DNA from: Parasitella parasitica NRRL 2501
Taxonomy: Eukaryota; Fungi; Mucoromycota
Direction of reading: 5' to 3'
DNA length: 64,000 bases
Assembly: GCA_025201805.1 (NCBI GenBank)
Contig: MU619265.1
Location: forward strand, 83,892-147,891
Every line of letters starts with the position of its first letter. The stretch's first letter is position 1. The translations under genes and the position numbers were made by a program. This document shows positions 1-64,000 of this stretch, in pieces. Under the pieces are notes generated by a model, which ran no database searches, was not told the origin of the DNA, and was given only the letters and a program-made list of their open reading frames with translations.

Positions 1-697
1 GTTGTTCATAAGCATTGGTAAGGGATTTTCCATTGTTTCGCAAATGATACTCCAGTACATGCGAATTGTTTTAATGAGCTGATGTTACATTTTAAGGTTT
101 CGATTGTGTATCAATCTGATCAACTTTCGTTTTATTTTGCATATTTTTATTCGTCTTGAAACCGCAATTTCAACAACCTAATTCAAGTATGTAGTTTCTA
201 ATTACTCGATATATTGTTCGAAATCCATAGAACCTTTTCCTTTTTAAGTTATTAAGGAGGGGCATCTTGTTTTCTGAATCCATTTCAGTCTTTTTAGAAA
301 TCACTATTAAGATATATTATCTTTCCACATATTTCTTGTGCTAAAAAATTAGCATGTTTCACTGCTAAAATTTTTCTATCCGAATCTCCACNNNNNNNNN
401 NAAAAAAAAAAAAAGCTTAAATGGGAATAATCGTCAATGTAAAAAATTTATTGTGAATCATTTAAGCGGTAAATAGAAGCAAAAATATTCGTAAGCATAA
501 AATAAGCTGAAAAAAAAAGAAAAAAAAAAAGGGAAGATTATCATGAATGATGAGTTTAATCGAAGGGTACAATAATGTTGGAGAATCATAGAAGAATGGA
601 TAGCTATAGAATAATTTAGAAGGAAAACAAAAAGGCATAGGTTTTTCAGTTTCAACGATGGAGTCTATTTTTGGGAACAGCACACTAACTGGACCTT

Positions 698-1546
698 TTA
701 GATACGGACCTGACCTCGAAGCGCATTCAACTGTCGGTCATCTTCTGAAGAAGGTAATTTTTCCCAAGCAATATCTTGAATGGGCAGTAAATAGGATGGT
801 GTGGATGATAGCGATTGAGGGCTGCCTTGCTGTTGTTGATGATAAACATTGCTATGATTCAATGGTGACAATAATGTCTCATTAAAATCATCTTCCGATG
901 ATTGAGGTGATGTTGATGATGTGAGGGAGGGTGGTGGTGGTGATGAATTAGTGGTCAATGAAGAAGAAACAGATAAATTGTCTGTTGAGGGAGAATCGAT
1001 CGAGTCATGTCGATGATAGTGATGCATTGATGCAATGTGTCCACCACCAATATCCAAGGGGTTCAATTCCGGATACAAGCCCTTTGGGATTTCGGTAGAG
1101 TTAAATCTTTGATCTTGGGATGGCCGTAATAGACTCCCAGAGAGAATATCTGATTTTGTATAGTAAGAGATAAGATGAATTTTTTGATTTGATGTGGTGC
1201 AGATTGAGAAACTTTGTTTGATGAGGCCATTTTGTTTGTAAGAAAAGGCGATTTGCTTGACGCCAGGCACTGCCGCTGGAGGTCTACGAGGTCTGCGTTT
1301 TGTGTCCAATTCTTTATAGGTCAAAAAGCTCCCTAAAACTCTGCTTGGAGACCATGTGCGGCCATCTGTCCACCGCCTCATGCCAGCTTCATTTTCATCC
1401 CAAGCAAATACCGATCCAGAATGGATGTTTAAACGTTCTTTAGATGTGAGCCGCCTTTGTACCCTATTCAAGGTGCCTCTTCTACATGCTTCAAAAATTA
1501 AAAGAGCATCTTGAGGCGATTTGATATATCCGATGTAAGTTTCCAT
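698..1546 (-). CDS. Gti1/Pac2 family (WOPR domain) transcription factor
   Basis: Single-exon 282-aa ORF. N-terminus METYIGYIKSPQDALLIFEACRRG...GSVFAWDENEAGMRRWTDGRTWSPSR and GLIKQSFS...HLISYY match the WOPR motifs; S/P-rich tail. Confidence 0.93.
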   Translation of the reverse strand: METYIGYIKSPQDALLIFEACRRGTLNRVQRRLTSKERLNIHSGSVFAWDENEAGMRRWTDGRTWSPSRVLGSFLTYKELDTKRRPRRPPAAVPGVKQIAFSYKQNGLIKQSFSICTTSNQKIHLISYYTKSDILSGSLLRPSQDQRFNSTEIPKGLYPELNPLDIGGGHIASMHHYHRHDSIDSPSTDNLSVSSSLTTNSSPPPPSLTSSTSPQSSEDDFNETLLSPLNHSNVYHQQQQGSPQSLSSTPSYLLPIQDIAWEKLPSSEDDRQLNALRGQVRI

Positions 1547-1813
1547 CTTGTGCTGATTTTTTTTTTTTATATGTATTTGAGAAAAGAGAGAAAAAAGGGT
1601 GAAGATTAAAATTAGAGTCGATCTTGTTATATACCCTTTTTTTTTATATTCCAGTTTTTATAGAAAGTTATGTCATAAATTTCTTAATCTAAAATTATGC
1701 AAAAATAGGAAAAGCACTGCATTTGTACAAAATTGGCAACATCTCGATTTTGTCGTGCTCTTTGTACAATGCCTATATTTTCTCACAGAAAAACAATTAT
1801 TAAGGAATTAGAT

Positions 1814-2958
1814 TTATTCGTTATGCTTCCTTTCTTTTACTACTTTATCAACATAGGGAATTGTGTTTAAAAAATACTTGATTTTTGCGCGTTCACCCGC
1901 ACGAACGACTGATTCATGGCCACATGCAACAAAGAAATAATGTAGGCTTGTGCACATCTATACAAGTATGAGAAATTTGTTAGTGAGCTGTGAGTGTACG
2001 TGTATAAAGTGGTGTATATATTACCAATACGTGCCACCTATTCAGCACAAAGACAGGGTTAGTAAGAAGGGTTTCTATTGCATGCAACACGTAATTACCA
2101 TGCATGAAATTGTGGATTAGGGACATGATCAAACACAAAGCAGAAGTTTGAGTCGAATAGCCATACGCCAAGAGCGAGCAGTAGAAACTTGCATCCTTGA
2201 TGAAACAGCCGAATAACTTGCTCGTTGTCCACATTTTTGTACAGTTTATACACAAAATAGAGGTCTGTCCACATTACCAAGCCAAATGAAGATTGAAACA
2301 TGAAAAATTGAGTTGTGCCTTTGTTTACACTAGTAACATAGGTAGCAAATGCACAGTATATGGAAATACTCGTCGTATACCCAATCCCCTGATACCCATG
2401 TTCATCTAGCAAGACCCACAAAAGCTGACAAGCACACCAAACCATTGGGACCTAAGGGAATTGAGTAACTTGTGTATCTAGGCTTTTTAGAGAGACTTAC
2501 TTCATCCCACATTTGATGTTCAAACTGTAGAGTAGCATGAAATAACACACTATATCACACACAAAATGAGCCCCTGAATTATTAATCACAAGATTGCTTC
2601 CATCACCTTCCAATGCCTACAACTACGATCAACAGATAACTAGCCGACAGCCTCCAGCCAAGTGATTTGTGATGAAGTGCAACACCAAGAAATCCCAATG
2701 CAACCATAGCTAAGCTCTGAGATGTGTGTAAGTGTTGTTGAAGTCAATTGAATATTTCTTGGTCATGTTACGCTATATGTAATATACACTTACCGAAACC
2801 GTATTCCAAAATTCAGCAATGTAATGAGTGTGAGTGTAATTCTCTTCGCACCTACACAGGTTGGTTAGTTTCATTACTTGCTCTTGGATTCTAAATGCAT
2901 AATGTTACCAATCTACTGAACTAGTGACAGGACCCCAATATCCTGCAGCTTGTGTCAT
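1814..2958 (-). CDS. Alkaline ceramidase (YPC1/YDC1/ACER family), multi-exon
   Basis: Hand-spliced: ATG at 2958 MTQAAGYWGPVTSSVDW/CEENY...IAEFWNT; Zn-site HAW/WHVL; last exon MCTSLHYFF...ERKHNE with stop at 1814-1816. Confidence 0.9.
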
Positions 2959-3146
2959 TTTTTTATTTTTGTATATATTTATTTATTCAATTAAGCTTCC
3001 AATAGTGTATATATGTGTTTACAAAAAGAAAACAAAACAAAGGGTGGGGGGAGTGGGAGCTATGTGATATTGTCAAAAACGGCAAGGAAGGCAGAAATTG
3101 AAAGAGTCACAAGGAACTATAATCCACCTGAACAGCAGCTAGGAAA

Positions 3147-3944
3147 CTACATGCCTACCTGATCCATCCAATCTACAGCTTGTTCGAATCTGTCTGCAGT
3201 ATCATTGGGTACAATGTGGTCAATCCAGTTCTCCAAAAAAGCAGGTGCATCTGAATTGGATAGCATCAACAATGGAAAATGGGGTTCAAATTCACTAGCA
3301 GGGTATTTCCGCAACAACTCCAAGGCAGTATGATTATCCTGATCATCAACCATCATCAAGCCAGAGACGGGCTTATTGGATACATATTTCTGCGAAATAC
3401 GCCATGCAACTTGACCGAAGCTAACCATCAAAGGCGGAAAAAAAGAAAGTTCTGCAGTAGCTTGACTCAATTCTAAATTGTGTTGGATGATACATATATT
3501 GATATGAAAGAGGAAGTTGGGGGGGGGGGGAAGGAGGGAGGAAGAGTTGATAATAGCATTGAGTGCTAATTCACTGCATGTATTTACCTTTATAACATGT
3601 CTGCAAAGGTTCCTGTCCCTCAGGTAACTCGATGTATGCTTGCACGCTGGAATAGCCTAATTCGCTGAATCTTTTCTGCCATAAACAAGGTCTTAAAATG
3701 GCACATGTGTGTAAAAAAAATCAGTTTCAGCAAAATAATAAAATGATCTAAATCGTGGTTACACTTTGTCAGTTCTATTTGTCCTCAACAAGAGAATTGG
3801 TGTTGGTCTGTGTATTTCGCAGGTTTCAGATGCATTGCAATTTGTAATCGTGATCTTGTCTCGTGAGATTAATCTATTGAATATTAGTCGCGTATGTTGT
3901 TTGCCTAGTAATTTAGTCGATGTAGTAGTAGCGATAGGAAGCAT
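3147..3944 (-). CDS. Uncharacterised, probably mitochondrial protein with a degenerate alpha/beta-hydrolase-like core (about 3 exons)
   Basis: ORF pieces 3759-3944 and 3147-3470 joined through a middle exon with GT-AG introns. Basic/hydroxylated N-terminus; PPLMVSFGQVAWRISQKYVSNKPVSGLMMVD resembles the region around the nucleophile elbow. Confidence 0.55.
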
Positions 3945-5173
3945 ATTTTATAGGGAACTAGTGATGTTATGATGGTGAATATAGAACAAAAAGAACAAAA
4001 ACAAAACAAACCAAAATTAGCAACACCAACCAAAATTATGGCTTCAAGCGGGGGGGGGGGAGGTGGTTGAGGGTTAAGTTGGGTTAATAAAAAACCTTAA
4101 TGATGGTCAGCATTCCCGCCTAACACACATGATAATAGAGGCGCAAGTCTATAATATGATCTAGATTAAAGGCCTTATAAATATGCACATAGTCCATCGT
4201 TTCATTACATGGCCATTTTAGGTTGAACTACAAATAAGAGCCCAAATAAAATATTCAATACGAATGTTCCAATTATGAATATCAAACAAATCTCTGCTTT
4301 TGTTTCGATAGCTATTATAATTTCGTTTTCCAACAACAGAGTCTATACTACCGACTACCCAAACCTTCATTAATGGAAGAATAAAAAGCTTAATTCATTA
4401 TAGTCATCCCTTTTTCCGCGAATAAAATTGTAGATTTCAAGACTAAATGTATGCATGATTGCCTTAATGGTACATCTCCAAACAACATTTTTAAATTCAA
4501 AGGGAATTATAGCGTATAAGAGCTTATAAATACTAGATTTTTGTGTCAGATACCCTCTTACATCATACATTGCTTATTTTGCAGTGAACTAGCTACAAAG
4601 AGTCCTTGTTAAACTTCGGTTTTTACACACCAAAGACTTGCTTTCTCTCATGGAGAACAATACCAGCACTGATGTTGTAGACATCGAAACACGCCATTTC
4701 AGAATGATTTTTTTTTACAACTTTGATGGCTCAAGTATTAGCCTTTTTGACCGATCTGAGGACTTGGAACCATACCAAATGGTTTCTCAGGACCCATACT
4801 TGGGACTTGATGCATCTTTGCTACAGAAATGGGCAGTGAAAAAATCATTAATTTTCGACAATTTTTTATGAGCATCTACAAGTTTGACCTAAAAAAAAAA
4901 GAGGCTAAGGTTTGCAAGTAATGCTTGAAAACTTTTAGTTCAAAAGTGTATTCCTCTTTAATCGCAAATTGCTCAATATTTTCTTTTACAACTTTATTTT
5001 CAATACACACCATTAGATGCGCAATTAAATGATCTACGAGTGGACTTGGCCTGAAAGGATGTGTTAAATTGGTATCATTTAGAGAAATTGGCGAGAAAGC
5101 CCAAAAAAAGTTCGGAAAGTGCCACAGTTGCTCAATTTTAGAAGAAAAACACAGCGGGCATTCATTCATTTTG

Positions 5174-5200
5174 CCTCCTCCTCCTCCTCCTCCTCCTCCT
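5174..5200. repeat. (CCT)n microsatellite
   Basis: About 9 CCT units seen directly. Confidence 0.9.
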
Positions 5201-5529
5201 CATAATCAAGCTCAAAGCAAGCATTCGTGTATTGATATACGCATGCCTAGTAGAAGTCAAGGTTTAAGGCTGAAAATAGTCGAAAAGCTCATACCCAATC
5301 CGGTATACACAGCACAGCGTTTTAAACTCTCCAACAGCAAAAATATACTTTGTGTAATATGATACAAGTAGTAAATTCACCTAATTCAAACATTTAAATT
5401 ACTGATATTTCGTAAACGTGATCCTATATTAAGCAACAAAATATATATTGTGTTACTCGAAATAAGCATCTAATAATTAACGCCCTTCTTTTTCCTTAAT
5501 ATATATACATAAACTTACAATTTCTCAAT

Positions 5530-7178
5530 ATGAATTTATCACATACAACTCGCACCCATGGAAATGTATTTCACCAACGAAGACCGTCGTTGACAACAGC
5601 ATGTCCACCACCCGACAGGAGAAAGGATTCTGATCTGAATAAAAGAAGGGGCAGCAGCCAATATACGCTCATAACAAATCGGAAATCCTGGGTCAACAGA
5701 ATATTCAACATGCCTGCTATACAGTTGGTTGGATGGGCTTATCTAATTGCATGCTTTTGTCTGTCTACAATTCACCTAGTGGGCTCGTTCTCATTATTGG
5801 ATCCAAATGCCGGTATGTCAAGAAAAATGCATTTGCTTCTGTACAGCTAACAATGAGATTTATGCCAGTGAGAGAACCGAGAATAGATTGGGATAGAATA
5901 CTACTGGAAAAACAGCAAGCGACGCCATGGTCTCAATTAGATGGTATATTGCCAGAAACTCGTCTATCGAAAATGTTTAGCAAATCTATTGTCAACAACG
6001 GGTTTATTCGTCCTTATTGGTTTACAGCATCTACTCGACCTTCTAGAGAGGCGTTGACTCTTACAACAGTGGTTGAATCACGGGATTTAGAACATTTGAT
6101 TCAATTAGCCGAAATGTATGAAGGTATGAAGTATGCTATTGTTGTTGAAAGACAAGTCGTATAACATTTGTGTGTACATATATCGTATACAGGCCCTATT
6201 TCGGCAACATTGTTAGTGCCATCAACCAAGAACATCAACCATGAGCTATCCATTACACAATTGACAGCGATTCGCAATGAGTACGAGACAAACATTGCAC
6301 TGAGACGACATGTAGATATCCATCTTGTGCTTCAACCCGGTGGGCTCACAGAGGACGGGCAGGTGATTGCTACAGGAGGATACCAAGAAGCTCGCAACTT
6401 GGCACGTCTGTTCAGCCGCACAAACTACGCCGCACTTGTGCCAGTGGCAACCCTGTGGATGACCGATATCGCTCAATCGTTCAAAAGCGCGCTTCATTTG
6501 CTACAAGCAGGCGACTTGCTTATTATCCCTACGTTTGGATTCCCCAATTACAAAGGCGTAGATACGAAATCATGGCCGCTTGATAAGCAATCCATGATTG
6601 AGTGGGTAGACGGTGGTGATATGGGCTTATTGGATTACAATTACGAGTTGAACAACGGGCCTACTTCTTATTCAACATGGAAAGAAGCCAAGAAACCTTA
6701 TCTTGTGCCAAACTATGACTACAAATACGGCCCCATCTACATTTCAGCCAAATCCAATCATCCTTGGTAAGCCGAGTCGACTCATAATCCGCTCGATACC
6801 GTACTAATGAAACAATCTATTTTACGCATACAATGTAGGTGCGAAGAAAGGTTCGAAGACGATTTGTCGTCATGCATCTACAATGCTTATTTAGCAGGAG
6901 CTAATCTATGGGTCAGCCATAGTGATTTTGCGATCAGAACTGGTCAAGAGCCGGCCAACACACTGTATACGCCACAGCAGCGGAAGATCCAAAACAAAAT
7001 TGCTCGCAGATACCGCATCGAGCAGTGCGTATTTTATGCTCGGCAATTCGATCAGCGTGGTACATTTAATTCTGAAAGAGCAGAACACGTCAAACAAGAG
7101 TGTTCAAAGGCCCTGTTGAGCCTGCAGAAAGAAAAGATGATATCAGATATTATTGCAAAAGAGGATGGCCGGTACTAG
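5530..7178 (+). CDS. Glycosyltransferase family 49-like type II membrane protein, multi-exon
   Basis: TM segment (LVGWAYLIACFCLSTIHLV) followed by GPISATL, HVDIHLV, ARNLARLFSRT, W/CEERF and YLAGANLWV motifs typical of fungal GT49. Confidence 0.75.
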
Positions 7179-7502
7179 TCTGTTGCATAGAAAATTGTAA
7201 ATAAGTAACAATAATAATAAAAGACTCTGATTCATGTACTGATTGGAACCCTTACTTCCATGTCAATCGGAATTGCATCTTTCACTCCAGACTCCATCCA
7301 ATCATACAGTGTCATCTTTCCGTTTCTTCATATTACACATTCTGACTTTTATGTTTTTCCTTTTTCAATACAGGCCTTTTGGCAATGAGGAGAAGGAAAA
7401 TTTTCGTTATATTTTAGCCTCGCTTGTTGCATATGTTCTTTTTCTTCTTTTCTTTCTTTAGTAACTTTTTTTTTTGTTTTTGTTTGCACAAGAGAAACAA
7501 AA

Positions 7503-8048
7503 ATGGCATCAACAGCGAGCTCAGCAGTATCCAAGAGTGCTCTTCGTAAATTCATAGATTCGCCAGCTGGTCCCAAGACCATTCATTTTTGGGCTCCTGC
7601 CATGAAATGGGTAAGTAGATGGATATAGCGATGGATTTCTCGTACGCGTTACGATGGGCCATGTAGATGCTCATACCAGTCAATTAGGCTCTAGTCATTG
7701 CCGGTATCGGAGACATGCAGCGTCCTGCTGAAAAGTTGAGTTTGACTCAAAATCTTTGTAAGTAGCAAAACTGGTATAAAAGCTCGGCGTTAACACGTTG
7801 CTAGCCTTGATGATGACCGGCCTTATCTGGTCTCGTTACTCTATGGTTATTATCCCCAAAAACTATTCTCTGTTGGCAGTCAACATTTTTGTGTTTGGTA
7901 CTAGCTCTATTCAATGTTCTCGTATTTGGAAGTAAGTTTTATGATGGGTTTGGTTATGGCATCTTATTGAACAGCGCCAATCGTTAGATATCGTCAAACT
8001 GAGGAATATAAGCAACAACAAAAGCAATTGGAACAAAAGCAAGCATAA
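7503..8048 (+). CDS. MPC2: Mitochondrial pyruvate carrier subunit 2 (4 exons; absent from the ORF track)
   Basis: Hand-spliced: MASTASSAVSKSALRKFIDSPAGPKTIHFWAPAMKW/ALVIAGIGDMQRPAEKLSLTQNL/SLMMTGLIWSRYSMVIIPKNYSLLAVNIFV...; stop at 8046-8048. Confidence 0.92.
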
Positions 8049-8558
8049 AAGCCATATAAAGTATTTAAATGTATAGTAATAAATTTTTCTTTTTTTTTTT
8101 TCTTGGTACATAAAGTAACAGCACTACCCGACTTTCCCCCACTCATTACCGCCCTGTAGCACTAGACTTGCAACCGTAAAAAGATTCCTACAAAGTGAGT
8201 CAAGTGGTGAATACCGAATACGAATTGCATTAGCGTTTATCTTTGAAATGATGCTTGACTTTTGATACTGTCCAAACAAGCGAACGTTCCATCGTTCAGA
8301 AGACCATTATTACATCTTGCCGGATTTTCTATTTTACCTCATCAGGTTCAATGTTTATGAGGGTATTTCCGTACTACCTACACAACTTTTAAGACATACT
8401 TGATTTGGGCTACCACCACAGTAGTTTAGGTTTTTCAAGATGTTCGTTATATATTGTAGAGTATATTGTACAGAGGATTTCTTTGTTTATTTATGTTTAT
8501 AGATGATTGATGACAAACTATATCTTTTTTTTGTGGTTTTATTTACATTTTACGATTA

Positions 8559-11500
8559 CTACCATGGAACTTGGTCATCATCATCGTCGCTATCGTCTTT
8601 TGAAGGGTGTCGATGTATATTCTCATATACAGACTCGTAAGGATATTCTACTTCATTGTCTCCGTCTGGAGAGTAACCCTCTTGTTGCTTTTGATTCAGT
8701 TGAGAAGAACGAGGTCTCTCAGCATCATCATCACCATGGTTATCGTCATCGTTATCTCCCAGTCGAATAACGTCAATGCCTTGCTTTACCCCACTTGAAC
8801 TATCATCATCGTTATCGTTATCGTTATCGTCATCGTCATCGTCATCATCATCAAATCGTATAAGTGAGCTATCGTGTAACGCCTGTGGCTGTTGCTGTTG
8901 CTTAGGCGTATGGCCATGCATCGAAGGTTCAGGGCTAGGGCCACTTCCCATATTGATCAAGTAAGCATCCTCAAATGAGAGGGACGAGTTTCGGTCTAAA
9001 AATGATTTGTTTGTCGCAGAGGGTGAGGGAGATCCATTCATGGCTGCATTGGCACTCGACGACAGCCATTTGAGGTTTGTAGCAGGGCTATTGCCCATTG
9101 AGTTGCTGGAAGGCGAAAACGACGTTTGCATTGCTTTGGATATATTGTCTACATACATTGTTAGTAAAAAAAAAAAAAAAAAAAAAAGGTTCATTCCTCG
9201 GTATATACGCCTACCCTCTAACTCTGCTAATGCGTCCTCCATATTTTCCTCGGCGCTGTCATTTGCAATACGAGTAGTTGTATTCTTGACACGATCAATG
9301 CGGCTGGAGACGGGCTCGGGCATGCCTTTCAACATGATCATGGTATCCGTATTGGGTATAATTCCTGCATGGAGTAGACGCTGCAAATCTTTCGTCTCTT
9401 GGTATTTTTGAAAGATGAATTGGTGCCGCGTCCATAAGGCAGGCTCATCGTTCGTGTAGGTTGTAATTTCAGCATTCGAGAGCCAAAGCTTCTTTTTGCG
9501 CGTATCAACAGCAAACGCATTTTTCTGGCTATTGCTGCTTTGCTTGTTCTTCTTTTTCTTCTGGTTGTTTGCATGCGGTTCAGGGCTGGTTTCTTCTGGA
9601 GGTGAACAGGACGATGCAGAGTCTACGCTCAAACGCACCTCGTCCCACTCAACATTCCTGGCTACTCGCCACTCTGCCACATCTTCTTCTTTGAGCGATA
9701 AATCCAACTTTTCTAGCATTCGTCCGTTTTCTCGCTTCTTAACAACCGTCTTAGCCACCCAACAACGATGCAGCGTCAAAACGCCGTCTGGATGGAAGGA
9801 ATACATGTCCTGGTATCCAATCTCATCATTGATCATCTTGGTAGAGTCATCGTATTCCTCATCAAATCCAAACATCAGTGTGTCGCTGCCTGAATTCTTG
9901 TCCCATTTCTTGGATTGCTGGCTGCTGCTAGTTGGCATATAAGGAATATGACTCATGCTGGAACCGAACGAGCTCAACATGCTCGTAGCTTGCTGTTTGA
10001 TGGAGCCCAGCGGATTTGCATTTGGCGAATCAGAGTTTGAGGACAAAGAGGTGTGAGACGAAAGGCTGCTTTTATACACGCTGTTGTTCACAAGGTAAGG
10101 AGATTTGGAGGCTGTAACAAACATGGCGATGATCTTTGCCTTGGGTTCCTTAGCTGTATTGCGACTGACAAAGGCAGACGGAGGAGGCATCATGGAAGAA
10201 ACATACTGAGGAGGTGTAGGGCCATAATAGCCGTGAGAATAACCGCTTCCGTTCTGCTGCTGCTGCTGCTGCTGCTGGCCAATAAATTTGCCTAGGTCGT
10301 CCTGAGAAGAATTAAGGCTGTTGCCTGGCATTTTTCTGCGCTGTTTAATGCGAATAACTGAATTCAGCACGGTTGCTTTCGGTTTGGCCTTGCTGTTGCT
10401 GCTGGCCATCAAAGGATGATAGACAGGGTTGTTCACTTTGCCATGCACATGTCCCGATATTTCAGGTTTGCCACCGTAGGGGTTGATGGCGTAAACATGA
10501 GTGGTGCCTCTTGCAGTCGTGATGGCGCACCATGTGGAATCAACCGAGAATTGGCAGTCTACAACTTGAGCATCCGTAATCCCTCTTGATAAACTATACA
10601 GATGAGAAGCGTTACCGTGCACCGTGTTGGCCAGAATGCCAAATATATGAAATGTATGGCCTTGTTTCGAAGCAGACATAAGCAGTGTCCCCGCTTGGTT
10701 GAATGTGAGGCAGGATACAGGGTGTGAATGCGGTCTAAAATGTGCAATGGTTGACAAGGACAGGTTCCTTGTGGGTGTCTTGGGCAGCTTTAGAATATCT
10801 CTAATCATGATCTGTGTGGGCAATATGCGTGAGTCATTGTATCGAGGGCATGAATCAGGCAACTTACCATGCCAGATGGCACCATCTTCTTTGCTGAATT
10901 CAAAGAATTGCTTGTATTCAAGTATATATTGTCATTGGGCGAGCCGTTTTGAATATTAGTTTTCCTGCTGGAGGGGCTCGATGGATCGTACATTTCTTGC
11001 TGCGGTGGCCCTTGAGGATGTGGCTGTAGTTGATTCCCAAAGTAGTTTTGCAGTGTGTTGAACCCAAACTCGCCCAGCGTCTTCATCCCACTAACGACTT
11101 CCTTTGCAATGTCCTTTGCGGCACCTTTTACATCCTTGTCGCCTTGTAACACATTATAGCTTGTTAGGGAGCTCATGACTGGATCTGAATTCAAAACCGC
11201 AGTATTGGTAGCATAAGCGATAAATCGAGAACCCAGTGTGAATATGGGGCCTTGGCTTGGGTCATGGTATATATCGGTCAACGGTGATGCAAATGGAGTG
11301 TAATCTGCAGCAGATAAAATCCGGATAAATGAGCGATGGCGGGATGAACAGCCCTAAGGGGAGGAGGGGGGAGAAAAGTGAGTAAAACATTGATGATGAT
11401 GATAGTGATGTGATGTGTTGGTGAAACTTTACCAGTGCAATGACCTTGTGGTTACTTTTTATGCATGTGACTATGGCTATATCATCATTCTCTTCGTCGC

Positions 11501-12326
11501 CAAAATCACTGATTTCTTTGATGGTAGATTGAGATTGCAAAGAGTATATGATGAGGCGGGAAGATGTCGTGGTTGATGCTGTCGAAGTGGACGAGGTCGA
11601 ATTCATTCTGTTGTGCGTCTGCGCAGGCTCATTACTGCTAACATTCTGTAAATTGGCACTTGTTGCGCTAGTCGTAGTTTCCGATCTATCATATCATGAA
11701 AGGGGAATGGCAGTAGAAATCAGTTAATTAAAAGGGGTGTGAATTTTTTTTTCTGCTGTAAACACATACATAATAGCTAGTACCGGCTCTTGTTGACCTT
11801 GTAGAATGTGGATAAATGATACCACGCCAAACGCATCTTTATCTCTGATAGAAACCAACTCATGGACATTGTCCGGATTGCTGATATCCCACAGCTGAAA
11901 TCCGTCATGATAGCCCAATAACAGACATGATATTGTCTTTTCTCGATACTCTAATTTTTCAAAGGCTGCAAACGAAATAGCATCCACATCGTCCATATCC
12001 TCAATTACATCGTCAGCCAAAGCTGCTTGTTGCTGCTGCTGCTGCTGCTGCTGCTTCTGTTGCTGTGCTTGGTATTGCTGATATTGGGGGTCAAAGGGCG
12101 ATGTCATGCTTGTTGATTTTCTTTTGGGGAGATTAGATGTAACGTAAGATGATATCCTTGATATACCTGAGGATATGCTTTCAAAAGAAGTGGGATCCCT
12201 GATGTACGCAGCACATGTGTAAATAACAAAGAAAAAAATAGCTCCCCTTCAAGTCTCGCTCCTTGAGCAACCATACCTTAAAAACTTGGGCTCTGCTCGA
12301 ACACCGTTATAAACATTGGATTCCAT
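8559..12326 (-). CDS. BCAS3/ATG18-like WD40 beta-propeller protein, multi-exon
   Basis: ATG at 12326 (MESNVYNGVRAEPKFL). LLLGYHDGFQLWDI, FTLGSRFIAYA, IAHFRPHSHPVSCLTFNQAGTLLMSAS, LYSLSRGIT, ARGTTHVYAINPYGG and WLSNAEITT are BCAS3-type motifs. Confidence 0.85.
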
Positions 12327-13812
12327 TCTACTGGACAAAAGATAAGCAACTTAATCTCGCTGGTGTATCTTGAAAAAAAGTTACCGAATAAGTTATGATA
12401 TATATATGTGTGTGTGTTTATTGTATATAATGCTGATGAAAGCTTGAAATGAACCAAGTAAGCTTGTTGTCGACAACTTGGTTTCTAGGGTTGTAGGAAA
12501 ATGTTTTGTGTTGCTACAATATGGTTTAAAAAAGTACAAGGATATGAGGAGAATAAGATGAGTTTTGAACGAGTTGGATTATAAGAGAGTGCGTGCGTGA
12601 GAAAAAAAAAAAAAAAAAAAAAAAAAAGAAAGAAAAAAAGTGGAAAAAGGGAGAGGGCAAAGAAAGACTCATTTGCATTAATGTCCTAGATGTATGGATG
12701 GTCCACCCAATCACATGAACTTGTCACGAACATGTTCAACTACCAATCATCCAGTGCTGATTAGCAACTACTCAATGATGATGGACAGACCATAACGTGA
12801 TGATCATCTTCAAGCCATTATTGGATTTTATTTTCATTTTTATTCATTTTTTTATGGAAACAAAAAACAAAAAAAAAAAAGGATCCGCAGACGGAACCCC
12901 AAAGAGCCCAATACCTTAAAGCACTGGGCAAGGTACAGAAGAGCAAACGAAAATCAGAAATCAAAAATGGATTGCCGCTCCTCTTTCAGTGAATTGGGAA
13001 CCTGTCCAACCCAACCTTACTAGAGGCGGATGCAAGTTGCTAGTGAGAACGTTCAACCTTGTTCCCTCAATCAGAGCAAACGTGAGCAGATGCAGAGAAA
13101 AGAACAGAAAAATTGGGAGCGACGTCTGCGCACTCTTTTATAGCTTTTCGAGCTAGAAAATGTGTCTGTTTTTTTCCTTTTTTCTTGCAAGCCACTTTGT
13201 TTCTCGTATCAGCACATCCCAGGCATCAAATGTGCGTAAAATTGAATGCTTACATGTTGGTGGAAATCATCGGTCAACCAAAAATCAATTTGTGCACATT
13301 TATCCCCAACAAGAACAATTGGGGGTAATTGCCATTGCAGGTATGTATAACTGATAGGCTCGGCAAGTACGGAGCATAACGTTCGAAATCGATCAAAGCA
13401 TGTGTTTCTCGATACCAGATGGCAATCGCACCTCACAAACGGACTCAAAACAAGGTTTTTTTTTTAGGGTTTCTGCGCTTGTTGCACCACAACTGCATGA
13501 ATACATACTGGGAACCATCATGTATCAGATCCTACACATCTTGACCACAGAACAGAAAATTCTTGTCTATATCCATTTGTATCAAAAAAATGAACAATAC
13601 ATATAAAGAGGCTAAAACACACGACTATCATAGTGTAATGTGTTAATAACTTTAAGCGTTACAGGTAAACGAATGTACAAGGACCATTGCTTTTTTTGCG
13701 GATAGGATCTGGCATGGATAAAGCAGCCGGTGTAACTAGAATTTCAGGATAATATAACCATCACTATGAGGCAGATTAATATGTTATTGTCTGGTTTCAG
13801 CGCTTCAGAAAG

Positions 13813-13816
<4 letters not shown>

Positions 13817-13845
<29 letters not shown>
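13817..13845. repeat. (AG)n microsatellite
   Basis: Dinucleotide run seen directly. Confidence 0.9.
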
Positions 13846-13851
<6 letters not shown>

Positions 13852-14184
13852 CTCTTTATATGATAATTGGCGAGATGGATGTGCATTGATAAATGTTGCC
13901 ATACTATATCAAAGCACCGCATTGGTCCTAATGAGCTTGGTTCACTATTCTCTGTATTTCATTTAAATAGAGCCTACCCTTATAGGCTCATCATTGAATC
14001 ACGCCGCTTAAACCATTTTACTTCATCTCATCCATTGTAAGCAGGAAGAGCGTGAGTACACATCTTTTGTCATACGATCGACCAATCAGCAGAATGATAC
14101 TTTCCCTATAAAAAGTCCCCTTTTTTATATTTTAAGCTTTTCCTTTTTCCCTCTTAATATATAAATCTCCTGTCGGTTTAAAGC

Positions 14185-15307
14185 ATGTCTACTGTAACCC
14201 AACAACAGCAAAATCAGCAGTCAGTAGCAGAGCTCAAGCCTGTACCAAGAAACAAAGCAAAGGAAACAGCTGTAGGGTTTGTTATTGGCGGTTTAGCAGC
14301 ATGTGGGGCTGTTACATTTACTAATCCTTGGGAGGTAAGATCGACACAAGACATCAGTCAACAATCACCTAAAGAGAAAAGGGGCAATTAGGTAGTGAAG
14401 ACTCGTCTCCAACTGCAAGGCGAATTGGTTCGAGCAGGCGCTCTTTCTGAAGCAGCTCGCCCTTATCACAACAGCTTCCAGGCTCTCAAAGTGGTTTTTC
14501 AACATGAAGGTATTCGAGGCGCCCAGCGAGGTCTCAGTGTTGCGTATTTTTATCAGATATGTCTAAACGGCAGTCGATTGGGCCTTTATGAGCCAGTGCA
14601 AACCAACATGATCAAAGCCTTGAATCTAAAATCAGAAGGTAGTATTTTGGCATCTGGCATATTTTCTGGGGCTTTGGCTGGTGTTGTCGGCGCAGTGCTC
14701 GGCTCCCCACTCTACCTAATCAAGACTCGCAGACAGTCATTCTCTCCTGTATTCAGGAACATTGGCCACCAACATGAGATGGGATCTGCATTGAGCGCAT
14801 TGCGACAAATTTATCGCTCTGAGGGTATCCGCGGTCTTTATCGTGGCGCAGACGCTGCAATGGTAAGAGCAGGTGTTGGATCAGCTGTGCAAATGCCTAC
14901 CTATATGATCGGTAAAGATATTCTGGTCAAGAAGTTTGGATTTCCCGATGCCCTTAGCACCCACTTTGCTACATCCATGTTTACTGGCGTGTTGGTTTGT
15001 TTGGCTATGAACCCATTTGATGTTATTTCGACCCGCATGTACAATCAGGGCGTAGATCCAGCCACCGGCAAGGGTATTTTGTACAAGAGTCCTGTGGATT
15101 GCTTTGTCAAACTGGTCAGAATAGAAGGTGTGCGTGGTCTTTATAAGGGATTTTTGGCTCATTATCTCCGTATTGGGTAAACGTTTTTCACAGCCTGTGC
15201 AACTACAAAAGTCTAATTTTTTTTTCTATATTCATAGGCCCCATACTACGCTTATGTTTGTGTTTATGGAGCAATTGAAAAATATTTACAAAAAGGAATT
15301 TGCGTAA
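14185..15307 (+). CDS. OAC1: Mitochondrial oxaloacetate/sulfate carrier (SLC25A34/35-like), 3 exons
   Basis: GGLAACGAVTFTNPWE/VVKTRLQLQGEL, YQICLNGSRLGLYEP, NPFDVISTRMYNQ, LRIG/PHTTL; three carrier signature motifs; stop at 15305-15307. Confidence 0.9.
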
Positions 15308-15710
15308 TGAATAGACGATGCAATTGTATGTATATTATAGAAACAAGGTTATGCTATATACCACACAAGAAAGCTTTTTTTTTTTTTTTTTCGGAAAATA
15401 TAATATTTTTTAATCAGTCCAAGATGCATACATTTATTAGCGTAAGAACGGTACTTTTGAAGCTTCGCTGTTTGGAGAAGAGTAATGCCTATCATATAAA
15501 ATATAAAAAATTCAGTTCAACAAGGAAAAAATACAGGCTATGTGCAGCAGATCATTAGAAAACCAACACATCCATAGCAAACTTGAACCAAACTAAATGA
15601 TGCATTTCCACTGACGGAATACAATACTCTTCCTCGTGGAAGTATTGAGCAATCAGACAATATTGGGTGGTAGCTACAGCCTATTTTTTGTAGCACACTA
15701 TTCAACAATA

Positions 15711-16596
15711 NNNNNNNNNNNNNNNNNNNNNNNNNNNNNNNNNNNNNNNNNNNNNNNNNNNNNNNNNNNNNNNNNNNNNNNNNNNNNNNNNNNNNNNNNN
15801 NNNNNNNNNNNNNNNNNNNNNNNNNNNNNNNNNNNNNNNNNNNNNNNNNNNNNNNNNNNNNNNNNNNNNNNNNNNNNNNNNNNNNNNNNNNNNNNNNNNN
15901 NNNNNNNNNNNNNNNNNNNNNNNNNNNNNNNNNNNNNNNNNNNNNNNNNNNNNNNNNNNNNNNNNNNNNNNNNNNNNNNNNNNNNNNNNNNNNNNNNNNN
16001 NNNNNNNNNNNNNNNNNNNNNNNNNNNNNNNNNNNNNNNNNNNNNNNNNNNNNNNNNNNNNNNNNNNNNNNNNNNNNNNNNNNNNNNNNNNNNNNNNNNN
16101 NNNNNNNNNNNNNNNNNNNNNNNNNNNNNNNNNNNNNNNNNNNNNNNNNNNNNNNNNNNNNNNNNNNNNNNNNNNNNNNNNNNNNNNNNNNNNNNNNNNN
16201 NNNNNNNNNNNNNNNNNNNNNNNNNNNNNNNNNNNNNNNNNNNNNNNNNNNNNNNNNNNNNNNNNNNNNNNNNNNNNNNNNNNNNNNNNNNNNNNNNNNN
16301 NNNNNNNNNNNNNNNNNNNNNNNNNNNNNNNNNNNNNNNNNNNNNNNNNNNNNNNNNNNNNNNNNNNNNNNNNNNNNNNNNNNNNNNNNNNNNNNNNNNN
16401 NNNNNNNNNNNNNNNNNNNNNNNNNNNNNNNNNNNNNNNNNNNNNNNNNNNNNNNNNNNNNNNNNNNNNNNNNNNNNNNNNNNNNNNNNNNNNNNNNNNN
16501 NNNNNNNNNNNNNNNNNNNNNNNNNNNNNNNNNNNNNNNNNNNNNNNNNNNNNNNNNNNNNNNNNNNNNNNNNNNNNNNNNNNNNNNNNNNNNNNN
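15711..16596. other. Assembly gap (N run)
   Basis: Run of n. Smaller gaps occur at 392-401, 35987-35996 and 55297-55466. Confidence 1.
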
Positions 16597-16928
16597 CCAT
16601 GGTTTGGCTAGTACCATGAGTTTCGTCTTCAACTAGTTAAAAAAAACTATAAATGCAAAACTATTATACTCCCCTTTTCTCTGAATCCATAAACGTAAGT
16701 TTTTCCATACCAATATGACCCATTTTTGATTGTTAATGTTGTAGCTTTCAATTGAATATGATATCAAGAAAAACCTGAATGTGAGAAAAGAAAAAAATAC
16801 ATCGTTGGTGGCGTGTTTTTTCTTTGTTAAATTTTAGTCATGTGACACACAGTAGGTCGGTCGGTGTGGGTCTGGCCATTACAAAAACCATCAGGTTATG
16901 CATGCTCTAGCTTCTGCAGGTTGCTATA

Positions 16929-18919
16929 ATGTCAGATTATTTCATTAAAACAAAACGCCCTATTTGGAACATTGATGATGCGTTTAGTTCATTCAAAGCA
17001 AAGTATCCAGACTTGACTGTAGAGCAGCAGCTGACAAGTTTCCATGACTTTTTGAAAAAGCAAGATGATCCTGTAGTGCAATCGTGGTTATTAAAGTGGA
17101 AATCGTTTTGCAAAAAGCCAGAAAAATCCAAGAAGATGCCACACAATCGAATTAATCTTGATATGAGAAGATCGGTTAATCAGAACGTTACAATAGGAAA
17201 CGTGAAAAACTACAACAACAAGAGTGAACTAGAAGACGATGTTGAGCGAGCACCCCAAATCAACAGGTAAAAGAAGTAAAAATACTAAATAAATCTCTAA
17301 TATCCTTTTTGTGATAGTGATAGTGAAGGCAATCGCAGCGACAAACCTTTTGATAATCTGTTTAGCGAAGACGAGGAGGCTGCAACTGTGGATAAGACTG
17401 ATGTAGATGATTTTAAAAGAGCAGTGTTTAAAGCTGGCTATCAATATGCAAGTGTTTTCACTTTCTAAATAGAGTATTTTACCAAATTCTGAACTATATT
17501 CTCTATATTTAGTTTAAAGAAGAATTATCGTTATCCACTATATCAAACCTCAACAAATTATTCAAAGGATTTAGTCCTACCACATTAGAGGGGTTCCTGG
17601 ACATGCTCTCGTATGAATTACTTAACAAAGAAATGAATATAAATGAGAAAAATACACTCAAGTAAGTTTATATATTCAAAACACATTGCTAATAATTGAT
17701 AGATCAATGCGTTTAGACTTTCATTGAGCCACATTATTTCTTTCGTTGGTCCTACTGCAGTAGTTTTCGAGACATTTTTCTCGAAACAAAATCTCACCGC
17801 CAAAAATTTGTTCGAAGAGGTAAAGGCCAAGGTACCTTTACTTCCTGTTGGAATGTCGGAAACAGCCAAGCAAATGATTGATGATATACTTGATGTAAGT
17901 TAAATTATTGATCAATTTATTAATTAATAAATAGCCTATTTTTTATTAAGACAAACATTCACAGGTTGATGGAAGCGAGCATTTATTAAGACAAACGATT
18001 AATGAAAAAAAAGGCAAAGTTGTTAGAAACAACATATGATGGTGAAGAGATGCAAGTCCTCGATATCATGGAGTTTATTGTCCAATGCACAAAAAGGAAG
18101 AGCTATAGACACACCAGCGAATTATCATGCTATCGTATGAGTGCCCATATTTTTGACCTCATATTGAATGACACATCTCTCCAGATGATCGAGTAAGTTT
18201 ATTGCAAAAGTAGCTCCTATATTTACTCCCTTTCGATGCTAATATCTATAATACCTTGTAATTAGTGGCGAAAACTGTTCTCAGGCAACGAAAACTGCTC
18301 AACAAGACAACCAAAGAATATGTTCTGATGATGATGATACTAAAAAGTTGATTGGAAGGAAAATCGATCTTATTATTGCTAAATATGGAGTCGAATTGAG
18401 CAGTAGTGAATGGAAGAAAAGTCAGACCACTCCCGCCACGATTGAGCAGCAGCGTGTAAAGAATTTTAGATCAAACTGTGCCATTTTGAACAAGATCTTG
18501 AATTTACCAATAAACGATGCTAGTGAAATTCATACGCTTGGAATGGACTGGCTTGGTAAGTTCGAAATTAGCCATTTGTGTATCAACATTTGTAATTCAC
18601 CTGCGCTATTCTAGGTATGGTTGGGTGTATGTACGCATTTGACACCTATGAAAATATTTTTTCGATTCATTATGCTGGTGATCTCGTTATACCGGAAAAC
18701 ATCGGTACTCTTTATCTTTTAAAAGAAACACTTGATCTATTATATTCGTTCAAACATCATCATGTAAATTTAAGCAGAAGCATTCAGTCTTCCGTAGAAA
18801 AATCAAAAATAGCTGATCAATTAAGAAAGCTACGCCCTGAACCAATTCGTACGAAGAGAGAGATCGGTCCAGTTGTTTTTTTCACACCCTCCAAACGTCA
18901 AAAGAAAACAACCAAATAA
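16929..18919 (+). CDS. Multi-exon uncharacterised protein with a C-terminal PD-(D/E)xK (restriction-endonuclease-like) motif
   Basis: Exons join through introns with gtaaaa/gtaagt donors and one GC donor. Motifs TSELSCY, GENCSQATK, GRKIDLII...VELSSSEWKK...QQRVKNFRSN, GMDWLG; basic C-terminus PSKRQKK. Confidence 0.6.
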
Positions 18920-19035
18920 ATAATATTATTTGCAAGGCTGTGCTGCGCATGTAAATATTGCACACTTTATGGCAGTTTATAGTATTCTAAATGAAAAGTT
19001 TTTATTGTTTGATCGAATCCTAGCAGTACAAATAT

Positions 19036-22000
19036 CTAATAGACTTCAAGAATATAAGATTCCTTCTCCTTCCACTCCTCAATAAGGGCAGAGGCTTCAT
19101 CAGCAGTGATACCACTATAATTGGTAAGACCGTGGACGACAGCATCCTTGACATCGGGAACAGGCCATGTAGGGCCACAGAGATAGAAATGGCCCTTTTG
19201 ATTCATCAAATAATCATTCAACATTTCAGCATCTTCCATCATCTTGTGTTGAATGTAGATTTTTTCCTTTTGGTCACGAGAGAAGGCAAGACCCATATGA
19301 GAGAGGACACCATCGGCATGGTAAGCTTCCAATTCTTCACCATACAGGTATTCCATGGAACGATGACGAGAACCAAAGTACAGAACAACGGGGCCCACCT
19401 TTTTACCGGCAGCCTTGGCCAAATAACGTTCTTGAATAAAGGCACGGAAGGGAGCCATACCAGTGCCAAGTCCAGCCATGATGACAGGTTGAGAATCAAG
19501 AGGAGGCAGCTTCATAACGGAGGGCTTGATAGATACAGTGACATTATCGCCAACCTTCAAGTTGGTCAAGTAGCGAGTACATTGGCCAAAACGCTTCTTG
19601 CCAGCTTTAGTGTCCCAGTCAACAGCGACGATCAGCAAATGAACAGCATTGTTGAACATCTTTTGAGATGAAGCAATAGAGTAGTGACGAGGCTTGATAG
19701 GAGCAATGATTTGAGCAAGCGACTCGACAGAAGGCTTGGCAGAAGTGAATTCGCGCAAGAGGTCTTCATAGGTAATGGTTTCATCGACACGGTTCTTGAA
19801 GTCTTCCTTGCCCTCAGGAGAGATCAAGAACAATAGGTGCTCCTTTTCCTTGGGATCCGTGGCAAAATCAGCGAGGGACTCGTAAAACTTCTTGGAGGGG
19901 CGACCAAAGATATCCAAAGTTTGGCTGAACAATTGGAACACAGTGCGCACTTGTTCGACACCCTTCTCAGTGTCCTTGACAGAAACAATATCATTGCCGT
20001 TCAGGCCATACCACTCCAAAAAGTCTTGCACGTCAGCATAGTCGTTATGGCCGTGAACACCAAGAGCATCGCCAAGCTCATACTTGAGGTTGGAATCAGT
20101 TGTGTCGAACTCGATATGGAACACATTACGGTCGTAAGAGTCAGGAGTCAAGCGACGGTTCTCACCAACCTTGATAACATAGGTGTTTTCGTGCAAATCA
20201 GGACGTACAGCAGCTTCAGTCTTGTATGCTTCATTGAACATCAGTTGCCAGGCTGCCTTGTGCCACTTGGCAGATTCAGCACCAGCACCTTCTTCATCCC
20301 CCAAAGTAGCATCAGACATCTCTCCGTCTTCTTCCTCGGGGCCAACAAGACGATCCAAAGGCAACGTTGGCAACACTTCGTCACTCAGTTCCAAGATGGT
20401 CCAAGGAGGCAGCAATTCTACGGGAGTTAGTTCGCTGGTAACAGCAGTAACGATATCAGCAGCTAGGCCAGCCAAGCTACGCTTGTTCTCTTCTTCTCCA
20501 GTCTGCTCAATCTCTTCGTAGAGCTCGCGAAGACGATCAGCAACCGAGGCAACCTTTTGGCCCAGAATCAAAAACACCGCTTCCCAAACAAAATGAGTAG
20601 ACTTGATGTTCAGACCAAGCTCTTGAGCAATACGAGCAGCATCGATCGTATAGAGTCGAGCATTGATAGCGGTCAAACCAAACTTGAACTCGTTGGACAG
20701 GACGCCTTCGATTTCATCGCCGTGCTTCCAAGGACCATGGAGAACAACAGTGGCGTTTTTGGCAGCATGAGCAAGGGTATTGTATTCACGGATAACACCA
20801 ATGTTATGGATGCCAATGTATTGATGGGGAGCAGTGGCAGTCGAGCCGTAAGCGAGGTGAGTACGAGAGACAGCACCGCCAACGCGATAGGCATCACGAG
20901 TGACGCGAGCAGTAACGGGAACGTTAGGATGAATAGCTTGAACGAGATGAGCATCGTGGATAGCAGCAGTGGCAGTTCCGTCTTGCTCAACATCCCAGAA
21001 AATAGCGCTCCAAGCCGCATCGCTCTTCTCCAGAGCAAGAGTTTCGTCAGACACAGACACAGTGAAGGGCTCAGCAGCAAGATTGATAAAGGTCTCATGT
21101 TCAGCCTCCTTGGCAAGAGAGGGGATGTGAGTAGCGTGAATATGGCTGAAATCTGTAGCCTGAGCACTGACCAAACGAGGACGTTGATCGCGGGCAATAG
21201 GCCCAAAGCGAATCGAAGCGGCAATGTCCAAATAGAGAGGGCCGTTGAAAGCATAGAGACCGGCACCCTCTTCTAGAACCACAACACGACGGGCAGACTT
21301 TGGCAGAGCAGCAATGAAATCGGCCTCGGACCAGGGACGGAAAGCACGGACGCTCAAAATGCCAACACTAGCATTCAGGTACGAAGCCGCACGAGAAACA
21401 GCTTGGTCAACAGAAGCAGTGGAAGCACTCAAGGTGACCAAAACGGTCTCAGCGTCAGCAACACCAGAGTATTCAAAAGGCTTGTAGTTGAATTGAGCGA
21501 GAACTTTCTTGGCAATTTGGTAAGACTCGTTGTATGCAATAGTGGCATCAGAGATGGTTGAACCAGCCAAATTGGCGAGTTGAGCATAAGATGTAAGATT
21601 GACCTTTTCAATGACCTTGGAGGCGGCGACACCGTTGAAAAAGTGAATCACAGGCAAGCCCACAGAGCGAGCAAGCAAATGAGCAACGATAGCAATATCA
21701 TGAGCTTCTTGAGCATTGGCAGAAGACAATAGAATGGCGCCTGTGTTGCGGGCAGCAAGGACAGCTTCGACGTTGGCAGAGGCAACTAAATCTTGGTCAA
21801 TGGATTGAGCAGCAACATGGAAGACTACAGGTTGACGGTCAACAGCCAAAGCATGCAAGTTGGGGATCATAGAAAGCAAAGCTTGCGAAGAAGCCAATAC
21901 AGACAGATTCTTGCCCTCAGAATCAGCAAGAGCACCTTGGACGGCTTGAAGAGCACCAGCACGAGTCTCCATCTCAACAACCTTGACAAGTTCACCATTA

Positions 22001-22407
22001 GCATTACGAACAGAGTCAGTCCAAGCAGACAATTCTTGTCCGAGATATCCGGAAGCGAAGCCAGGATAAACAAAGACAATATCAGAGAGGCCATAGGTGA
22101 CATAATCAACAGCATGATTAGCATCTACAAGACACACTTGAGAATCATCAGATGAGGCAGTCAGAAGGGATTTGATGGCATTCTTGACTCTGGATTGTAA
22201 CAGAATAGAGGCATCTTCATCAACAATGGTTGTTTGACTTTCAGTGGTAGAGGCAGCATCAATCTCTTTCTTTAATTCGGCTGTCACTGCTTGCACAAGA
22301 TCAGGGGAAATGTCAATTTTGGTATTGATGTTGTGAATGTTGGTATTGTTTGTAGGAAATGCCTTGCTCTTGACAAGCGATGCAACCAAAGCAACTGAAG
22401 CAAACAT
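19036..22407 (-). CDS. MET10: Sulfite reductase [NADPH] flavoprotein alpha subunit
   Basis: Intronless 1123-aa ORF. PFOR-like N-terminus (EMETRAGA, PFEYSG) plus FAD/NADP modules (RRLTPDSYDRNVFHIEFD, PRHYSIASS, MAGLGTGMAPFRAF, FYLCGPTWPVPDV, YILEVY). Confidence 0.95.
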   Translation of the reverse strand: MFASVALVASLVKSKAFPTNNTNIHNINTKIDISPDLVQAVTAELKKEIDAASTTESQTTIVDEDASILLQSRVKNAIKSLLTASSDDSQVCLVDANHAVDYVTYGLSDIVFVYPGFASGYLGQELSAWTDSVRNANGELVKVVEMETRAGALQAVQGALADSEGKNLSVLASSQALLSMIPNLHALAVDRQPVVFHVAAQSIDQDLVASANVEAVLAARNTGAILLSSANAQEAHDIAIVAHLLARSVGLPVIHFFNGVAASKVIEKVNLTSYAQLANLAGSTISDATIAYNESYQIAKKVLAQFNYKPFEYSGVADAETVLVTLSASTASVDQAVSRAASYLNASVGILSVRAFRPWSEADFIAALPKSARRVVVLEEGAGLYAFNGPLYLDIAASIRFGPIARDQRPRLVSAQATDFSHIHATHIPSLAKEAEHETFINLAAEPFTVSVSDETLALEKSDAAWSAIFWDVEQDGTATAAIHDAHLVQAIHPNVPVTARVTRDAYRVGGAVSRTHLAYGSTATAPHQYIGIHNIGVIREYNTLAHAAKNATVVLHGPWKHGDEIEGVLSNEFKFGLTAINARLYTIDAARIAQELGLNIKSTHFVWEAVFLILGQKVASVADRLRELYEEIEQTGEEENKRSLAGLAADIVTAVTSELTPVELLPPWTILELSDEVLPTLPLDRLVGPEEEDGEMSDATLGDEEGAGAESAKWHKAAWQLMFNEAYKTEAAVRPDLHENTYVIKVGENRRLTPDSYDRNVFHIEFDTTDSNLKYELGDALGVHGHNDYADVQDFLEWYGLNGNDIVSVKDTEKGVEQVRTVFQLFSQTLDIFGRPSKKFYESLADFATDPKEKEHLLFLISPEGKEDFKNRVDETITYEDLLREFTSAKPSVESLAQIIAPIKPRHYSIASSQKMFNNAVHLLIVAVDWDTKAGKKRFGQCTRYLTNLKVGDNVTVSIKPSVMKLPPLDSQPVIMAGLGTGMAPFRAFIQERYLAKAAGKKVGPVVLYFGSRHRSMEYLYGEELEAYHADGVLSHMGLAFSRDQKEKIYIQHKMMEDAEMLNDYLMNQKGHFYLCGPTWPVPDVKDAVVHGLTNYSGITADEASALIEEWKEKESYILEVY

Positions 22408-22583
22408 CTTTATTTTTATTTTATTGTTTTTAAAAAAAAAAAAGATAAGTGGAAGAAAAAAAAAAGAAGTTTGACCAAAACGATGGAGATGTGAAATGTC
22501 TTCCTAATCGAGAAAATATTTAATTCGAGAAATTGCAAATGGGCACGCCATTGAGCAGAAACTACCCATTCACAGTAAACAGA

Positions 22584-22595
22584 AATTGCGCAATT
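22584..22595. promoter_or_regulatory. Palindromic bZIP-type site AATTGCGCAATT about 180 bp upstream of MET10
   Basis: Perfect 12-bp palindrome, close to the Neurospora CYS-3 site ATGRYRYCAT. Confidence 0.4.
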
Positions 22596-23626
22596 AGTTC
22601 TCAGTCGTTGCTCATATTCTCGCATTTCAGGTGCAAATTTGTAGATGTTTTAGAATGATTGGTTTAGAATATTCTCCACAAAAAACGATCCTGGATGAGA
22701 CCATCCAGTATACAAGCCAAGTCTGATCTCATGTAATAACGCACCAGATCCTGTCCTATTAAATATTTTCGTACAATGAAAATACAAGCATCTGGTAGGC
22801 TTTCTCTTGAAGCTGTTCCTTCATCTTAAAGAGACATTATCTTGAGTCAAGCAATTCCCTTTTGCTTCAAAGATTTCAGGCTCTTATTTTGTATATTATC
22901 TACCGTTTTTATCATCAGTGAATAATTGAGCTATGTTATATAAATCTACTACAAGAAACAAAACTGTAAAATGAAACGTGTTTTTGCGTAACATAATGCG
23001 GTCTTTTTTCTTTTGGACATTAGTTGAATGTTTGTTAGATATTAATGAGCGTCGACAAATTTCTAGTCAAGATGGCCATGCTCTTGAGTTTATACACTAC
23101 AGAATACCGTATAGAAATCTTACTAGTGATCTCAGAGTATGTAATCGTTGTTTCTTAAACAATCACAATGCGCTGATTAACTGGAAAAATTGGCTTGTGA
23201 GCCATAAAAGGCATTCATCAGTTGCAGAAAAAATTTGGCATAATATGCGATATGACATATTAGTTAAACAAATACCGTATTGGCTATTTCTTGATTATAT
23301 GCTCCCTGATGTTTCGTCTCGAGAGAAGCTAGAGATAGCTAAGCATTCAAAAAATGTTCCAGAAATCTAGTAGATGATTTGGTGATATGTACAATATCCA
23401 AACATTCAGGGAGAAAGTGATGAAAATCAACAACGATCACCTGCAGCTTCGCATTATCAAATGATGACCTCACAATGAATGTACAAAATAGTAATATTGC
23501 ATCTGCAATAAGCTTGGGAATAATGCTACCACACATACTTGTAATTTTATTTTATCGAAAACATGTAATCAGCACCATTCATTCAAGCAATGCAATAATT
23601 TTGCCACCATATTCATATAATTTGTG

Positions 23627-24428
23627 TCAATTGTAGGTACGTTTTGTCGAGATATTTCGATAGCCCAACAATGGCTCTTCCTCCGCTTTTTTGTCTTTAA
23701 TTTGCTGTATTGTTAGCCTATATAGCCAGATACCAGCACATACAAGGGTGATCAAACCTATGCCAAGACTGATCATGGTATATCGATGTGCCTCTGGTGG
23801 TAAATTTGGGTTATTCAAACTTGCCAATTGTGATCCTATCCAAACTGTCGAGGTTAGCTTGAATGATCCAATGCACGCTGCTATGCAGTAGACTTTGAAG
23901 CTGATATGGTCATTTATAGATAGCATTATACTTGTTAGATGCCATGGAATAGGACTCAAACGGATTAGTAAGACCATTCTAATTCCACCATTCTGAATAG
24001 CACTAGATATGGCAGAGTATCTCTTCCCAGCTTTGATCCAGTCGCTTAAATGTAGTATTCTTATCAATGCGAATGTGATTGATGCACCAGAAAACGCACC
24101 TAGTGTTGCTGGTAGTAAACCAAAAGGAAAGCCAAAGACGTATCCGCACATTGTGACAGACAATGCAAACCCCATCAACGGAGGTATACTGGTTAAAGAA
24201 ACAATAGCTGTCATCAGGACAGAGCTATATGGCGTAGATCTCATTTGGATGGCTAAATTCTGAATGCCTACACTTGTCATATAAGATAACCAAAACATTT
24301 AATACAAACAAAACCAACATGCCTTCAAGTATTTCGGTTCTGTAGTTTTTATAAACATAAGTGACAAGTGCGATCTTGCAAATGACAAATACTACAACAC
24401 ATAGTGTTCGTTTACTTGCTTTATACAT
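23627..24428 (-). CDS. VTT/DedA (SNARE-associated, Tvp38/TMEM64-like) membrane protein, 2 exons with a GC-AG intron
   Basis: SIPPLMGF, CGYVFGF, LLIRLSPIPW motifs. Intron 24268-24322 (GCATGT...TAG) restores one 248-aa frame. Confidence 0.85.
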
Positions 24429-25142
24429 AATTTTTAGCAGATAAGCAAGTGTGTACAGTTAAAAGGGAATAGCAGAGAAAATAAAAGAAGGCAAAAACAT
24501 AATGCAGATCTCTTTAAATAGGCAGGCAAATAATGCAAACAAGCAGGAATATCTATATTTACTAGGCATGCACAATGTACGTTTTTTCTTTTTACTATTT
24601 CGATAATGCAGCTGGGTTACTCTCGCATTCTTTAGATTTGCCTTGTTGACTAAAATTGTGAATGTGACGATTGCCAAGATGATAGACCTGGCAACAATGG
24701 CCTGATTTCAACGCCTTGGGGTTAGACATAAGGCTAATTGTGATCCAGGCTATATACACATTGGTATTGATCTAAATAAAAATATCTACATGTTATATCG
24801 GTGCGTAATATTCACTTTATCCTACAGCGCTAACAATACATTTGCTATTCGCCAAAAGTAGCTCGGAATATTAACATTGATGCATAGAAAGCTTCCGTTT
24901 AAACCAGCCCAGCAAAATCCGATATACTCGATTCGTTCACTGAACTCTATCAAGTTGACTAATGTAGTTTTTTTTCACATTGTTGGGCAACTGAAGTAGC
25001 CGTCAGTCTAAAACAATGCTGGCTATTTCTCATGGCCATTCTATGAGGATCAAAATTGTCTTGATTTAGGACGAGTCGCTTCATAATAATCTAAAGTGAT
25101 AGATGTTTTGTTGTTGTTGTAATATTATAGAAATAATTGTAT

Positions 25143-25147
<5 letters not shown>

Positions 25148-25176
<29 letters not shown>
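25148..25176. repeat. (CT)n microsatellite
   Basis: Dinucleotide run seen directly. Confidence 0.9.
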
Positions 25177-25178
<2 letters not shown>

Positions 25179-25357
25179 AGGCAGTACGTTGTTTGTGCAG
25201 AGCAGACATATCCGAAATAAGAGCTTTTGCGAAACAGATACAGTCCATAACAAGCAAGCACCGATTGGCTGTATCCAAGCACATTTTTCAGATTTCATGG
25301 CACGCTGGTACTCTTTTAACAACTTGGCTTTTTTTCTTTGCAACATATATTAAAAAG

Positions 25358-27226
25358 ATGTCGACAACAGAATGGACTATATTAGAAAAGTTGCTACTTT
25401 CACAAGCAGTGTACAAGTACGGAGAAGACAATTGGTTTCAAATAGCCAAAAACCTTAAGCACCACGCTTTGCTAGATCGTCCTTCAGACTATTTTAATCA
25501 AAAGGTAACATCCAGCAAACCGCAAGCAATAAACGAATACTAACAACAAGATCAACATAAGAACTGTTCACATCAATATTACTCAATGGTACGAGACATT
25601 AACAAAGAAAAGTAATGTTTTTAATGTGAAAAAGTACAACTGTCTTGTATATCAACGCATATTTGTTCTTGTAGGAGCAGTTCTTTGTCAAATGATATGC
25701 CAGCAGTAGTTCAATTAGCACGACACCTGTATAATTTAAGACTCGATGAACTGAAAAAGGCTATAAATGAAGACGAAGAAAAGTTTTTGTCGTTAGTGGC
25801 AGAGATTGACGACATTCGAGCTGGGAAATGGGATAATCAATTGTTAGGCTTATCATCAACTTCCGAAAAGGATGCAACGTCGACAGAAGCAGAATCTGCT
25901 AATACGCCTGCAGAATTAGAAACAAACGCAACAGCGCAGACACAAGCATCGGATAACACAGTTTTGTCGACAACATCCCCAACCACATCTACAAATACAT
26001 CCGACAAGCAATCAACGCCAATCCCAACAGGCCAAAATTTTGATAATTTAGCACAACAAGAAATTGCAGCGGAAGAAGCTGTCAAAGTGGAATCAGAAAA
26101 TATAGAAAACGAAACAAGAGATGTTCACACAGAGGATGTGCTTCCAATTATTACCGAAGAACAGCAAAATGATATTACGGAAATTGACGAGAGGCCACCT
26201 ACCCTAACAAATCAAGATGTCAAAACTCCCACTGCAGAGACGCTGCCAAGAGATATCGGATCGACTGAACTTCTTGAAGCTAAACAGCCTTTATCGCCAA
26301 TAAATCAATCAAATGCCGAGGATATCAGCGAACCAGTTTCACTAAAACGTCATTTAGATGAAAATGGTGGCGTTGAAGTGTCAGACTTCAAGAGACAGAG
26401 GATTGAGAATCAACCAGCGTTTATCGCGGAAACCGTAGCAGGTAAACCAAACAAGTGTCTGTGGAGATTCTTTTGTTTTTAAAATTGTAGTAGAAAAATT
26501 GGCCCAACATACAGACAGAGAGGAGGCTAGATACGTAGACAGTAAAAAGAGCAGAGCAGATGAGCATGAACCTCTTCAAATTGATACGAGTAGGACCGAC
26601 TATTCTACAGGTAAATGAGTGCAATATGATGGCATCAAAGGGCAGGTATTTATTGTCCTGCGTTTAGATATGAGTCGAGGTACAACACCAGCAGATCTCC
26701 GAGATGGAACTGAGAGCGTTGCAGGCAGCGAGAGTAATGCAGCGACACCTACAAACGAGCGCAGCAGACGAAGGGACGACCAACGAAACAAATCATGGCT
26801 TAAAAATATCAACCTGCTATGGCGTGAGATTGCGAATCACAAAAACGGCGCCATGTTTATGAATCCTATCAAAGAAAATATCGCTCCACACTACTATGAG
26901 ATTGTGAAAAGGCCGATGGATCTCAAAACGATCAAGAACCGGATTCGAGATGGGGTAAAGCACTATTGACATGCCATAAAAGTGTAAAATGCTGATATAT
27001 GGTTCCTTAGATTATCAACTCAACAATTGAATTTGAACGGGATGTTGTGCTTATGCTGAATAATTCTCTCATGTACAACAAGGAAGGCACTGAAGTGTAC
27101 CAATTAGCCAAGGAAATGCTGGACGATGCTGTTGAACAGATCAAAGTGTTCAAAATGGCAGACACAGATACAACAGCTAGTTCGCACACTAGAGCTGCTA
27201 CAAAGAAGAGTGCTGTGCCTGAATAA
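25358..27226 (+). CDS. BRD8-like protein: N-terminal SANT/Myb-like domain and C-terminal bromodomain, multi-exon
   Basis: WTILEKLLLSQAVYKYGEDNW; bromodomain IANHKNGAMFMNPI...YYEIVKRPMDLKTIK...LMLNNSLMYN; stop at 27224-27226. Confidence 0.88.
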
Positions 27227-27413
27227 GCGCTTGATGGTAAAAGGGGTATATGTATTCGGTATTTTATTTGCTTTGGTGTGTGTGTCCTATATAGTATAAA
27301 TATATTCATAATCTGATTCGAGTAAATAATAATGATGATAAGTTGGCATGCCAAACAGTCTTTTTTTCTTTTCTTTTCTTTTCTTTTCTTATTTTTTTTT
27401 GGTGTTAAAAAGC

Positions 27414-29759
27414 TCAAGTTTTGGCCATGTTGTTTTTATGATTGTGGTTGTGGTTGTGGTTGTGGTGTCCACGAGCCTGCCGCGACTTTTCAAATTCACC
27501 GTCCATCATTGTACTAGAATCCAACTCATCTTCGTCCAAAGTTTCAAGTGCATAACCCTGCCATTCATGTTCTTGAACCTTGAGTGCACTTTCTCTTTGC
27601 CAGGTAGCTTCCATTTTAGTTGCATGGTAGCCTTTCCATTCCTCAGATGTCTCTGACTGAGAAGATGCACGGCGAGGACTACCTGTGCTGCTAATAGGTC
27701 CAGGGTAGCCGTTCCAAACCTCTTCAATCTCTTCGTCTTTCTGGCCAGAAGGGACAGGATATCCACCCCATTTTTCGGATTCCGTGTTTGTGTTTGATGC
27801 TGCTTCAGGGATTGGGTACCCAAACCACTGCTCATCTGTGGTGTTTGTAGTGACGCTATTGGCTTTTTCCTTTTTACCAGGAACAAATTCGGGTGCTGTA
27901 GGGGACAATCTAGACTTTTCTTTGCAAACAGAGGTGGAGTCGGATTGAGAAGCACCTGGAGAGGCGTGTGAGGTCTTTATTTCCTGAGAATCGTCTGTAG
28001 ACGCAATTTGCTGATTCTTGGTAACATCCACTTTTTTCAATCCCGTGTCTTGATTTTCAACTTGTTTTAGCTCAATAAGCTCCTCGACGTTGTTGGGCTC
28101 ATCAGACAAAGGATCCGATGCACTTTCTGCTTTTACTGCGCAAGCTTCAGCATGATGCTCTTTAGGCGGCTCATTCGAAAGCTCTTGTTCAACTGCAGCA
28201 GTGGCCTCTGTTGTTGCTGGATGTAGTGTAACCTCGTGCTCGTCAATTACTGTTTCCTCAAGATCGTCCGACGATTTATTTGCAGGTTCATTACTGACAG
28301 TTGCTTCAAATGCTTCAGGTCTGCCTGCATCGCTGCCATTCTGATCGTCGTCGTCATTTTCACTATCAGAAACATTATGTTTAGACAGAGTACTTTCAAC
28401 AGACATGTCGACTAATTCTTGCTCTATTGAGTCATCTTGATGATCTAACGGCACAACGCTGGTGCGTCTGGAAGCAGCTTTACTGACTGGTGGCTGAATG
28501 AACCTGGTCTCTTCAAATTCATCTGAATCACAAGTGATTGTTTCTCCCGCTTTCAGAGGCTCCACCTCCATACTTTCATTAATGAGTTGATCTTTACGGA
28601 GATAAGCACGTGATACAAGCCAGTGATGAGTAAGCTGTTCTCCAGGTGCTAAATGATTGAGGTTGGCTACAGGAATAACGGCAGCACGTAGGCCTTCAAT
28701 GTGAATAGCCTTGTTAGCGCTGGCGGCCATTGAGGCTCGCTTATTGTTGGGTTTCATTTGAAATAGTCCACCGGCTGAGAGAATTTCTTCCAACGAAAGG
28801 TCGCTTGTGCAGATATTTTGCTGGCATAATTCTAAAATCGATAACTCCATATTGAGCTTGCGAGCACCAGGAGCAGAGAGGACAATATCACCCAGGGATA
28901 GCTGATCATCATTATCACCAGCAGTATACGCAGTAGCGATGGAGCGAATAGATAGTAAATGGGGCTGTATCCAAGGCACGGCGATCATCATGCTTCCGTG
29001 TCCTTGCACATACATTTCCAACTTGCTTCTTAATGCTACTTGGTATGCTGCATAGCTCTTGGCGGGAGACACTAGGTTTGCCAGCTCGCGGAACATGTCT
29101 TTTGTCCGAGAATTGCTGCAATTATGCCACAGCTTTTTGTTTAATCTTCTCACCTCAGGGAATGTGAGTGCCTTCATGATGGCAGCGAAGCCAGAGAAAT
29201 CGCGATATGCATGCAGCAGTAAATAAGCCACACGCACAAAGTGAGTGACGAGAGAGTCCTTTGTGGGATGCACAGGCGGTACTACATCAGCAGCAAGCTC
29301 TAAATTACTCACAAGCTCGGCCCAGTAAATGAGCTGATGGGCAACGCTGTGTGCCAAATAATGATGAAAATCAACTAAACGGTTGAGTTTGGTCTGCTCC
29401 TTGTCCAGTTGCGAAAGGGAGCGCTTATCCAGGAATGCATTGCCATAAAGTTGGCAATCGATAACTGCGATCTGGCGGGCGAGTGCATCCGAGTCCCAGA
29501 ACAACGCAGTTGCTGCTTCCACAGATTGCATTTTGCGAGTAAGTGAGTTGAGGCGATGAGCTTCCACTTTTGAAGTTTCTAGCAGACCCCTTAGTACACC
29601 TACTTGAACAGGAGGGTTTGCCTTTTTGGCCTCTGTTAGTTTCTCGGTGGCCACATTAAGCGCATTAGAACATATGATATAGGATTGGGCGATAGGAGAC
29701 AACGGGATTACAGGAAGACCATTAGTCGCATCAGTGTTGTTATTGGCTGTGGACGCCAT
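27414..29759 (-). CDS. RasGEF (CDC25)-like domain protein with acidic tail, PAM2 motif and WxGY repeats
   Basis: Intronless 781-aa ORF. LARQIAVID, HFVRVAYLL..YRDFSGFAAIMKALTFPEVRRL, LVSPAKSYAAY and VPWIQPHL are divergent RasGEF motifs; SRLSPTAPEFVPG fits PAM2. Confidence 0.75.
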   Translation of the reverse strand: MASTANNNTDATNGLPVIPLSPIAQSYIICSNALNVATEKLTEAKKANPPVQVGVLRGLLETSKVEAHRLNSLTRKMQSVEAATALFWDSDALARQIAVIDCQLYGNAFLDKRSLSQLDKEQTKLNRLVDFHHYLAHSVAHQLIYWAELVSNLELAADVVPPVHPTKDSLVTHFVRVAYLLLHAYRDFSGFAAIMKALTFPEVRRLNKKLWHNCSNSRTKDMFRELANLVSPAKSYAAYQVALRSKLEMYVQGHGSMMIAVPWIQPHLLSIRSIATAYTAGDNDDQLSLGDIVLSAPGARKLNMELSILELCQQNICTSDLSLEEILSAGGLFQMKPNNKRASMAASANKAIHIEGLRAAVIPVANLNHLAPGEQLTHHWLVSRAYLRKDQLINESMEVEPLKAGETITCDSDEFEETRFIQPPVSKAASRRTSVVPLDHQDDSIEQELVDMSVESTLSKHNVSDSENDDDDQNGSDAGRPEAFEATVSNEPANKSSDDLEETVIDEHEVTLHPATTEATAAVEQELSNEPPKEHHAEACAVKAESASDPLSDEPNNVEELIELKQVENQDTGLKKVDVTKNQQIASTDDSQEIKTSHASPGASQSDSTSVCKEKSRLSPTAPEFVPGKKEKANSVTTNTTDEQWFGYPIPEAASNTNTESEKWGGYPVPSGQKDEEIEEVWNGYPGPISSTGSPRRASSQSETSEEWKGYHATKMEATWQRESALKVQEHEWQGYALETLDEDELDSSTMMDGEFEKSRQARGHHNHNHNHNHKNNMAKT

Positions 29760-29956
29760 TTTGTCTGTTGAATATAATAAAGCCGATTATTGTAGAGGAA
29801 GAGAAAAAGAAAAGAAAAAGAGAGGGCGAGCCATGAGTGTGAAAACACGGGATGTCTCATTTTAAATAAAGAGGAGTGTGGAGTTTGTTTATTCTTGTGC
29901 TTCCCACTCTTTTGATTATCCTCTTTCCTTCTAGAACTATGGCATTCTGCATTATC

Positions 29957-31572
29957 ATGCTTGAAGTACCATTTGAGGTTGTAGAACAGATAGTAACTGC
30001 TCTGCCCAGTGACACCAAAATCCAGTGTTTATTTGTATCCAAAAGATGGCATGCAGGTTATTGGCCTACACCGATTCTTCTTCCGTGCGGCGATAATCAA
30101 GCAGAGAAGACAACTGGAGCAATTTATGCGTGTTATCATTAGTTCAAAATAAAGTTCCCGCTGCCAGCGTCCGAGAGTTCTACTATTTGCATCCGTCAGC
30201 CTTGACGATCAAAGATATTTAACTAATCGGCACGCATTGTTCGTATATCGAAATGCTTAAATTTGAATCGTGGAAACATTACAAACCATTTGCATTATCT
30301 CAATTCAAGAATATTGAGCAAATGCCATTCTTCACGATTAAGTCTAGCAAGTCTTTGTCTCTTGCAAGATGGGCTAACACGGCTCATTAGCATCTATGAC
30401 AACCTAACCCGCCTATATGTCCAAGGATGCTACGACGTGTTAACACACTCCTCTAAGATATAAATCGGTTTTGCTACCTGGAACACGATCCACTTGGAAT
30501 GCAAACGTCTAACAAGCGTTCGGTTCAGGATAGTGACGCTTACGGCTAGCTACTGAATTGCAAATCGAAACAATGAAGAAAATGATCCCAACGCAATGCG
30601 GTTCCGGTAAAGCCAAAAATGAAGCGTCTGGCCTTGAGACGCTTAGACCTCTGGCTGTCTTGCTTTAGTAGAATGTATCTGAAGCCATCATTGCTGGATT
30701 TGCATTTTCGACCAAACTGGTTAAGAATTTAACCAGGACCTTTGCCATAGGACATCTATTGACATGGCCTACCAGATGATTAGCCTCCACACGCTTATCT
30801 TGGACTCTGTCGAGGTATCCCGTTTCACGGGACAAGACTTTTTTTAAGCATCCTAAAAGAAAAGCAAGTGTGTAGAGATGCGCTAACTTTCAGATATAAG
30901 GCGGACAAATTCTTTTCTGGAAACATGTTTGATGAATGCACACTCAAGTCGATTGTCAATGGTCAGCGCTGTTCCCTCAAGGCATTAGGTGTCAATATGT
31001 GGATTGGGTCACACCATAATTTTGAAGAATTCTTAAGGCCCTTGTCGCTCTGCTCTCAACTTATTGAATTGAAGCTTTGCAGCGATGACGATGTCAATTT
31101 CAATTACAATCCTGTCTCTATCGATATGATTTTGGATCAATGCTCCCGCTTAACAAAATTGGGATAAGACCACTGTGCCTTGGTCATCAACGACAAACAT
31201 CCTATGCACGGTACTTATCCATTGAAGAAACTCCATCTCTCGGTTTGCCGTATACCTACCTTATTTTGCTTACACTCAGATCTAGACCCAATCCCAATCC
31301 GATAGCCTTGTCTATTTGTCACAATAAGAGCAGCTTTGGTACTTATCACCACCCGTAAACAAGCCATTTGCATGTTTTAACAGCAGAAAAGCTATTGTAC
31401 ATGGCAAGCAAAGAAATGGGTATATTTTGAAGAGCAAAACGTTTCTATCTTTCAAATATAGATGTCATCCGTCGGAAACAGCCAAGTATGAAATATAGCT
31501 TGCTGGTTGCTCCTTATTCAAAAATGTACGCACTTGGATGCGTTATTTGTGTTTTCTGTACCCAGCAGTTGA
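29957..31572 (+). pseudogene. F-box/LRR protein pseudogene (end approximate)
   Basis: F-box start MLEVPFEVVEQIVTALPSDTKIQCLFVSKRW followed by a frameshift. LRR-like fragments (CSQLIELKL, ILDQCSRLTKL) are broken by stops and frameshifts. Confidence 0.7.
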
Positions 31573-31695
31573 TGTATATAGACATAAAACGAGAACAAAA
31601 CACCCGTTTTGTGCTTCGTGATTATTACTACCTGCTGAGTGGAACTTGATTTCCACCAAAAGCTATGTTTTTGTGCTACATGATCATAAATAACA

Positions 31696-32085
31696 GATAT
31701 TGGCTCATAAATTCTGCTGAAAGCACAGTAGAACCGAGATCAAACTTGGAGAACATAGTGTTGACTCGCCACTATCTGATAATAACACAAATTTACATAT
31801 CAAAATTGGATGTAGTCGCTGATAGGCTGCGATAAAAAGCAAAATAAACTCTATCTTATGCACCATCGAAACAGGCATGGTTATATCGCTATCTGAGCAT
31901 AACTTGATTTCCCTCGGGCGACCTGTCTATCAAAAATTATGTGCAAGAACAGTTTTTTTGTTTCATAATGAATATTAGATATTTGGTGATAAACTCTACT
32001 AAAAGCACTGCAGAATAGCAGAACCGCGATCCAACTTGGAAATCTTAGCGTTGACTTGGCGTTTCTATCCGGCAACAACAAATTC
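31696..32085. repeat. Two imperfect direct repeats of about 100 bp (about 31696-31794 and about 31977-32085)
   Basis: aaagcac..tagaaccgagatcaaacttggagaacatagtgttgactcgc versus aaagcac..cagaaccgcgatccaacttggaaatcttagcgttgacttggc. Confidence 0.7.
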
Positions 32086-33365
32086 AAGAAAACAGATATA
32101 TTCTTTGTAAATGGATTACTTGGCGAAATAGATAATGACCCTCTTTTGACTCTGTTGCTATTGCAAATATGATACTCCCACGTACAAGGTCACCATGCAA
32201 ATTGGCTGCCCTCTGGAAATTTTGCCTGCTAAGGTTCTGGTAGAACGATTTTGCATTGGACACGCACTATTATTTATTAACTGTAAACAATACCCAGAGA
32301 ACTGGGATGTCTACCGACTCTAACATCTGCAACATTCTAACAAGGTAAAATATTAAAACGAGGTAAAACCCACCGCCATCATCGAGTATGACAGAATGGC
32401 GATATAAAACATCTTTGCTTCTGAAGCGAAACAGGCTTGTGGTAGTACCGTGATGCGGCACAGACCAGCTTATCGAATAAACAATTATACATATTTTGAG
32501 AAAAAAAGAGGCGGGCTAGTTGTTTATTTTTTCAGTACCTTATCAATTCCTAAAATAGTGTTATGATAAAGAGTGCGACGTTTATCGCACGGTATAATGC
32601 AAACGACCATGTAAAATACATTTTATACGCATTGCTATTTGTGGATGCACAATTTTAACAGCAAACTGCTACCTTTTTGATATATAAAATCGTGCGCTTT
32701 CAATAGATACTTCGAATGATACATGGATCTAAAAGACATTGTACACCCATGACGACGACAAAAACTAAATTAGTAAAAATCAAGAAATCGGCTGACGTTC
32801 GTTGCTACCTAAGTTCAGCTTTTAGACCACCTTTTGATAATAAAATAGCTCAAATAGTACATTAGGTCACAACCGATTGCTCAAGTATCAGTATACATTG
32901 TATTCTATAGCGACAAGTAATGACATATGCACAATAATGTTTATTGAGGTATAGACATTTGATGCTTTGAAATAAATTTTAAAATGAATCATCAAGACGG
33001 TTTGACTCGAGTGATTATTCAAATTTATTGTGCATCTATTTATTGAAGAAAAAGCGTAAAAAATAGCTACAGTACATAATTAGACTAAGCAAGTAGTTAT
33101 TGGATGACTTTTGTTTCGTCCAAGAAGAATGGCTTTTGAGCGAAACAGACAGAACAACGGATTGTGTACGCTTTTGGGTTTGCTACAAAACCGTGTTTGG
33201 TCTAGTTAAATATGTTACAAAAGACTTAATTTTGGTTGCTGTATGTACAAAATTTTTTTATATAAAAGTTTAGAAATGAAAGGGAAAAAAGCAAAAAGGG
33301 CTAGGATATATGTCTAAAGTGAATGCAACGTCTTGCGAATAATGAAGATAGATATGATAGAGGAA

Positions 33366-33770
33366 TTATTCATAAGATAAAGGAGGTGAACAAAGATCAA
33401 ATTCGTTTGGGCTAATCTTGCTTGCAAAAAATCTTCTTTCTTGCAAATTTTGCATTTGACAGATAACTTGATATTCTTTCATTTTCATCTTTGATTCTTC
33501 TTGGCGACGTCTATCTTCTTCAACTTTGCATAACTGTATTAACTGAACAATATCAGGTTGTGAATCAAACTGTGATAAAAGCTGGCACCAATTGTTGACA
33601 CTGGCTCTTCTTGTTGGCTCAGTTAGCTGTTGATCACTCAAATCTGACGTGATACTTAATTTTCTGCAACTATCTCTCCTTTCAATGAAGATGCCAGCCG
33701 TGGTTTCAAGTGGATGTAAGTATGAGTTGCTATAAAAACTTGAATTGTTTATGGTGCTTGTAGGAGACAT
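33366..33770 (-). CDS. Small uncharacterised protein with a coiled-coil (KVEEDRRRQEE) motif
   Basis: Single-exon 134-aa ORF; RRDS and RRAS basophilic kinase sites; charged helix. Confidence 0.65.
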   Translation of the reverse strand: MSPTSTINNSSFYSNSYLHPLETTAGIFIERRDSCRKLSITSDLSDQQLTEPTRRASVNNWCQLLSQFDSQPDIVQLIQLCKVEEDRRRQEESKMKMKEYQVICQMQNLQERRFFASKISPNEFDLCSPPLSYE

Positions 33771-34529
33771 GCTAAAATTTGTAGTCTAAGGAAAAAGTGA
33801 AGGATATGTTAGGAAGATAACATTTAGAAATTAAGTGGAGCTTTTATACCGATATGGAAGATGTCCTATTCCAGGGGCGGAAAGGGCATTAGCCAGACCC
33901 TTAATTTCCCGCCACTTACTTGGTATATCTCGCGTAATCTTATCGATCGTAGCAGACACTTGAGTATGTTATCATTGACTAAAGATATTAAACTATTAGC
34001 AACAACCATCCAAAATAAATGTTTTCAGTTGCTATCAATTTCTTTTCGTAATTTATCAACCCAATCCACGTATCTAGATATTCAAATGTGCTGATGTATA
34101 AATCTTTGGTAAATCAAACGTAAATTCCCGTATTCTCCCGCCAAATAACATTTCAAGCTTTTGCCACTTTATTATTCTGAAATGTTTATCTGGAACATTG
34201 ACCTTGAAATATTTGATTCCCTTATCATCATCATTTTAATAATTTACAACAACGGCATCTTCCCGAATTAAATAGCTAATCAAAGCGTCATAAGAAAGCT
34301 GTTCCTCTTAATTTGGAAAGCTGTATTTTGGACTTATCTTACCGGAATGTATGTGATTTATCTAGATAAAAAAAGCATACAATTGAACAGATATGTTGTG
34401 ACATGAAAAATGAGTGCCTATCTCTGCTCATATTTGTGGATTCTCATTTTATACAAAGATCGTTCCAGGACAACCATTTTCTGCGGCTATGACTACGTAA
34501 GTTTTGATTCTTTCAGATTGGTTTGTTTG

Positions 34530-37500
34530 GCGCTCGATTAGCACAAGTGGGCCTATTTAATGTTTCGGTGTTAATCATGCTTTAAAGTGAGCTTTACATC
34601 TGCTTTTATTGTTGAGTCTATGAAAAAATTAGCTACACCACTTAAAATGTATTCTTCTGATACACAGAAGAGGATTTATAAAAGTGCATTGGAAATTAAT
34701 TTAAAGGCAGTGGATAGGTGTGCGAGACATCTTTCCCAAAACACGGTATATGTAGCGACAAATGGACACTATACAGTACCATAACTAAAAAAAAATATTT
34801 TTAGAAAAAAAATATTTTATTTCCTTCAATTAAAAATGCAAAATAGTCGAAAACCTTCCTAATTCAGAAGGTAATAACTGAATATTTCCCTACATTTGAG
34901 ACAGTAAAATTAAATCCTGACTTGCCACGAAATCTCGTTATTATTAGAGCCCTGAAGTTAGAAATCATGTATAAACCTTCACATTTTCGATTTATTCTAT
35001 TAAAAAACAATACATATCAACCATTATTTAGCTTGTTAATAATGTGCCAACTATGTCATTCGCTTTTAATGGTCGCAAAAGACGCCTTATTGCTATTAAT
35101 GATGAAGAAGAACAAATCCCAGATCAGTCGTGAGTCTTGCGGACAAATCAGCACTTGAACAGCCAATTTACTTTCATGATGCATGCACTCAACAACAATC
35201 ATAACCAAGAAGTTATGCATAAATCTCACCATAATTCTCTGTTAAATGCAATGTCTTTTCAGTTACATCAGCAAAATCGACGACTAAAGACAAGACAGCA
35301 ACGAGACATAATCCAAACATTGAAAACAAGCCAGTGATTCCTGAAATTGCAGCTACAGCTTGCTTTGGCAGGCTAGGGACACGGTAGATTGATAAATTGA
35401 GATTCTGGACCAACAAAGGTAAAAACTGGTTGCAAACACGACATCCCATCCAAAACTCGAAGGTTTTCTTTTCTTAGCGTTATTGTATGTCTGCCGCCAA
35501 ACATGAAGTTCAAAAAAAACAGTTAGAATGTTACGTTGCAGGCTCAGCTATCATCAATCCTCCAGCTTCGTTTCTAAAGCCATCCAGTGGGCTTCGAAGC
35601 AAAGTCCAGACATCCAAAGAGAAAACGGATTACTGGAATGCCCTGCAGTTGCAATTTCGAATCTGTCTTCTATGCTCAATTGTACATTGCAGAAAGAAAA
35701 ATGGAGACTATGATGAGCTGTATATCTCTTTATTGAAAAGTACTAAAATACATAAAGGCGTAGTGCAAGAAGCAGAAGCAAAAATCAAGAGTCCAGGAAA
35801 AATCACAACGATGTTAAGCACTGTGTATACACAGAATAAAAAGGCTGGAAGCCCAAAGAAGAATTATGAGTACTGGACAGAATTTGTGGAGAAGAACTTC
35901 CAGTCTCTTTTGGATTTACCAGAAAAGAATGATGGTAGCAATGATGATAAAGACAGTGAAGATAGTGAAGATGAAGACAATGATGANNNNNNNNNNTTTG
36001 CTGAGTATACATTTGAATCTAATGACGGCAACATTGAACTTGTCTACGATGGTGGAAACAGCATTGCGTCAATATTGCCAGAAGGGTATTTAGAGAAAGA
36101 CATCACTGTACCAAAGCCATTAGATTCCAGCTCTCTTCACAATGACGAGTTCAATGCTTATTATCAATCGCTGTTTCTAGAACCCCACTTGGAACAAATG
36201 CACTCAACATACTATGGTCAAGTGGGTATTGAAGAGTCCACCCTTGAAAAGTCGCCTCTCCACAAGGCAATTGTAAACGTTTTGGGTCGTGATGAAGCCA
36301 ACCCACATCAAAATTTGTCCTCGCACATTATGAAGATGGCTCGCCAACAGTATTGCACGAATCTTCGTATTATGTGGTCCGAAAATACTATTGTCAGCAA
36401 GCTACTTAGAAAGCTCTTGAACTTCTTGCTGTTGATTCATTTATCTCCCGATCAAGACCATGCTATCAAGGCGAAGAAGACTGAAAGAGAATCGACCAAG
36501 CTTCGAAAAAACCATAAAGGCAAACAGAGAGTGACAAATTGCAGTATCCCAATGGCAGAAATTTCAGTGCTGAACAAGACAAAAAATGGAAGACGAAAGC
36601 TGTTTTCTGATGAAAAGAAGCTAAAAGCCAAGTATGAAGAGAAAGGGAAGCATGAGGCAACAGATATGTGCCAAATGAGAATCGATACATATGAGCAAGT
36701 ACTTAAAAGAGAGGTAGGGGTCGTCTGGTTTTCAAAGGAAGTCATAATGTCGTAACTCGGAATGTATGTAGCAAGCGGAAAGAGACAGAAATCCAAGACA
36801 GCAACAGCAACAGCAGCAGCAGCAACAGCAGCAGCAGCAGAAGCAAGGAAAGCGTCAAGAAAGCGATACTGATGATAGAGAGGACTACGAAAAAGGGAAC
36901 AATACTAATGTCTCTAGAAAAAGAATCAGTCAGTTAGTCAACATTGCAAGATCAGCATTGTTTGCCACGCAAGATATCACAGACGCATACCTCCAAGATC
37001 AGGATGAACACATCACCACACAAGAATCTGCAACAATCATCAAAATTACTAGCTTCATTCAGCCATACATACCATCAAGCGAGACTTATCATCTCCTTCC
37101 ATGCCAACTCAAGTTCATCTTGATGGCAAACCAAGTACTGCGCTCTATCGGCTATGAAGGCCAAGTTGCTAAATTTATGCACTTTTGTGCTCGAGAAAAC
37201 TTTCAAAACGGATGCATCTTCGAGATTTTCAAGGCAATTACGTAAAGCATAAAGACGCCAACGCTAAAAAAGATGCCGTCTTTAGCAGTTTCTTTAGCAT
37301 TGACAAACTGAAAAGCGTGACATCAAGCTATGGTATGGAGTTTGTAAATAGAATACACATCTTACCAGGATCGAAGACTGTCAGATTGTATGGCAGCATT
37401 GGCCATTTCAAGTCTAGTCGCAGGAACCCAGAAACAAAAAGCAAGCTGAGCCATCATACAGATGACGACCAGTTACGAGCTATGAAGGCTCAAAAGAAGG

Positions 37501-39029
37501 AGCTCGATAAGTCCCTCAGGGATCGCACAAACGAATTGTATCAGTTTCTTCAAGACAACGACAGTGTTCGTGGTCTCAAGAAAGCTTGGAGAGCCAACTT
37601 TGAAGAGCAAAAACAATGTTATGAGAAAGTCAAAGATGCCCAAGAAAGTGACAAAACTTCTGATCTTACGAAGACTTGGAAGGCTAAAGTTGAAGAAAAC
37701 GACGAGCGCTATCGGAATGTGGAATCAGTAAAGTTAAGGATTAATGGTGGCTATTCGAGATACAAAAGAGAGGCTTCAGTCCCTGCGGCGAGAGATTTAT
37801 GAATATGGAAAACCTTTAGTAGATGAGTTAAAAAATCTAATACCATATAAGCCCTTCACTGTGGGTAGCAATAGATGCTGTAGAAAGGTAGAAGAATGCA
37901 AGCTGGACGAAGACATGGATCGGACAACAGCCGTGTTCAGTGGCACGGATAATGGCATTATAAAGACTACCGAGATAGTGTTTTTTGAAGTCGATCGTTT
38001 CGCATCACACTTGAAGCTGTACAATAGGTTTCAGATCTTGGGTATGTAACTCAGTGCCTTTGAACACATATGTATATAGTTAAAGAAACTGATTCTATAT
38101 ATGTTTGCCTACTATAGAGGATACCAAAGATGCAGACAATGCTGATGGTTCAAATACAGATGAAGCTGATATTTTTGAACATTTGACTCTACCTCGCGCT
38201 CTCACTTTGGGCTCCAAGCAAATCAACCAGATACCGGCTTGGCTATATTTATAAATTCGTTTATTCGGAAAAAAAAGACCACAGAAGACAGGTACAGAGT
38301 TTTGGAGATGGAAAAGGATCTTGGAAAAAAATAGTCTTTATCAATGCTCAACATCTGATGGTTTGGAGCAAGCCTATTCGCATCACACTAATGCGCGCGC
38401 ATCGTTGCGCTCATTCTATTACAACCAATCCATGATAAAAAGAAGAAGACGGCTGGAACTCTCTTACAGAAAAGGCTCTGACAGACTAGCAGCTTACGAG
38501 AGAAAGAGTTGTTGCAAGAAGCCGATTATGTTTGTCGGTGATCGTGGACACGGATTCGGCTCTCGCATCAAGGGACACAGACAATTTGGTGGGTTCTGGA
38601 AACAGCAGCGACATAGCCGCTATACACCAACTCTGATAACAAATGAACATAATACGTCGCAAACATGTGTTTTCTGCTTCCACAAGCTCTCTCATCCTGT
38701 GGCTGCTCTCAATGGCAAAATACAGCGAACAGCCGGTTCATTTCTTTTCTTAAATCCCGAATGCCCCAATGCTTTCAAAACAATGTGCCGCGACCAAGTC
38801 CCAGCACTTGCAATTGGTCTTGCTGATTTTGGTTGCCTTTTGTTTGGAGTAACTTTTCCCTGCTTCGACCCAAACCCCACCACTGCCAAGCGCATACAAT
38901 TCAACAATTTAGCCCTATCTTTTTTGTACAGAAAACAGATACTGGGCTCGCCTTTCGATGGAGGCAATACTCTTTGAAGGTTGGCAAACAAATATAAAAC
39001 GTGGAGATAACTCAATATTAATCGAGCGC
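34530..39029 (+). mobile_element. Non-autonomous Fanzor-carrying DNA element with 11-bp terminal inverted repeats
   Basis: GCGCTCGATTA at 34530-34540 and its exact reverse complement TAATCGAGCGC at 39019-39029. TG lies on both outer sides (34528-34529, 39030-39031). The repeats enclose the Fanzor-like gene. Confidence 0.6.
35487..38977 (+). pseudogene. Fanzor1-like (eukaryotic TnpB-family) RuvC endonuclease, frameshifted
   Basis: RuvC-I AVFSGTDNG; MFVGDRG...SRIKGH; RuvC-II plus Zn ribbon ITNEHNTSQTCVFC...LNPECP; RuvC-III RDQ..ALAI. Introns at 36714-36771 and about 38042-38116; frameshifts near 37190, 37750 and 38230-38320. Degraded coding sequence probably extends upstream to about 34840. 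Confidence 0.85.
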
Positions 39030-39049
39030 TGCATCTTTGACTTTGACCT
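38944..39049 (+). ncRNA. Candidate Fanzor omega-RNA (scaffold about 38944-39029 plus about 20-nt flank-derived guide)
   Basis: Overlaps the ORF 3' end and the right inverted repeat. Hairpin GCCTTTCGATGGAGGC (38950-38965); GCTCG (38946-38950) is complementary to CGAGC (39023-39027). Boundaries are inferred. Confidence 0.45.
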
Positions 39050-39503
39050 TTTAATACTATTGGGTAAGTGACACTCCCACTTATAAATTGTTTATAAAAA
39101 GTAACCAAAATCATCTGTTTCTTCTTTCGGAATTTAGCTTGATATACCGTTACAGTATATATGAACGTAACAATTTTGTAATTCTATTGCTCATAACAAA
39201 TGTGTTTGTTTCTCTACTTACAAATCGCAAGAACCAAGTTGAGGATCAGCAAATATGTAATAGGCTTCAAGTCCATCAGTACATCCAGCGTCCATTAAGG
39301 TTAGCTGGCTCTTCACAAGATCAAAGAAAGAGGCAACAAATTATAATAAAGACAAAGAAGCAATATCCTTGATCACATCTGTATACCTTCATAATATGTC
39401 ACTATAAAACATACACATAATCTGAATATGTTGTTCTCATACGAATTAGCAGGATCATTTATGAAAAATATCGAATGCATAAATTTTCCAAGTCTAATAT
39501 ATT

Positions 39504-41156
39504 CTATTTTGTCGCTACAATGACCATATTTCTTGGCGAAGTGACAGGGTCAAATAGAGGCCATAACCATACGCCTTTAGTTGGACTGTCCTCGATAGTC
39601 TCATCAAGATAAAGGTAACGATCCACAAGAATAATGCTTTCTAAAATTGGTCCAAGCAGCACTCGTAAAGTCCATAAGATAGAGATTTGTTTGTCTACTT
39701 GTTTCTCTTTACATTTTTGATAGTATGTTTCTGCCTCATCCGAGGTAATGGTATCTTCAGGGTATTTTAGTCGTTTCAAAGCTGCTTTTACATAAACTGG
39801 GAAAGATGTGAAATCTCTTTTTTTGTTCAATCGACCAACAACAGGAGCTACAGATGCTTCTGCCAACCCTTTTTCTACCATAATGAACTGATAATCTATA
39901 AGCCTAACCGGAATAACAAGTGATAACTTATATTCTAACTTACCTGAAGTAATGCTCTGAAGAAATGATGCTCATAGGCTATTAGAGTTTCTTCTTGTTG
40001 ATCAATCCATCTTGCAGGCGCCTGACAGGATAGCATTTTTGCAGTTGGACCCAGCTTGAATTCAGTCTTTCGAACTGTGCTACTAAGAGGAAAGCCTACA
40101 GTTATATCCTCTTCCGTTGAATTGTCTTTTTCCGTCAAAAAATGATAACAACAGCCAACATTGACGAAACAAGTTATTTCAGGGCTCAACGTAAAAAGTC
40201 TTAGCATCATGCTTGCTAAATCACCACAGGTATGTAAGCCTGTTAACAACCATTCCTCGTCTTGATTATTGTTATCGCTCCATTTTGTGAGTATGCTTGA
40301 AGCATTTTCAGGTGTTATGAATTCAGTGACATGGTGTAATTTGAGGACTTCTTTGTCAAGAAACTTGACGGCCTGTTTATCAAACTTTTTTGCTCCACAG
40401 GTTTGAATTTCAGAGGAATCGACGGCTAGTACTTTGAGGTTGCTTTTGAATGCAATTGATCTCGACAAGTATCCTTGTCCTGCTCCCAAATCAACTATAG
40501 AATGAACCTGATGATCTTTTGCTAATTTTTGAATGACAGGTGTCATGCGTTCTACCTACAAAAAAAAATAGACGGTTATAACCAAGCCATACCTATGGAA
40601 ATGCTGGCACTGTACTTCATGAATTTTTTTATCAACCATGCCTGGCAATATACGTTTTTCAATCTTGCTTTTCACTTGTTCCGCTAAAACATATCACATG
40701 AAATGTCAGTCTAAAAAAAGTAGCACTTAAACTATGACTTCACTATACATCCTGCTAAATTGATACGAGGTAATGCAATCTCTTTAGCATCTCTAATAAA
40801 ATCTCTTAGGGAAGCAGGCCAGTGTTCCTGATCAAATAATTAGTACGATTACAAGAGAGTACTAGATCAATTACATTGACATCTAATCCTGATGTTATAT
40901 TAATAATTGAGTCTATCCATTCTTCGTGGCTTATGGACCCGTTAGGTGGTAAAAGAGCCTCTCTCCATTCTTGATCGAGGATGTTCCATTGACCACAGGT
41001 CAAGAAATCTACAATATGAAGTGTAGTCCATTGCTGATATCTTTCAATATAATTCAGCAAAGCATCCATGTACTCAGTGGGCGTTAAATGACAATATTTT
41101 TTAGGTAATTGCAGTTTCTCCAAAGGCATTGCATTGTCTTTTGAGGGATCCATCAT
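39504..41156 (-). CDS. METTL25/RRNAD1-like methyltransferase (Methyltransf_32), multi-exon
   Basis: GMVDKKIHE, IVDLGAGQGYLSR, LTGLHTCGDL, VNVGCCY, LGPILESIILVDRYLYL, LFDPVTSPRN. Confidence 0.9.
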
Positions 41157-41251
41157 TGTATTATTGCAAGGATATTGAGCAAAAATAAATTTGCAAATGC
41201 GAGTAATTTTTTTTATATATATAATCTTGAATATAAGCCCCATCCAATCGA

Positions 41252-42080
41252 TTATTCTGTAGAAGCTGCAGCAACCACACCGACTTGCGCTGGTCTCAAG
41301 ATTCTATTCTTTAATAAAAAGCCCTTTTTTTGTACTACAAAGATAGTTCCTGGCTTTTTATCCGGTACAGGTGCTTGAAATACAGCTTCATGTTTGTTAG
41401 GATCGAATAATTGGTCTATCGGATCGTCTAACTGAACCCCATAGCGCTTCAATGTCTTTTGCAATTCGGATTGAGTCATTGATACTCCAGTGTACAAGTT
41501 AACTAGCTGCCCGGTGATTTCAGCCTTTTCATGTTGATTGCAAGATTCTTTTGTACGAAATGTCTCGGGAACAGATTCAAGTGCCACACCAAGAATGTCG
41601 ATAGAATCCAGTAGGTCTTTTGCAAACTTTTGGATGGCAAAATCTTTGGGATTTGCTACCTCGCGGATGTTGCGTTGTCGTAGATTTTCTTGGTCGGCAA
41701 GCGACAAAAGATAACTAGCCTAGATATTTGAAAGGCTCATGATTAGTGAATGCAATTATCATAGTCATACTATAGCTCAATGAGACAGTAGTAGAAAACA
41801 CACCTACCTGCAATTCCTTCAATTTGATTGAAATTGTTTTCAATTCCTTTTCTGCTGTAGATTCTGCAGCGTCATTAGCTTCGGCTGTGGCTTCACTTTT
41901 TGGATTCTTTTCTGAGTCTTTCGTGGCTCCATTCACACTGCTGCTCTCGTCATTTTTCTGATTTACACATGATGAGACAGAGAAACATCTGTTGAAATGC
42001 ATAGTAGTTGGGATCATCGCCATTAAAAATCTGGCTTGAAGGGCTGCTTGTTGTCGAAAAAAAATGTTTCTTCTAAGCAT
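41252..42080 (-). CDS. MGE1: Mitochondrial GrpE nucleotide-exchange factor, 2 exons
   Basis: Arg-rich presequence; LADQENLRQR, FAIQKFAKDLL, FDPNKHEA, RILRPAQVGV. Confidence 0.93.
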
Positions 42081-43898
42081 TGCAATTGTTCTTGACAAGG
42101 AAAAAAAAAACACAGAAAATAATGCAACATCGGCTCGTGAGCCATTTTATATTGCATGTCACAGATTAAGAAGCTCATTAGCAACAAAATCGCACGATAC
42201 TCGCATCATGAATAGTGATTTCAACTGGAAAACGACACTTACCCATACATTGGTACCAGGAATAAACGACCAACCTATTGAAATGTGCTATTGTACTACT
42301 TTCGTAGTATATGTGATGCGAAAATTCTGCCTTTTTCTTCAAAATGCACCTAAAATCAAGCCGTTTCTATATCATATATCTCGAGTTATACAAGCTACTA
42401 CATACTTGGAACTGCTTAGTTGCAATACCTATAGTATGTAGTTACTTTCCATAGGCTTATACCAATTTTTCAGGTCAAAAAAAATATCGATTTTTTTTGG
42501 TCGGAGCAGGTCTTTTTCACCTTCCTGAGTATACCCTCATGAAAATTTGTCAAAATCAGTTAATGGCAATTTAAACCCCAAAAACGCACTTTTTTATTAC
42601 AGCCTTTTTATGCTTAAAATGATTTAAAACATGCATTGCAGTACCTCCCAATGTTTATTTGGCTGTTAATTATAATTAAACTGGGTATTTTTTAGAAACC
42701 CCATTTTTTATATTATCACTTTTTACATAATACTTAAAGAAGAAAACTTTTTTTTTAAATGCATCATTAGACGCGCCATTTACTAAGAAACAACTAATAA
42801 TTACCAACTATGTCGAGTTAGTTAAGCGATTTTTGGAGTAATCCGAGTAAATGTGTTTTCTTTCCATTTTTTTGGCCAAATCGATCGTTTGAAACCAGCA
42901 AAAAAAACATTAGCGGCGTTTAAACCCGTTGTGCGCTGCTACTGCTTGAGCTGATCGTAATACATTCAGGCAAGTGAGTGTGCAATTAGAAATCAAGTCA
43001 ATCAATAATGGGACTATAGGCCATTGCATGTACCGATTTACCTATGACGTTGTTATTAAAGGTAAAATACCCCTCATTGGTATATGACTAGGTAATAAAC
43101 AAAAAATTCGTTTATATTTAAAAACGATGGGAAAGCCGATTTGGGAGAAGATAATTCATAGTGAAAGTATGTACGAATATAACAGTTATATTGAGTAACG
43201 GAAGCACATGTTAATAAAAAAATCCTCTGGAAATTCAGCATGATATTACATGTTGACATATTTTAAGGATGGGTATATTGCTATTGGTACCATCCAAGAT
43301 TCCTATCAACACCATCCTAAAAATTTATATCTTGGAGGTTAAAAAGTTTATAAGCATATGTATATCATGACAAAACGAACATACAACACCTAAAATCTAT
43401 TAAAAATGGCTGTATGTTTGAATTCATGGATTTAGATTCCCGGGAGTGTGCTATAAATCGATGATTTGAGTGTTTTAGCCATATTGACATGAATTGAAAA
43501 TGACGTTTGACTTACAGTTGCATATGAAACTAATTTGATAGGCACTGTACGGCCAGGAAGGTATATTTACATAGTTATTTCATGTTTCCATGACTATTTT
43601 CATTAGTAAATAATGAAAACGTATTTTTTGGATAGTGCAAATGGTAATTTTGATGGTGCTAATAGCAATATCCTTTAAGGGTGGCATTGACTTTGTTGAG
43701 TTATGAACGGCCGTTTCATATGAATCCACCTCTCCGCTCAATTTTAAAGTAATATATATATATAGACATCTAGCAGACAACGGTTTTTTTATTTTTTTCG
43801 CATTTATCCTTAATTCTCGTTATAAGAAAGACTTTGTTGTGAAAACGAATACTCTGTTTTTATAAAAAATAAAAATAAAAAAATATATAAAAAAAAAA

Positions 43899-45653
43899 AT
43901 GGGATTCTCGTCATCACATTTGGTATCCATCAGAAAATGCTCAAAATCCATCATCAATAAATTGTCATCGACGTACACTGATGACAGTCGTCAAGAATGC
44001 AAATCAATTCCATATCAAAGTACGCCAAATTTGTCAACTAGACAACGCAAAAACCTTCAAGCTGCATGCGTGGGCATTGAGCTAACCACCACCGCTTCTC
44101 CTCTTGCTACTACTGCTGTTGCTTACGCAGAATTAAAGAAGCCTTGTCCTGAACATTTGTCGCTACATCAACATGCATCACAATCTCTTCCACATATTGA
44201 CCATAGTAATAAGTATATAATGCCCAAAATTAAATGTGGACATGAGCAAAAGAAGCCAGAGTCTAACTCAACGCCAGTGACGCCAACTCATTCAGCATTT
44301 AGCGATAATGATCGATTCAGCTTAACATATTCCAAAAGTTCAGCAAGCAGCAATAGCAGAAGTAGTAGCAGTAGCAATGAAGAAGAAGCGATTACGCCAT
44401 TCGCATGCACATCAGAGCAATGGACATCGGCAGTTTATCGTGGAAAATACGCTCCTGACAGTAAAAGTCAAGGAAATAGAACAATAATGAAGATGCAAGC
44501 AGAATCTAGCCCCGTTGTTTCTGTTAAAAGATACGATCTGCTACCTTGCTCCTCTGCTGTTACTCCTGCTGCATCGATTTCATATTCTACTACTGGAAAG
44601 GGCAGTCTGGACAGGTCTCCTAGTCAGGGTTCATGCATCTCGTCCAGTTCCTTGGAAAAGCTATCTTCGAAATCAATATTTGGCAAATCTGCGTTTCATA
44701 AAAAGGAGTCGAAAGCGATTAAAAAGTGGTACATTGCAGTAGAACGATTAGCAATACAGAAAAGAGTAGCGGCAGGCCTCCATCAGCAAACCATAAGTCC
44801 CAAGGTATGTATAATATATGCAAATGTATTGATAGGCTTTGAATTAAATTGTCACTAAAAATATATAGTTTGACGACAAAGATTCAGCTATAGCTCGTTT
44901 CATAACAAGCGAACTTTATTCTACTGAAAAGTCGTATTATCAATTTTTACTATTCATCCGATCTGTAAGTCCTTGATTATTCATGATTATTAAAATTTTA
45001 ATGGATATGACGCAGAATTACATGGAACCTATGCAAAATGCTTCTCAGTCAAGGAACCCCATGGTGAAGTCAACTGATGTCCATGTGCTATTCTACCATC
45101 TTCCTGATCTCATCTCCATGTCGGAAAAACTCGTTGGTAAATTAGAAAATCATGCAACTGACGATATACCTGGCATGGCTGTGGGTCAAATTTTGAAGGA
45201 TATGCGAGATGATTTTGCTGTATTTCTGAAATATTCTATTCACTATCAGGGTCATATTAAAGCAATTCGACGTGCAAGCAGCACTGGATATGCAATCAAA
45301 ATTGACCGAGAATCCAAGAGCTGCAGAAAAGAAAATAACAGACTAGGTTTAGCTGACTATCTGATAGCTCCTTTTCAAAGAGTGCCTCGATACGAATTAT
45401 TGCTTAAAGGTACACTCAAAATATATATATACAAATATTGTGAGCTAAAATATGACGTGTAGATCTTTTGAAGCATACAAATGCATCGTTTATTCATGAT
45501 CTAGTTGAAGCCAAAAATGTTATTAGTGGCCTAGCGGCTACAATGAATTTGGTGCAAGAAAATATCTCGAAATCTTTTTTTTCGGCTTCTTTCTACTCAT
45601 TTCATTTACAGTCAACAGCAAATCTTGCAGGTTTTGAGGAGATTTCCTCTTGA
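43899..45653 (+). CDS. Dbl-homology (RhoGEF) domain protein, 4 exons
   Basis: Ser-rich N-terminus; ELYSTEKSY, LFYHLPDLI, LADYLIAPFQRVPRYELLLK/DLLKHT. Confidence 0.85.
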
Positions 45654-45841
45654 TTCTAAAATATACCATTTCTGCTTTTATCTATACCTCCAGCATACGC
45701 AATATTTGTAAATATATCACAACAAAATGACAAATAAAGATATCAATCATCATGTAATAGCAAAGGTTCCCACCTAAAAATAAGACTAAAGATCTTTATT
45801 CTGCAGGATTTTATTTGATGGCTTTAAACATAATTTCTGTT

Positions 45842-46126
45842 TTAAGATCGACCTGTAGCGGATTTTCCATAATCAGTCTGGCAAGCCCATCTGCCTTTTC
45901 CACAATTATTAGCGCTGCTTGTGGACATATTAACCCTGTCGCATGTCGTCTTTTGGCCTGACAAACAATTACCAGTGAATACCAATCTATTGGGACATAA
46001 ACAGCAGAAGTTATAAACTTCTCCATCTACTCCATTAGGTTCACACAAAACTTCGGCACTGACAATGTTTGATGTAGCCAAAACGAAGAAGAGCAAGATG
46101 ACCATGAATTTGACTGTAGCAAGCAT
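45842..46126 (-). CDS. Small secreted cysteine-rich protein (94 aa, 8 Cys)
   Basis: Signal-peptide-like N-terminus ending VSA; mature region C-x12-CC-x-C-x9-C-x7-C-x12-C-x6-C. Confidence 0.7.
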   Translation of the reverse strand: MLATVKFMVILLFFVLATSNIVSAEVLCEPNGVDGEVYNFCCLCPNRLVFTGNCLSGQKTTCDRVNMSTSSANNCGKGRWACQTDYGKSATGRS

Positions 46127-47118
46127 TTTATGGGATTGTTATATAGAGACCAGACAAGTAAAATTGTTGTTATAAAAAGAAAGAAGAAAAAAAAACAAGA
46201 TCCGTATATATACTCAAAAGTCGTCAATAATGCTAACGGAGCATCCATAAAAAATAGAAAGACCTTATGCAATATGGTGTACGTTCAAACAAGGTTATGA
46301 TTACCAAAACCTGGTGGTTTATAATCTGCTTAGTGCAGCTCATATTTCAGGGAGGTTCTGTCAGCTAGATACACTATACTTTACGATATTTGAAAAAATG
46401 CACATAATTAAATATTCGCTTTTCAAACTTGAGCTCGTTTATAGGGAACAGTAATCGTAAAAAGCCTTCCTTTTGGGTATAGAAATCATCAATAATGTGC
46501 TTACGCTTAAGAAATTCGAAAATTTCACTTGGGTGTGTACCCACTATGCATGTATGCTGTCAATCTTCCTATATATGCATTCTAGCTGAGGAATAAAATT
46601 TCCGAGATCAAAACATGTCTTGTGAAACGTTAAATGAAGAACACATTTATACATCAAGCATCACAAAGATTTGCATGATCCCATATTCAAAAATTGTCGC
46701 CACATACGCATATTTAAAAAAATGCCGTAATTATTCATAAAGGTTGTAAATTAGAATTCATTTTGTTTTTGGAAGAGAGCCTACAAGGCCGACAAACTTT
46801 AAACTTGGGAGGCAACGATTTTTTGTTTATTCCAAAGTTGTTGGGAATATAAAGATGAAGTGCATACTTTGTCCTTCAAAAAGAATTTAATATGGTCAAA
46901 ATTGTATCTTTATGGTTGGCCTCATAGAATCAAGTTGTCAATTTCAATAAATAAATAAATAAAAGGTTAATTCGCGTTGAAAGAGCCACCGTCAAAGAAA
47001 CAATGTTCAATTTTTAACCATGTTTGGTAGCACGGTACATCAACCCATTAACTGCGACTAACTGCAGATCACACCAAGACACTCACACAACAATACCAAA
47101 CATAAGTAGCTAGATGTT

Positions 47119-47711
47119 TTTTTTGTTAGGGAAATAAGGGTTTTATTTCATTGTTTAAAGTCCTTCAAACGTACCAAGGAGGAAGAGGAGAGAAAGACTG
47201 AGATCAGAGGTAGGGGGAGCGTAGAAGAGAGAACGACAGAGATCGGAGGTTGGGGGAGCGTAGGTGAGAATATCAGGTGTAAAATGCGTTTGGGGAAAAA
47301 GGAATGAAACTATTGAATATATTTATGATTGATAAAAAACCTATCTCTTAATGTCTCGAAAGACACAAGAGCTCCCATTGTCTCGAAAGACGTAGGAGGT
47401 TCGCGGGATCAGTCGTTCCAGGTCACCACACCTGGACCATATCACAAAGGCCAATGGGGCACCACTCCCACTTCTTCAGGACAGGCACCAAAAACAGTGA
47501 AACAAAAAAGTCATAACGCCAACACCGCACAGCAGATTACATCAGATATTACATGGCTAGGATGATACAGGATTCAAAGGTTCGCGTCAGGGTATAAGAG
47601 CAGAGGTAAAGGAGAGTTGTTGACCATTTCTACGATTGACGAGGTCGTTTTGAAAAATTCAAATCACCATTAGACCTACACAAAGTGAGGAATAGCGGGA
47701 AGAAAGGTGGG
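47119..47711 (-). mobile_element. 593-bp retroposed (non-LTR type) insertion: 5'-truncated LINE 3' end or SINE-like element
   Basis: 13-bp direct repeat GTAGCTAGATGTT at 47106-47118 and 47712-47724. T-run at 47117-47124 (poly(A) on the minus strand); minus-strand AATAAA at 47142-47147. Confidence 0.7.
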
Positions 47712-48932
47712 GTAGCTAGATGTTCCAATTGCATTAGATGATGTTTGTGTTCTTTTCCTTTCTTCACTTGTAATATTTATATATCCCACTGTATTTATTC
47801 GATCGCTATTTAGCCAACAACTAGCAAGCTTTGCTCGTCTTTTGTGACATTTTGCCTAGAACGTAACAGCTTTTCAGTGAAAATGTTCCACCAATTAACA
47901 GATTAAACATTTGAGAACTATGGCTAACGCATCTGCTCAGTTTGACGATGTGATGTCTGTGTTTAAATCAATAAATGTGGCTGTTTAAGTTCGGGTCGGA
48001 GTAGGGGGGACATGAGCAGAACAAAATTTAAAATGGATGAAGTATAGTTTGGAAGGAAAATTATTACGCATACCGTACCTTATGACAATTTCACAATGAA
48101 GTCGACAAATTGTAATTTTCTAGAGACAAAAGAAAATTTTGAAAACGTCAATCATTTGCTTTTAAAACAGACAATATTTATCAATCCTACTGTACATGTT
48201 TAGTTGACGATGCCATCTATCAACAGTCTTCAAGTTTATCTTGTTTATAGTGGAACTCATATAACTAAAATAGCTTGATTTTTTTATGCAAGATCACTGT
48301 AATCTGCATGGTGTATATACGTTGACGTATATGTTGTTTTTGGTGGGGGCAAGTAGTGGTAAACTTTGCATCACGGAAACCATAGTTTGGTTCGAGTAGC
48401 AAAGCTTGATCATTCCCACCTGCCCTGCTGCAAAATCCCAAAAAGGCACTCGGATGATGTTAGAACTGAATGCTATGCATTATTATTGACAGTTAATTTA
48501 TTATGCACAGATAACAACATCACTCCAGGTGAGTTGAGCTGGAAGAATGAGACCCTACTTCAAAGTGGATTCTTACATATATTATTTAAACGTGTACAAC
48601 AATGGGTTGCTTCTGATTTGCGGTAATTGCATGACATCAATATAAGGTTCTTGGCAAACTAGAGAAATAATAGCAGTAGGTATTGCGTTATTTTTAGGAC
48701 ACCTAATCACCGATCTTTTGTTGAACTGATGCTGCTCATTTTTATTGCGGCGCTTCTTTTGAGTGTGTTATATTTGTGATTCTGTATTGTGTGTTCCTCA
48801 ATTGTCTTTTTTTTCTTTTTTCGTTCAACACTTATTTTCATCGACAAGGCAACACATACCTTATCTAAAGCCTGCCATTCTTCAGCAAAAAAAGACATCC
48901 AAGAGAGGGGACACTTAATTTCTATTCAACAA

Positions 48933-51900
48933 ATGGGCCTCTCCGATGACAAGATACAAACGTACAATCCACATCTAAGCCGAGAATTCTCTTTGGCCAG
49001 CAATTCTGACCCTGAAGAACAACCCATGGCTTCGGACGCACAGGCATTTATCACACAACCTGTCAAGCGTGGAAAGTCACTTGTACGACCTGAAAGAGAG
49101 AGGATCGATCCTGGCCATAGACAATACCATTACCGGCAAGCTGCAAGCCAGGCACCAGAGGACTCGTTGCAAGCGAGCAGAACAGGCAATTTGCCTCGCA
49201 CGCTTAGTCGCAGGGCAACTTCGAAATCAGTCGCTATTCGAAGAGGAAAGAGTGTGCTGGGACGAGAGGAAAAGGCAGTGGAAGACGATTTTGCGTACGA
49301 ACAGGAAGAGCGAAAGGCCTCATATTGGGATAAATTTCCAAGGCCTTGGCTACTTTATTGTTATGCTCTTACATTTTGGATCCCTCCGTTTGTGCTAAAA
49401 ATATGCGGTATTCCTTATGGCCAAGCACAAACAGCATGGAGGGAAAAGATCGGTCTTGTTGCTGTCATTTTGGTTATTATGGCATTTGTTGGCTTTCTCA
49501 CATTTGGTTTCACAGCAGCTACATGTCCTGTGCAGCCGGTGAGTGTGCATGGAACTGCTGTCACTCCGGGTTACTTGGTTATTAAAGGCTGGGCGTATAG
49601 TCTTTCGGACTGGCAGAGCCATCCGCCTATCAACGGTGGAAATGAGACGATGAACGTACTATACCCACCCATCAATGGCAGCGGTATGGATGCCTCCTTT
49701 TTGTTCCCTTCTCGTGTGTCGGCCTGCGACAACGTGTTTATTGATTTACAGGGCCAACAGCCCAACTATTTTCCTTGCCAGATGTTTAACCCCAACAACA
49801 CAGTGCCACCTGATGTTTCGCTTTATACGAATCGAACCAACTGCCATACATCCAACACGGCCACTAATCTATTAAGCACATTTGCCTCCCAGGGCGTGCC
49901 AAACAAGGATGGTGTATACAACAAACTCTCCAAGGTATACTACAACTATGAAGATGTGAACACCACCAGCCATCTCATGATCTACAATGGGTAAAACAAT
50001 GTTCCAGATGACCCACGCATACAGAACTGATTCGTTTTACAATATAGGCATGTGTTGAATCTAGCGCTATTGGAATCTTTGCCGCCAACATACTTTCAGA
50101 TTGCTAAAGGTGGACTTGTGGATCGAATACTCGAAGATCCAGATAGCTGGGGTGGAAAGGACATGACCTATGTGATTCAATCGTTCCGTGGATCAGGCTT
50201 ATCTTGGAGCGAAGAGGCCGAATGTCTGTCGCAAACCATCCAAGTCGGGCAGATTGACACTATTTCGGTAGGTTGCATGTTTTCAGATATTGTGTTGTAC
50301 GTTTCTCTGGTCGTAATCCTGGCTGTGATTGGGGCTAAATTTGTGTTTGCTGTCATTTTCGGCTGGTTCTTGTCATGGAAACTGGGCAACTTTTCAGAGG
50401 CAAACTCGTATGCGGCCAGAAGAGAGCGTGAAGAGCAGATTGAGAATTGGACTCGCAACATCAACGCAAACGGGCCTATCACTCGTGTGCCTCCGCCTGT
50501 TCAAGCTGCTCAACCAGCTAAACGCAAAAGCCTTTTCCCGAGATCGTCTAGATTTACACCAGTGGAGCATGGCCCCAATCGATTTGGCTTTGACAAACCA
50601 CCTATGCCTGTCTGGAAAAAGTAACTATACAAACACACGGAGCACATCTAATCCTTTTGCTAAACATTTTTCATAATGAACGTGTAGCAATGGCAGTCGT
50701 CCTGACTCGTTCTATTCAGCAACCACGCCTTCATTCTTCAACAGCCCGCGTAGCCATCGCGGATCCTACAGCTCGTTCTCTACAAACAATAACTACATGG
50801 CACCAGCCATATCCTCCTACTCTTGGGACGGTCGCAGCAGTGATTCTACCAGCGTCAATCGCTCCAGCGTGAATGGGGGTTTGTTTGCCAACGGGCCGCC
50901 ATGTCCTTTTCCCTTGTCACCCTACTGCGTTCCTCAACCGCCCCCCGACTACATGCCATTCAACTACCCTCTTGCGTATACCATGTGCTTAGTTACCTGC
51001 TACTCGGAAGGCGAAGAGGGGATTCGCACTACACTGGATTCCATTGCCGTCAGTGACTATCCAAAAAGCCATACCATGCTACTGGTTATTTGTGATGGCT
51101 TGATTACTGGCAGTGGCGAATCCGTGTCAACACCTGATGTGTGTGTGGGCATGATGCGCGACTTGATTGTGCCTGCGGACGAGGTCAAGCCTCAACCGTA
51201 CGTTGCTATCGGCGACGGTGCCAAGAGAAACAATTGCGCCAAAGTGTACGCTGGGTTTTACAAATTTGACGACGAAACTGTGCCTGTGGACCAGCAAACT
51301 CGTGTGCCTATGATCACTATTGTTAAATGTGGCACAGAAGAGGAGCAGGACGCCTCCAAGCCTGGTAATCGCGGTAAACGAGATTCGCAAATTGTGCTCA
51401 TGCAATTCTTGCAAAAAGTGATGTTTGACGAGCGTATGACTATGATGGAATACGATTTCTTTAATGCAATCTGGCGCGTTACGGGAGTCCCTGCTGATAA
51501 TTTCGAAATCTGCCTCATGGTGGACGCTGATACCAAATTGTATCCCGATGCATTGTCAAGATTGATCTCTGCCGCCGTCAAGGATCCCGAGATATCTGGC
51601 CTTTGCGGTGAAACTCGCATCGCAAACAAGAAGGACAGCTGGGTTAGCATGATTCAAGTGTTCGAGTACTACATTTCCCATCATCAGTCAAAGGCATTCG
51701 AGTCCATTTTTGGTGGCGTCACTTGCTTGCCTGGCTGCTTCTGCATGTACCGAATCAAGGCCCCTAAAGGCCCAAACGGCTACTGGGTTCCCATCCTGGC
51801 AAATCCTGATATTGTAGAACATTACTCTGAAAACATTGTGGACACTCTGCATCGCAAGAACTTGCTGCTACTCGGAGAAGACCGTTATCTGACCACACTG

Positions 51901-52965
51901 ATGCTGCGCACGTTTCCCAATCGCAAAATGATGTTTGTGCCTCAAGCTGTTTGCAAGACTGTTGTTCCAGACACCTTCAAGGTGCTGCTTTCGCAACGCC
52001 GTCGTTGGATCAACTCTACCGTGCACAATTTGTTCGAGCTGCTGCTTGTCAACGATTTATGCGGCACTTTTTGCTTCTCTATGCAGGCTGTGGTGTTTAT
52101 GGAGCTGGTGGGCACTCTGACGCTCCCTGCGGCCATCTCGTTTACGCTGTATTTGGTTATTGAGGCTATTATCGGAAATCCGGCCGTTGTGCCGCTGGTA
52201 TTGCTTGCCCTTATTCTCGGTCTCCCTGCTGTCTTGATTGTGATCACTAGTCGCAAGCTTGTCTATGTCGGATGGATGATCATCTACTTGTTTAGTTTAC
52301 CTATTTGGAATTTTGCTCTTCCCGCGTATGCTTTTTGGCATTTCGACGATTTCTCTTGGGGCGATACCCGTAAAGTCGAAGGTGTAAAGAAAGATAAGGG
52401 CCACGGCGGTGAAGGAGGCGACTTTGATAGCAGCGTAATTACAATGAAAAAGTGGAGCGAGTATGAGATGGAGCGCCGTACCAAAATTGCGCAGGAGAAC
52501 AACCTGCCACTTCCGCGATTTGCACATCGTAATATGAGCGTAGATATTTTCAGAGAAAATGAGCTTTACGATGTTGGAACTAGAAGATACAGCGATCAGT
52601 CAAACGGCAGCGCTCGCATTCCTCTAACGCATGGAAACAATTGCGGCAGCAGCGGCGAAGCACCATCAGAAGCGACACCGCTAGGCATCATACCGGCTGC
52701 TCGAGTGCAGCTCTCAGATCCATCAACATCGTCTAATCATGATATCAATGAAATCATGCAATCTACAGCTATTAATACTGCGAAAGAACAATCAGGAGAC
52801 AAATCTATAGAAAATCATGAATTGAGTTGGATTCAGCAATGTAGCCAGGGAAACAATTGGGCTGATCCTGCGCCGCATCATAGTCATACTCATCTTGAAC
52901 ACGGTCGTAATGATGATAATGATGTGAATCACATTGATAAAGCTCCTCATGCTAAAATTAATTGA
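48933..52965 (+). CDS. Chitin synthase class IV (Chs3-like), 3 exons
   Basis: [74 protein letters not shown]; no myosin motor domain. Confidence 0.95.
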
Positions 52966-53873
52966 AAACTCCCAATGTAATCTATACATGTATAATAATA
53001 AAATAATTACTAGATGAGTAATGCCAATAATTTGTCACACAAGCGTCTCAGAAGCTCAATATATAGTTACCTGTTTATAAAGGAGCGATTTGACGCTGTC
53101 TAATGCGTTACACCTTGCGTACGAAATGCGCCGATTGTGATGTTAAGGCCTATTGTTATGAAAACCACTGCATTATCCGCCTGAATTGCTTGGATTTCGT
53201 CATAGTTAATTTATTTCAATAAGGCACCAGAATGTTATCCTTACATTGCAATTGATTGTGTACAGGCATTTTATCATCGTACGTCGCTGTAGCAAAGCTA
53301 TAATCGGATCATGGAACGAAAATAATCATTTGCTTATTATATTGAGACGCTATTTATACACAACATTAATGGTACCAAGTACACTCACCAAAGTATTAAT
53401 TGGATGAGTATTTGTTTACCTTATTAAATGTTTTTCATTATAAAAGGAACAATAGCTGGCTTGTATAAAGCCACCATTATATGTATATGACAGCAAACAT
53501 CACGTGTATATTCGACTTTTGTTATTATACATACATTTGTATTGTCAATGATTGATTGTCTGTAACAAAAAAAAAAAAAGGGTATATGAATACAAGTGAT
53601 TTCGGTTTTTCATTTCTCACTTTACTCTTTTGCTTTTCTTTGCTTTTTCCCTTGTTTTATCAGCCAAAGGAGAGCATATCCACGCCAGTGAATTCACATT
53701 CAAGCCAAATCAACTGTCTACGTATTGTGCTGCTTGTCAATTAAACCAATTGGAAAGATATCCGTTTGTAAGTATAGACTTTTCAGATTTTTCATGCAAA
53801 ATAATGAAGCAGCAGCCAACAACCCCTTAAAATCTTGGGCCTAATTTTTTTTTATAGAGAGGGAGAGAGAGGC

Positions 53874-55107
53874 ATGGTGGAAAAGCGTATCAAGATAAAC
53901 TGCAGCTCAAACATGATTAAAGACAAGGTAACTGTGAATGGACACGTATGGCGTTGCTGGACAGTGAACCTGGAAGCATCACATGTCAATTTAAGCGAGC
54001 ACATTAAACATGTCGAATATATGCTCCATGAATCTTTTAGATCACCACCGATTGGTAAGCTGTGATAAATAGAATATTATGATATACACGTAACCTGATA
54101 TTTCTTTCTTCAAGTATGCAACGAGCCGCCTTATCAAATACAACGAGAAGGGTGGGGAGAATTCGATCTAAGAATATCGCTACATCTAAAGGATCCTCTT
54201 GTACCATCGCCGCAGACTTTTTTATTTGATTTAAACTTTCAAAAACCCAAATACTCTAAGTTCAAGAAGGTGGTAATGTATATTAGACACAAACATTTAT
54301 AACATTGATTGTCTTAATTGTGCATTTTATTTCTTATTTTAGGTACTTGGAACTGATACAGAGTACAAACAAGAAGACTCTGAGTTTGATGAAGAGGATT
54401 TGCATCGTCGACACAGCCCAAACAAGCGCAGGAATGCAAATAGCGGCAAAAACTCCAAAATGATATATAAACGCCAAAGATCATCCTCCTCAGTTACTTC
54501 TTTAATCGTCAAGGCTACACCTGCTGATAACAATAATAAAGATCTACAGCAAAATCAACAACAGCCACAGGCAAAGCGAATACTGCACCCACAAAAAAAG
54601 CAAGAGCAACATAGACAACCGCATTTACACCAACACAAACAAAACGCTGCTTGTAGATCATCTCCTCACTACATATTGAATCAGGGAAATGACCTGAATC
54701 TTGTACTAGAGAGCAAGGTAAAAGATCGATGGCGGTTCAAAATTGACAAGTGATTTACATTTCTTGCAACAGACGATTGATTTAGCAGAATTGAAGGCAT
54801 TATTAGAAGCACTCGACGAATACAATCTTCGAAAGGTGTACACCATAATGATGAAGTATGATACAAGTGCAATGGATATCAAAGAAACCAACGGTAAGTC
54901 GCTTGAAGCGCGTGTCGGCTGTGTATTTAGATGTTTTATCCCACTATAGATGGCTATTACTTGATTGATATCAATTCTGCCTCTGCTGATCTAATTAACA
55001 AATTATGGGAATTTGTCATCGATGTTGAAATTGAAAAATGCAGAGAAGGTTCTACATTGTCTGAAAATATCAATCAGCAGCATCAACAGCATACATCATA
55101 CCTCTAG
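53874..55107 (+). CDS. Taf14-like YEATS-domain protein with a C-terminal ET-like domain, multi-exon
   Basis: HVEYMLHESF, EPPYQIQREGWGEFDL; C-terminus IDLAELKALLEAL...IDINSASADLINKLWEF. Intron 54718-54772 explains the apparent frame change. Confidence 0.85.
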
Positions 55108-55963
55108 ACGAAAAAAAAAACTTCTATCAGTCATTCCCATGTGTTGTATATACCGTAAATGATTCAATCATCCCCCTCATTAGCATCATCATCAACAGAT
55201 ATATGATTCATCACCACATTTACTCTTGTAAAAAAATATATTTGTATATATATAATACACTTGATAATTGCATAAATAAAATACATACATGTAAGGNNNN
55301 NNNNNNNNNNNNNNNNNNNNNNNNNNNNNNNNNNNNNNNNNNNNNNNNNNNNNNNNNNNNNNNNNNNNNNNNNNNNNNNNNNNNNNNNNNNNNNNNNNNN
55401 NNNNNNNNNNNNNNNNNNNNNNNNNNNNNNNNNNNNNNNNNNNNNNNNNNNNNNNNNNNNNNNNNNCTCACATTTTGTTTGCTACATGATATTTGATTCT
55501 AAACTGTTGCAAAAAAAAATATTAAGAAAATCATTAGGATTACTACTGCTATTACTAGATATGAAGACAAAAGAGAAAATTTAGTTTGTACATTTACATT
55601 AATAAAAATCTAACCTGACCATGCGTTACATACATCAATTATGTATACATGTATTTTTTTTTATTTTTTATTTTTTTCGTGGTGCATTGCAGTAAAATGT
55701 TATGCAAGATACTTCTACATGGTTTAACTGGAAAAGGCCATTAGGAGGATATCTACGCATCTGTCATAATAAATAAATAATCCCCTAAGAAATCAAAGAT
55801 CTTCCTTGTATTTGCATTTACTCTGCGTAAAATAACAAATCAACCGAATTCGCTCTATTTATTCGATTTTTTCCTGTGTTTATCCTTTTCTTTCCTTTTT
55901 GTTTTTTTTCATTTCACTCATTTTGTAAATTATACTTATACCTTAATACATCTGTATCACTTA

Positions 55964-58893
55964 ATGACTACAACGACTACAGAGTCACCTCATGACAGTG
56001 ACCCTCAACATCTACACAGCACTTTGGACGAAAAGAAAGATGCAGTCGAATTTGAAGAGCATCAGCACATAGAGCATGAAGATGAAATCTCGCCAGAATT
56101 AGAGTTGCTGTTGCACACAGATCCCAGCCATGGCCTTACAAGCGCTGATGTCGCAGAAAGACAGGCTAAATTTGGCATGAATGAGTTGCCAGAAAAAAAG
56201 ACGAATCCGTTCCTAAAGTTTTTCAGCTATTTCACTGGGCCTATTTCCTATCTAATTGAAATTTCTTGCATCATTGCCGCTGTTGTAGGCGACTGGATTG
56301 ATTTTGGTATCATCCTGGCTTTGCTGATCATCAATGCCGTTATTGGCTACATTGAAGAAGCAAAGGCTGAGTCTGCTCTGGATGCATTGCGTCAAACACT
56401 GGCCCTCAAGACGAGAAGCTACCGTGACAACGAATTAAAAGAGGTCGATGTGAAGGAGCTGGTTCCAGGCGACATCATCGTGCTTCGTATTGGTGATATC
56501 GTTCCTGCTGATGCCCGTATTCTGGGCCTTGGTGTCAATGGCGAAGAAAATGATTCCGAACTCATGATTGATCAATCTGGCTTAACTGGTGAATCACTCT
56601 TGGTTGCCAAGAAGAAGGGCAGCACTGTCTACTCCTCTAGTATCATCAAACAAGGTCAGCAACTAGCTATCGTTACCAAGACAGGCACCAATACCTTTAT
56701 TGGCCGTGCTGCAAACCTGATCGCCATTACTGCTGAAGAAGGCCACTTTCAAAAGATTATCGGTAAAATCGGTAATGTCTTGATCTGGTCGACCGTCATT
56801 CTGGTTCTTATTGTGTTTATCTACCAAATGGTGCGCTTCCGCGGTACTCCCAAGGGTAACTGGAAGATTGTGCTGGAAAATTGCCTTGTCTTGACTGTCG
56901 CTGCTATCCCTGTTGGTCTTCCCACCGTGATGTCTGTTACGATGGCTGTCGGAGCCAAGCAATTGGCTGCTAAACAGGTTATTGTCAAGCGCCTTACTGC
57001 TGTTGAAGAATTGGCCTCAGTCTCCGTCCTCTGCTCTGACAAGACGGGTACATTAACCTTGAACGAGCTAACATTTGATACGCCCTGGCTCACAAACAAC
57101 TACACTGAAGATGACATCCTGCTCTACTCTTATTTGGCTGCTGAACCAGGAGCCAACGATCCTATTGAATCTGCTGTTCGCCGTGCCGCTGAAAGCCAGT
57201 TGGACGTCCTCAAAAACCGTGCAAATGCTCGTGAAATTCCTGGCTACAAAGTGACCAAATTCTCTCCATTCAATCCCACTACCAAAATGACACAAGCTAC
57301 AATCTTGGACCTTACTACAAACCAAAGCTTCAGCGTTGCCAAAGGTGCTCCTCAAGTGATTACCAAATTGGTTGGCGGCGATGATGAAGCTGTCCATGCT
57401 GTGAATTCCCTTGCTCGTCGTGGGCTGCGTGCTCTTGGTGTGGCAAAGACCTTGCCTGGCACTGATGACAAGTTTGAGCTGGTTGGTATGATTTCTCTTT
57501 TGGACCCTCCTCGCCCTGATTCTTGCACTACTATCGCCGAATGCAATGCCCTTGGCGTAGATGTTAAAATGATTACCGGTGATCAAATGATTATTGCCAA
57601 GGAAGTTGCTGCTCGTCTTGGCATGGGCCGTGTTATTCTTGATGCTAATCACCTGGTTGATCCCAACAAGTCTGAAGATGAAGTGACTGAACACTGTGTC
57701 CGCGCTGATGGTTTTGCTCAAGTTATCCCTGAACACAAGTACCGTGTGGTTGAATTGCTCCAGAACAAAGGTCTCTTGGTTGGCATGACTGGTGATGGTG
57801 TGAACGACGCTCCTGCTCTCAAGAAGGCAGACGTCGGTATTGCTGTTGAGGGCTGTACTGATGCTGCCCGCTCTGCTGCTGATATTGTCCTGCTTGCTCC
57901 TGGTCTTTCCACTATCACAGACGGTATTATCACCTCTCGGGCCATTTTCCAGCGTCTCCGTTCCTATGCTCTTTACCGTATCACTTCTACTATTCATTTC
58001 TTGCTGTTTATGTTTATCATCACCTTGATTGAGGACTGGACCATGCCCGCTGTGCTTCTGATCATGATTTGCGTATTGGTAAGTTTTTTTATTTAAATCT
58101 TGTTCAGAACCCTAAGTTTTCGGTTACTTTTAGAATGATGCTGCTACGTTGGTCATTTCCGTTGACAATACTGAAATTTCCGAAAGACCTGACAAATGGC
58201 GTATTGGACAATTGCTCACGCTGTCGTTTGTTCTCGCTGCACTGCTGGCTGCCTTATCTTTTGCTCATTTCTATGTCGCTCGAGATGTATTCCACGTTAG
58301 CGACAATGAGCTGCATTCGATCATGTACTTGCACATTTCATCAGGTAAAACAAATACAGAACACATGTCTTTTCCACAACAAATATCTAATTACTCAACA
58401 GCTCCCCATTTTGTTATCTTCTCTACTCGTGTACCTGGCTACTGGTGGAAGAATATCCCCAACTGGATTTTCACTGTATGTATCATCGGTACACAGATCA
58501 TTGCATTGTTCTTTTCAGTGTATGGTATCTTTGGTGAACATGAAGGTGTCGCTCCCTGCGGTTATCCTTGGGGCTTAGCTGTTCTTGGTATCTCTCTTGT
58601 CTATTTCATGTTCCTTGATGCCGTTAAGGTTCGCATCTTCCGTTCATGGAGCTTTGAAATGACTGCCAAGGTTGTGCCTACCAAGGGTCGCAAAGCTAAA
58701 TTGGCGCAACGCAAAGAAACAAAAGCTAGAGGTCTGGAGGTCGAGCAAGCATGGAAAAAGATCCAGACGTAAGTATATCCAGCAGAGCTTGATATGTCAT
58801 GTTTGCTAATACCATTTCTCCTCGGATTGTAGTCCTGTCGAAGCTAACTCCATTGCTCTTGCATTCCAAAACTTTGCTCAAAGAACCAACTAA
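55964..58893 (+). CDS. PMA1: Plasma-membrane H+-ATPase (P3A P-type ATPase), 4 exons
   Basis: DQSGLTGES, IPVGLP, LCSDKTGTLT, KGAPQ, DPPRPD, TGDGVNDAPALKKA; stop at 58891-58893. Confidence 0.95.
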
Positions 58894-60841
58894 AATACTG
58901 AAAAAAAAAAAAAAAAAATACGAAGAGCCCCCTTACATTTCTCTTCTCAAACATACATTATAAGCAACTGCCCATTTATTAATATCATAGTTTCTTCATA
59001 TAATTATTTACTTCTTTCTTACTTTTATCCATAACTATTTTTCTATTTTTTTTTTTTTTTTTTTTTGAATTATTGTCGTTTGAAAAATATAACAAAAAAA
59101 AAATTAACAAAATCAATAAATTGTCATATTACATGTTGATAACATATTCGGTGCATTATGATGCAAAAGTCAATTTGTTTCGCTAACATTGCATTATCTT
59201 AATGTATAGCCCCAGAGCTATTTCTTTCTTGCAGGCAATGTAGAAACAAGGGGTACAGACATCGAAAAACCATATTTCAAATTTATGCATGGTGCTATTA
59301 GTAAGATATCAATCGATGCTGCAAAAGACAAAAAAAAAAACTATCATTCCTATTTACTATTTGCAAATGACAATATATGCATATCTATATAATACATATG
59401 ATCTGTTTTTCAGTTTACCAGAAATTTAAGTATAAGTTTCTCTGTCAACAAACGTTAAGAGCCTTATTTCTCACATGCAAAAATCGGTTTGCGAATACAA
59501 CTTGGATTCACATGTCAAAATGCATTGACCAGTATTGGTTACACATTCACCTATATGTTCAAAACATATTTTATATAAAAAAATTGAGATAAAAAAAGGT
59601 ATAATATGTATATATAGTAGCAGAAGGTGATCGAATTTATAAAACAGCAATGTATTTTCACTTGTAAATCGTATGAAACCCTGTAAACAAAGATGCTCAC
59701 TGCTGATCGTCATTGTAGCCCCGCACCTCGTTGTGTATCTGAAAGTAGGCTAATCTTTTTAGCATAGATCAAGATATCCCAGAGCAAAATGTGTACCTTG
59801 GTTCAGGCCAATAAAATAAAACGATCGTCTCGATCTGCGAAATATGCTGTACGCAATATAGGATTGACAAGAGTATATAGTTGAGCGAATCAAATATAAT
59901 ATTAGATGCTATTACCAATTGTCATTGTATATTCTAGAAGTAGAAAAGTTTACAAGTCAGCTTGTTTGCCAATACGTAGCTCAATAACAAGAACCAATAT
60001 ATAAAGCAGATACAGTATTTACATGACATTCACATACGAAGGTTTAATGTTTGTTGTGTCTTTATTCTGTATGTGCAATGATCCAGTTTGTGGCATGGTT
60101 GACATGTTTTCGTAGATGTTACCTTTCTTTACCTTTCTTTACCTTCCATTTTGTCTATATTACCAACACATATGGACGCACAAAAATGGCTGGAGATACA
60201 AGAATGATGCTCGAATTGTCCTTTTGCACGCACTTGACAGGGTGCTGTAACATGGATCTCTGTTTTTGGAAAGTCGCATCGTTGAGTTGTTGTCATTATA
60301 TACAAATGTAGCGTTATCAGCAGTTATGATAAACGAAACTTCTTGTTTACAGAGATTCCACACGCTCTAATGATATAGTGGTGTAGTGATAGATATGATA
60401 CTCGTTTCGAGAGTGTCTGTGCTTGTTAGTTCTTTTTATAATTTTCACATGTGAAAATTAGCACAAAATTTCTCGTTTCAAGCAGCCCGATGTGGACCAG
60501 ATTCACGACAAAGTAATAGATATATCACAGATAGAGCCTGGTCTGTTTCACTATGGAAAGCATGTAACAATAAAGCGACTGGATGGTTTTCAGGTACATA
60601 AGATTTCATATGACAAAATATTGACAACGGACTGTAAACTATGATACTGATAAGGCATCATTTAGATGGGGAAAAATGCGAACAGCACACGTTTAAAAGG
60701 TTAATTTCGGTTAAACTGCCTCATTTTCTGTTTCTGTAAAACGCCTCCAAATACAAAAAAAAAACCTTTTTTTTCTCTTTCTTTTCTCCTTTCTTTCTTG
60801 TTATACCCCCCCCCCCTCCCCACTTCTCCAGCAAAATCCAG

Positions 60842-62098
60842 ATGGATCAGCAAGAAAACACACAGCAAGTTGCTATAGACGAAGATGTATTATCGGATAC
60901 AGCATCAGTTGCATCTTCTTCCTCAGAAGCTACCGCCACAAGCACTTATGATGCAGACGAAAAGTTAGGGAAATTTGTTTCACGTGTCACCTCCTTTCCA
61001 ATTGTTCAAGATGGTGTTTCAACTGTGCACGCCATTGCCAACAAGACCAGCCTTGGCAGATTTGCGCTCTCAACTGCCAACTCCACTTTATCCACCGTCA
61101 GCAGATATACCCATAGTCAGCCTGCCTATGTTCAATCTTATTATGAAAGCTACATTCAGCCTCATGTTGAAAAAGCAGATACTTTCGGATGTCGATCTTT
61201 AGATTTGCTTCAAGACAAATTCCCTGTCGTCAACCAATCAACAACCGAAATTGTACGAGCTGTTACTGCCCCTTCTTGTCAAATCGTAGATGGTGTCAGA
61301 GTTAGAATTGACGCTTCCATCAAACAACCTGCTAATCAAGTTGCCAAGGAGGCCAACAAGCGCATAGGCTCTGTTGTTGACAATGTCGAAGCTGTGCTGG
61401 ATCGCTATCTCCCCGCTTCCGAAAAAAAGGGCAGTGATGAAGCTCATGAAATCAACCAAGCTGTCCGTGCGTACTATCTTATGAACGATGCCACCGCTCG
61501 TCTTAGCCATAGAGTAACTGAGCAAGTCAAAAATTCTGCATCCCAATTTCCTCGCTCTCGTGATGATCTTGCTCGTATTACCGAAACCTCAGCCCTGGTT
61601 CAAAAGACCACCGCCAACATCCAAGCCCTGCAAGAAACCATTGCTCAATCAGTTTCTGTTTATGCCCAAGCTGCTCAGAAGCGACTTCCTCCTGCCGTTA
61701 CTGAGCATCTGCAAACTGTCCATGCTAAAACCAATGAAAAACTTGCTACCTTGACCCAGCAAGTCTCTGTACAACTCTCTCAATTAGTAGATTGCGTCAA
61801 GTTTCAATCCAACGAAACTCCCGAATGGCTCAAGAATCGTGTTGCGTCTCTTGTGGAGATTGCCAACAAGCAAATCGAGTTAGTTCGTGCCCAGTTCACT
61901 CGTAACGACATTTCCTCTTTAGACAAGGCCAAGAATGTTGCTCAGGCTCTTCAAAAGCAAGTCTTGCCTATCTTGCAGAATGCTCAAGCTCAGTTGAACT
62001 ATTACTCTGAAGTTGCTCGTCAAAAAGCTTCCACCGATCTAAAACTTCCTCTGGAATATCTTGGCCTGGCTCATGCTCCCAAACTGGCTTCTACATAG
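60842..62098 (+). CDS. Perilipin/CAP20-like lipid-droplet protein
   Basis: Intronless 418-aa ORF. PAT-like FVSRVTSFPIVQDGV, ADTFGCRSLDLLQDKFP, VLDRYLP; amphipathic helical C-terminus. Confidence 0.8.
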   Translation: MDQQENTQQVAIDEDVLSDTASVASSSSEATATSTYDADEKLGKFVSRVTSFPIVQDGVSTVHAIANKTSLGRFALSTANSTLSTVSRYTHSQPAYVQSYYESYIQPHVEKADTFGCRSLDLLQDKFPVVNQSTTEIVRAVTAPSCQIVDGVRVRIDASIKQPANQVAKEANKRIGSVVDNVEAVLDRYLPASEKKGSDEAHEINQAVRAYYLMNDATARLSHRVTEQVKNSASQFPRSRDDLARITETSALVQKTTANIQALQETIAQSVSVYAQAAQKRLPPAVTEHLQTVHAKTNEKLATLTQQVSVQLSQLVDCVKFQSNETPEWLKNRVASLVEIANKQIELVRAQFTRNDISSLDKAKNVAQALQKQVLPILQNAQAQLNYYSEVARQKASTDLKLPLEYLGLAHAPKLAST

Positions 62099-63686
62099 TT
62101 GGTTTTGATCAAACAGTTTATAGTATATAAAAAAGGAGAAGGATCGGGAAAAACCGTACCTTTTTTTTTTGTCATGAAAAATCTCTAATCGCTTCATTTG
62201 ATGGTGATGCTCCGTATCTGTTTTAGTATTTTATTCAAATTTTTAATGCGTAAACTGCACTCAAAAGTTCACTAATATTTATTGACATAAACTTTGTATG
62301 CATCGGATCGATTTGATACCAGTAAAACGGTGCACGAGACAAGATTCTTCTCAAAAACATCATCTATTTTCATTTCTAATACAGTCATTACGTAAAAATG
62401 GCACAGAGATAGTGCTAAATTTGACTTTATTAGTAAAGCATGATTGGTGGCATATGGACTTGATTCATAACCATGATGTATATGCATTGTCTCAAATTAG
62501 CCAATTTAGTCAATAAACAAAATTAAATGATACAAATATCAGGTAGCGCACCGAATTCGCCTTTCTGATCTTGGCTCTCTCCCTTAACATTATAAACCCA
62601 AGATACCCCCCCCCCATACTGTGCTTGCACTCCCAATTTATCGCATATTTCTTGATTTTATTAATTGCATCCATTTTGTTTTGAGATGGATTTCTTTCAT
62701 GAAAATCATTTATCGACTTCGTCGAACGTATCCTTCAGCGTTATGTAGCTTTTATATCTAGTAAAGTAATCGTCGGTCAGCCCTTTATCGTAGCATACTT
62801 TCCAGGTTCTTCTGTTTGTGGATTTTTGGGTATTCATTCATGAATTCTCTGGCATAATTCGTGTCACCAAGTGGCGCAGATTATATTGTTGGTTAAATGC
62901 CACTGTGGATACCGTCTATTAGCAGTTAAACACTCGATGGCAAATCCAATGGTGTTGGCATTGGGCAATTTTGAACTCTTTTTTGAGTTTGGGTTTCGTT
63001 GCTGTTTTGGACTTGTTGTTGCACTAGTTGTGAGGGTCTTGATAAAATGTGAAGCAAAAAACTTAAATCAGAATCCTATCCGCGTAATTTTAAAACAAGT
63101 AATGAGAACAGCCAGCTCTATTCACTACTCATGATCCTTCAGTATTGCCTTTGACATCAAATCAGTCCACAGACGGTGTTTGGGAGGAGTAATCAAACCA
63201 GGAAGAGCAAAGGAGGGAACTTTCATTATTGAATTTTCTTTGGTTTCAGCTATCAGAAAGCGACATCTTGTCGAGCGGAACAGTGTATTCCATAACTTAC
63301 CCAAATCAATTCCATATTCCCCACCAGCGTACTTTGCTGCACTCGCATGCACTGTCGCTATTCCTCTAAAACATCTCGATAGATTTGTATTCAGGTGAAT
63401 TTTGGAAGAATATACGCATAGAGCTATTCTCTTTGGTTCACAAAGCTTTGATGTCTGTGCACTTTTAAAACATTTCATAATAACATTGTAGATACGATAT
63501 GCCACTGATATAGCGTATTTCACACGAAGTTGTCATGATAATTGGTGATGTTTATTAGGTCTATAACAAGATGCATCAAATAAGCAACTTGGGTTCTATC
63601 TTTTCACTTGTATCAAACTCGGAAAATGCGACAACTAGTTTTACAAATTTATTATAACACAATATCATTAACAAGTATAGATTAGG

Positions 63687-63723
63687 TCGGCCCATTTGGG
63701 CCGATTCAGCCCAGTTGGGCCGA
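63687..63723. repeat. Tandem pair of GC-rich 18-bp palindromes
   Basis: TCGGCCCA-TT-TGGGCCGA (63687-63704) and TCAGCCCA-GT-TGGGCCGA (63706-63723). Confidence 0.85.
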
Positions 63724-64000
63724 TGCTAAATGAAGATTTTTGAATGGATGAGGGTTTGATTTTTTACAATTACGCTCTACGCGTACAAAGTTTATTGCAT
63801 ACAAAGATATTTTTTAAATGATTCGAATTTGTTTTGTTTATAAACTTTCACTGCATTTACCTTCAAAGAAACTTCACTTTTTTCCAAAAATAGTAATTAA
63901 AATGCCTCCCGTTAACAATCGATTAGATGTAAACGTACTTGTATCCGTCAACAAGCGTTTTATCACGAATTCAGACGCAAAGTCTATTCTTATGCATAAG

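Follow-up and report, generated by a model that had tools for sequence, protein, structure and literature searches.

How does a Fanzor gene with no transposase beside it move, and where does the element that carries it begin and end? These questions are raised by a locus in a 64,000-nucleotide stretch of a Parasitella parasitica contig, hereafter the window, for which an initial annotation had proposed a Fanzor1-like nuclease gene in a 4.5-kb element with 11-bp inverted ends. The analysis presented here supports the nuclease and places the ends elsewhere. We take window 34773-39158 to be a decayed element of ~4.55 kb that carries Fanzor1 only and is related to a Crypton-type element, one mobilized by a tyrosine recombinase (YR), but is itself non-autonomous, a reading that we hold to be likely, if far from certain.

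The product is a Fanzor1-type (TnpB-like) nuclease of the long Mucorales Fanzor1 clade, closest to MCi-10 and MCi-8, whose proteins share its motifs (PMC3627910). Fanzor1 and TnpB proteins have a D...E...D triad in which some six residues separate the Glu from the C4 zinc ribbon that follows, with an RD motif after it (PMC3627910, PMC13565253), and the window product follows this rule. The RuvC motifs are as first described, namely GTDNG, NEHNTSQTC (38642-38668) and RDQ (Table 1), and the RuvC-II Glu stands six residues ahead of the first Cys in the CVFC zinc ribbon (38642-38677 for NEHNTSQTC and CVFC together). Single-sequence searches gave little: phmmer with the C-terminal ORF alone against the PDB returned no Fanzor, and a Pfam search returned only a weak match to Cas12f1-like_TNB (E 0.024). 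A profile and a fold search were therefore needed for the Fanzor call. Profile A1 matched SpuFz1 in the PDB (8gkh, E 3.1e-6, with Cas12f next) across the part encoded by the last exon (38118..38977). The fold search used a model of a natural full-length homologue, P0046 from Mucor hiemalis, while the window exons were searched separately and not as a joined model; Foldseek ranked SpuFz first (E 1e-5, probability 1.00), followed by Cas12o, GtFz, PpFz, Cas12f, and TnpB. Taken together, the profile match, the fold of the homologue, and the triad motifs bear out the nuclease call. SpuFz1, GtFz1, and PpFz1 (8gkh, 9ceu-9cf1) have the same RuvC triad, the same six-residue distance from Glu to zinc ribbon, and the same overall fold, but the protein described here is about twice as long as the solved Fanzor1 proteins, identity to the model is only 12-14%, and PpFz1 ranks only eighth among the structural matches, although P. 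parasitica is its source as well.

The limits of the element are given by its copies. More than 40 P. parasitica paralogues have a common homology that spans window 34773 to 39158, and matches to the left of ~34770 number zero. The ends were defined from 36 right ends and 25 left ends in the genome; paired ends lie 4.48-4.72 kb apart in full-length copies and 0.53-2.3 kb apart in deletion derivatives. The depth of read run X1 is 164-240 over 34300-34821 as opposed to 4,000-17,900 inside the element, staying at the single-copy level until 34821 and returning to it from 39172 onward. In several runs labeled as the same species, this family is almost absent. The initial annotation had instead set the boundaries at 34530 and 39029, where it saw terminal inverted repeats and a possible 2-bp TG duplication. 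The exact 11-mers GCGCTCGATTA and TAATCGAGCGC do exist in the sequence, with TG on both outer flanks. However, homology between copies, which that annotation had itself named as the deciding comparison, begins ~240 bp inside the left repeat and continues 129 bp beyond the right one. The left repeat is single-copy flank and absent from the copies, the right repeat is internal family sequence, and the TG sites do not lie at the limits of paralogue homology. The suggestion that GCGCTCGATTA ends define a family is not supported. Inverted pairs of exact 11-mers at a distance of 3-6 kb number 179 in the window alone, so that finding such a pair beside a given gene is unremarkable.

At the true ends, no terminal inverted repeats are present (the best local alignment scores 11, less than the 12.2 that shuffled sequences average), and the 25 left and 36 right aligned ends show no variable target duplication. 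The heptamer ACAGTAT occurs in direct orientation at both ends. It closes 29 of the 36 right ends exactly and the remaining ones with one or two bases off, and the right flanks diverge straight after it. The right-end motif has 36 genomic sites as opposed to 0 for a reversed control; MCi-10 and another Parasitella Fanzor locus end with it too, and no clear right-end motif was seen at the Mucor hiemalis homologue locus. At the left ends, CAGTAT is preceded by A in 21/25, this A by a pyrimidine in 22/25, and that pyrimidine by a further A in 17/25, beyond which the outer flanks are unrelated. The left heptamer is read as a target-derived copy of the recombination core. Orthology yielded no empty site, the best relatives of the flanking gene being just 88% identical and the intergenic comparison thus uninformative. 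When flanks were compared among loci, the near-palindromic right end meant that all matches fell within the element, and the joints listed from the reads include neither an empty site nor a circle junction. Since no empty site was recovered, we infer one lone heptamer at unoccupied sites. A right-left junction, as expected of a circle or tandem, was not found in the assembly.

Table 1. Features of the window copy and its immediate surroundings (window coordinates)
Feature	Position	Strand	Basis
Left 11-mer GCGCTCGATTA, outside the element	34530..34540	+	No paralogue match left of ~34770; single-copy depth
Left heptamer ACAGTAC (family consensus ACAGTAT), left boundary	34773..34779	+	25 aligned left ends
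Left-end region CATAACTAAAAAAAA..., two short A/T palindromes	34780..34850	+	~60 bp in common with recombinase-bearing sister elements
Probable first coding exon (MSFAFNGRKRRLIAINDEEEQ...)	35053..35129	+	tblastn with C125 recombinase N-terminus; GTGAGT donor at 35130
Putative intron	35130..35477	+	Start of the long frame at exactly 35478, just behind a pyrimidine-rich stretch and AG
Fanzor N-terminal exon, split by assembly gap	35478..36713	+	Open frame; blastx against P0046 begins at 35979
Assembly gap, 10 N, hiding ~181 bp, frame kept	35987..35996	.	Paralogues; run X1 contigs
Predicted intron, 58 nt, GT..AG, frame 0 to frame 1	36714..36771	+	Sequence and frame map
Middle exon: poly-Q stretch, coiled-coil region, RuvC-I GTDNG (37942-37956)	36772..38041	+	Frame map; family alignment
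Predicted intron, 76 nt, GTATGT..TATAG, in phase	38042..38117	+	
Last exon: RuvC-II NEHNTSQTC, zinc ribbon, RuvC-III RDQ (38789-38797), stop 38975-38977	38118..38977	+	
Right-end region, putative spliceosomal intron	38980..39155	+	Donor GT directly after the stop codon; acceptor TTACAG (cut after G) at 39150-39155
Right 11-mer, internal family sequence	39019..39029	+	Exact in 6/12 aligned copies, 1-2 substitutions in 4/12, deleted in 2/12
Right terminus GCTTGATATACCGTTACAGTAT, closing heptamer ACAGTAT at 39152-39158	39137..39158	+	36 genomic sites; flank divergence

The gene between these ends is broken in this copy. A tblastn search with the N-terminus of the C125 recombinase matched residues 1-29/30 at most of the Fanzor-element loci examined, the window included, and residues 3-29 or 7-29 elsewhere; this probable first exon has the same first codons as a sister element's recombinase gene. 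When exon 1 and the long frame were joined by script, for a phase test only, the junction in the window copy was 1 nt out of phase. Part of the family has one extra A after 35511, and the C233 copy is in frame there. Within the N-terminal exon, 9 of the 13 distinct paralogous sequences that span the assembly gap have 181 bp between the same flanking letters, while the other four, which are more decayed copies, have 182, 173, 160, and 59 bp. Contigs of run X1 extend beyond 35985 with the first letters of the paralogues. These sequences show that the sides of the gap are not contiguous and that ~181 bp are missing in frame; since 181 and 10 leave an equal remainder on division by three, the N run as given keeps the true frame, and the gap sequence in its L002 version, read by eye, is an open frame. 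The intactness of the gene, which had been implied, does not stand up to the family alignment. The middle exon of the window copy has lost 55 bp at 37178 and 8 nt at 37738, letters that are kept in most family members, and in the last exon a -1 and a +1 frameshift, paired near 38228 and 38325, bring in a stop at 38252. The window copy is a pseudogene, and all of the near-full-length copies mapped (this one and seven others) are broken. The youngest copies (C9, C25, C28, C40, C52, C55, and C132) contain N runs of kilobase length in the assembly, and the interior of the window copy may be a gap-filler patchwork.

What could move such an element is suggested by its relatives. Its interior contains the Fanzor gene only, in agreement with the earlier statement that it lacks a transposase of its own. 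Sister elements, identified from coordinates, HMM matches, and 229-bp end pieces, match the Fanzor element in 19/19 bases at the left end and in 15/15 at the right, and in place of Fanzor they carry a predicted Crypton/NDC10-type tyrosine recombinase domain. Such elements lie on C240 (left end 4502, PF16787 matches 5840-6818, right end 7987) and C254 (right end 1331, PF16787 match 3090-3353 within a 728-aa open frame, left end 4729), and C261 has PF16787 matches at 679-1657 and a left end at 3036. Throughout, the recombinase domain lies a constant 1.34-1.38 kb from the left end. A further candidate partner element is located on C207 (7396-11044). The sister left end has ~60 bp in common with the Fanzor element, and at the right end the match is limited to ~15-16 bp. 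A second recombinase type has window 34877-35127 and its first 29 codons in common with the Fanzor element. The partner recombinase gave no GCR1_C match, and the search with the recombinase N-terminus returned only the genome's own 133-aa model. The right-end word also occurs at C153 and C193, which were set aside as solo remnants of 27-100 bp without transposase or Fanzor. With PF16787-bearing candidate partners between matching ends on C240 and C254, the mobilization in trans that had been proposed is very probably correct, and this candidate Crypton/NDC10-type recombinase is probably the mobilizer.

Cryptons carry a short direct repeat at each terminus, one of the two being the target (PMC3212892, PMC13565253), and the element shows the same traits: no inverted ends, no variable duplication, and the same direct word at both termini. 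In the proposed cycle, the recombinase acting in trans would excise the element as a circle by crossover between the two heptamers, and the circle would then enter a different ACAGTAT site, favoring ATACAGTAT. In intact copies, by analogy with the bacterial TnpB model, Fanzor and its guide RNA could cut the emptied donor site, upon which the element would be copied back. Against this cycle stands the fact that an occupied right junction and the expected empty site would present Fanzor with one and the same heptamer.

Other enzymes can be imagined at these ends. A single-strand mechanism using an HUH nuclease (IS200/IS605, IS91, or Helitron type), with insertion 3' of a fixed ACAGTAT and the same terminal word, is in keeping with the lack of both inverted ends and duplication, with the fixed word in the left flank, and with the short A/T palindromes near the left end, and bacterial TnpB relatives travel on IS200/IS605 elements. 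Nevertheless, we consider it improbable, as recombinase-type matches and no HUH gene are seen between these ends and the assembly shows no tandem junction. The Helitron type in particular was rejected: the right end is ...ACAGTAT with a fixed heptamer in the left flank, and the 5'-TC...CTRR-3' signature with insertion at an A/T target is absent. Less probable still is a DDE transposon whose inverted ends are very short or missing and which makes a target-specific 7-bp duplication of ACAGTAT. The heptamer on both sides and the nearly palindromic preferred target ATACAGTAT would suit such an element, but the ends have no inverted similarity inside the heptamers, such ends were not found to enclose a DDE gene, and the conserved right-end block TACCGTTACAGTAT crosses the supposed duplication boundary in three Fanzor families. 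We give little credence to an IS607-like mobilization by a serine recombinase; Fanzor2 elements do use these enzymes, likewise without inverted ends or duplications (PMC13565253), but the serine recombinase crossover is 2 bp and not 7, and the protein here is Fanzor1, not Fanzor2. Finally, a 4.5-kb cut-and-paste element bounded by 11-bp repeats at 34530/39029 with a TG target duplication can practically be dismissed, despite the repeats and TG flanks being present, given the span of paralogue homology (~34773 to 39158), the single-copy depth at the left repeat, the internal position of the right one, and the many comparable pairs in the window.

The Crypton-type reading places the element beside several described systems. 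The protein clade is not entirely new, as MCi-6 to MCi-10 of Mucor circinelloides, reported without ends by Bao & Jurka 2013 (PMC3627910), belong to it, with near-identical FVGDRG and NEHNTSQTCVFCFHK blocks and ~1,100-1,200 aa in 3-4 exons. The DNA record of MCi-10 has the same right-end motif, ...GTACCGTTACAGTAT, shortly before the record's end. However, MCi-10 was a single copy with undetermined ends and no superfamily, whereas here tens of copies fix both ends and the target word and come with a candidate for the autonomous partner. MCi-2A/2D of the same study are also Mucorales Fanzor1 elements without inverted ends and associated with a Crypton-type recombinase, but MCi-2 has Fanzor together with a partial recombinase in a single element of 9-10 kb with 11-12 bp duplications of the pattern ATAATTNNNN, while here the genes lie in separate sister elements and the fixed heptamer is the only repeat. 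Cryptons (CryptonF/CryptonS; Goodwin 2003; Kojima & Jurka 2011) likewise have no inverted ends, no duplication, and a direct word at both termini, of which one copy is the target (TATGG in CryptonS), and their NDC10-related tyrosine recombinase is matched by that of the candidate partner, although the window element carries Fanzor instead. Their repeat is 4-6 bp in described cases as opposed to 7 bp here. The long Mucorales Fanzor1 clade, without ends or superfamily since 2013, would gain termini, a target word, and a candidate mobilizing enzyme, which makes its transposition testable. The pairing of Fanzor with a tyrosine recombinase rather than a DDE transposase would also be a clean natural one.

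The right end may have a further function in the making of the guide RNA. In run X7, probably an RNA run although this is only a guess, contigs pass out of the right end into a variety of flanks. One of them is spliced onto a flank: window position 38979 is followed at once by sequence flanking the C55 copy. The C55 genomic DNA has a 181-nt GT..AG segment at this junction. This single probable RNA contig suggests that the entire right end is removed as a GT..AG intron. The usual acceptor, TTACAG, falls inside the terminal heptamer, and with the acceptor in this position splicing may set the guide-RNA scaffold beside flanking DNA; the right-end layout in Mucor circinelloides is identical. The guide RNA would arise via removal of the 176-nt right end, from the donor after the stop codon to the acceptor within the heptamer, and the product would consist of the conserved 3' end of the coding region, UAU, and flanking DNA. 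In its fullest form, the proposal is that ACAGTAT has three roles, as Crypton-type crossover core, as the ACAG 3' splice site by which the transposon end is removed, and as guide-target-adjacent sequence; that the spliceosome builds the guide RNA from the coding-region tail and host flank; and that Fanzor1 spread among Mucorales Cryptons by capture of the recombinase first exon. We put this combination forward tentatively, as a possibility that may well prove wrong. The literature searched contained no description of the spliceosomal assembly of a Fanzor guide RNA, and if right-end splicing is confirmed, Fanzor guide RNAs would be spliceosome-assembled, which is relevant to their expression in eukaryotic cells for genome editing. 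The SpuFz1, GtFz1, and PpFz1 elements differ from the proposed layout in having inverted ends and an unspliced guide RNA. Bacterial IStrons, in which TnpB is combined with a group I intron, are reported (bioRxiv 10.1101/2023.11.20.567912) to have a similar overlap of transposon end, splice site, and guide RNA, with the difference that a spliceosomal intron would build the guide here. Folded as a consensus RNA from five sequences, the final 250 nt ahead of the donor form two hairpins, but compensatory changes are seen in only 4 of 53 pairs.

The Fanzor element (window 34773-39158) is a decayed, non-autonomous copy of a Fanzor1 element, probably of Crypton type; its clade was listed in 2013, and the element now has defined ends and a candidate recombinase partner. 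When the window's own genome was searched with 34330-39230, 96 matching pieces were recovered on more than 40 contigs, and in all cases homology between paralogues started at about 34770-34810 and stopped at 39158-39162. Across the genome, the right-end pattern GCTTG(A/C)TATACCGTTACAGTAT occurs 36 times versus 0 for the reversed control, and the left-end pattern CAGTATCATAACTAAAAAA occurs 24 times versus 1 for the control. In an alignment of 36 right and 25 left junctions, built from short pieces fetched around these motifs, the right flanks show no relatedness from the first base outward, and the left flanks are unrelated save for three positions: -1 is A in 21/25, -2 is a pyrimidine in 22/25, and -3 is A in 17/25. 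These alignments place the boundaries of the element at 34773-34779 and 39152-39158, two directly oriented copies of ACAGTAT. The preferred target would be close to ATACAGTAT. Read depth in the DNA run X1 steps in agreement with these ends, from 143-241 over the flanks (34300-34821 and 39172-39500) to 4,000-10,600 in the interior and approximately 16,000-17,900 at both element ends. Left and right ends of full-length copies pair at a spacing of 4.48-4.72 kb, and internal-deletion derivatives of 0.53-2.3 kb are also present. A circle junction was not found in the assembly. At five sites (L061 on C153, L062 on C193, L081 on C1, L085 on C138, and L086 on C139), nothing of the right end is present except its last 16-100 bp, preceded by unrelated sequence; such sites are solo remnants or else belong to other families with the same terminal TATACCGTTACAGTAT.

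The initial annotation had placed the ends at 34530 and 39029, on 11-bp inverted repeats. The exact 11-mers are indeed present at 34530-34540 and 39019-39029 with TG outside each, but they are not the ends of the element, since homology between copies runs to other positions. In the 64-kb window, 179 pairs of 11-mers are exact inverted copies at a spacing of 3-6 kb, and such a repeat therefore carries no weight. The left 11-mer is unique flank, while the right is ordinary internal family sequence (exact in 6 of 12 aligned copies, one or two bases off in 4, and deleted in 2). Inside the heptamers, no inverted similarity between the ends was detected (best local score 11 versus a shuffle mean of 12.2). 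The proposed target duplication likewise fails. Cryptons are the known class without inverted ends or duplication, in which the same short word stands at both termini, one of them being the target (PMC3212892, PMC13565253). Nor is this a new family defined by GCGCTCGATTA. The clade had already been listed through MCi-10 of Mucor circinelloides, as one copy and with no ends (Bao & Jurka 2013, PMC3627910). The MCi-10 protein shares the FVGDRG and NEHNTSQTCVFCFHK blocks with the Parasitella Fanzor protein, and its DNA reads GTACCGTTACAGTAT approximately 40 bases ahead of the record end (PMC3627910 supplements).

The earlier identification of a Fanzor1 nuclease was correct, and its motifs lie in the sequence as described (GTDNG at 37942-37956, NEHNTSQTC at 38642-38668, and RDQ at 38789-38797), with the Glu of NEHNTSQTC six residues ahead of the CVFC zinc ribbon. 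Searches with single sequences returned almost nothing. When the 292-aa last-exon ORF of L006, a better-preserved copy, was used in an exhaustive HMMER search, 407 relatives were recovered, the named ones coming from Parasitella, Mucor, Halteromyces, and Entomortierella, and a profile of 20 of these matched the solved Spizellomyces Fanzor 8gkh (E 3.1e-6), followed by Cas12f, in an alignment spanning the Glu, the zinc ribbon, and the RD motif. P0046, a 937-aa Mucor hiemalis homologue, aligns piecewise by blastx across 35979-38797. Its AlphaFold model (mean pLDDT 65, good over the C-terminal half) has SpuFz as its best PDB match in Foldseek (E 1e-5), followed by Cas12o, GtFz, Cas12X, PpFz, Cas12f, Fanzor2, and TnpB.

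The coding frame is broken in the window copy and in all of the seven other near-full-length copies for which frame maps were made. The predicted exons and the lesions of the window copy, scored against the family majority, are listed in the table below.

Coordinates of the Fanzor gene, its lesions, and the sister elements (window positions unless a contig is named)
Feature	Position	Detail
Exon 1	35053-35129	predicted
Exon 2	35478-36713	predicted
Exon 3	36772-38041	predicted
Exon 4	38118-38977	predicted
Lesion, window copy	37178	55 bp lost vs family majority
Lesion, window copy	37738	8 nt lost vs family majority
Lesion, window copy	after 38228	1 nt lost vs family majority
Lesion, window copy	38325	1 nt extra vs family majority
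Sister element, C240	left end 4502; PF16787 5840-6115 and 6180-6818; right end 7987	HMM hits and end motifs
Sister element, C254	right end 1331; PF16787 3090-3353 within 728-aa open frame; left end 4729	HMM hit and end motifs
Sister element, C261	PF16787 679-1657; left end 3036	HMM hits and end motif

With the letters flanking the assembly gap at 35987-35996 as anchors, 9 of 13 distinct paralogous sequences have 181 bp at this site, more decayed copies have 182, 173, 160, and 59 bp, and X1 contigs extend beyond 35985 with the same first letters as the paralogues. Approximately 181 bp are thus missing, in frame: 181 and 10 are congruent modulo 3, and the frame printed across the N run is therefore the real one. 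An acidic Asp/Glu/Ser run (35930-35986) ends at this gap, and a CAG/CAA (poly-Q) run (36789-36851), skipped as a repeat in the read analysis, also falls in the N-terminal half. Contigs of the runs X1, X6, and X7 all break at 37176/37178, although the window copy is filled except for 10 N, and a gap filler may thus have pieced the window interior together from several copies. The youngest copies, on C9, C25, C28, C40, C52, and C132 (L033, L034, L038, L049, L053, and L054), are 97-99% identical at their ends and have N runs of 1-4 kb as interiors.

PF16787 (NDC10_II), the profile of the Crypton-type recombinase fold, has 45 matches in the genome, several of them between already mapped end motifs. 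In these sister elements on C240, C254, and C261, the distance between left end and recombinase domain is 1.34-1.38 kb, and comparison of 229-bp end pieces shows that about 60 bp of the left end are common to them and the Fanzor element before the sequences diverge. By the coordinates of hits and ends, their recombinase is a candidate partner of the Fanzor element. On C240, another Crypton-type recombinase (2385-3587; PF16787, 85 bits with neighbours) lies directly upstream of the sister element's left end, the two elements being nested or adjacent. A second recombinase type, on C125, C47, and C253, has window 34877-35127 and the first 29 codons (MS.AFNGRKRRLIAI..EEE) in common with the Fanzor element, which suggests that the promoter and first exon of the Fanzor gene are those of the recombinase gene. 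Past the shared codons, this type continues with an AT-hook (RGRGRPKK) and, on C47, the NDC10_II domain. A Parasitella parasitica BD408 protein matches the 133-aa recombinase N-terminus with 100% identity.

The right end of the element appears to be a spliceosomal intron. X7, which we guess to be RNA, has zero depth over the flanks and nonzero depth over the interior. One X7 contig matches the element as far as 38979, where it passes directly into 30 letters of the right flank of a 532-bp copy on C55, in whose DNA these points are separated by a 181-nt GT..AG segment, which is the whole right end. The C55 copy has lost the usual ACAG, and its acceptor is the next AG, 2 bases into the flank. 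A GTTAGT/GTAAGT donor immediately follows the stop codon, and the consensus acceptor would be TTACAG/TAT (39150-39155; slash, splice point), inside the terminal heptamer. A Mucor circinelloides relative shares this layout (stop codon, GGTAAGC, approximately 170 nt, and TATACCGTTGCAG/TAC), and a second Parasitella Fanzor locus has the terminus GTACCGTTACAGTAA. Given this one contig and the conservation, we lean slightly toward the intron reading. In the spliced RNA, the tail of the coding region, which is conserved at the nucleotide level, would be followed directly by UAU and the flank. The heptamer of the occupied right junction is also that of a presumed empty site, and the two could not be told apart by a short target-adjacent motif. 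A second joint, from 39061 to 39129, is seen only in X7 (depth 172) and skips 67 nt; with its 2-base slack it starts at a conserved GTAAGT donor (39064), and an AG acceptor exists only in copies with TTTCAG (e.g., C20), the window having TTTCGG. In some copies, the right end may thus contain another small intron at this joint. The same Fanzor tail is present as a decayed relic in three Mucor lusitanicus assemblies (L100-L102), where it still has the donor that follows the stop codon and has lost the right-end motif. In all three it occupies the same site, flanked by an Arb2-domain gene on one side and the gene for a dynein light intermediate chain on the other.

The Fanzor family may have expanded recently or may be specific to certain strains. 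Adjoining the insertion, about 350 bp from the element, is an open 125-aa exon (39504-39881, minus strand) with relatives in Mucorales of up to 88% identity, the Choanephora one being named methyltransferase-like protein 25. Among the runs X10-X16, which bear the same species label, several contain almost no words of 37900-39400, and X10 shows nothing of the element except short, diverged pieces of its ends.
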